Positions 1 through 32,000 are shown, numbered from the stretch's first letter. The stretch: DNA of 32,000 nucleotides from an uncultured archaeon (GCA_964595665.1 CAZQQS010000001.1:1-32000); one strand, 5' to 3'. Made by a program: numbers and translations. Notes: generated by a model from the letters alone, not told the origin.

Positions 1-176
1 ATGAATCACTTTATTTTTTAGGGGATTCCAATTCAGGCATTTATTTTTGGAATTTGGATTATATTATTAAAAGTACAATAGATCCAAATTATAGTAATCC
101 AAGTTCGAGTATACTTGTAAATAATGTTGATTTTAAAGTAGGATCTGGATTTAGAGGTGTAGTTTTGAGAAGTTAA
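1..176 (+). CDS. 3' end of an ORF that starts upstream of the window (unknown product, Asn/Ser/Gly-rich, possibly extracellular)
   Basis: Frame 3 is open from the window edge to TAA at 174-176 (...NYSNPSSSILVNNVDFKVGSGFRGVVLRS*). No family was recognised. Confidence 0.4.
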   Translation, partial: ESLYFLGDSNSGIYFWNLDYIIKSTIDPNYSNPSSSILVNNVDFKVGSGFRGVVLRS

Positions 177-222
177 TATAAACTTTTATATTAGATATAT
201 ATTCAGAGGGATGTGATTAATT

Positions 223-3200
223 TTGGTTGAAGATTTAAATTTGAATTTTGGTGAAAAAGTTGTTGAGAATAAACCTTTTCCAAAGAAGATATTAATTATA
301 TGTATTGCTGCATTTTTAGTAGTATTAACTGGTATTTTGTTATTTGTTTTTGCATTTCCACATAAAACAAATGTAGATTTTGATTTTTATTTAAATAATA
401 ATAAAGTAAATGAAGATTTAACTGTATTATTTAGTTATGATGATAAAAATTTTGAAGTAAAAACAGTTAAAGATAAGTTAACTGTGAGTTTGCCTAAAAA
501 TAAAGACGTTTCTTTAGAAGTTTTAACTATTGGATATCAATATAAAAAGAGTTTTTTTATAGATGGTAGTAAATATGATATAAAAATTAATAAAGCAACA
601 AGCATTGCTGAATTAGAAGGGGAACAGGAAATAGTTCAATTTTATATTTATAAATATCCAAATACTACTCAAATATATAATAAAGATTTAATTTTTAACT
701 TGACTTGTAATACTTCAAAAAAAACGGATATGGTTAAAGTAAATGGCTCTTATTCATATACTAAACCAGATGATTGTGGAAGTTTATCGGTAAAATTAGT
801 ATCTGATGAGTTTAAACCTATAAATCAAACTTGTGGATCATTATGTAAAATTATCTTGTATGATTTTGTTGATGTGTCTTTAAATACTAAAGTTAATGAT
901 TACCGAAATAATATTTTGGTATTTGCGAAACAAAAAGGAAAATCTGCTTTAGAAGATGTAACTGTTTCATTATATAAAGAGAATATTTTTGTAATTGATG
1001 GTTTAACGGATAAAGATGGATTAATTTATTTTACAAATTTATTGGTTGGAGATTATAAAATTGTTGGAAATTATAAAAAAGGATCAAAAAATTATCAAGC
1101 TATTCAAAATGTTAAATTAGAAAATTTAGAAAAAGATTTAAATGTTAATTTAGAATTTAAAATAAGTTCTGGGTCTGGGAGTTCTGGAAGTTCAGGAAGT
1201 TCATCTACTAAAATTTTAGAAGATAATACTCATAAAATATTAATTAAAACATATGACGACTATAATATTCCTTTTAGATATCAAATATATGCTGGTAAAG
1301 ATCTTGTTGCAGAAGATGTTAATATAACTCCTTTTGCAACCGTAGATTTAGAGGATGGTAATTATTATATAACTATAATTCCTGAAATTAATAAAGATTT
1401 TAATAAAAATTACAACCCAGTTTTTTTAGAAGAAATTAATTTGGATTCTGATAAAACTATATCTTTAAGAAAATTAGATTTAAATTCAAATGTATTTTTA
1501 TCTTTACCAACATATTTGGATTCTGATAAAAATACCAAATATAAAACCTTACAATATGGTGTTGATTTAAAAATTTATGACTTTGATAGTAATGTTATAA
1601 TTTATGATTATGTTAATGTAACTGATGAAATTCACAAGTTTATTTTGGATAAATCTAAAAAATATATTATAAAAGCTGAGAAAAATAATTATTATAAAAG
1701 TGATATTTATGAGTTTAAAAATTGTAAGACTAATGATTATGGCGTTTGTATTGATTCTTTAAGTATTTATTTAGAAAATAAATATTTGGAATTGCCAGTA
1801 AAGGTTTATTTTAAAAATATCCTAGTAAAGGATTATAATTTATATTATTCTACAGACAATGAGCTTTGGTTAGAGTATAAAGATGTAAATCTTAACTATA
1901 ATGTGCCCTATTATTTTAAAGTTAATGCTTTTACATCTATTGGTAAACGTATGAAGAAAATACATTATTATTCAGCACCATTAACTTTTAGGAAAAATGA
2001 TTCGATATTGAATATTTTCTTAGATTATGAAAAAGATAATTTTAAATTTTTAAATCCATTAATTAATTTAGGTCAGAGTGTTGAAGGTAATTTCTTTTTA
2101 GATGATAAACTTACTAAAAAAATATCTAATAATCTAAACATATTTAGAAAATATTATTTGCCAATAAATATGTATGCTAATAATACCCAATCTTATTATG
2201 TTGATTTTAATAATGTTGATGTATATTTAGATTCGGAGTCACTTAATACTTCTTCCATATCTAATTTGGAATCTTTAGTTGCGAATAATGATTTAGGGGA
2301 TATAAATGCAAAACAAAAAATACCTGGCTCTCAAAAATATTATGAAGTTATTTATATAAAACAATATATTTATGAAGTTATTCCTCAAGGATCGGATTCG
2401 GGTTTTTTATCTTTGAATAAAAATTTGCGCCCAATAATAGATAATAATTATTATGCGAGAGTTGATTTTAATATTTTAGCACCATTGGAAAATATTTTAG
2501 ATTTGAATTATAATTTAAATAAAGTAGTGAATAAAGATTTTTACTTATTTAATAATGAAATATTGCAAGGTGTTGATCTTTACTCTTCAGTTTTAGAATT
2601 ATATCCAAAATATAGGTCTAAATTTACAAATTATATTTATTTGGATTCTAATGTAAAAGATCAAGATTTTAATATTGATTTATCTTTGTATATTCCTAAA
2701 AAATATTTTAATTGTAAAATCTTATCTGAAAACTATTTTAAAATAAATTTGTTTAATAATAATTTTAAAATAATTGATGATTATTTGAATTTGAAAGTAG
2801 ATTTAAATTTAGATTATTTTAAACATATATCAAAACCTATAGAATACTCAAATAATTTGAGTTTAAATTTAGATTGTGATTATTTTGTTTCAACCCCTAT
2901 GCCAAAACGAAGTGTTAAAGATAATATGTCTTTACAATCAATAGATTTATTTAAAGCAATAAATTTTGTAAATAGTTTTCAAAAATTACCTGCTATAAAT
3001 TTGTTAAATAGAGGCGTGAATTTGGAGAATTTAAGTTCTAGTTCAAAAGGATCTGTGAAAAGAAGTACATCGAGTGTTAGTAATCCAGATTTAAATGTGG
3101 TAATTCCATTAACATTTTATATTGTAGATGACTCTGCATTTTACAATGAATTATTAGGTTGTTTTAATATATCTTTAAATGGTAATAATTATTTGGAATA

Positions 3201-3507
3201 TATGTTATGCTCTTCGGCATTAGATAATTTAATTTTAGAAGATGTTAATGTAAGCGTAAGTAATAATTGTAAGGGTTCTAGATTGTATGTGAATGATAGT
3301 TATATTGATGAAACTTATATTGAGGATTTAAAAGGCGCTTGTAATGCATATACCTGTGCTGTAAAAATAAATTACTTAGGGAAAGATTTTGAATGGAAAT
3401 TTAGAACTTATTCTCAAGATGCTTCTTATATCTCAGTAGATTATATCCCAGTAGATGATAATTTTTTGCCTAGAGATATAGCACTTCCTAAAGCAAATAT
3501 AAACTAA
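223..3507 (+). CDS. Large (1094 aa) membrane-anchored or secreted surface protein of unknown family, with a probable carboxypeptidase-regulatory-like beta-sandwich segment
   Basis: A long uninterrupted ORF. A TTG start at 223 follows a GAGGGA/GTGAT purine patch. The N-terminal hydrophobic helix is ILIICIAAFLVVLTGILLFVFAF. The composition is Asn/Tyr/Asp/Lys-rich. The segment VTVSLYKENIFVIDGLTDKDGLIYFTNLLVGDYKIVG resembles CarboxypepD_reg-like folds. A Ser/Gly linker is present. The start codon is uncertain. Confidence 0.7.
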   Translation: MVEDLNLNFGEKVVENKPFPKKILIICIAAFLVVLTGILLFVFAFPHKTNVDFDFYLNNNKVNEDLTVLFSYDDKNFEVKTVKDKLTVSLPKNKDVSLEVLTIGYQYKKSFFIDGSKYDIKINKATSIAELEGEQEIVQFYIYKYPNTTQIYNKDLIFNLTCNTSKKTDMVKVNGSYSYTKPDDCGSLSVKLVSDEFKPINQTCGSLCKIILYDFVDVSLNTKVNDYRNNILVFAKQKGKSALEDVTVSLYKENIFVIDGLTDKDGLIYFTNLLVGDYKIVGNYKKGSKNYQAIQNVKLENLEKDLNVNLEFKISSGSGSSGSSGSSSTKILEDNTHKILIKTYDDYNIPFRYQIYAGKDLVAEDVNITPFATVDLEDGNYYITIIPEINKDFNKNYNPVFLEEINLDSDKTISLRKLDLNSNVFLSLPTYLDSDKNTKYKTLQYGVDLKIYDFDSNVIIYDYVNVTDEIHKFILDKSKKYIIKAEKNNYYKSDIYEFKNCKTNDYGVCIDSLSIYLENKYLELPVKVYFKNILVKDYNLYYSTDNELWLEYKDVNLNYNVPYYFKVNAFTSIGKRMKKIHYYSAPLTFRKNDSILNIFLDYEKDNFKFLNPLINLGQSVEGNFFLDDKLTKKISNNLNIFRKYYLPINMYANNTQSYYVDFNNVDVYLDSESLNTSSISNLESLVANNDLGDINAKQKIPGSQKYYEVIYIKQYIYEVIPQGSDSGFLSLNKNLRPIIDNNYYARVDFNILAPLENILDLNYNLNKVVNKDFYLFNNEILQGVDLYSSVLELYPKYRSKFTNYIYLDSNVKDQDFNIDLSLYIPKKYFNCKILSENYFKINLFNNNFKIIDDYLNLKVDLNLDYFKHISKPIEYSNNLSLNLDCDYFVSTPMPKRSVKDNMSLQSIDLFKAINFVNSFQKLPAINLLNRGVNLENLSSSSKGSVKRSTSSVSNPDLNVVIPLTFYIVDDSAFYNELLGCFNISLNGNNYLEYMLCSSALDNLILEDVNVSVSNNCKGSRLYVNDSYIDETYIEDLKGACNAYTCAVKINYLGKDFEWKFRTYSQDASYISVDYIPVDDNFLPRDIALPKANIN
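1165..1206 (+). repeat. Ser/Gly-coding short tandem repeat (AGT TCT GGN units) inside the surface-protein gene
   Basis: agttctgggtctgggagttctggaagttcaggaagttcatct encodes SSGSGSSGSSGSSS. It is an imperfect tandem array of 6-9 nt units. Confidence 0.8.
2052..2086 (+). repeat. 35-nt exact direct repeat, copy 1 (partner at 13830-13864)
   Basis: aaatccattaattaatttaggtcagagtgttgaag is identical at both loci. Here it encodes NPLINLGQSVE inside the surface protein. Confidence 0.9.
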
Positions 3508-3518
3508 TATTAATTGAT

Positions 3519-3550
3519 TTAATTGCTTCTGGCAATTAATCTTTTTTTAT
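3519..3550 (+). terminator. Hairpin plus T-run after the surface-protein gene
   Basis: Inverted repeat ttaattgc (3519-3526) / gcaattaa (3532-3539) with a 5-nt loop, followed by tcttttttta tttt. Oligo-T tracts are the usual archaeal termination signal. Confidence 0.4.
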
Positions 3551-3562
3551 TTTAATTACTTC

Positions 3563-3615
3563 TTGGTAAATGAATTTGCCAAGAAGGGGGTTGTTTTGGT
3601 AAATGAATTTGCCAA
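3563..3615. promoter_or_regulatory. Two identical 20-nt imperfect palindromes (operator-like dyads) spaced 33 nt apart, upstream of the AAA+ ATPase gene
   Basis: ttggtaaatgaatttgccaa occurs at 3563-3582 and 3596-3615. Each is self-complementary at 16 of 20 positions (TTGG.AAAT..ATTT.CCAA). The flanks extend the symmetry (cttcttgg...ccaagaag and gttttgg...ccaaaac). Confidence 0.5.
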
Positions 3616-3649
3616 AACGCTTATAAACCCTTTGTTTGTATATATAATT

Positions 3650-4846
3650 ATGGGTTTTATAGAGAATTTGCTGTCTATTAGTAATGAAGCTAAATTGAAG
3701 GCTTCTAAATATATAAAAAAAAGGTTTATTTTTGAGAATGTAAAGAAAATTAATAAATCAAACTTATTTGTAGGTATTGCTGGTTTAAGAGGTGTTGGGA
3801 AAACTATTTTATTATTACAATTAGCATTAGAAAATAAAGATAGTATATATATTAGTTTAGATTTATTAAAAGAAAAATTTGATTTGTATGAATTAGTTAA
3901 AGAGTTAAATCAGAAATATGGTTTAAAATATTTTTATTTGGATGAAATCCATAATTATTTAGCTTGGCAACAAGATTTAAAGAAGATATATGAGTTGTTA
4001 AAAGTAAAATTAGTATTTACATCTTCAATTGCAATAGAAGTTATTGAGAGCAAATATGATTTGAGTAGAAGAGTAAATATTGTTAAAATGTATCCTTTTT
4101 CATTTAAAGAGTTTTTGTATTTCAAAATAAATGAAAATATTGATTTAGATTTTAAAAAAATATTCGATTATGATTCTAATAAGATTTTGATATATCAAGC
4201 TTATTATCAAGAATATATTTCTGGTGGTTCATTGCCTGCAAGTTTTGAATCGGAGTCAGGAATAATAATCCCAAATATTTTAGATAAAATAATTCATAAA
4301 GATTTGGTAGCAATTAAAAAATTAGGTCAAGAAGATATTTTTAATCTCAATCAAATGTTAAAATATATTGCTGGTAATCCTATTGAAATAATAGGATATT
4401 CAAATATTTCTAAAAACCTAGGTATTAGTAAGTATAAAGTACAACAATATTTAGAACACTTAGAAAAAGCATTTGTTATAAATATAATTTTTCCTAACAC
4501 TAGAAATGTTTTAAAAGAGCCAAAGATTTTGTTTTCTTTACCTTTTAGATATTTTTTAGCAAAAGATTCAAATGAAGATTTTGTTGTTGGCGCTTTAAGA
4601 GAAGATTTTTTTGTTTTTCAAAATGTAATAAAATCTAATAAAATATATTATTTAAAAGATAAGAAGGGTAAAAAATTACCAGATTATTTGGTGGTTATAA
4701 ACAATGAAAAATATATTTTTGAAATTGGTGGGAAAAATAAAAGTAATAAGCAAATTGTAGAGGTGTCTAATAAAATAAAATCTTATTTAGTTCAGAATCC
4801 ATTGGGTAGAGATGATGCATTGCCATTAATTGCATTTGGGTTTTAA
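3650..4846 (+). CDS. AAA+ ATPase of the COG1373 type (AAA_14 N-terminal domain plus DUF4143-like C-terminal domain)
   Basis: Walker A is GIAGLRGVGKTILLLQLA and Walker B is YFYLDEIH. The length and C-terminal half are typical of COG1373 proteins. The ORF-track start at 3563 would translate the tandem dyad repeats (VNEFAK twice), so I prefer ATG 3650. The start is uncertain. Confidence 0.7.
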   Translation: MGFIENLLSISNEAKLKASKYIKKRFIFENVKKINKSNLFVGIAGLRGVGKTILLLQLALENKDSIYISLDLLKEKFDLYELVKELNQKYGLKYFYLDEIHNYLAWQQDLKKIYELLKVKLVFTSSIAIEVIESKYDLSRRVNIVKMYPFSFKEFLYFKINENIDLDFKKIFDYDSNKILIYQAYYQEYISGGSLPASFESESGIIIPNILDKIIHKDLVAIKKLGQEDIFNLNQMLKYIAGNPIEIIGYSNISKNLGISKYKVQQYLEHLEKAFVINIIFPNTRNVLKEPKILFSLPFRYFLAKDSNEDFVVGALREDFFVFQNVIKSNKIYYLKDKKGKKLPDYLVVINNEKYIFEIGGKNKSNKQIVEVSNKIKSYLVQNPLGRDDALPLIAFGF

Positions 4847-4884
4847 TTACCGAAATGTATTTATATATATAAGTAATATGTTTT

Positions 4885-5241
4885 ATGATTAGTATGTTTG
4901 ATATTATGCAATTGTTTTTGGGAGAGTTTTTTTCAGATATGGGGTTCATATTGAGAATTTTCTTATTAGTTGCGGTTTTAGGATTCATAAATCAACATAT
5001 TGAGAATAAAATACTAAAAACAGTAGTTGCAATTTTTATGCTTTATATTACGGTATTTATAGACTGGAAAGTTTATGGAATATTGTATTTTGTATATGCA
5101 ATATTGGGAATGGGAGTTTCAAGTATTGTAGTTGATTATTTCTTTATGAGTAATATGAGTGGTGGACACGAAGCTCCACAAGCCCCAGATCCAATGACTC
5201 AAGCTATGGGTGCTATGGGAAAAAGACCTGGAAAGTTTTAG
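4885..5241 (+). CDS. Small polytopic membrane protein (about 3 TM) with a Gly/Ala/Pro/Met-rich C-terminal tail, unknown family
   Basis: Three hydrophobic segments (GFILRIFLLVAVLGFI, VVAIFMLYITVFI, ILYFVYAILGMGVSSIVV). The tail is GGHEAPQAPDPMTQAMGAMGKRPGKF. It is the first gene of a tightly packed same-strand cassette. A TATA-like tttatatatataag lies at about 4860-4873. Confidence 0.55.
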   Translation: MISMFDIMQLFLGEFFSDMGFILRIFLLVAVLGFINQHIENKILKTVVAIFMLYITVFIDWKVYGILYFVYAILGMGVSSIVVDYFFMSNMSGGHEAPQAPDPMTQAMGAMGKRPGKF

Positions 5242-5249
5242 GTGATTAA

Positions 5250-5594
5250 ATGAATGATAAAGGGGTAGTATTATATATTTTAGGAGTTGCTTTCCTAATA
5301 GTTTTTGTTATGCCTTTTTTATTAATGCATTTCTACTCTATGAGTAAGATTTTATTTCAGGTTATTTTGGTATTCTCAATTATAGGATATGTAAGACAAA
5401 TGGGCTTAGATGGCGCTTTAATGTGGATTGTCTCAGGAGTATTAATATATTTTATTGTGTTTAAATATATAACATTATTTACAAGTTTGTATGTATTAAT
5501 GTTATTAATGGGCTTTGGTTTTACATCTGCAATTATGTGGGGAAGTAATACTTTGAAAACAAAAATAATGAGTATGAAAGCAAAACATGCTTAA
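5250..5594 (+). CDS. Small polytopic membrane protein (about 4 TM), unknown family
   Basis: AGGTGAT precedes the ATG (aggtgattaaATG). There are four hydrophobic segments. The gap to the previous gene is 8 nt. Confidence 0.6.
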   Translation: MNDKGVVLYILGVAFLIVFVMPFLLMHFYSMSKILFQVILVFSIIGYVRQMGLDGALMWIVSGVLIYFIVFKYITLFTSLYVLMLLMGFGFTSAIMWGSNTLKTKIMSMKAKHA

Positions 5595-5605
5595 GGGGTA
5601 ATTAA

Positions 5606-5848
5606 ATGAATACAATGCTATTAGAGGTAGTTTTAGGAACAATTTCCGGGGATATTTGGTTTGGATTATTTTTATTTTTGGCTGTAATGGTTTATGCCTG
5701 GTCTAAAAAAGAGTTGGGAGATCCTAAAATAGCTATTATTTTTGTATTAATTTTAGCAGTAATTGTATTGAATCATACAGAGTTTGTGTGGGTTATTATA
5801 GGTGCATATCTGTTTATAACTTATGGAAAGCAGATATTTAAGGTGTAA
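5606..5848 (+). CDS. Small polytopic membrane protein (about 3 TM, 80 aa), unknown family
   Basis: AAGGGGTAAT precedes the ATG. There are three hydrophobic segments. The gap to the previous gene is 11 nt. Confidence 0.55.
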   Translation: MNTMLLEVVLGTISGDIWFGLFLFLAVMVYAWSKKELGDPKIAIIFVLILAVIVLNHTEFVWVIIGAYLFITYGKQIFKV

Positions 5849-5850
5849 AT

Positions 5851-6186
5851 ATGGATTTGTTTACCTTTGCGATATCTTTATTAATCATGTTAGTTAGTTT
5901 TGAGTATAATTATACTTGGTTAGCAGTATTAATAGGAATAGTTTTAATATTTATGGGTAAGCAAAAGAGTATATTTATAATTGTTTTGATCTTATTAATA
6001 ATATTATTCTTTATAAAAGGAACCCCATATGAGAGTTATAATGTATGGGTAGTAGTATTAGCTATAGGGATATATTTATTGTTAAATAGAAAGGAACAAG
6101 GTTCTTCCGATACATATAATCCAGAAGATCAGTATGGTGATCTTTTAAAAGGATTAGGTGGAGGAGCTGGATTAGGTGGAATGTAA
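5851..6186 (+). CDS. Small polytopic membrane protein (about 4 TM) with a Gly-rich acidic C-terminal tail, unknown family
   Basis: AAGGTGTAAAT precedes the ATG. There are four hydrophobic segments. The tail is GSSDTYNPEDQYGDLLKGLGGGAGLGGM. The gap to the previous gene is 2 nt. Confidence 0.6.
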   Translation: MDLFTFAISLLIMLVSFEYNYTWLAVLIGIVLIFMGKQKSIFIIVLILLIILFFIKGTPYESYNVWVVVLAIGIYLLLNRKEQGSSDTYNPEDQYGDLLKGLGGGAGLGGM

Positions 6187-6531
6187 GTGAAATTTGTATT
6201 TTTTATAATTGGATTAGTAGTAATGTTAGGAGCTATGTCAAATCCTAGTTTATTATATGTTGGTTTAGTTATAATGGCTTTATCTTTCTTATTTTCAACT
6301 AGTAATGAAAAATCTATTACTAAAATTGAAGATAGAGTATCAATTATAGATAAATTAGATAAAGTAAACTTTAATGTTTCTGATAACGCTATATCTAATT
6401 TGGTTGAAGATGCTATGGCAGTTACTGCAAAAATAACTAAAGGCGCTAAACCAGATATCAGTGCTAAAAATGTTGCTGTAGGAACAATAAAAATGGTAGA
6501 TAATGTAGGTTCTGTTTTTAAAAGTAAATAG
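6187..6531 (+). CDS. Membrane protein with 2 N-terminal TM segments and a roughly 70-aa soluble C-terminal domain, unknown family
   Basis: The GTG start directly abuts the upstream TAA, and GGTGGA lies 7 nt upstream. The TM segments are FVFFIIGLVVMLGAM and LLYVGLVIMALSFLF, followed by a hydrophilic domain. The start is uncertain; ATG 6223 is the alternative. Confidence 0.5.
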   Translation: MKFVFFIIGLVVMLGAMSNPSLLYVGLVIMALSFLFSTSNEKSITKIEDRVSIIDKLDKVNFNVSDNAISNLVEDAMAVTAKITKGAKPDISAKNVAVGTIKMVDNVGSVFKSK

Positions 6532-6549
6532 TTTTTAGATTTTAAGTTT

Positions 6550-7230
6550 TTATTTTGGTTTTTTTATTTTTGGCATAATCCTTCTAACTGGCTTAGGTCT
6601 TATAGTTTGTTTTAAAGATTTTCTTATATGAACATATCTTTCAAATAAATCATTTATTACTCTTTGAGGTAAATCTCTTTGTTTAGCTAATTCTAATTGT
6701 TTATTTAATTCTGAAAGTTCATATAATAATACAAGTTCTCTTGCTTTTCTAGGATTTATGTTTTTTTGCCTAATAAGTTCTTTTAACAGTTTATCAGTAG
6801 CTATTTCTGTATGGCTTCCAGTAGAAGTTAACTCTTCCAATGCTTTGATTTGCTCAGAAGTTAATTGTCTTCCAACATTATTATTTATTGAATTATTTAT
6901 AGTTTCAAAAAATGTTTGAAAATCAGATATTGGTTTTCTAAGAAAAGTCAATCCAGGAATATCAATTTTAGGATTATCTTGCCCAGATACAACTAATATT
7001 GGAGTTTTTCTTGCCAAAGATCATTCTAAAAAGTGTTTAATTAATTTAGGATTATATCCTTTAAAATTAGCATCACTTAAAACTAAATCAAAACTTTATC
7101 TTTCAAATATCTCTAATGCATCTTTTGGATTATCACATAAAACGATTTCATGATGGGTATAATTAGCAAACAAATCTTCATAAAATTGTAATAATGATTT
7201 ATTATCATCAACTATTAATATTTTTGCCAT
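6550..7230 (-). pseudogene. Response regulator (CheY-like receiver plus C-terminal helical domain of unknown type) interrupted by two in-frame stop codons
   Basis: Minus-strand translation from ATG 7230 gives MAKILIVDDNKSLLQFYEDLFANYTHHEIVLCDNPKDALEIFER*SFDLVLSDANFKGYNPKLIKHFLE*SLARKTPILVVSGQDNPKIDIPGLTFLRKPIS... . All of it is in one frame. TAA is at 7098-7096 and TGA at 7023-7021. The ORF-track ORF 6550-7017 is the portion after the second stop. Confidence 0.75.
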
Positions 7231-7232
7231 TT

Positions 7233-8468
7233 TTACACCAATTTAATTATTTCTTTTGCTAATTTATTAGAATCGTGTCTAACTATATTTTTATTGTTAA
7301 TAACATTTTTTTTTATAAATTTATAATTATTTTCTTTTATAGGTTCAATAAATTCTTTATTTTCTTTTAAATAATTTTTAATTATTCTTGCAGAAGGTTT
7401 TTTATTATTAAATAAAACATAATCTAATTTAATATATTTTTCTATCCAGTTAACATAATCTTCAGCTTTAAAATTATAACTTTCAGGATATTTTGTAAAA
7501 GTATTACAAACATATATTCTCTTAGCTTTACTTTTATTTATTAATTCAGACAAATTATCTACTAATAAATTTGGAATTATAGAACTAAATAAATCTCCTG
7601 GGCCTATTACTATAATATCTGCATTTTTAATTTGTTTTGGTATATCTAAATTTAATTTAACTTTTTTAGATAAATATATTTTTTTTATTCCTAAAGCCTT
7701 TTTATCAATATTAGTTTCACCATATATTTTAGAATTATCATTTAATATAGCTATTAATTCACATTTATCATAAGTTACAGGAAAAACATTTCCTCTGATT
7801 CTTAATAAATCTGAGAATTGAGATATTGCTTCTTTTAATCCTAAATCTTCAGTTAATTTTGTTAATACTAAGTTTCCTATAGGGTGATTTTTAAAATTAC
7901 TTTTATGAAATCTTAATTTGAAAATATTAGTTTGTTTTTCATTTAAAGTAGATAATGCTAAAATAGAATTTCTTAAATCTCCTGGAGGCAATATTCCAAA
8001 TTCTGTTTTTAATATTTGGCTTGAACCTCCAGAATCCATTGTAGTAACTATTGCAGATATATTAGAAGTATAATTTTTTAATCCATATAATGATGTATAT
8101 TGGCCTGTACCTCCGCCAATAGTAATAATTTTAGGACCTTTTGCTAATTTAGCTTCTAAAAATGTTTTTTCAAATAATTTTTCATTATACTTAGAAAAAT
8201 ATTTGTAGATTTTATAAATTGAATAAATTATTATGCCCAAAGCTAAAATAAAAATTATAAAGGCAATAAATGCTTTGGTAGAAGTATTAAAGTTTAATAT
8301 TGCTAAAAACTTAATACTTAAAAAAGAAATGAGTTTTGCCAAATAGGTATAAAAACCTATAATTATGGAGATAAATAGAATTATTAACCCAAACAAGATT
8401 GTAAAAATCCAAAATCTTAAATTATGGGCTAAAAATAAAGCTTTTTTAATTTGTTCTATTTTTGCCAT
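7233..8468 (-). CDS. YvcK/CofD-family protein (UPF0052, COG0391) with an N-terminal membrane domain of about 100 aa
   Basis: The motifs ITIGGGTGQ and TTMDSGGSSQILKTEFGILPPGDLRNSILAL are characteristic of the YvcK / 2-phospho-L-lactate-transferase-like family. Three hydrophobic helices precede the domain. Confidence 0.75.
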   Translation of the reverse strand: MAKIEQIKKALFLAHNLRFWIFTILFGLIILFISIIIGFYTYLAKLISFLSIKFLAILNFNTSTKAFIAFIIFILALGIIIYSIYKIYKYFSKYNEKLFEKTFLEAKLAKGPKIITIGGGTGQYTSLYGLKNYTSNISAIVTTMDSGGSSQILKTEFGILPPGDLRNSILALSTLNEKQTNIFKLRFHKSNFKNHPIGNLVLTKLTEDLGLKEAISQFSDLLRIRGNVFPVTYDKCELIAILNDNSKIYGETNIDKKALGIKKIYLSKKVKLNLDIPKQIKNADIIVIGPGDLFSSIIPNLLVDNLSELINKSKAKRIYVCNTFTKYPESYNFKAEDYVNWIEKYIKLDYVLFNNKKPSARIIKNYLKENKEFIEPIKENNYKFIKKNVINNKNIVRHDSNKLAKEIIKLV

Positions 8469-8534
8469 GTTAAATTTAAGTTTAAAGGTATATAAATATT
8501 ATTGTTATTATTATATACAACATTGTGATAGATT

Positions 8535-9644
8535 ATGGTTACTAATTTTGATTATGAGTATGCTAAAGCATTAAAACAATATGAGGACGCTAAAACCTTA
8601 CAGGATAAGGTTAAAGCATTGGAATTAATGCAAAGCACAGCACCAAGCCATAAAGGTGCTGAGAACTTAAGAGCCGATATTGCTTCTAAGTTATCTAAAA
8701 TGCGAGTGAAAGCAGATTCTCAAAGACAATTAAAAGGAGCTGGAAAATCATTAAAATTCTCTAAAGATGGAGCGGCAACTATAATTGTTATTGGTTTGCC
8801 AAATGCTGGAAAAAGCACTTTATTAACTAAATTAACTAATGCTACACCTAAAATAAGTGAATATGAATTTACAACTCAAAATCCAGAATTAGGAGTAATG
8901 GACTATTTAGGGGCTAAAATTCAAATGGTAGAATTACCAGCAATTGTAAAAAATAGTTATAAAGGCAAAGCAAGAGGAAAAGAAGTTTTAAGTTTAATTA
9001 GAAATGGAGATTTGGTTGCGATTGTTTTTTTTGGAGATTTAGCTGTAGCACAATACTCATTAAACATAATTTTAGAAGAATTAGATAAATCAGGAATTAT
9101 AATAAATAAAAAAAGACCTGAAATAAATGTTAAAAAAACTGGACAAGAAGGTATAGAAATAGTAAATGAGAAAAATGTTATTGAAGGAAAAGAAAATTTA
9201 TTAGAATTATTGCAAAAAGAAGGGGTATCTCACGTAACTATTAGAGTTGAAGAAAAAGCACATGCTTCAGATATTGTAGAAGCTATGGATATTACAAAAT
9301 CTTATAAAACAGTTGTTGGAATATGGTTAGATGGTGTTAAAGATTTTAAGTATAAAGGTGTAAATGTATATGCTTTTAATAATAAATTAAAAGAAAAATT
9401 GTATAAGGATTTAGATTTGATTATTATTTATACAAGAAAACCTGGTGAAAAGAATTTAGATAATGTTCCTGTTGCTTTAAAACGAAATGCAAACATTAAA
9501 GATTTGTGCAATATTTTGCATAATGATTTTATTAGTAAATTTAAATTTGCTAAAGTTTGGGGTTCAACAAAATATGCTGGGCAACAAGTGTCTCAAGATT
9601 ATATTTTAAAAGATAAAGATATAGTTGAAATATATGTGAAGTGA
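8535..9644 (+). CDS. DRG-type (Obg-family) GTP-binding protein with a C-terminal TGS domain
   Basis: The G1 motif is GLPNAGKSTLL, followed by EYEFTTQNPELGVM (G2 region). The C-terminal IIYTRKPGE...VWGSTKYAGQQVSQDYILKDKDIVEI is TGS-like. The length is typical of archaeal Drg proteins. Confidence 0.85.
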   Translation: MVTNFDYEYAKALKQYEDAKTLQDKVKALELMQSTAPSHKGAENLRADIASKLSKMRVKADSQRQLKGAGKSLKFSKDGAATIIVIGLPNAGKSTLLTKLTNATPKISEYEFTTQNPELGVMDYLGAKIQMVELPAIVKNSYKGKARGKEVLSLIRNGDLVAIVFFGDLAVAQYSLNIILEELDKSGIIINKKRPEINVKKTGQEGIEIVNEKNVIEGKENLLELLQKEGVSHVTIRVEEKAHASDIVEAMDITKSYKTVVGIWLDGVKDFKYKGVNVYAFNNKLKEKLYKDLDLIIIYTRKPGEKNLDNVPVALKRNANIKDLCNILHNDFISKFKFAKVWGSTKYAGQQVSQDYILKDKDIVEIYVK

Positions 9645-9648
9645 TTTT

Positions 9649-10059
9649 ATGGATAAATTGAAAAAAGCATTAAATATTGTAATAATATTTTTTATAGTTT
9701 TAGAAATAGCATTATCTTTATATTTAATTTTAAATTCTTCTAAACCTGTTGATGTTTGTATTATAGGAAAATCTTGTGATGCTGTTCAAAGTAGTATTTA
9801 TGGAAGTATATTAGGAATAAAAGTAGCCTATATTGCAATATTAGCATTTATTTTATTATTATCTTTTAAATTCATTCATAAAAAGATTTTTTTATTTGCA
9901 ACTTGTATAGGGGCATTAATTGCATTGTATTTTATTTCAATACAGTTATTTGTCTTAAAACAAATTTGTAGTACTTGTTTAATAATTGATTCAATAATGG
10001 TAGGAATTTTATTATTAGTGTTATTAGAATTGTTTATTGCAAAGCGAATTAAGCTCTAA
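9649..10059 (+). CDS. Vitamin K epoxide reductase (VKOR)-like membrane thiol oxidoreductase
   Basis: Four TM segments. The loop cysteine pair C-x6-C (VCIIGKSCDAVQSSIYGSILGI) is followed by a CxxC motif (ICSTCL) inside a later TM helix, which matches VKOR architecture. Confidence 0.6.
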   Translation: MDKLKKALNIVIIFFIVLEIALSLYLILNSSKPVDVCIIGKSCDAVQSSIYGSILGIKVAYIAILAFILLLSFKFIHKKIFLFATCIGALIALYFISIQLFVLKQICSTCLIIDSIMVGILLLVLLELFIAKRIKL

Positions 10060-10717
10060 TTTTATTTAATTCTTGTTTAATTTCTTTTTTAGTAACAGTA
10101 AATAATTTATCAGCATCAAAAAATAATCCTGTTTCTAATACTCCTGGTAATTGTTTTAATTTAAAATCGAAATCTTCAAAATCAAAATATTTTATATTTA
10201 ATTGTAAATCTAATAAATAATTACTTTCTAAAGTTTTTACTTTGTTACCTAACGGGCTTTTTCTTATATTTGTTTGCCCAAAATTAAATAATTCTGTTTC
10301 AATTAAAGGTAATCCAAATTTAGATACTTCTAAAGGTATTGCAGGTAAATTTTTATTGTAATTTTCTTTATCTACAAATACAAAACAATTTTTAGTATAT
10401 TTGGCAATTAATTTATCTCTTATTAAACTTTGGGTATTTGTTTTAACATAATTAAAATATTTATCTGCATAATCTGCAAATTCAATAGTTAAATCGATTC
10501 TTTTTTTTAATGGCACAATTTTCATTTCAAATTCTCTAGCTAATTCAGCAATATCTATACTTGTTGGTATAATGCTTACATCTAATTCTTGAATTATATT
10601 TGTAATTGCTAATTCTTTTAATACTTTGTAAGAAGTTTTGCTTGTGCCTAAAGCAATAGTATATTTTGGTTTGATATTATGAATAATAAAATTTCTAATG
10701 TATTTTGTATCTAACAT
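10049..10717 (-). CDS. rpiA: Divergent ribose-5-phosphate isomerase A-like protein
   Basis: IALGTSKTS (compare GLGTGST), IPLEVSKFG, and the C-terminal LPGVLETGLF (compare iPGVvEtGLF) match the RpiA layout. The central catalytic motifs are diverged. Confidence 0.55.
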   Translation of the reverse strand: MLDTKYIRNFIIHNIKPKYTIALGTSKTSYKVLKELAITNIIQELDVSIIPTSIDIAELAREFEMKIVPLKKRIDLTIEFADYADKYFNYVKTNTQSLIRDKLIAKYTKNCFVFVDKENYNKNLPAIPLEVSKFGLPLIETELFNFGQTNIRKSPLGNKVKTLESNYLLDLQLNIKYFDFEDFDFKLKQLPGVLETGLFFDADKLFTVTKKEIKQELNKIRA

Positions 10718-10725
10718 AATTTCAC

Positions 10726-12009
10726 CTAAAACTCAATATTGATTTCTTTTTCATCTTTTTTCTCTGTTTTGATTTTATGCTTTTTAATATAATCGATAAC
10801 AAATATAACTATTAATATTAATACTAACCCAATTGCAATTATCCAAAGTATATTTAATTTATTATCCTCTTCAGTTGTATTTTGGATATATTGATAATTA
10901 TTTGTATTTACATCTAAATATCCTTGTTTTATTAAATTTAATCCAAAATCAATTAATGTTGGAATTTGTCTTGCAGAGCTTTTATAATTTTTATTTTCAT
11001 AATCTGTAATCATTTCATTGTATTTGGTAATAAATATATTTGTTTCTTCTTGATTTTTCCATTGTGCTTTTTGATTTATTATATAATCAAATAATTCTTT
11101 AGCATTATTTATTTTTTGTGCTTTTACAATTTTCTCGTTTTTTTCAAAATATGGTTTTAAAAAGATTATCTTTTCAACTCTTGCGTTCCAATTTTCTAAT
11201 AATTTATCTATAGTGTTTACTTCTTCAGAATATTCTTTCATACTTTTTAATTTTAAATAAATTGTTTTTAATTTTGCATTATATTTTGGAATTTCTTCTA
11301 ATTCTTTTGGTAAGAGTAAAATATTGTTGCCAATATTACTTTTTGCTTCTGCAGAAATATTTGCATCTAATAAATTCATTTTTAATTCAAAAATAGATTG
11401 ATCTAATAAACTTAATATTTCTAATGTTTTATTTACATTAGTTTCTAAGTTTGTAGCGGTATTACTTAAATTATTAATATTTGAATATTCTTTTTTAGTA
11501 TATGAATCCAAATCATTTAATTCTTTAGATATGTCTAAACTAACTTCACCTAAATCTTTTGTTCTTGTTTGAATATTTGTTAAACCAGTAATAATATCTT
11601 TTTCATTAGGCCAATTTTGGGTTAATTGTATTTTTGTTAAATCTAATTGATAATTAAAACTATCTGTTGTTTTTGGGATTGTTTGATAAAAATAAATTAA
11701 ATTATAAGTATCAAAAGTTTCTAAATTTAAAAAATATAAATATGTTTTCACAACTGTTTTGTAGGTATCTTGAGAAACAAGATTTTCTGAATTGGTATCT
11801 TGTATAATTAATAATTGGTTATTTGAGGTTTCTAAAACCCAGTAATTTTTAGAATATTTTATTTCTGTAGATTTTAAAATAGTTTCATTATCTAAAGGAT
11901 TTAATAAATAAGATTCAGATGCAAATTTATTAACTTCATTTACATTTAATGCAGAAATATTAAATAAGAAAAATAAAATTAAAATTATTGGAAAAATTCT
12001 TCTAAACAT
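10726..12009 (-). CDS. Hypothetical secreted, C-terminally membrane-anchored coiled-coil protein
   Basis: The N-terminal signal-like segment is MFRRIFPIILILFFLFNISA. The middle is long and Asn/Lys/Glu-rich with a helical character. The C-terminal TM segment is ILWIIAIGLVLILIVIFVI, followed by a Lys/Glu tail. Confidence 0.6.
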   Translation of the reverse strand: MFRRIFPIILILFFLFNISALNVNEVNKFASESYLLNPLDNETILKSTEIKYSKNYWVLETSNNQLLIIQDTNSENLVSQDTYKTVVKTYLYFLNLETFDTYNLIYFYQTIPKTTDSFNYQLDLTKIQLTQNWPNEKDIITGLTNIQTRTKDLGEVSLDISKELNDLDSYTKKEYSNINNLSNTATNLETNVNKTLEILSLLDQSIFELKMNLLDANISAEAKSNIGNNILLLPKELEEIPKYNAKLKTIYLKLKSMKEYSEEVNTIDKLLENWNARVEKIIFLKPYFEKNEKIVKAQKINNAKELFDYIINQKAQWKNQEETNIFITKYNEMITDYENKNYKSSARQIPTLIDFGLNLIKQGYLDVNTNNYQYIQNTTEEDNKLNILWIIAIGLVLILIVIFVIDYIKKHKIKTEKKDEKEINIEF

Positions 12010-12010
12010 A

Positions 12011-12424
12011 TTAATCCTTTTTTAATAATTCTTTAATTTGTTTATAAGTAACATATTCTAAAGGATTTATTGCATCAACTAAGTATTTTATTTCTTGAAA
12101 TTCTTTTCTTGTAATATAATCTGATTTAGAATTATCTATTTTATTTACAACTTCATCAATTTCCTGCCTTATTCCAGAAATTTTATTATATAATTCAGAA
12201 ATTTGTGCTTTTATTGTATCCAATTCTTCAAAACTTTGTGTGCTTTTATTTATTTCAGAAGCATTATTTAATTTATCTTCTAATTTTTTAATTTTTTCAT
12301 TTAATACTAAAATGTTTTGACTAAGAATTTTTTCATTTCTAACTAAATATCCAATTTTTTGAGATAAAAGCATAATTGTTGCATTAATTGCTTTTACATT
12401 TGTGTTTGCTACATCTTCAGGCAT
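12011..12424 (-). CDS. Hypothetical coiled-coil protein (137 aa)
   Basis: Clean ORF that ends 1 nt before the next minus-strand gene. The sequence is heptad-like and rich in Lys/Glu/Ile. No family was recognised. Confidence 0.5.
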   Translation of the reverse strand: MPEDVANTNVKAINATIMLLSQKIGYLVRNEKILSQNILVLNEKIKKLEDKLNNASEINKSTQSFEELDTIKAQISELYNKISGIRQEIDEVVNKIDNSKSDYITRKEFQEIKYLVDAINPLEYVTYKQIKELLKKD

Positions 12425-12510
12425 AATATCACTTCAAAATAAATAACATATATAAATTAATAAAGTATATATATTTTTCTAGTTTAAATATAAATCTTAA
12501 ATGATCACTT

Positions 12511-13518
12511 ATGTTAAATATCTCTGATAAATTAAAACAAGATTTGCAAAATAAGCATTATGGTGTTTATAATCATTCGGCAGTTCAGATATGTGAGTGG
12601 ACTAAGAAATCTTTGAGAAATGAGGGTGAATGTTATAAAAATCAATTTTATGGGGTAGAAACTTATTCTTGCGCGCAAATATCTCCTAATGTTATGTGGT
12701 GTGATCAAAATTGTATTTTTTGTTGGAGACCCGCAGAAAACATGTTAAAAAAAGAAATTAAAGAAGAGGTTGACTCACCAAAAGATATAATTGAAAATTT
12801 ATTAAAAGAAAAATACAAATTATTAACTGGATTTAAAGGTTTAGAAAAAGTAAATAAAGATAAATTAAAAATTGCATTAAATGAATTTCCAAGCCATTGG
12901 GCTATTTCGCTTTCAGGCGAACCTACATTATATCCTAAATTATCTGAATTGATAAAAGAATTAAGAAAACATAAGGCGAAATCAATATTTGTAGTAAGTA
13001 ATGGTCAAAACCCTAAAGTAATTAAAGATTTGACGAAAAAAACTTTGCCCACTCAATTATATATTTCATTAGATGCTTGGGATGAAAAATCTTATAGAGA
13101 GATAAATAAAGGAATAAGAAAGGATGGTTGGGAAAGATTGTTAAAAACTTTAAATATGTTAGGAAAACTAAAAACTCGAACAGTAATTAGATTAACAGTA
13201 ATTAAAGGATTAAATGATTCAAAAAAAGCAATAAAAGAATTTGCTCGAATAATTGATAAATCCAATCCTGATTTTTTAGAAGTAAAAAGTTATATGCATT
13301 TAGGTTATAGTAGAGAGCGATTGGCAAGAGAGAATATGCCTTCAAATGAAGATTTAAATGAATTTTGTAAAGAATTAGAGAAAAGCTTAAAGAATTTGAA
13401 ATTTGAAGATAAATGTTTACCTTCAAAAATTATATTGTATATGAATACTGGTAAGAATAGGGAAAAGAAAAAACCTAATAGGTGGATTATTCCAAAAAGT
13501 AAATGGCGAGTAAAGTAA
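12511..13518 (+). CDS. taw1: tRNA 4-demethylwyosine synthase (radical SAM, Taw1/TYW1)
   Basis: KHYGVYNHSAVQICEWTKKSL...CYKNQFYGVETYSCAQISPNVMWCDQNCIFCWR reproduces the archaeal TYW1 N-terminal Cys motifs and the radical-SAM CxxxCxxC cluster. Confidence 0.85.
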   Translation: MLNISDKLKQDLQNKHYGVYNHSAVQICEWTKKSLRNEGECYKNQFYGVETYSCAQISPNVMWCDQNCIFCWRPAENMLKKEIKEEVDSPKDIIENLLKEKYKLLTGFKGLEKVNKDKLKIALNEFPSHWAISLSGEPTLYPKLSELIKELRKHKAKSIFVVSNGQNPKVIKDLTKKTLPTQLYISLDAWDEKSYREINKGIRKDGWERLLKTLNMLGKLKTRTVIRLTVIKGLNDSKKAIKEFARIIDKSNPDFLEVKSYMHLGYSRERLARENMPSNEDLNEFCKELEKSLKNLKFEDKCLPSKIILYMNTGKNREKKKPNRWIIPKSKWRVK

Positions 13519-13578
13519 TCTAAAAAGCAATATTTAAAAGCACATCGTTATATAAGTGTATATAACTAAGTGATTTTT

Positions 13579-13869
13579 ATGGTTGTTAAAAAAGATATTA
13601 AATTAGTAAAAAAAGAAATATTGCATTATCCTCAATTGGATTCTGTTTTAATGGTTGAAGATTTTTTACAAGGTATGAAAGATAATTATACTAAAAAACA
13701 AGTGTGGCAAAGATTACCTAAGAAAATGATGTATCAAACCTTTTGTGTTATTTTAGATTATTTGGAGAAATCAAATAAAATTGCTTATGATTCTAAAGGT
13801 AATGTTGTTTGGATATTTTTTGATAAAAAAAATCCATTAATTAATTTAGGTCAGAGTGTTGAAGTATGA
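13579..13869 (+). CDS. Small winged-helix-like protein, candidate antitoxin or regulator of the downstream RelE/ParE-like gene
   Basis: AGTGAT precedes ATG 13579; the ORF-track start at 13570 is the GTG inside that SD. The gene overlaps the next one by 4 nt (gtATGa). The internal segment YQTFCVILDYLEKSNKIAYDSKGNVVW looks like a wHTH wing. The family assignment is weak. Confidence 0.45.
   Translation: MVVKKDIKLVKKEILHYPQLDSVLMVEDFLQGMKDNYTKKQVWQRLPKKMMYQTFCVILDYLEKSNKIAYDSKGNVVWIFFDKKNPLINLGQSVEV
13830..13864 (+). repeat. 35-nt exact direct repeat, copy 2 (partner at 2052-2086)
   Basis: It has the same 35-mer as 2052-2086. Here it encodes the last residues (NPLINLGQSVE) of the antitoxin-like ORF and ends 1 nt before the toxin ATG. 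Confidence 0.9.
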
Positions 13870-14213
13870 ATTGTAGAGTAAAACTATCTCCCGAGTTATA
13901 TAAATATTATGAGAAAATCGAATTGGAAGTTAAGCAAGGCAAAATGGTTAATGAAAGAGAATATAAATTGATTTGTAAAGGTATTGAATTATTAAAAGAA
14001 GATTTCCGAAAAGGAATGCACATAAGTAAAAAGAATGTAAGTGCTTATGAATATTTTATTAAAAAATATAATGTAAAGAATTTATGGAAATTAGATGTTA
14101 GTAAGGATTGGAGATTAATTTACACAGTTGAAGGTAATGAAATAGAAGTAATTTCGTTTATTTTAGAATCATTAAGCCATAAAGAGTATGAAAGAAAACT
14201 GGGTTATCATTAA
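13866..14213 (+). CDS. RelE/ParE-superfamily toxin-like protein
   Basis: The C-terminal core LWKLDVSKDWRLIYTVEGNEIEVISFILESLSHKEYERK matches the RelE/ParE pattern (w.l.v..dyRliY.v....i.vl.i..H..Y). It is translationally coupled to the upstream small ORF. Confidence 0.6.
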   Translation: MNCRVKLSPELYKYYEKIELEVKQGKMVNEREYKLICKGIELLKEDFRKGMHISKKNVSAYEYFIKKYNVKNLWKLDVSKDWRLIYTVEGNEIEVISFILESLSHKEYERKLGYH

Positions 14214-14429
14214 TTCGTTATGTTAATTTTACTTTCTTAACTCTACATTTATAAACCTTTCTGTATGTAAATATATTATTAATATTTGAGTTGGGACTCA
14301 GATATGTTTGTCGATTTCTTGATTTCAAGTAATTTTGGATTAAAATTATAATGTTAAAATAACTGTGCTAATTAATTTAGCAAATACAAAAAAGTAATTA
14401 AAATGTATAAATGATGAAAAGGTGTAATA

Positions 14430-15425
14430 ATGGGTAAAACAAGTAAGCCAAAGGCAGGATCTGTTGCATATTATCCTAGGGTTAGAGCAAAAACAATGAT
14501 TCCTAAGTTTAATAGTATGACTATGCCTAAAGAAGATGGTGTTAAAGTATTAAATTATTATGGTTATAAAGTTGGTATGTTGCATGTTATGGCAATAAAC
14601 AAACATAAAGGATCTCCGTTTAATAATCAAAAAGTAGCTATTTCTTCAACTTTAGTAGAATTTCCTCCAATAACTATATTAGGAGTAAGATTTTATGGTG
14701 GTAGAATAAAAAGAGCTATGAAAGATTTCGTATTCTCTTCAAAAGCAGGTAAATTTTTGAATAAAAGATTAACTGGAATAAACAAAGCTAAAGAAAAGGG
14801 AGACTTATTAAAAACAGCAATAGAATATTTGGATGCAAATAAAGCAAAAATTAAGAATTTAGCTTTAATAGCTCAAACTCATCCAGAAAAAACTACGATT
14901 GGAAAGAAATCTCCAGAAGTAGTAGAATTACATTTATCAGGAAAACCAGAAGAACAATTCGAATTTTTTAAAGAAAGATTAGGTAAAGATTTAGAATTTG
15001 ATGATTTTGGAAAAGAAAATATGTTTTTAGACATTAAAGGAGTAACTGTTGGAAAAGGTTTCCAAGGTGTTATTAAAAGATTTGGTGTTAAAAGATTAAG
15101 CCATAAATCTGAAAAAGGTGTTAGAGGAGTAGGTTCAATTGGACCATGGAATCCACCTTTAGTAATGAGTACAGTTCCAAGACCAGGACAATTAGGTTGT
15201 CAAAATAGAGTTCAAGCTAATCAAAAAGTATTGAAAATAGTAGATGCTAAAGATGTAGCTAAGAAAGCTGGTTGGGAAGATTATGGAGCAGTTAGAAATA
15301 AATCAGTAATTATTACAGGTACTTTACCAGGACATGTAAAAAGATTATTGGCTTTTAGATATGCAAGTAGAAAATATAAGGATGTAAAGACAGATATTTC
15401 TGAAATTACAAATATTGTTTTTTAA
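14430..15425 (+). CDS. rpl3: 50S ribosomal protein uL3
   Basis: The N-terminus KPKAGSVAYYPRVRAK, the FQGVIKRFGV motif and the position as first gene of the archaeal cluster support the call. AAGGTG precedes the ATG. Confidence 0.9.
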   Translation: MGKTSKPKAGSVAYYPRVRAKTMIPKFNSMTMPKEDGVKVLNYYGYKVGMLHVMAINKHKGSPFNNQKVAISSTLVEFPPITILGVRFYGGRIKRAMKDFVFSSKAGKFLNKRLTGINKAKEKGDLLKTAIEYLDANKAKIKNLALIAQTHPEKTTIGKKSPEVVELHLSGKPEEQFEFFKERLGKDLEFDDFGKENMFLDIKGVTVGKGFQGVIKRFGVKRLSHKSEKGVRGVGSIGPWNPPLVMSTVPRPGQLGCQNRVQANQKVLKIVDAKDVAKKAGWEDYGAVRNKSVIITGTLPGHVKRLLAFRYASRKYKDVKTDISEITNIVF

Positions 15426-15434
15426 GGGATTATT

Positions 15435-16241
15435 ATGGAAGTAAATATTTACAAGTTAGATGGTTCAGTTCAGGAAAAAGTTAAATTACCAGAAGTATTT
15501 AACACACCTTACAGACCAAGAATAATTAATAGAGCTGTTTTAGCTGCAGATAGTGCAAAAATACAACCAAAGGGTGCAAGCTTTATGGCTGGTCGTCACA
15601 CTACAGCTGTATATATTGGTAGAAGAGCAGATCCTGAAGCATTAATTAATAAGGGTGTTGCAAGAAAACCAAGAGCTAAGAATAGAAAGAGATTATTAGA
15701 AGGTAATGTTAGAGGTATTCCAGGAACTGTTGCAGGTCCAAGAGCACATCCATTAAAACCTGAAGAAATTCAAAAAGAAGAAATTAATAAAAAAGAAAGA
15801 ATATTAGCTTTAAAAAGTGCTTTAGGTGTTTTAAAAGATTTGGAAAAAGTTCAAAAAAGAGGACACAAATTTGATCCTAAATTAAGTTTACCTGTTGTTG
15901 TTGTTAATGATTTAGAAAACTTATCTAAAACTAAAGATGTTTTAAGTTTTATGAAAACTATTGGTATAGATGCTGATGTTGAAAGAGCTAAAGATAGAAA
16001 AACAATAAGAGCTGGAAAAGGTAAAGCAAGAGGAAGAAGATATAAAAGAGCAAAATCAGTTTTGTTTGTTGTATCTAAAGAAAAAACTGCTTTACAAAAA
16101 TCTGCTAGAAACTTAGAAGGTGTAAATATAGTTGCATTAAAGAATTTAAGTGCAAGAGATATTGCTCCCGGAGGATTAGCAGGTAGATTAACTGTATTTA
16201 GTAAAGATGCTTTAGAAAAAATTGTTGAAAGAGTAAGGTAG
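15435..16241 (+). CDS. rpl4: 50S ribosomal protein uL4
   Basis: The synteny position after uL3 fits. The archaeal L4 features RAGKGKARGRRYK and the length also fit. Confidence 0.9.
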   Translation: MEVNIYKLDGSVQEKVKLPEVFNTPYRPRIINRAVLAADSAKIQPKGASFMAGRHTTAVYIGRRADPEALINKGVARKPRAKNRKRLLEGNVRGIPGTVAGPRAHPLKPEEIQKEEINKKERILALKSALGVLKDLEKVQKRGHKFDPKLSLPVVVVNDLENLSKTKDVLSFMKTIGIDADVERAKDRKTIRAGKGKARGRRYKRAKSVLFVVSKEKTALQKSARNLEGVNIVALKNLSARDIAPGGLAGRLTVFSKDALEKIVERVR

Positions 16242-16246
16242 ATAAT

Positions 16247-16507
16247 ATGGAAAATTACGATGTTTTGTTATATCCTTTAATATCTGAAAAAGCAGTAAAT
16301 GCTGTTGAAGCAGAAAATAAAATTACTTTTGTAGTAAAAAAAACTGCAACTAAACAAGATATTAAAAGAGCTTTAGAAGAAGCTTACAAGGTAAAAGTAG
16401 ATAGTATTAATATTTTAAATGCTACTGATGGAAGAAAAAAGGCAATAATTAAATTGAATAAACAATTTAAAGCAAGTGAATTGTCTAATAAGTTAGGTAT
16501 GGTATAA
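16247..16507 (+). CDS. rpl23: 50S ribosomal protein uL23
   Basis: 86 aa. LYPLISEKAVN...ITFVVKKTATKQDIKRALEEAYKVKV is typical of L23. Synteny agrees. Confidence 0.9.
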   Translation: MENYDVLLYPLISEKAVNAVEAENKITFVVKKTATKQDIKRALEEAYKVKVDSINILNATDGRKKAIIKLNKQFKASELSNKLGMV

Positions 16508-16517
16508 GGGTGAGAAT

Positions 16518-17237
16518 GTGAAGAGAATGAAGACACAAAGACGAGGAAAGGGTTCTCCAAGATATACTGCTAATAATGAGTCAGTAGGAAAGATATGTTA
16601 TTCTTTTAATTATACTCAAAATGCAATTTCAGGGGAAATAACAGATATACTACATAACGTAGGAAAATCTGCTCCATTAGCAAAAATTGTTTTAGAAAAT
16701 AATACTTCATTTTTTATTCCCGCTGGAGAAGGTTTCTTCGTAGGTTTAAAAATAAGTGCTGGATCTGGCGCTAACTTAAATTTAGGTAGTATTTTACCTA
16801 TTGGTCAAGTAAAACCCGGAACTCCCGTATATAATATTGAAAGTATTCCTGGTGATGGGGGCTCATTTTTTAGAGCTGGAGGTTCATTTGGTGAAGTAAT
16901 AACTTCAGATGACTCTGGTGTTTATATTAAAATGAAATCAGGAGTAAAAAGAAAAATTGATCCTAAAAGTTTATGTACTGTAGGTATAGTTTCTAATGGT
17001 GGAAGAACTATTAAACCATTTTATAAAGCTGGAAATAAGCATCACGCTATGAAAGCTAAAGGTGGAAGAATTTATCCTAGAGTAAGAGGTTATGCAATGA
17101 ACGCAGTAGATCATCCTCACGGAGGCTCGGGACACAATTCTCCGGGTAGACAAAAACCTGTTTCTAAGAAATTTGGTGCTCCTGGTCAAAAAGCTGGATT
17201 TATTGGTGCAAAGCAAACTGGAAGAAAGAAGAAGTGA
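16518..17237 (+). CDS. rpl2: 50S ribosomal protein uL2
   Basis: QRRGKGSPRY and the C-terminal MNAVDHPHGGSGH motif are present. The start could be GTG 16518 or ATG 16527. Confidence 0.92.
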   Translation: MKRMKTQRRGKGSPRYTANNESVGKICYSFNYTQNAISGEITDILHNVGKSAPLAKIVLENNTSFFIPAGEGFFVGLKISAGSGANLNLGSILPIGQVKPGTPVYNIESIPGDGGSFFRAGGSFGEVITSDDSGVYIKMKSGVKRKIDPKSLCTVGIVSNGGRTIKPFYKAGNKHHAMKAKGGRIYPRVRGYAMNAVDHPHGGSGHNSPGRQKPVSKKFGAPGQKAGFIGAKQTGRKKK

Positions 17238-17315
17238 TACTATATGGCTCAGTCAATAATTTTTGAAAACAGTAAAATTAATGACAGTTCCATAAAATTT
17301 AAAAGGTGAATATTT
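17238..17315 (+). repeat. Intergenic cassette, divergent copy (upstream of rps19)
   Basis: atggctcagtcaataatttttgaaaacagtaaaattaatgacagttccataaaatttaaaaggtgaatatttATGgct aligns over its whole length with the three near-identical copies. It contains a 21-codon mini-ORF at 17244-17309. Confidence 0.85.
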
Positions 17316-17711
17316 ATGGCTAAGGAATTTACTTATAGAGGTTTAAGTTGGGAAGAAGTTTTAAAATTAAAACCAACTGAATTAGAAAATGTTTTGGATG
17401 CAAGAGCAAGAAGAACTTTAAAAAGAGCTAAAGGCTTAGATAAAAGAGTTGTAAAAGCTATTGCTGAAAATACAGATGGTAAAGAAAGTTTTAAACCAGT
17501 TAAAACTCATAAAAGAGAAATATTAATAACTCCAGATATGGTTGGATTAAGATTTGCAGTTTATACTGGTAAAGAATTTATTACTTTAGGTATAACTAAA
17601 GAAATGATTGGTTTTTACTTAGGTGAATTTGTAGAAACAAGAAAAAGACCTAAACATAGTAAAGCTGGAATTGGTGCAACTAAATCATCAAAGCATGTAG
17701 GTAAGAAGTAG
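17316..17711 (+). CDS. rps19: 30S ribosomal protein uS19
   Basis: FTYRGLSWEEVLKL...KTHKREILITPDMVGLRFAVYTGKEF is typical of archaeal S19. Synteny agrees. Confidence 0.92.
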   Translation: MAKEFTYRGLSWEEVLKLKPTELENVLDARARRTLKRAKGLDKRVVKAIAENTDGKESFKPVKTHKREILITPDMVGLRFAVYTGKEFITLGITKEMIGFYLGEFVETRKRPKHSKAGIGATKSSKHVGKK

Positions 17712-17719
17712 GTGTGATT

Positions 17720-18466
17720 ATGGAATATTACAAAATTAAAGATAAAGACGCTGTAGCAAAATCTTTTAATTGCCCTATCTCTTTTAAATTTTCTGTTGAA
17801 ATGGCAAGAGAAGTTAAAAGTATGACTTACGAAAAAGCAATTAAGTTTTTAGAAGATGTAATTGCATTAAAAAGACCTTTACAATTAAAAAGATATAATA
17901 GAGATGTAGCTCATAGAAAAGGAAAAATTGGAGAAGTTAAATCTGGTAGATTCCCTGTAAAAGTTGCACAATATTTTAAAAAGGTTTTAGAAATTGCAAA
18001 AGCTAATGCAGATTATAAAGGATTAGATTCAAGTAAAAAAGATTTGATAGTTAAAGGTGCAGTTGTATCTCAAGGTGTAAAAAGATATAGTTATCAAACA
18101 CAAGGAAAAAGAAGATTAAGAAGAGATCAAACTACTAATATTGAAATAGTATTAACACAACAAGGTAAATTTGTTAAAAAAGCTGAAAAGAAAATAGCCA
18201 GTGCTTCTTTAGAATCAAAAGATTCAAAAAAATCACAGGTTGTTGAAAGCTCATCTAAAGATGCCGTTTCAACACAAGAAAAAAAAATTGTTGATGTAAC
18301 ACAAGATAAAAAATCTGTTGAAGTTAAAGAAGTAAAAGAAGTTAAAAAAGAAACAAAAAAAGCCAGTTCAACTTTAGAATCTAAAGATTCAAAAGCTAAA
18401 CAGGTTGTTGAAAGTTCTTCTAAAAAAGAAGCCGTTTCAACACAAGAGAAGAAAGGTAAAAAGTGA
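17720..18466 (+). CDS. rpl22: 50S ribosomal protein uL22 with a roughly 95-aa repeat-containing Lys/Ser/Glu-rich C-terminal extension
   Basis: The core (about the first 150 aa) matches L22 and the synteny fits. ATG 17720 follows AGGTGTGAT; the ORF-track start at 17714 is the GTG in the SD. The tail carries two copies of the SKDSK..QVVESSSK..AVSTQEK module. Confidence 0.88.
   Translation: MEYYKIKDKDAVAKSFNCPISFKFSVEMAREVKSMTYEKAIKFLEDVIALKRPLQLKRYNRDVAHRKGKIGEVKSGRFPVKVAQYFKKVLEIAKANADYKGLDSSKKDLIVKGAVVSQGVKRYSYQTQGKRRLRRDQTTNIEIVLTQQGKFVKKAEKKIASASLESKDSKKSQVVESSSKDAVSTQEKKIVDVTQDKKSVEVKEVKEVKKETKKASSTLESKDSKAKQVVESSSKKEAVSTQEKKGKK
18197..18283 (+). repeat. Tail repeat module, copy 1 (in rpl22)
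   Basis: Encodes ASASLESKDSKKSQVVESSSKDAVSTQEK. The stretch acaggttgttgaaagctcatctaaagatgccgtttcaacacaagaaaaa (49 nt) is identical to both copies in rps3. Confidence 0.9.
18362..18447 (+). repeat. Tail repeat module, copy 2 (in rpl22)
   Basis: Encodes ASSTLESKDSKAKQVVESSSKKEAVSTQEK. The first 53 nt (gccagttcaactttagaatctaaagattcaaaagctaaacaggttgttgaaag) are identical to rps3 copy 19246-19298. Confidence 0.9.
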
Positions 18467-18471
18467 TTTTA

Positions 18472-19467
18472 ATGATTGAGAAATTTTTCGTGAAACAAAG
18501 ATTTAAGAAATTAGATTTAGAAAAATTCTTTGCAAAAAGATTTTCAAAAGCTGGATTTAATAGTTTAGAAATTGTTAAAACTCCATTATCTACAAGATTA
18601 GTAGTTTCTGTTGCAAAACCAGGAATAGCTATTGGATATAGTGGAAAATCAATAAAAACTATTGGAAGTATTTTAGAAGATAAATTTGGAATAAAAAATC
18701 CACATATAGAAGTTAAAAGTGTTGAAGATCCAGATTATAATGTAAAATATATTGTTCAAAATATAGTTAGAGATTTAGAAAAAGGAATTAATTGGAAACA
18801 AGTTGCTTTTAGAGTAGTTAGAAGTTTATCTGATTTGCCAATTATGGGTTTTGAATTAATCTTTAAAGGAAAAATGATGTCTAAAGGTGGAAGAAAACAA
18901 AAATATAGATTTATTTCTGGATATTTAAAAACTATTGGAGATCAAACAAAATTAGTTAAATTTGCAATGGCTTCTGCATCAACAAAATCAGGAAGTATTG
19001 GAGTAAGATTAAAATTAGTTCCTCCTAATGTAATGTTCCCAGATAAAGTTGGAGAAAAAGAAATTAAAGAAGCTTTAGAAAGAATGAAAACAAAAGTTGT
19101 TATAGAAAAAATAGAAGATGGTAAAATAATAAAAGTTGAAGAAAAAGATATTAAAGAAATTAAAGCTGAAGTTAAAGTAGAAAAAAAAGCTGTTGAAGTT
19201 AAAGCAGTTAAAGAAGTAAAAGAAAAAAAGGTTACTGAAAAGAAAGCCAGTTCAACTTTAGAATCTAAAGATTCAAAAGCTAAACAGGTTGTTGAAAGCT
19301 CATCTAAAGATGCCGTTTCAACACAAGAAAAAGAAGTAAAAGAAAAAAAACCAAAAGTAAAAAAAGTAACTGAAAAAAAAGCCAATTTAGATTCAAAATC
19401 TAAACAGGTTGTTGAAAGCTCATCTAAAGATGCCGTTTCAACACAAGAAAAAGAGAGTGATAATTAA
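18472..19467 (+). CDS. rps3: 30S ribosomal protein uS3 with a long Lys/Glu/Ser-rich repeat-containing C-terminal extension
   Basis: The KH-domain N-terminus and the S3 core (GIAIGYSGKSIKTI, GFELIFKGKM) are present and synteny agrees. ATG 18472 follows AAGTGAT. The tail carries two copies of the module shared with rpl22. Confidence 0.9.
   Translation: MIEKFFVKQRFKKLDLEKFFAKRFSKAGFNSLEIVKTPLSTRLVVSVAKPGIAIGYSGKSIKTIGSILEDKFGIKNPHIEVKSVEDPDYNVKYIVQNIVRDLEKGINWKQVAFRVVRSLSDLPIMGFELIFKGKMMSKGGRKQKYRFISGYLKTIGDQTKLVKFAMASASTKSGSIGVRLKLVPPNVMFPDKVGEKEIKEALERMKTKVVIEKIEDGKIIKVEEKDIKEIKAEVKVEKKAVEVKAVKEVKEKKVTEKKASSTLESKDSKAKQVVESSSKDAVSTQEKEVKEKKPKVKKVTEKKANLDSKSKQVVESSSKDAVSTQEKESDN
19246..19331 (+). 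repeat. Tail repeat module, copy 3 (in rps3)
   Basis: Encodes ASSTLESKDSKAKQVVESSSKDAVSTQEK. Its 5' half is identical to rpl22 copy 2 and its 3' half is identical to rpl22 copy 1. Confidence 0.9.
19381..19451 (+). repeat. Tail repeat module, copy 4 (in rps3, 5'-truncated variant)
   Basis: Encodes ANLDSKSKQVVESSSKDAVSTQEK. A 54-nt stretch is identical to copy 3, offset by 120 nt. Confidence 0.9.
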
Positions 19468-19739
19468 TGACTAAAACAGCAAAAAAATATAGAGAATTAA
19501 GTATTACTGAATTAAAAGATAAAGTTAAAGAATTAAAAGAAAATTATTCTAAAGAAATTGTTAAAACAAAAACTGGTGCAAATAAAGAAAAAGCTTTTAA
19601 TTTAAGAAAAGCAAAAAAAGAAATTGCTACAGTATTAACAATTGCAAGAGAAAAAGAAATTAAACATGAAGAAGATAAATTAAAACCAAAAGTTAAGGTT
19701 GTAAAAGAAGTAAAAGAAAAGAAAGTTAAAAAAAAATAA
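19467..19739 (+). CDS. rpl29: 50S ribosomal protein uL29 with a Lys-rich C-terminal tail
   Basis: YRELSITELKDKVKELKENY is a typical L29 N-terminus. The start overlaps the rps3 stop (taATGa). The tail is KPKVKVVKEVKEKKVKKK. Confidence 0.88.
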   Translation: MTKTAKKYRELSITELKDKVKELKENYSKEIVKTKTGANKEKAFNLRKAKKEIATVLTIAREKEIKHEEDKLKPKVKVVKEVKEKKVKKK

Positions 19740-19751
19740 GGGGTTTATGAA

Positions 19752-20048
19752 ATGGTAGATATTTGTAATATCTGTGGTTTGCCGAAAGACATCTGCGTAT
19801 GTCAGAAAATGAATACAGAGCAAATTAAAATTTATGTTGTGGAAAAACACGTCAAAGGACCAATGTTTGTAACAATTGTAAATGGTTTAGATGATCTAAA
19901 CGAAATAGAGAACATGAATAAAGAGTTAAAGAAAAAGTTAGCTTGTGGTGGAACTTTAAAAAACAAAGATATTGTTTTGCAAGGAAAACATAAGAAAAAA
20001 GTAATTCTTTATTTAAAGGGGAAAGGATATGATACATTTCATCTCTAA
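19752..20048 (+). CDS. sui1: Translation initiation factor SUI1 (aSUI1/eIF1 homologue)
   Basis: An N-terminal Cys cluster (CNICGLPKDICVC) and KKKLACGGTLKNKDIVLQGKHKKKVILYLKGKGY are present. The position after L29 is conserved in many archaea. Confidence 0.85.
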   Translation: MVDICNICGLPKDICVCQKMNTEQIKIYVVEKHVKGPMFVTIVNGLDDLNEIENMNKELKKKLACGGTLKNKDIVLQGKHKKKVILYLKGKGYDTFHL

Positions 20049-20286
20049 AGATGTTTTAACTAAAGTTTTTTTAGGAAAAAAAATAAATGTTTTTTTTGCT
20101 AGCGATAAAACAAAACAAGTTAAAGGCATTGTACAAAAAGAGACAAAAAATATGTTTTATATTAAAACAGATAAAGGATTAAAAAAAATTCCTAAAAAGG
20201 AAATTTTCTTTTATTTGGATGATGAAAAAGTTGATGGAAAAACAATATGTTATAGATTAGCAGATAGAATAAAAAAATATGCTTAG
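20029..20286 (+). CDS. rnp1: RNase P protein component 1 (Rpp29/Pop4 homologue)
   Basis: LGKKINVFFASDKTKQVKGIVQKETKNMFYIKTDKGLKKIPKKEIFF matches the Rpp29 Sm-like core. The position between L29/SUI1 and S17 is canonical. Confidence 0.8.
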   Translation: MIHFISKDVLTKVFLGKKINVFFASDKTKQVKGIVQKETKNMFYIKTDKGLKKIPKKEIFFYLDDEKVDGKTICYRLADRIKKYA

Positions 20287-20296
20287 GTGATTAAAT

Positions 20297-20554
20297 ATGG
20301 TTGAATACCCAATAAGAGGAATTGTATTTGAAGGTGAAGTTGTAAGACAAAAAACTCCAAAAACAATTGTTGTAAAAAGAAATATTGTTACATATATTAA
20401 AAAGTATGAAAGAAATTTATTAAAAACTAAAAAGTATGCTGTGCATTTGCCAGAAAACATGACTGTAAAAGTTGGAGATAAAGTTTTAGTTGGAGAAACT
20501 AGAAAAATAAGTAAGACTAAGAATTTAGTTGTTATTGATGCTAATAAAAGGTGA
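20297..20554 (+). CDS. rps17: 30S ribosomal protein uS17
   Basis: GEVVRQKTPKTIVVKRN...KKYAVHLPENMTVKVGDKVLVGETRKISKTKNLVV is typical of S17. Synteny agrees. Confidence 0.92.
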   Translation: MVEYPIRGIVFEGEVVRQKTPKTIVVKRNIVTYIKKYERNLLKTKKYAVHLPENMTVKVGDKVLVGETRKISKTKNLVVIDANKR

Positions 20555-20559
20555 ATAAA

Positions 20560-20958
20560 ATGAGAGCGATGAGTTCAAAATCTATTAAAGGATTAATATT
20601 AAATTCCACTATGGAATGTACTGACAATACTGGTGCAAAAGAAGTATATATTATTAGTGTATTTGGACATAAAACAAGAAAAAAGCAAAATCCAAGTTCT
20701 GGTATAGGTGATTTAGTAAATATAGTTGTATCAAAAGGTAAACCAGAAATGAAAAAGAAATTATTTAGAGCAGTTATTGTAAGAAGTAAAAGTGGATTAA
20801 AAAGAGCTAACGGTGTTAAATTAAAATTTGATACTAATGCTTGTGTTTTAGTAGATAATGAAGGCGTTCCAAAATCAACTGAAGTAAAAGGTGCAGTTCC
20901 AAGAGAAGTTGGTGAAAGATTTCCAAAAATAGTTGGTAGAGCTGCATACGTAGTATAG
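20560..20958 (+). CDS. rpl14: 50S ribosomal protein uL14
   Basis: ECTDNTGAKEVYIISV... and the C-terminal REVGERFPKIVGRAAYVV are present. ATG 20560 follows AAGGTGAATAAA; the ORF-track start at 20551 is the GTG in the SD. Confidence 0.92.
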   Translation: MRAMSSKSIKGLILNSTMECTDNTGAKEVYIISVFGHKTRKKQNPSSGIGDLVNIVVSKGKPEMKKKLFRAVIVRSKSGLKRANGVKLKFDTNACVLVDNEGVPKSTEVKGAVPREVGERFPKIVGRAAYVV

Positions 20959-21041
20959 AGGGATATTTATGGTTCAGTTAAAAGTTTTTAAAAACAGTAA
21001 AACTTATAACAGTCCCACAAACATATAAAAGGTGAATATTT
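20959..21041 (+). repeat. Intergenic cassette copy (upstream of rpl24)
   Basis: gagggatatttATGgttcagttaaaagtttttaaaaacagtaaaacttataacagtcccacaaacatataaaaggtgaatattt. The palindrome GTTTTTAAAAAC is at 20984-20995. The mini-ORF is at 20969-21028. Confidence 0.9.
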
Positions 21042-21392
21042 ATGGTTACAAAAAACGCATCTAAAAATAGAGTTAGACAATTGAATGCACCAAAACATAC
21101 TTTAAGAAAAAGTATTGCATCACATGTATCTAAAGAATTAAGAGCAAAATATAATATAAGAGCAATATCTATTAGAAAAGGGGATGTTGTTACAATTATG
21201 ACTGGTAAATTTGCAAAAAAATCTGGAAAAGTTACTACTGTAGATTCTACAGGATTTATATTTATAGAAAATATTCAATTGAATAAAAAAGATGGAAAAG
21301 TTGTTCCAATAAAAATAAATCCATCAAATGTAATTATTACTGAATTATATAAAGATGATGAAAAAAGATTTAAACATATTAAAGGTGAATAA
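21042..21392 (+). CDS. rpl24: 50S ribosomal protein uL24
   Basis: The KOW motif is IRKGDVVTIMTGKFAKKSGKV. Synteny agrees. Confidence 0.92.
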   Translation: MVTKNASKNRVRQLNAPKHTLRKSIASHVSKELRAKYNIRAISIRKGDVVTIMTGKFAKKSGKVTTVDSTGFIFIENIQLNKKDGKVVPIKINPSNVIITELYKDDEKRFKHIKGE

Positions 21393-21394
21393 AT

Positions 21395-22096
21395 ATGGCA
21401 AATAAAGGTAATAGTAATCGCCAAAAAAGAGTGAGTTACGCTGGTAAAGCAAGAATAAGTAGAAAAGAACATCATTGGACATTTAATGCAAAACCTGGAG
21501 CACACCCAAAAAATGAGAGTGCTTGTTTTGGTTTGATAATTAGAGATGTATTAAATTTAGCTAATAATACTAAAGAAGTAAAATATATTTTAAATAACAA
21601 AAATTGTTTTGTTAATGGTGTTAGAGTAAAAGAACATAGATTGCCTGTAGGTTTATTTGATATTTTATCATTTAAAGATATTAAAAAATATAGAGTATTA
21701 TTAACACATAAAGATAAAATTATTTTAAAAGAAGTTAATGAAAAGGAAAATTTAATTCCTTGTAGTGTAAAAACTAAAAAACCACATGCAAAAGACAAAT
21801 TTGTTTTGGGTTTTTCAAATGGATTTACATCTATTGTAAAAGATACTAAAATTAATGTTGGAGATTCTGTATTGTATAATATAGATAAAAAAACATTTGA
21901 AGATGTAGTTGTTAAACAACCAGGTGCAAGAGTATATATTATTGGTGGACCGCACGTAAGTTCTTTTGGTATATTGAAAAATATTATTAAAGGAGATTTA
22001 AAAAAATCAAGTGAAGTTACAGTTGATTGTAGTGGTAAAGAATTGAAAACAATGGAAAAATATATTTTTGTAATTCCTGAAAAATTGAATTTATAA
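21395..22096 (+). CDS. rps4e: 30S ribosomal protein eS4
   Basis: HHWTFNAKPGAHPKNESACFGLIIRDVL...VNGVRVKEHRLPVGLFDILSF is typical of S4e. Synteny agrees. Confidence 0.92.
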   Translation: MANKGNSNRQKRVSYAGKARISRKEHHWTFNAKPGAHPKNESACFGLIIRDVLNLANNTKEVKYILNNKNCFVNGVRVKEHRLPVGLFDILSFKDIKKYRVLLTHKDKIILKEVNEKENLIPCSVKTKKPHAKDKFVLGFSNGFTSIVKDTKINVGDSVLYNIDKKTFEDVVVKQPGARVYIIGGPHVSSFGILKNIIKGDLKKSSEVTVDCSGKELKTMEKYIFVIPEKLNL

Positions 22097-22106
22097 AGTG
22101 ATACTT

Positions 22107-22625
22107 ATGGCTGAAAAACAAAATCCAATGAAAGAAATTTCTTTAGAAAAAGTTGTGTTGCATATTTGTACTGGAGAAACTGGTGTAAAATTAGATAACG
22201 CTAAAAAAATATTAAATTTGTTAACTAATAAAAAACCTGTTGAAACAAAATCAAAAACTAAATTGCCAAAATGGGGTTTACGTCCTGGATTAGCAATTGG
22301 TGCAAAAGTAACTTTAAGAAATAAACAAGCTTATGAATTTTTAAAAAGAGCTTTGGAAGCAAAATCATTTACATTAAATAAAAGATGTATTGATAAAACA
22401 GGAAATTTTGCATTTGGTATTCCAGAATATATTGATATTAAAGGAATGAAATATGATCCTAAAATGGGAGTTTTTGGATTTGATGTTATTTCATCTTTAA
22501 AGAGAAATGGTTTTAGAATTAAATATAGAGCTGAAAAAAGAATGAAATTAACACCTGCTTTAAAAATTAATAAAGAAGAAGCAGAAGAATTCTTGAAGAA
22601 AGAATTTAATATAAAATTTAATTGA
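22107..22625 (+). CDS. rpl5: 50S ribosomal protein uL5
   Basis: NPMKEISLEKVVLHICTGE and GNFAFGIPEYIDIKGMKYDPKMGVFGFDV are present. ATG 22107 follows AAGTGATACTT. Confidence 0.92.
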   Translation: MAEKQNPMKEISLEKVVLHICTGETGVKLDNAKKILNLLTNKKPVETKSKTKLPKWGLRPGLAIGAKVTLRNKQAYEFLKRALEAKSFTLNKRCIDKTGNFAFGIPEYIDIKGMKYDPKMGVFGFDVISSLKRNGFRIKYRAEKRMKLTPALKINKEEAEEFLKKEFNIKFN

Positions 22626-22774
22626 TGGTGATATGCTTGAAAATGAAAGATGATAAGAAGCTAACTTGTAAGATTTGCGGATGTGGAAAGGCAATCGTTA
22701 GAAAATATGACTTAAATGTTTGTCGTAGATGCTTTAAAGACCATGCCGAAGAGTTAGGCTTTCATAAATATTAG
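22625..22774 (+). CDS. rps14: 30S ribosomal protein uS14 (zinc-binding type); missing from the ORF track
   Basis: My own translation gives (MVICLK)MKDDKKLTCKICGCGKAIVRKYDLNVCRRCFKDHAEELGFHKY*, with CxxC...CxxC and the conserved RKY..LCR.CFR..A..LGF.KY pattern. The start is ATG 22625 (overlapping the rpl5 stop) or ATG 22643. Confidence 0.88.
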   Translation: MVICLKMKDDKKLTCKICGCGKAIVRKYDLNVCRRCFKDHAEELGFHKY

Positions 22775-22782
22775 GTGATTAT

Positions 22783-23172
22783 ATGAGTAGAGATCCTTAT
22801 ACTGATGCATTAACTCACATAAAAAATAGTGATTTTGTTGCAAAACAAAGTTGTTCTATTAATATATCGAGTACTTTGCTTTTGAAAACTTTAGAGATAT
22901 TAAAAGCTGAAAAATATATTGATAATTTTGAGTTAAAAACAAAAAGTAATAAACAAGAATTGACTGTAAAGTTAAATGGTTCATTAACAAATTTAAAATC
23001 TGTTAAACCAAGATATCCAATCGGTTATAACGATATGGAAAAATATGAAAAAAGATATTTACCATCAAGAAATGTTGGACTATTAATTTTATCTACACCA
23101 CAAGGTTTGCGAACACATGTTGAAGCAAAAAAAGAAAAGATTGGTGGAAGATTAATAGCATTTGTATATTAG
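22783..23172 (+). CDS. rps8: 30S ribosomal protein uS8
   Basis: DPYTDALTHIKNSDFVAKQ and the C-terminal GGRLIAFVY are present. Synteny agrees. Confidence 0.92.
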   Translation: MSRDPYTDALTHIKNSDFVAKQSCSINISSTLLLKTLEILKAEKYIDNFELKTKSNKQELTVKLNGSLTNLKSVKPRYPIGYNDMEKYEKRYLPSRNVGLLILSTPQGLRTHVEAKKEKIGGRLIAFVY

Positions 23173-23181
23173 GTGACATTT

Positions 23182-23712
23182 ATGAAATTAGAAATCAATA
23201 TACCAAAAGGAACTAATGTTACAAAAGATAATAATTATATTGTTGTTAAAGGTAAATTAGGAGAATTAAGAAAAGAGTTCAAAACTAAATTAATTAATAT
23301 TAATATAGATTCTGATAAATTGGTTTTGGAAAGTGTTAATGATAGAACAAAAACAGTTGCAATTTTGAATACTGTAAATTCTATAATAAGTAACATGATT
23401 TCTGGAACTGAGAAAAAATATGTTTATACTTTAAGAGGAGTATATTCACACTTCCCATTAACATTAGCTGTTAAAGGAAAAACATTTGTAATAAATAATT
23501 ATTTGGGTGAAAAAAAATCAAGAGTTATTGATATTCCAGATAATGTTGAGATAACTGTTAAAGGAAAAGATGTTATTGTAAAATCAATTGATAAAAATTT
23601 AGCAGGAACTGTTGCTGGATTAATTGAAAATAGTGTAAAGCCAAAAAATAGAGATAGAAGAATATTTCAAGATGGCGTATATATAATTACAAAAGGTGTG
23701 CAAGATGAGTAA
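23182..23712 (+). CDS. rpl6: 50S ribosomal protein uL6
   Basis: The two-domain L6 pattern is present (VKGKLGELRKEF, YSHFPLTLAVKG). ATG 23182 follows AGGTGACATTT. Confidence 0.9.
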   Translation: MKLEINIPKGTNVTKDNNYIVVKGKLGELRKEFKTKLININIDSDKLVLESVNDRTKTVAILNTVNSIISNMISGTEKKYVYTLRGVYSHFPLTLAVKGKTFVINNYLGEKKSRVIDIPDNVEITVKGKDVIVKSIDKNLAGTVAGLIENSVKPKNRDRRIFQDGVYIITKGVQDE

Positions 23713-24064
23713 TGAAAAAAAAGTACCTACATTTAGAGGAAGATTTGGAACACGAAGTAAAAGAAAGAAATCTATTGCTAAATGGGATAAATGGAGATTT
23801 CCTAGAGGAATTGATATTACTTTCAAGAAAGGAGATAATGAAAATCCAAAAATTGGTTATGGTACTAAGAAAGAAGATAGAGATTTACATCCTTCTGGAA
23901 GAACTGAAGTATATATTAGAAATTTAGATATTTTAAAAAATCACGTTAAAGAAAATAAAGATGCAAATAAATATATTTATAGATTAGCAGGAAATTTAGG
24001 TGCTAAAAAAAGATTAGATATAAAAGAATTTGCAAAAACTGTAAAAATAAGAATAATAAATTAA
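23705..24064 (+). CDS. rpl32e: 50S ribosomal protein eL32
   Basis: FRGRFGTRSKRKKSIAKWDKWRFPRGIDI...HPSGRTEVYIRN is typical of L32e. ATG 23705 follows AAGGTG. Confidence 0.9.
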   Translation: MSNEKKVPTFRGRFGTRSKRKKSIAKWDKWRFPRGIDITFKKGDNENPKIGYGTKKEDRDLHPSGRTEVYIRNLDILKNHVKENKDANKYIYRLAGNLGAKKRLDIKEFAKTVKIRIIN

Positions 24065-24074
24065 AGGTGTTGGT

Positions 24075-24506
24075 ATGAACATTAAATCTGCAAAGAGAAT
24101 AGTTGCGAAAAAATTAAATGTTGGAAAATCTAAAATTAAAATAAATAATGATTCGCAAAAGAAAATTAAAGAAGCAATTACAAGTGCTGATTTAGAAACT
24201 TTGGTACAAGATGGATCTTTTAAAAAGAAAGGTCAAAGTCAAAGTAGAGGTAGAGCTCGAGTATTATTGGAAAAGAAAAAGAAAGGTAGAAGAACTGGCC
24301 AAGGTACAAGAAGAGGAAAAGCAAATGCAAGAGCAAGTACTCATGATGCTTGGATAAAAAAAGTAAGAGCTCAAAGAAAATATATTTTAGAATTATTAAC
24401 TAATACAAAAGTTGATAAAAAACAATATAGAGATTTGTACAACAAAGTTAAAGGTGGATTCTTTAGAAGTAAAAGCCACATAGATTCATATCTGAGTAAA
24501 AAATAG
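24075..24506 (+). CDS. rpl19e: 50S ribosomal protein eL19
   Basis: KRIVAKKLNVGKSKIKIN..., the basic middle region RRTGQGTRRGKANAR and WIKKVRAQRKYI are present. Synteny agrees. Confidence 0.9.
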   Translation: MNIKSAKRIVAKKLNVGKSKIKINNDSQKKIKEAITSADLETLVQDGSFKKKGQSQSRGRARVLLEKKKKGRRTGQGTRRGKANARASTHDAWIKKVRAQRKYILELLTNTKVDKKQYRDLYNKVKGGFFRSKSHIDSYLSKK

Positions 24507-24515
24507 GGGATTTTT

Positions 24516-24995
24516 ATGGCAATATTTAGAAGACGAAAAGAACTAAAAACAAACTATGATAAAAGATTTTCATTGTTAAAATCTAGGACTAACAGATTGG
24601 TTTTGAGAATAACAAATCAATATGTTTGGGCACAATATGTTGTACACGATACAAAAGGGGATATAAACAAATTAAGTTTAGTTTCAAAATCTTTGAAAGA
24701 TTTTGGTTGGACTTTAGGATTTAAATCTTTGCCAGCAAGTTATCTTTCAGGATATTTGTTTGGTAAAAAAGCTTTAGAAGCAAAATTATCTAAAGATATG
24801 ATTTTAGATTTAGGTTTACAAAAATCTTTTAAACAAGGTAGGATTTATTCATTTGTAAAAGGTGCAATAGATTCTGGATTAAATATCCCTGTTGAAAAAG
24901 AAGTTTTGCCAACTCAAGAAAGACTTGAAGGAAAACATATTAAATCTGAAGCTTTGTTTAAGAAAGTAAAAGATGCAATTGATGCTAAAAAGTGA
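24516..24995 (+). CDS. rpl18: 50S ribosomal protein uL18
   Basis: FRRRKELKTNYDKRFSLLKSRTNRLVLRITNQYVWAQ is typical of archaeal L18. Synteny agrees. Confidence 0.9.
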   Translation: MAIFRRRKELKTNYDKRFSLLKSRTNRLVLRITNQYVWAQYVVHDTKGDINKLSLVSKSLKDFGWTLGFKSLPASYLSGYLFGKKALEAKLSKDMILDLGLQKSFKQGRIYSFVKGAIDSGLNIPVEKEVLPTQERLEGKHIKSEALFKKVKDAIDAKK

Positions 24996-25000
24996 TATAT

Positions 25001-25756
25001 ATGGTTGATAAATTTAAATTAGCTAAAAAGAAATCAGTAAAGAGAGCTGAATATGGTAGAGTATCTGAAGAAAAAACTACTAAAATGGAAACAAAAGAAG
25101 CAATTCAAGATGCTGTTCATAAAAAAAGAGCAAAAAGATCTTTATTTAATGTTGATATTTCAACATGGGAACCTAAGACTTTATTGGGTAAAAAAGTAAA
25201 AGAAGGCGAAATAACTAGCTTGGATGAAATTTTTGATAAAAATTTAAAAATTTTAGAACCAGAAATAATAGACTTTTTTATACCTGATATAAGAGAAAAA
25301 TTAATGGATACTACAAAAACATCATACGTTAGAATGTCTGGTAGAAAATATAACTACAGATGTGTTGTATTATTAGGTGATGGAGTAAAATTCATTGGTA
25401 TGGGAATAGGTAAAGATAAAGATAAATGGGTTTCAGCAACAAAAGCTGCAAGAATAGCTAGATTAAATTTATTAAGAATAAAAAAAGGTTGTGGAAGTTG
25501 GGAATGTTTATGTGGTACAGAACACACAGTACCTTTTGAAGTTCAAGGAAAAACTGGTGCTGCAAGAATTACATTAATTCCAGCTCCTTTAGGAACAGGA
25601 TTAGTAATAAGTGATTCTTTAAAACCAATATTGGAATTTGTAGGAATAAAAGATGTTTGGAGTAGAACTGAAGGTGAAACAGGTACTATGATAAATAGTA
25701 TACAAGCCACAATAGATGCTTTAAGCGAAACTAATAAAAAATTAAAAGTTAGGTGA
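25001..25756 (+). CDS. rps5: 30S ribosomal protein uS5 (with a basic N-terminal extension)
   Basis: The core is YNYRCVVLLGDGVKFIGMGIGKDKD... ITLIPAPLGTGLV. ATG 25001 follows AAGTGATATAT. Confidence 0.9.
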   Translation: MVDKFKLAKKKSVKRAEYGRVSEEKTTKMETKEAIQDAVHKKRAKRSLFNVDISTWEPKTLLGKKVKEGEITSLDEIFDKNLKILEPEIIDFFIPDIREKLMDTTKTSYVRMSGRKYNYRCVVLLGDGVKFIGMGIGKDKDKWVSATKAARIARLNLLRIKKGCGSWECLCGTEHTVPFEVQGKTGAARITLIPAPLGTGLVISDSLKPILEFVGIKDVWSRTEGETGTMINSIQATIDALSETNKKLKVR

Positions 25757-25762
25757 TATTAA

Positions 25763-26230
25763 ATGTCTGAATTAATTGCAATCGTAAAAATAAGAGGTAG
25801 TGTTGGAATAAAAACTACTTTAAAAGATACTTTATTAAAGTTAAGATTGAGTGAAAATAATCATTGTACTATTTTTGAGAATTCAAAAGTTTTACAAGGA
25901 ATGTTATTTAAAGTTAAGGATTATATTTCTTATGGTACAATAGATAAAGAAACATTAAAAGCTTTGATTGCAAAAAGAGGAAGATTAGTTGGCGATAAAA
26001 GAATTAATGCTGAATTTTTAAAAGAAAAAAATTTAACTATGGATAAATTTGTTGAAATGTTTATTGAAGATCCTAAGAAAGCATATACTTTAGGTTTGAA
26101 AAGAGTTTTTAGATTAAGTCCGCCATCAAAAGGTTTTGAAAGAAAAGGAATAAAAACTCCATTTGCACTAGGTGGTGCTTTAGGAGATAGAAAAGAAAAA
26201 ATAAATGTTCTTTTGAAGAAAATGATGTGA
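25763..26230 (+). CDS. rpl30: 50S ribosomal protein uL30
   Basis: LIAIVKIRGSVGIKTTLKDTLLKLRL is typical of L30. Synteny agrees. Confidence 0.9.
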   Translation: MSELIAIVKIRGSVGIKTTLKDTLLKLRLSENNHCTIFENSKVLQGMLFKVKDYISYGTIDKETLKALIAKRGRLVGDKRINAEFLKEKNLTMDKFVEMFIEDPKKAYTLGLKRVFRLSPPSKGFERKGIKTPFALGGALGDRKEKINVLLKKMM

Positions 26231-26306
26231 TATTTATGGTTCAGTTAAAAGTTTTTAAAAACAGTAAAACTTATAACAGTCCCATAAAAAATAAATGGTG
26301 ATATTT
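26231..26306 (+). repeat. Intergenic cassette copy (upstream of rpl15)
   Basis: tatttATGgttcagttaaaagtttttaaaaacagtaaaacttataacagtcccataaaaaataaatggtgatattt. The mini-ORF at 26236-26301 ends at the TGA inside the GGTGA of the rpl15 SD. Confidence 0.9.
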
Positions 26307-26717
26307 ATGGTTGTTAGAAAAGAAAAAAGATGTAAAAAAAGATTAGGTACTAGAACAAGAGGTGCTGGTAATACTGAAAACAGAAGAGGTGCTGGAAGTA
26401 AAGGTGGAAAAGGTAATACTGGAAAATTCGGTCATAAAAAACATGAATTTTTTGATGTTATAGGTCACAAAGTAAAAAATAAAGCATTTGTTGAAACTGT
26501 TGGAATTAATTTCAATCATATTAATAATTATATTGAGAATTTAATCTTACAAGGTAAAAAAGAACCTTTTGAATTAGATTTCAAACATAAAGATTTGAAA
26601 AAATATAATAAAGTTTTATCAAAAGGAAAATTGAAATATAATGTAATATTAAAAAATGTAATATTGACTGAAAGAGCTAAAAAACAAGTTGAATCTAAAG
26701 GGGGTTCATTTGAATGA
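26307..26717 (+). CDS. rpl15: 50S ribosomal protein uL15
   Basis: RKEKRCKKRLGTRTRGAGNTENRRGAGSKGGKGNTG is a typical L15 N-terminus. ATG 26307 follows GGTGATATTT. Confidence 0.9.
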   Translation: MVVRKEKRCKKRLGTRTRGAGNTENRRGAGSKGGKGNTGKFGHKKHEFFDVIGHKVKNKAFVETVGINFNHINNYIENLILQGKKEPFELDFKHKDLKKYNKVLSKGKLKYNVILKNVILTERAKKQVESKGGSFE

Positions 26718-28117
26718 GTTTTGCAAATATAATTGCAGGAATATCTCAATTTATTCCAAGTATTCAAGCTCCTAAGGAAAAACCTATTTTGTCTCAAAGA
26801 TTAAAATACAGTTTTTTAGTATTGTTAATATTCTTTGTTTTAGGTACAATTCCTTTATTTGGATTGGCTGGAAGTGCTGGTGACAGTTTAGCAATGTATC
26901 AATTGTTATTAGCAAGTAATATTGGAACATTATTAACTGTTGGAATTGGTCCTATAGTTGTAGCATCAATTATATTACAATTATTAGTTGGTACTGGAAT
27001 ATGGGGTTTAGATTTTGGAAATCCAAATGATAGAGCTTTATTTTCAAGTACTCAAAAAATATTGGCAATTATATTGTCTTTTTTAGAAGCATTTATTTAT
27101 GTAAGTGTTGGATTCTTAAAAACAGAAACTGCATTATTTACTTTCTTAGTAGTTTTGCAAGTTGCATTAGGTTCAATTACTTTATTATACTTAGATGAAG
27201 TTATACAAAAATATGGTATTGGTTCAGGAATAAGTTTATTTATTGCTGGAGGAGTAGCTTCTGGAATATTCTGGGTAATATTTAATCCAGTAAGTTCAAT
27301 ACAACAAGGTTTACAAATATTAAGTTCTGGTGCAACATTTAGTTTAGCTACTGGTGCTGGTTTATTGTGGACTTTTTTTGCAAATGTAGGTCAAAATTTA
27401 TATACTGCAGTAGTACAAAATATCTTCCCAATATTGTTTGCAATAATAGTATTTTTCATAGTAATTTATTTCTCAGGAATACATGTAAATATTCCATTAA
27501 CTATGGGTAAGAGTTCGCAGTTAGGAAGATATCCTGTAAAGTTTTTTTATGTTAGTAACTTGCCAGTAATTTTGGCAGCAGCATTATTTGCAAATATAAC
27601 TTTATTATATCATGTAGTGGAAGCAAAATCAATTCCAGTATTAACTACAATTTTATTTTATATTAGTAAATATACTACATCTCCAAATAATTTAGTAGAA
27701 AATGTTTTTTTACAAGGTTTTTCTGGAATGTGGGGACAAATATTACAAGCAATAATTTATTTGATAATATTTGCATTTGTTTGTGTATTCTTTGGAATCA
27801 TGTGGGTTAAAATGGCTGGACAAGATTCAGAAAGTGTTGCAAAACAATTACAAAAAAGTGGAATGTTTTTACCAGGATTTAGAAGAGATCCTAGAGTTAT
27901 AAAAACAGTTTTAGATAGATATATTCCTACTATAACAATATTAGGTGCAATATCAGTAGCTCTATTAGCGGGATTAGCAAGTATTACTGGTGCTGTAGGA
28001 ACAGGAATGGGAATATTGTTAACTGTTGATATTGTATATAGATTATATGAAGAAATTGCTAAAGAACAAGTAAGTACAGATTCATCATTATTGGCAAAAT
28101 TAGTTGCAAAAAGGTGA
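26714..28117 (+). CDS. secY: Protein translocase subunit SecY
   Basis: About 10 TM segments. It sits directly after rpl15 with a 4-nt overlap. SecY-like segments include GIGPIVVASIILQLL and ITLLYLDEVIQKYGIGSGISLFI. Confidence 0.92.
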   Translation: MSFANIIAGISQFIPSIQAPKEKPILSQRLKYSFLVLLIFFVLGTIPLFGLAGSAGDSLAMYQLLLASNIGTLLTVGIGPIVVASIILQLLVGTGIWGLDFGNPNDRALFSSTQKILAIILSFLEAFIYVSVGFLKTETALFTFLVVLQVALGSITLLYLDEVIQKYGIGSGISLFIAGGVASGIFWVIFNPVSSIQQGLQILSSGATFSLATGAGLLWTFFANVGQNLYTAVVQNIFPILFAIIVFFIVIYFSGIHVNIPLTMGKSSQLGRYPVKFFYVSNLPVILAAALFANITLLYHVVEAKSIPVLTTILFYISKYTTSPNNLVENVFLQGFSGMWGQILQAIIYLIIFAFVCVFFGIMWVKMAGQDSESVAKQLQKSGMFLPGFRRDPRVIKTVLDRYIPTITILGAISVALLAGLASITGAVGTGMGILLTVDIVYRLYEEIAKEQVSTDSSLLAKLVAKR

Positions 28118-28121
28118 ATGT

Positions 28122-28571
28122 ATGGAATGGCTAAATGCATTTATAGTTGGAACTATTGCAATTGTTTATTCTGCATTTTTATTTTTATATCAAAGATATC
28201 AAGATAAAAAAAATAATACTAAAGAAAAAAATTTAAAATCAAAAGAATTACAAAAACAAATCTCAGATTTGTATAAAAACAAAGATGTTAAAGATCCAGA
28301 AGTTATGAAAGAAATTCAAGCTTTACAAAAAGAAATGATGAGCATTAGTATAGATATGATGAAATCACAATTTAAAGGTATGATTTGGATTATGCTTTTA
28401 GGATTAATTGTATTATCTGTAATAGGATTATTCCAAGATGCGAAATTTCCTGTTGGAAGTTTTTGGATATTTTCACAAGTGTTATCTTGGTTTATATTAA
28501 TATCTTTAGTTGCAAATTTGTTATACAAAGGAATATTTAAATTATTAGAAAAACAAAAATTAATTAAATGA
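28122..28571 (+). CDS. DUF106 / EMC3-TMCO1-like membrane protein (archaeal YidC/Oxa1-like family)
   Basis: The layout is TM1, then a Lys/Glu-rich coiled segment (KELQKQISDLYKNK...MKEIQALQKEMMSISIDMMKSQFKGM), then two more TM segments. The position downstream of secY is conserved in archaea. ATG 28122 follows AAGGTGAATGT. Confidence 0.6.
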   Translation: MEWLNAFIVGTIAIVYSAFLFLYQRYQDKKNNTKEKNLKSKELQKQISDLYKNKDVKDPEVMKEIQALQKEMMSISIDMMKSQFKGMIWIMLLGLIVLSVIGLFQDAKFPVGSFWIFSQVLSWFILISLVANLLYKGIFKLLEKQKLIK

Positions 28572-28662
28572 TGTTTAAAAGGTGAAATTATGGTTCAGTT
28601 AAAAGTTTTTAAAAACAGTAAAACTTATAACAGTCCCACAAATATGTAAAAGGTGAATATTT
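28572..28662 (+). repeat. Intergenic cassette copy (upstream of rpl34e)
   Basis: tgtttaaaaggtgaaattATGgttcagttaaaagtttttaaaaacagtaaaacttataacagtcccacaaatatgtaaaaggtgaatattt. The mini-ORF is at 28590-28649. Confidence 0.9.
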
Positions 28663-28986
28663 ATGGTTACTCCAGCACAGAGAAATATGAAAAAGAAATT
28701 TGTAAAAGTTACAAAAGGTACTAAAGAAGTTAGATTTAGAGATAAATCAAAAGGTGCACATTGTGCTACATGTAAAACTGCATTACAAGGTGTTCCAAGA
28801 AATGTTGCAAAATTAGCAAAAACTGAAAAGAGACCAAGTGTTTTATTTGGTGGATTATTATGTTCTAAATGTAGAGATGAAGTTTTTGATTATGCAATTA
28901 TGGTTAAATTAAATTTAGTTCCTGAAAGCGAAATTTCATTTAAAATAAAAAAATATGTTGATCAAGCAATTTTGAAAATTGCATAG
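28663..28986 (+). CDS. rpl34e: 50S ribosomal protein eL34
   Basis: HCATCKTALQGVPR...KTEKRPSVLFGGLLCSKCRDEVF is the L34e zinc-ribbon pattern. Confidence 0.88.
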   Translation: MVTPAQRNMKKKFVKVTKGTKEVRFRDKSKGAHCATCKTALQGVPRNVAKLAKTEKRPSVLFGGLLCSKCRDEVFDYAIMVKLNLVPESEISFKIKKYVDQAILKIA

Positions 28987-28994
28987 GTGATTAT

Positions 28995-29447
28995 TTGATT
29001 GTTGTTATTGCAGGAGATGTTTCTTATAACGTAGAACCCTTTGCTAAAAAATTAGCAATTAGTTTAGGTGCAATATATAAACAATTAGATGATGATTATT
29101 TATTAAAAAATACTGGGTTCTTTGAAGAACAAAAACAAGGTAAGATTGTATATGTTGGGCATGTAATTGCAACAAAATTACAAGTACCATGTTTTAAAAT
29201 ATTTTTAAAAGAATTAAAAGAAAATATTTTAAGTAGATTAGTAAAAGAAAATAAATTATCTATTGAAGATGCAAATGAAAAATATAATTCAATAGTTAAA
29301 GAACAAAAAGAAAAAATGAATCGATTTTATGGAATCGATATAAATAATTTAGAAGTTTATGATTTAATAATGAGAATTGATAATTTAGATCAAAAATCAA
29401 TAATTAGTATTATTGAAAAGTTTATTGCAAAGCAATTTAGTGAATGA
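28995..29447 (+). CDS. cmk: Archaeal cytidylate-kinase-like protein with a degenerate P-loop
   Basis: The position between L34e and L14e is where archaeal cmk normally sits. The C-terminal RFYGIDINNLEVYDLIMRIDNL matches archaeal Cmk. The N-terminal IVVIAGDVSYNVEPFAKKLA replaces the expected GxxGxGK[ST]. The TTG start follows AGGTGATTAT. Confidence 0.6.
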   Translation: MIVVIAGDVSYNVEPFAKKLAISLGAIYKQLDDDYLLKNTGFFEEQKQGKIVYVGHVIATKLQVPCFKIFLKELKENILSRLVKENKLSIEDANEKYNSIVKEQKEKMNRFYGIDINNLEVYDLIMRIDNLDQKSIISIIEKFIAKQFSE

Positions 29448-29455
29448 GGGATATT

Positions 29456-29665
29456 ATGATTTTAGAAAAAGGTAGAGTTTGTATTGTTAGACGAGGAAGA
29501 GATTTTGGTAAATTATGTTGTGTTACTGAAACTCCAAAAAAAACTGACGCATATATAAAAGTTGAAGGTTTAAAATTAAAACCAAGCTTAAAGAACTTAA
29601 ATCATTTATGGTTTGTAGATAAAGTAATAAGCAATGTTAAAGATCTTGAAAAGGTGAAGTTATGA
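29456..29665 (+). CDS. rpl14e: 50S ribosomal protein eL14
   Basis: The KOW-like segment is LEKGRVCIVRRGRDFGKLCCV. Synteny agrees. ATG 29456 follows GAGGGATATT. Confidence 0.85.
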   Translation: MILEKGRVCIVRRGRDFGKLCCVTETPKKTDAYIKVEGLKLKPSLKNLNHLWFVDKVISNVKDLEKVKL

Positions 29666-30261
29666 GTGCTGCTAAAAAAACTCCGAGTAAAAAAGGTGGA
29701 AAACCTCAAAAAGGTGGTTCTAAGAAACCAGAAGTAAAAAAAGAAGATTTTGCAAAGAAAGCTGTAAAAGAAATAAAACATCAAAAAGAAGTAAAAACTT
29801 CAACTAGAAAAGGAACTGTTGCAAGAGAATTAGTAAGAATTGCAGGTATTGATATTGATGGATATTTATCTTTAGATAGAGCATTAAGAGCTATTAAAGG
29901 TATAGGTATGAGAACTTCAAAAACATTCGCATATGAATTTGAAAAGAAAACAAAAATACCTTATAATACTTTAATTGGAAATATTCCTCCAGAACAAGAT
30001 GAATTATTAACAAGTATAGTTATGAATCCTAGTATTCCTGATTGGATGGTTAATAGAAAAAGAGATTTGTATGATGGAAAAACAAAACACATTACAGGTT
30101 CAGATTTGATTTTTACAATTAGAGAAGATAAACAAAGATTAAGTAGAATAAAATCTCGAAGAGGTATGAGATTACAAGCTGCTTTGCCAGTAAGAGGACA
30201 AAAAACAAAATCTAACTTTAGAAGAAAGCAAGGTGTTGTTGGAGTTGTTAAAAAGAAGTAA
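29662..30261 (+). CDS. rps13: 30S ribosomal protein uS13 with a roughly 50-aa Lys-rich N-terminal extension
   Basis: The core is LVRIAGIDIDGYLSLDRALRAIKGIGMRTS...RRGMRLQAALPVRGQKTKSNFR. The extension is SAAKKTPSKKGGKPQKGGSKKPEVKKEDFAKK. Confidence 0.9.
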   Translation: MSAAKKTPSKKGGKPQKGGSKKPEVKKEDFAKKAVKEIKHQKEVKTSTRKGTVARELVRIAGIDIDGYLSLDRALRAIKGIGMRTSKTFAYEFEKKTKIPYNTLIGNIPPEQDELLTSIVMNPSIPDWMVNRKRDLYDGKTKHITGSDLIFTIREDKQRLSRIKSRRGMRLQAALPVRGQKTKSNFRRKQGVVGVVKKK

Positions 30262-30273
30262 TAGGTGATATTT

Positions 30274-30900
30274 ATGGGTGATCCAAAAAAAATTAGAAAG
30301 AAGTATGATAAACCAAAAAGACCTTGGGATAAGTCTAGAATTGTTTTAGAAAAAGATTTATTATTAAAATATGGTTTAGTTTCTAAAAAAGAATTAAGAA
30401 TTATGGAAGGAATTATTGGTAAAAAAAGAGCAACAGTTAAAAATTTATTAACTGCTCCTCAAGAAGTTGCTGAAAAAGGAAGACAAGAATTAGTATCTTC
30501 ATTAAATAAAATAGGATTGGTTTCAAAAGATGCAACATTCACAGATATTTTAGGATTAACTGTTCAAGATATATTAGAAAGAAGATTACAAACTATAGTA
30601 TATAGAATGGGTTTAGCAACTACTGTAAAACAAGCAAGACAATTTATTACACATGGTTTAATTGTAATAAATGGTAGAAGAATAACTATTCCAAGTTATA
30701 TAGTTACATCTGATGAAGAAAAAGCAATAGGTTATTTTGGAAATAAAAAACCAAAGATTTTAGAATTGGAAATGAAAAAACCAGAATTGCATAAAACTGC
30801 TAAAACAGAGTCAAAAGTTGTAGATGAAAAAACTGAAGAATTAGTTGATGAAGTTTTAGAAGATAACGAAGTAGAAGTTATTGAAGAAGAGAGTGATTAA
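30274..30900 (+). CDS. rps4: 30S ribosomal protein uS4 with an acidic C-terminal tail
   Basis: GDPKKIRKKYDKPKRPWDK and the S4 domain LERRLQTIVYRMGLATTVKQARQFITHGLIVINGRRI are present. The tail is EELVDEVLEDNEVEVIEEESD. ATG 30274 follows AGGTGATATTT. Confidence 0.9.
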   Translation: MGDPKKIRKKYDKPKRPWDKSRIVLEKDLLLKYGLVSKKELRIMEGIIGKKRATVKNLLTAPQEVAEKGRQELVSSLNKIGLVSKDATFTDILGLTVQDILERRLQTIVYRMGLATTVKQARQFITHGLIVINGRRITIPSYIVTSDEEKAIGYFGNKKPKILELEMKKPELHKTAKTESKVVDEKTEELVDEVLEDNEVEVIEEESD

Positions 30901-30901
30901 A

Positions 30902-31285
30902 ATGAAAGTTGCAATTGTACATATTTTTTCAACTTATAATAATACAAAAATGTTAGCTACTGATGTAACAGGTGCAGAAACTTTAGCAAAAAGTTCTGGT
31001 GGTATAGTAACTAAAAGTCAACACAAACAAGGTTCACCATATGTTGCTATGAAAATGGCTGAACAAATATCATCAACATTAAAAACAAAAGGTTATGATA
31101 ATATTGTAGTTAAAGTAAGAGCTACTGGTGGAATTAAAGCAAAGAATCCTGGACAAGGTGCAGATGCTGCTATAACTTCATTAACTAGAAGTGGAATGAA
31201 TATTGTTGAAATTGAAAATGTTACTCCATTACCACATGATGGATGTAGACCAAAGAAAAAATACTTATCTAAGAAAAAACAGTAA
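30902..31285 (+). CDS. rps11: 30S ribosomal protein uS11
   Basis: VAIVHIFSTYNNTKMLATDVTGAE...PHDGCRPKKK is typical of S11. ATG 30902 follows GAGAGTGATTAAA. Confidence 0.92.
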   Translation: MKVAIVHIFSTYNNTKMLATDVTGAETLAKSSGGIVTKSQHKQGSPYVAMKMAEQISSTLKTKGYDNIVVKVRATGGIKAKNPGQGADAAITSLTRSGMNIVEIENVTPLPHDGCRPKKKYLSKKKQ

Positions 31286-31303
31286 ATAGGATATGGGGAT
31301 TTT

Positions 31304-32000
31304 ATGCAAGTTAAATTTTTAAAGAAAAATGGTTTTGAATATAAATTTTTATTAGAAGATACTAGAAATGATATTTTAAATGCTATTAGAAGAACTATAT
31401 TATTACATGTTCCAACTTTTGCTGTAACAAAAGTTTCAATATATAAAAATGAAGGTGTAATGTTAGATGAAATGTTAGCTAGTAGATTAGGATTAGTTCC
31501 TATTTATGCTTCTGAAGTTGATGATAGTGAACACCATTTGTATTTAAAGAAAAATAATGGTATGGTTTATTCTGGGGATATTACTACAACTGGAATATTA
31601 GAAATACCTTTAAAAAATATACCTATAACTTTATTAAAAGAGAATAAAAATTTGGAATTAGAATTAACTGTTAAAAAAGGATATGGTAAAGATCATGTTA
31701 AATTTAGTCCAGCAAATGTATATTTTAATAATTTGCCAGAATTAAAACAGAAAGGCGATGTAGATATTAAAATATGTCCAAAAAATATTTTTGAAAAAAA
31801 AGCAAATAAAATATTTTTAAAAGATCCTTATAGTTGTGATTTGTGTAGATATTGTGAAGATAAATCAAATGGAAATATACAAATATTATTAAATGATGAA
31901 AAATTTGTATTAAATATAATTCCATTTGGAAGTTTAGATTTAAAAACTATAATTATAGAAACATATAATCATTTAAATAATGAATTAAATGAATTAAAAG
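31304..32000 (+). CDS. rpoD: DNA-directed RNA polymerase subunit D (Rpo3), truncated at its 3' end by the window edge; missing from the ORF track
   Basis: My own translation gives MQVKFLKKNGFEYKFLLEDTRNDILNAIRRTILLHVPTFAVTKVSIYKNEGVMLDEMLASRLGLVPI..., plus the Cys cluster ICPKN...SCDLCRYC. The frame is open to position 32000. The position after S13-S4-S11 is canonical. Confidence 0.88.
   Translation, partial: MQVKFLKKNGFEYKFLLEDTRNDILNAIRRTILLHVPTFAVTKVSIYKNEGVMLDEMLASRLGLVPIYASEVDDSEHHLYLKKNNGMVYSGDITTTGILEIPLKNIPITLLKENKNLELELTVKKGYGKDHVKFSPANVYFNNLPELKQKGDVDIKICPKNIFEKKANKIFLKDPYSCDLCRYCEDKSNGNIQILLNDEKFVLNIIPFGSLDLKTIIIETYNHLNNELNELK

Follow-up and report, generated by a model that had tools for sequence, protein, structure and literature searches.

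A repeated cassette in the ribosomal-protein cluster

The window (the whole stretch of 32,000 nt that was analysed, 25.6% GC) comes from a DPANN archaeon related to Ca. Diapherotrites. In its ribosomal-protein cluster, from rpl3 (14430) to rps11 (31285), the only junctions longer than about 18 nt are four gaps, which precede the genes identified by Pfam as S19, L24 (Ribosomal_L26), L15 (L27A family) and L34e. Each gap is filled by a cassette of 71-73 nt (Table 1), apart from its opening bases, which are the native SD and spacer of a displaced start site. The original prediction had singled out these gaps as the sole large junctions of the cluster, as the ORF table bears out, and had placed in all four a single sequence, with three copies identical over 49 nt. 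A 43-nt core, CAGTTAAAAGTTTTTAAAAACAGTAAAACTTATAACAGTCCCA, indeed occurs exactly three times (at 20975, 26242 and 28596; none expected from 100 shuffles), and a repeat search groups the four copies as one family. The divergent copy, cassette 1, for which about 75% identity had been proposed, shows 66% identity to the reference copy in an ungapped alignment of 83 nt, and about 78% over the interior when gaps are allowed. The palindrome GTTTTTAAAAAC (20984-20995), the end AAAAGGTGAATATTTATGG that the copies have in common, and CAGT at element positions 7, 27 and 42 all agree with the description; the middle CAGT is specific to the window. The true start of rpl15 is 26307, and the position given by the ORF lister (26295) falls within the SD of the cassette.

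The concern that the copies might be an assembly artefact was also addressed. Cassette 1 and its flanks are base-for-base identical in the independent assemblies JGI 3300037067 and Logan SRR11845623, cassette 1 is identical in L001 and L002, and homologous cassettes are present in unrelated ENA, JGI and NCBI assemblies. The cassette is shorter than a sequencing read.

Table 1. Cassettes and start regions in the window (TIR, translation-initiation region: SD, spacer and ATG)
Feature	Position	Strand	Details
Old (native) TIR of rps19, heading cassette 1, AGAAGTGATACTAT-ATGGCT	17230..17249	+	Matches the empty rps19 site of L009 (AGAAGTGATATATT-ATGGCT)
Cassette 1, 72 nt, divergent copy, from old ATG to base before rps19 ATG	17244..17315	+	CM R1 75.7 bits
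Decoy mini-ORF MAQSIIFENSKINDSSIKFKR in cassette 1	17244-17309	+	
Core hairpin of cassette 1, CAG-TCA-a-TAATTTT / loop / AAAATTA-a-TGA-CAG	17250..17287	+	Present in every predicted fold
Anti-TIR of cassette 1 (CCATAAA), complementary to start-region TTTATGG	17290..17296	+	Duplex energies; fold pairs it with the new TIR
New TIR for rps19, AAAGGTGAATATTT-ATGGCT, SD GGTGA 17305-17309	17302..17321	+	rps19 ORF starts at 17316
Cassette 2, 73 nt, before rpl24	20969..21041	+	Core 20975-21012, anti-TIR 21015-21021, SD 21031-21035; CM 86.8 bits
Cassette 3, 71 nt, before rpl15	26236..26306	+	Core 26242-26279, anti-TIR 26282-26288, SD 26297-26301
Cassette 4, 73 nt, before rpl34e	28590..28662	+	Core 28596-28633, anti-TIR 28636-28642, SD 28652-28656
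Consensus TIR of rps4, unoccupied, AGGTGATATTTATGGGT	30262..30279	+	Same site bears a cassette in L004 and L056

A hairpin and a complementary segment between two start sites

Each unit is made up, in order, of an old TIR, a CAG-hairpin-CAG core, a segment complementary to the TIR (anti-TIR), an A-rich linker and a second TIR, from which the actual gene starts. The SD and ATG of the downstream gene are intact in all cases. The unit forms a long imperfect palindrome that spans the old TIR (..TTTATGG), the core and the anti-TIR (CCATAAA..), with terminal inverted repeats like those that define MITEs. The core has an A+T-rich stem of about 11 bp with a conserved A.A mismatch and a conserved CAG at either end, the left boundary being blurred by 1-3 variable bases ahead of the CAG. 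The original prediction, which had overlooked the hairpin, the anti-TIR segment, the duplicated SD-ATG and the mini-ORF from the old ATG, had proposed folding the RNA and looking for covariation. Folding returned the hairpin every time for cassette 1, and 9 of 19 pairs are changed on both sides in a compensating manner, with 84% of cells paired against 41-46% when the pairing is slid, and a covariation score that was matched or exceeded by none of 500 shuffles. Within the window, three base pairs of the cassette 1 core differ from copies 2-4 on both sides with pairing retained. The palindrome GTTTTTAAAAAC is no more than the upper stem and loop of this hairpin as it stands in this genome; the loops of homologous cassettes (L004, L012, L019 and L024) read, for example, CTTTCGTTTAAGCA or TTGCAGGTGTTCG and hold no TATA-like box.

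The anti-TIR is complementary to both TIRs (duplex energies of -6.4/-6.9 kcal/mol, versus -3.6/-3.8 when shuffled) and follows unusual local TIRs, as at L7Ae, L18 and S4 of L056. In the minimum-energy fold of cassette 1 it is paired with the real rps19 start site. Predicted accessibility does not differ between the old and the new TIR (p = 0.5), alternative pairing is possible but not biased, and the folding energies of the window cassettes are unexceptional (z from -1.5 to +0.4). Every window copy also has an open frame of 19-21 codons from the old ATG, with its own SD, which ends within the new SD or 2 nt ahead of it.

Sporadic distribution among relatives

A search of ribosomal-protein regions with nhmmer and the covariance model CM R1 identified 28 copies, 55-83 nt long: 4 in the window, 14 in L004/L054, 3 each in L012 and L019, 2 in L056, and 1 each in L011 and L024. 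About 24 homologous copies belong to more distant relatives, part of them in tandem. In the regions searched, all 28 lie in gene orientation immediately ahead of a ribosomal-protein gene, and the 12 gene families occupied are all ribosomal-protein ones (P about 0.008 to 0.0001). The minus-strand matches are merely overlaps with plus-strand copies, plus one copy in which the core alone is inverted.

The closest relatives have the same operon gene order with none of the four cassettes: in L003 and L009 (S4e 82% identical) all four sites are tight and empty, at 12, 10, 0 and 22 nt. Similarly, the S4e site holds a cassette in L024 and is empty in L023 (83% identical), and no copy was detected by the family model in the loci searched of L006 and L055. 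Filled and empty sites alternate between relatives and the occupied ones vary from genome to genome, the S19 and L34e sites being occupied in four lineages each. In contrast, the non-coding element ahead of rpl3 is truly conserved, its sequence being almost the same over these lineages, including the cassette-free ones. Judged by these sequences, the cassette family is lineage-restricted, being confined to a group of Diapherotrites-like DPANN archaea.

Signs of copying and recombination

Copies group by genome, not by site; they are homogenised within genomes and are mosaics of one another. Tandem pairs occur in L004 at S19, L18, L34e and S2. Core and tail recombine as modules, and tandem units have shared tails but different cores. 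Degenerate copies also exist. The cassettes are flanked by exact direct repeats of the local TIR (4-18 nt, median 11), including idiosyncratic ones such as AGGAGGAATGATTATGC at L7Ae and AAGGTGATTAAATG in L056, and not by the target-site duplication of fixed, family-specific length that is typical of MITEs. In the window, the old TIR of cassette 2 (20955-20974) is the same as the empty L003 site as far as the ATG, the tail of cassette 3 is a near-copy of its local left flank (15-nt exact direct repeat GTGATATTTATGGTT), and the tail of cassette 4, AAATATGTAAAAGGTGAATATTT, agrees with the leader that is native to rpl34e in L003. Neither the window nor about 150 kb of related loci encodes a transposase, and the window has no RAYT (IS200/IS605-like Y1) gene.

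Comparison with known systems

The original prediction did not recognise the element as a described one, and we found nothing like it in Rfam or in the literature searched. Rfam 15, which includes ribosomal-protein leaders, ribozymes and sRNAs, gave no match at E <= 1 in window positions 14000-32000, and tRNA was the sole match in L004, L054, L012 and L019.

Like the cassettes, the RAYT-mobilised REP/BIME elements of bacteria are short imperfect palindromes, present in many copies between operon genes and co-transcribed with them, with subfamilies whose stems are compensated; they are known to affect mRNA stability and how the neighbouring cistron is translated. However, REPs are G+C-rich palindromes of 20-40 nt with a GTAG or CGTC tag at one end, which the cassettes lack, and lie in both orientations after stop codons, whereas the cassettes sit on start sites, duplicate the SD-ATG, have no RAYT gene in sight and reside in an archaeon. 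The co-transcribed, hairpin-forming MITEs known as Correia/NEMIS in Neisseria and ERIC/IRU in enterobacteria are also non-coding, about 100 nt long, with long inverted-repeat arms, and occupy transcribed intergenic sites with strain-variable presence, where they can alter expression of the downstream gene. They differ by a fixed target duplication (TA for Correia), by the absence of an orientation rule and of any link to start codons or to one gene class; the repeat flanking the cassettes is the whole start region, variable in length, and a working start is always restored. Rickettsia palindromic elements are tolerated where an insertion would normally be lethal, the host gene staying expressible (review PMC10969869). 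The cassettes resemble them in such tolerance, but these elements are translated in frame inside coding regions, while the cassettes precede the coding region and replace its start signal.

The autoregulatory leaders of ribosomal-protein operons (such as the L1, L4, S4 and S8 operators, and the leaders listed in Rfam) are likewise RNA structures at cistron starts, able to occlude the SD and start codon. These are operon-specific mimics of rRNA sites conserved at a fixed locus, unlike a single sequence family that precedes 12 genes and is absent in close relatives. Finally, integron attC sites, which separate co-oriented genes, also form imperfect palindromes (57-141 nt); their stem base is GTT...AAC, and they too have unpaired bases that are conserved. 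The cassette stem base reads GTYR...YRAC and not RYYYAAC...GTTRRRY; its neighbours are universally syntenic ribosomal-protein genes instead of mobile cassettes, and no integrase is nearby.

A duplicative element or a regulatory site?

The reading that we favour, and to which we give about an even chance, is that the cassette is a duplicative palindromic element which spreads from one near-identical start region to another and which is tolerated since it restores the start signal. Relatives with more copies or with none point therefore to a spreading repeat and not to a fixed promoter. New copies would arise mainly by copying that relies on the homology of near-identical ribosomal-protein TIRs, through gene conversion or unequal recombination, although an enzyme recognising the CAG-hairpin-CAG core may act instead or as well, and clean deletion of a copy could result from recombination between the flanking repeats. 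The cassette would be co-transcribed within the polycistronic mRNA; the old start codon, with which the anti-TIR can base-pair, would become the head of a short decoy ORF, and the gene would be translated from the new TIR. The cassette would thus be largely neutral, at most modulating coupling and mRNA stability, and probably not a required regulatory site. Of the explanations left open by the original prediction, a small mobile or duplicative element and concerted evolution are supported by copies that cluster by genome and by the alternation of filled and empty sites, while a shared RNA operator survives as the rival weighed below.

Some observations weigh against this reading. The restriction to 12 ribosomal-protein families would also fit a dedicated regulatory role. 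A purely neutral element is expected to decay, but old divergent copies such as cassette 1 hold perfect stems by compensatory changes and the anti-TIR adapts to local TIRs that are unusual. Recombination would moreover have only short homology arms, of 10-20 nt, to work with. The reading addresses how existing copies spread rather than how the first copy or the anti-TIR arose, and the spread is deduced from comparison between lineages, not from polymorphism within one population.

An unlikely rival is that the hairpin and anti-TIR constitute a functional RNA switch before many ribosomal-protein cistrons, giving regulon-wide control: with the anti-TIR on the old TIR, leaving the new one free, the gene would be on, and with the anti-TIR on the new TIR it would be off, the balance being set by a common factor or by the ribosome finishing the upstream cistron, and duplicative spread being the way in which the regulon grows. 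The 28 of 28 copies ahead of ribosomal-protein genes, the strict sense orientation, the stem covariation, the conserved CAG flanks and mismatch, an anti-TIR that matches both TIRs and follows unusual local ones, its pairing with the real start in cassette 1 and the recurrent occupancy of S19 and L34e all argue for such a switch. Yet the nearest relatives, as well as L006 and L055, run the same operons without it, occupied sites differ among genomes, and tandem, degenerate and core-inverted copies occur; moreover, loop sequences are unconserved, the two TIRs are equally accessible by prediction and folding energies are ordinary. The restriction to ribosomal-protein genes is also accounted for by the consensus TIR common to these genes. 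Quite unlikely, in our judgement, is a classical non-autonomous transposon of the MITE, REP or PATE type, in which a transposase encoded elsewhere in the genome (e.g. an IS200/IS605 or RAYT-type HUH enzyme) would recognise the CAG-hairpin-CAG core as single-stranded DNA and insert it beside ..TTTATG(G). An imperfect palindrome with conserved flanking trinucleotides and mismatch, subfamilies with compensated stems as expected of an enzyme-read hairpin, insertion that always adjoins one and the same short stretch, renewed insertion in tandem wherever this target is restored and a patchy phylogenetic distribution are what this would produce, but the window and fetched flanks are devoid of a transposase, flanking repeats vary in length, the left boundary is unsharp, tails are exchanged independently of cores, REP tags are lacking and, in the ribosomal-protein regions searched, no copy lies away from start sites or in the opposite orientation.

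The original prediction of a reiterated internal promoter or operator, with the AT palindrome as TATA box and transcripts beginning about 25 nt upstream of rps19, rpl24, rpl15 and rpl34e, now appears very improbable. The TATA-like AAAAGTTTTTAAAAAC lies about 52 nt before each ATG in the window and the S19 and L34e junctions are recurrent sites, but the string is confined to the window copies, unlike an archaeal BRE/TATA box conserved among homologous sites: the loops in L004, L012, L019 and L024 lack it and keep the stem. In addition, cassette-free relatives hold the same gene order, the operon's own upstream region bears a different and strongly conserved TATA-like block, TATATTATTAATA, and at 25.6% GC, AT-rich strings occur everywhere. 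Least credible of all is a small protein or leader peptide encoded from the old ATG (MVQLKVFKNSKTYNSP..). Besides the four window copies, three others have a similar frame (L004 S19-2, L004 L34e-1 and L012 S19), but in 11 of 25 copies a 1-nt difference ahead of the CAG ends the frame after 4 codons, and frames ending within 16 nt of the real ATG number 6 of 25, against 4.5 expected from shuffles. These counts largely refute a functional peptide; the similarity among the peptides is mere DNA similarity, and the conserved short ORF of an ermC-type leader-peptide attenuator is not seen, long frames not being enriched.

One might speculate, with considerable doubt, that the cassette is a self-propagating, portable module of translational control, in which one shared RNA operator, made up of the CAG-hairpin-CAG and a segment directed against the start site, copies itself onto ribosomal-protein start regions. 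If so, many ribosomal-protein cistrons would have been put under common post-transcriptional control, the cassette would have converged on the role of mRNA tags that mark a whole regulon, like the 5'TOP motif of eukaryotes, and the family would illustrate how a mobile RNA element can build up a regulon in an archaeon.

A repeat family at four junctions of the ribosomal-protein supercluster

The plus strand of the window (G+C content, 25.6%) carries the archaeal L3-to-S11 ribosomal-protein supercluster, as identified from an ORF table and Pfam matches. From rpl3 (14430) to rps11 (ending at 31285) the genes are joined by overlaps or short gaps, except before rps19, rpl24, rpl15 and rpl34e, as the original prediction had it, and all four of these gaps do hold the same repeat. 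Its 43-nt core is exact in three copies, where none would be expected by chance, and repeat finding returned one family of four. These copies are real and not an assembly artefact, as cassette 1 and its flanks are identical in two independent assemblies (JGI 3300037067 and Logan SRR11845623). The exact window core had no match in genome, metagenome and viral contig collections, which do not include the source genome, and a looser pattern of the family, searched in the viral contigs only, had none either.

Positions of the cassettes and of other features in the window and in related loci
Feature	Locus	Position	Remarks
Cassette 1, before rps19	window	17244-17315	
Cassette 2, before rpl24	window	20969-21041	
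Cassette 3, before rpl15	window	26236-26306	rpl15 start called at 26295; conserved N-terminus from 26307
Cassette 4, before rpl34e	window	28590-28662	
Called start of L7Ae	L054	18644	conserved N-terminus from 18752
Scaffold gap (N run) upstream of rpl34e	L009	16700-17247	
Gap before rpl34e	L019	17400-17593	190 nt
Conserved non-coding block	window	14256-14365 (core 14286-14365)	~65-145 nt upstream of rpl3
Same block	L009	3354	
Same block	L004	2681	
Same block	L012	281	
Same block	L019	2564	
Two small overlapping ORFs	window	13570-14213	99 and 115 aa; between TYW1 gene and rpl3
rpl22 and rps3	window	17714-19467	250 and 334 aa
Large ORF	window	223-3507	1094 aa; no Pfam match
AAA_14/DUF4143 ATPase	window	3563-4846	
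Five small ORFs	window	4885-6531	no matches
rpl34e-cmk junction	L004	18186-18302	
rpl34e-cmk junction	L055	8027-8144	
rpl34e-cmk junction	L056	3020-3177	
tRNA gene	L054	11225-11307	Rfam RF00005, 52 bits

Anatomy and conservation of the cassette

In each cassette an SD-like sequence stands before the initial ATGG(Y)T, and the terminal GGTGA(A)TATTT directly abuts the ATGG(Y)T of the real gene. The insert is thus bracketed by two copies, in direct repeat, of the translation-initiation region (TIR: SD, spacer and ATG), the old one heading the cassette and the new one serving the gene. Between them lie a core hairpin (CAG-GTYR-n-7 bp / loop / 7 bp-n-YRAC-AG), predicted in every copy, then a TIR-complementary segment (the anti-TIR, CCATAAA..) and an A-rich linker. 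The anti-TIR is complementary to both TIRs (-6.4 and -6.9 kcal/mol, versus -3.6 and -3.8 for shuffled sequences), and it tracks the unusual TIRs found before L7Ae (GGAATGATTATG with CATAATATTCC), L18 (ATTTTTATG with CATAAAAAT) and S4 of the distant lineage L056 (TAAATG with CATTTA).

RNAalifold found no structure in a first MAFFT alignment, where a loop indel was misplaced, and this was replaced by a hand-given structure and realignment to a covariance model. Among the 19 copies so aligned, 84% of the stem cells are in standard pairs, a share that falls to 41-46% on sliding the 3' partner. Both sides have changed in 9 of 19 pairs, and the observed covariation was reached by none of 500 shuffles, in an alignment that had been fitted to the structure. 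Three stem pairs distinguish cassette 1 from cassettes 2-4, each of them compensated, and the CAG flanks and an A.A mismatch are conserved in the family. The counts of G.U and A.C in the inner stem (4 versus 6 cells) do not distinguish RNA from DNA pairing. The TATA-like palindrome and the middle CAGT, which the original prediction had counted among the features of the element, proved to be confined to the loop in this genome, and the loop is not conserved; nor does the cassette have the characters of an archaeal promoter.

The old ATG of the window copies opens a mini-ORF of 19-21 codons, which ends within the new SD or just short of it. In 11 of 25 copies it is only 4 codons long, owing to a 1-nt difference 5' of CAG. 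We rejected the mini-ORF as a product, since frames ending 16 nt or less from the real ATG are not in excess of shuffled expectation (6 observed, 4.5 expected), and the cassette does not classify as a leader peptide.

Filled and empty sites among relatives

Searches with S4e and S11 placed the window among DPANN archaea that carry the annotation Candidatus Diapherotrites. Cassettes were counted with a profile HMM and a covariance model of the family (R1) in some 250 kb of related loci, rich in ribosomal-protein genes. In the closest relatives, L003 and L009 (S4e 82% identical), all four sites are tight and empty (12, 10, 0 and 22 nt), and pairwise alignment with the window gives a clean indel at each. 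These alignments identify the left TIR as the native one at S19 and L24, while at L34e the right-hand tail of the cassette (the part 3' of the core) matches the native leader of L003. A second filled/empty pair is provided by the S4e site, which is filled in L024 and empty in L023 (S4e 83% identical).

The most heavily loaded lineage is L004/L054 (an ENA contig, S4e 59%), with 14 copies: before S19 (two), L29, L24, S8, L18 (two), L34e (two), S4, S2 (two), L7Ae and S28e. Others carry copies before S19, L24 and L34e (L012), before L24 (L011), before S19 and S4e with a degenerate one at L34e (L019), or before S4e (L024); the more distant L056 has divergent copies at S4 and S2, and scans of the L006 and L055 loci detected none. 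Sources of the cassette-bearing lineages include ENA ERZ27251151 k141_560684, PEXK01, JGI Ga0172370 and GCA_030154545.1. In the window and the ~250 kb of related loci, each of the 28 copies lies in gene orientation directly 5' of a ribosomal-protein gene. No copy stands before SUI1, RNase P p29, secY, the EMC3-like gene, cmk, rpoD, rpoN, enolase, IleRS, DUF1003 or aIF2, or any of the 17 upstream non-ribosomal ORFs of the window. With a random choice among the sampled gene families, the probability that all 12 occupied families would be ribosomal-protein ones is ~0.008 to 0.0001.

The sole N run in the cassette-free L009 falls precisely before rpl34e, where cassettes recur; in the sister contig L003 this site is resolved as empty. 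The long gap at the same gene in L019 contains a start region abutting an anti-TIR-like string (ATGGCCAATCGATAAATTTC), possibly a cassette that has lost its core, together with an unrelated hairpin (GTCAGAAGCTCTTGCGAATAGCAAGCCGATTCTGAC) and a degenerate cassette end.

Mosaics, homogenisation and probable copying

The nearest neighbours of each cassette are its paralogues in the same genome, not the cassettes that occupy its site in other genomes. Cores and tails recombine: L004 combines three core types with four tail types, its tandem units at S2 and L18 have a common tail of 33-34 nt and different cores, and in one S2 unit the core is inverted. The direct repeat flanking a cassette is the local TIR, exact over 4-18 nt. 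In the window, cassettes 2 and 4 have the same tail, the one that matches the native rpl34e leader of L003, which suggests that it arose at rpl34e and was then copied to rpl24; cassette 3 shares their core, but has a tail that almost repeats its own left flank. Many ribosomal-protein genes, those of cassette-free genomes included, have the consensus TIR RGTGA(A)TATTTATG(G), so that homology for cassette copying is available.

Other features of the loci

The block upstream of rpl3 (TATATTATTAATA..TTGAGTTGGGACTCAGAT..TCGATTTCTTGATTTCAAG(Y)AATT) forms two small hairpins, has no Rfam match, and is near-identical across lineages whose S4e proteins are merely 52-59% identical; it is probably the operon promoter with a leader RNA element. 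The two small ORFs before it, the second with a weak match to a ParE-like toxin, are missing from the same interval of L009 and look like an inserted toxin-antitoxin pair. Rpl22 and rps3 encode long, repetitive lysine/glutamate-rich C-terminal tails (repeat families D1 and D3-D7), of a length that varies among relatives (rps3, 290-334 aa). The rpl34e-cmk junction, 8 nt in the window, reaches 115-157 nt in three of the more distant lineages (L004, L055 and L056); its sequence there is not a cassette and, in L004, matches no Rfam family. The L004 contig also has a tRNA gene between rpoD-like ORFs and rpl18e.

Origin and significance

These findings show that the cassettes form a repeat family that duplicates and is homogenised, rather than a regulatory site at a fixed place. 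In contrast, the rpl3 upstream block is near-identical in all compared lineages, cassette-free ones included, which is how a required cis-element behaves in this operon. Taken together, this repeat-like behaviour and the contrast with the rpl3 block lead us to favour a palindromic cassette spreading among near-identical TIRs, by a copying mechanism that we infer. The cassette would be copied from one TIR to another, could be lost cleanly via its flanking repeats, and would be tolerated because the downstream gene keeps an intact SD and ATG. The mosaics and the varying repeat lengths are consistent with recombination between TIRs; the compensated subfamilies and the constancy of CAG-hairpin-CAG would be consistent with an enzyme that recognises the hairpin. 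A retroposon-like reading, based on an A-rich tail and variable duplications, was dropped, as the tails match native leaders and an A-rich stretch normally precedes the SD in these genomes.

The cassette may still have a regulatory role: its restriction to ribosomal-protein genes, the maintenance of the stems and the TIR/anti-TIR/TIR layout, which in predicted folds allows two mutually exclusive pairings, would suit a translational switch. However, the old and new TIRs do not differ in predicted accessibility, equilibrium pairing probabilities lend no support to a masking of the old start and freeing of the new one, and the patchy distribution speaks against necessity.

Bacteria commonly carry small palindromic repeats; those of archaea are, to our knowledge, poorly known, and those of DPANN genomes hardly at all. 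We class the cassette with such repeats, as a new variant. It comes closest to REP/BIME, co-transcribed MITEs (Correia, ERIC) and the Rickettsia palindromic elements, but has neither the fixed-length duplication of MITEs nor the GTAG/CGTC tag of REPs, and it is not an integron attC. No Rfam family matches it, and motifs of C/D-box sRNA, k-turn, bulge-helix-bulge and hammerhead were absent on inspection by eye and in Rfam. The literature searched describes no equivalent element; a MITE review and a MITE census cover archaeal and DPANN MITEs in general terms only.

The combination of start-site occupancy, strict orientation, a regenerated SD and start codon, and a TIR-complementary segment is thus undescribed in Rfam and the literature searched. 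So far the cassette occurs only before ribosomal-protein genes, within the most conserved gene cluster of the cell, and it exemplifies the harmless colonisation of an operon that is essential and tightly packed. One consequence is for annotation, as rpl15 in the window and L7Ae in L004 are both given starts inside a cassette by gene callers. The filled and empty sites also offer a natural series in which the effects of cistron spacing, decoy start codons and hairpins on translational coupling in archaea could be tested.
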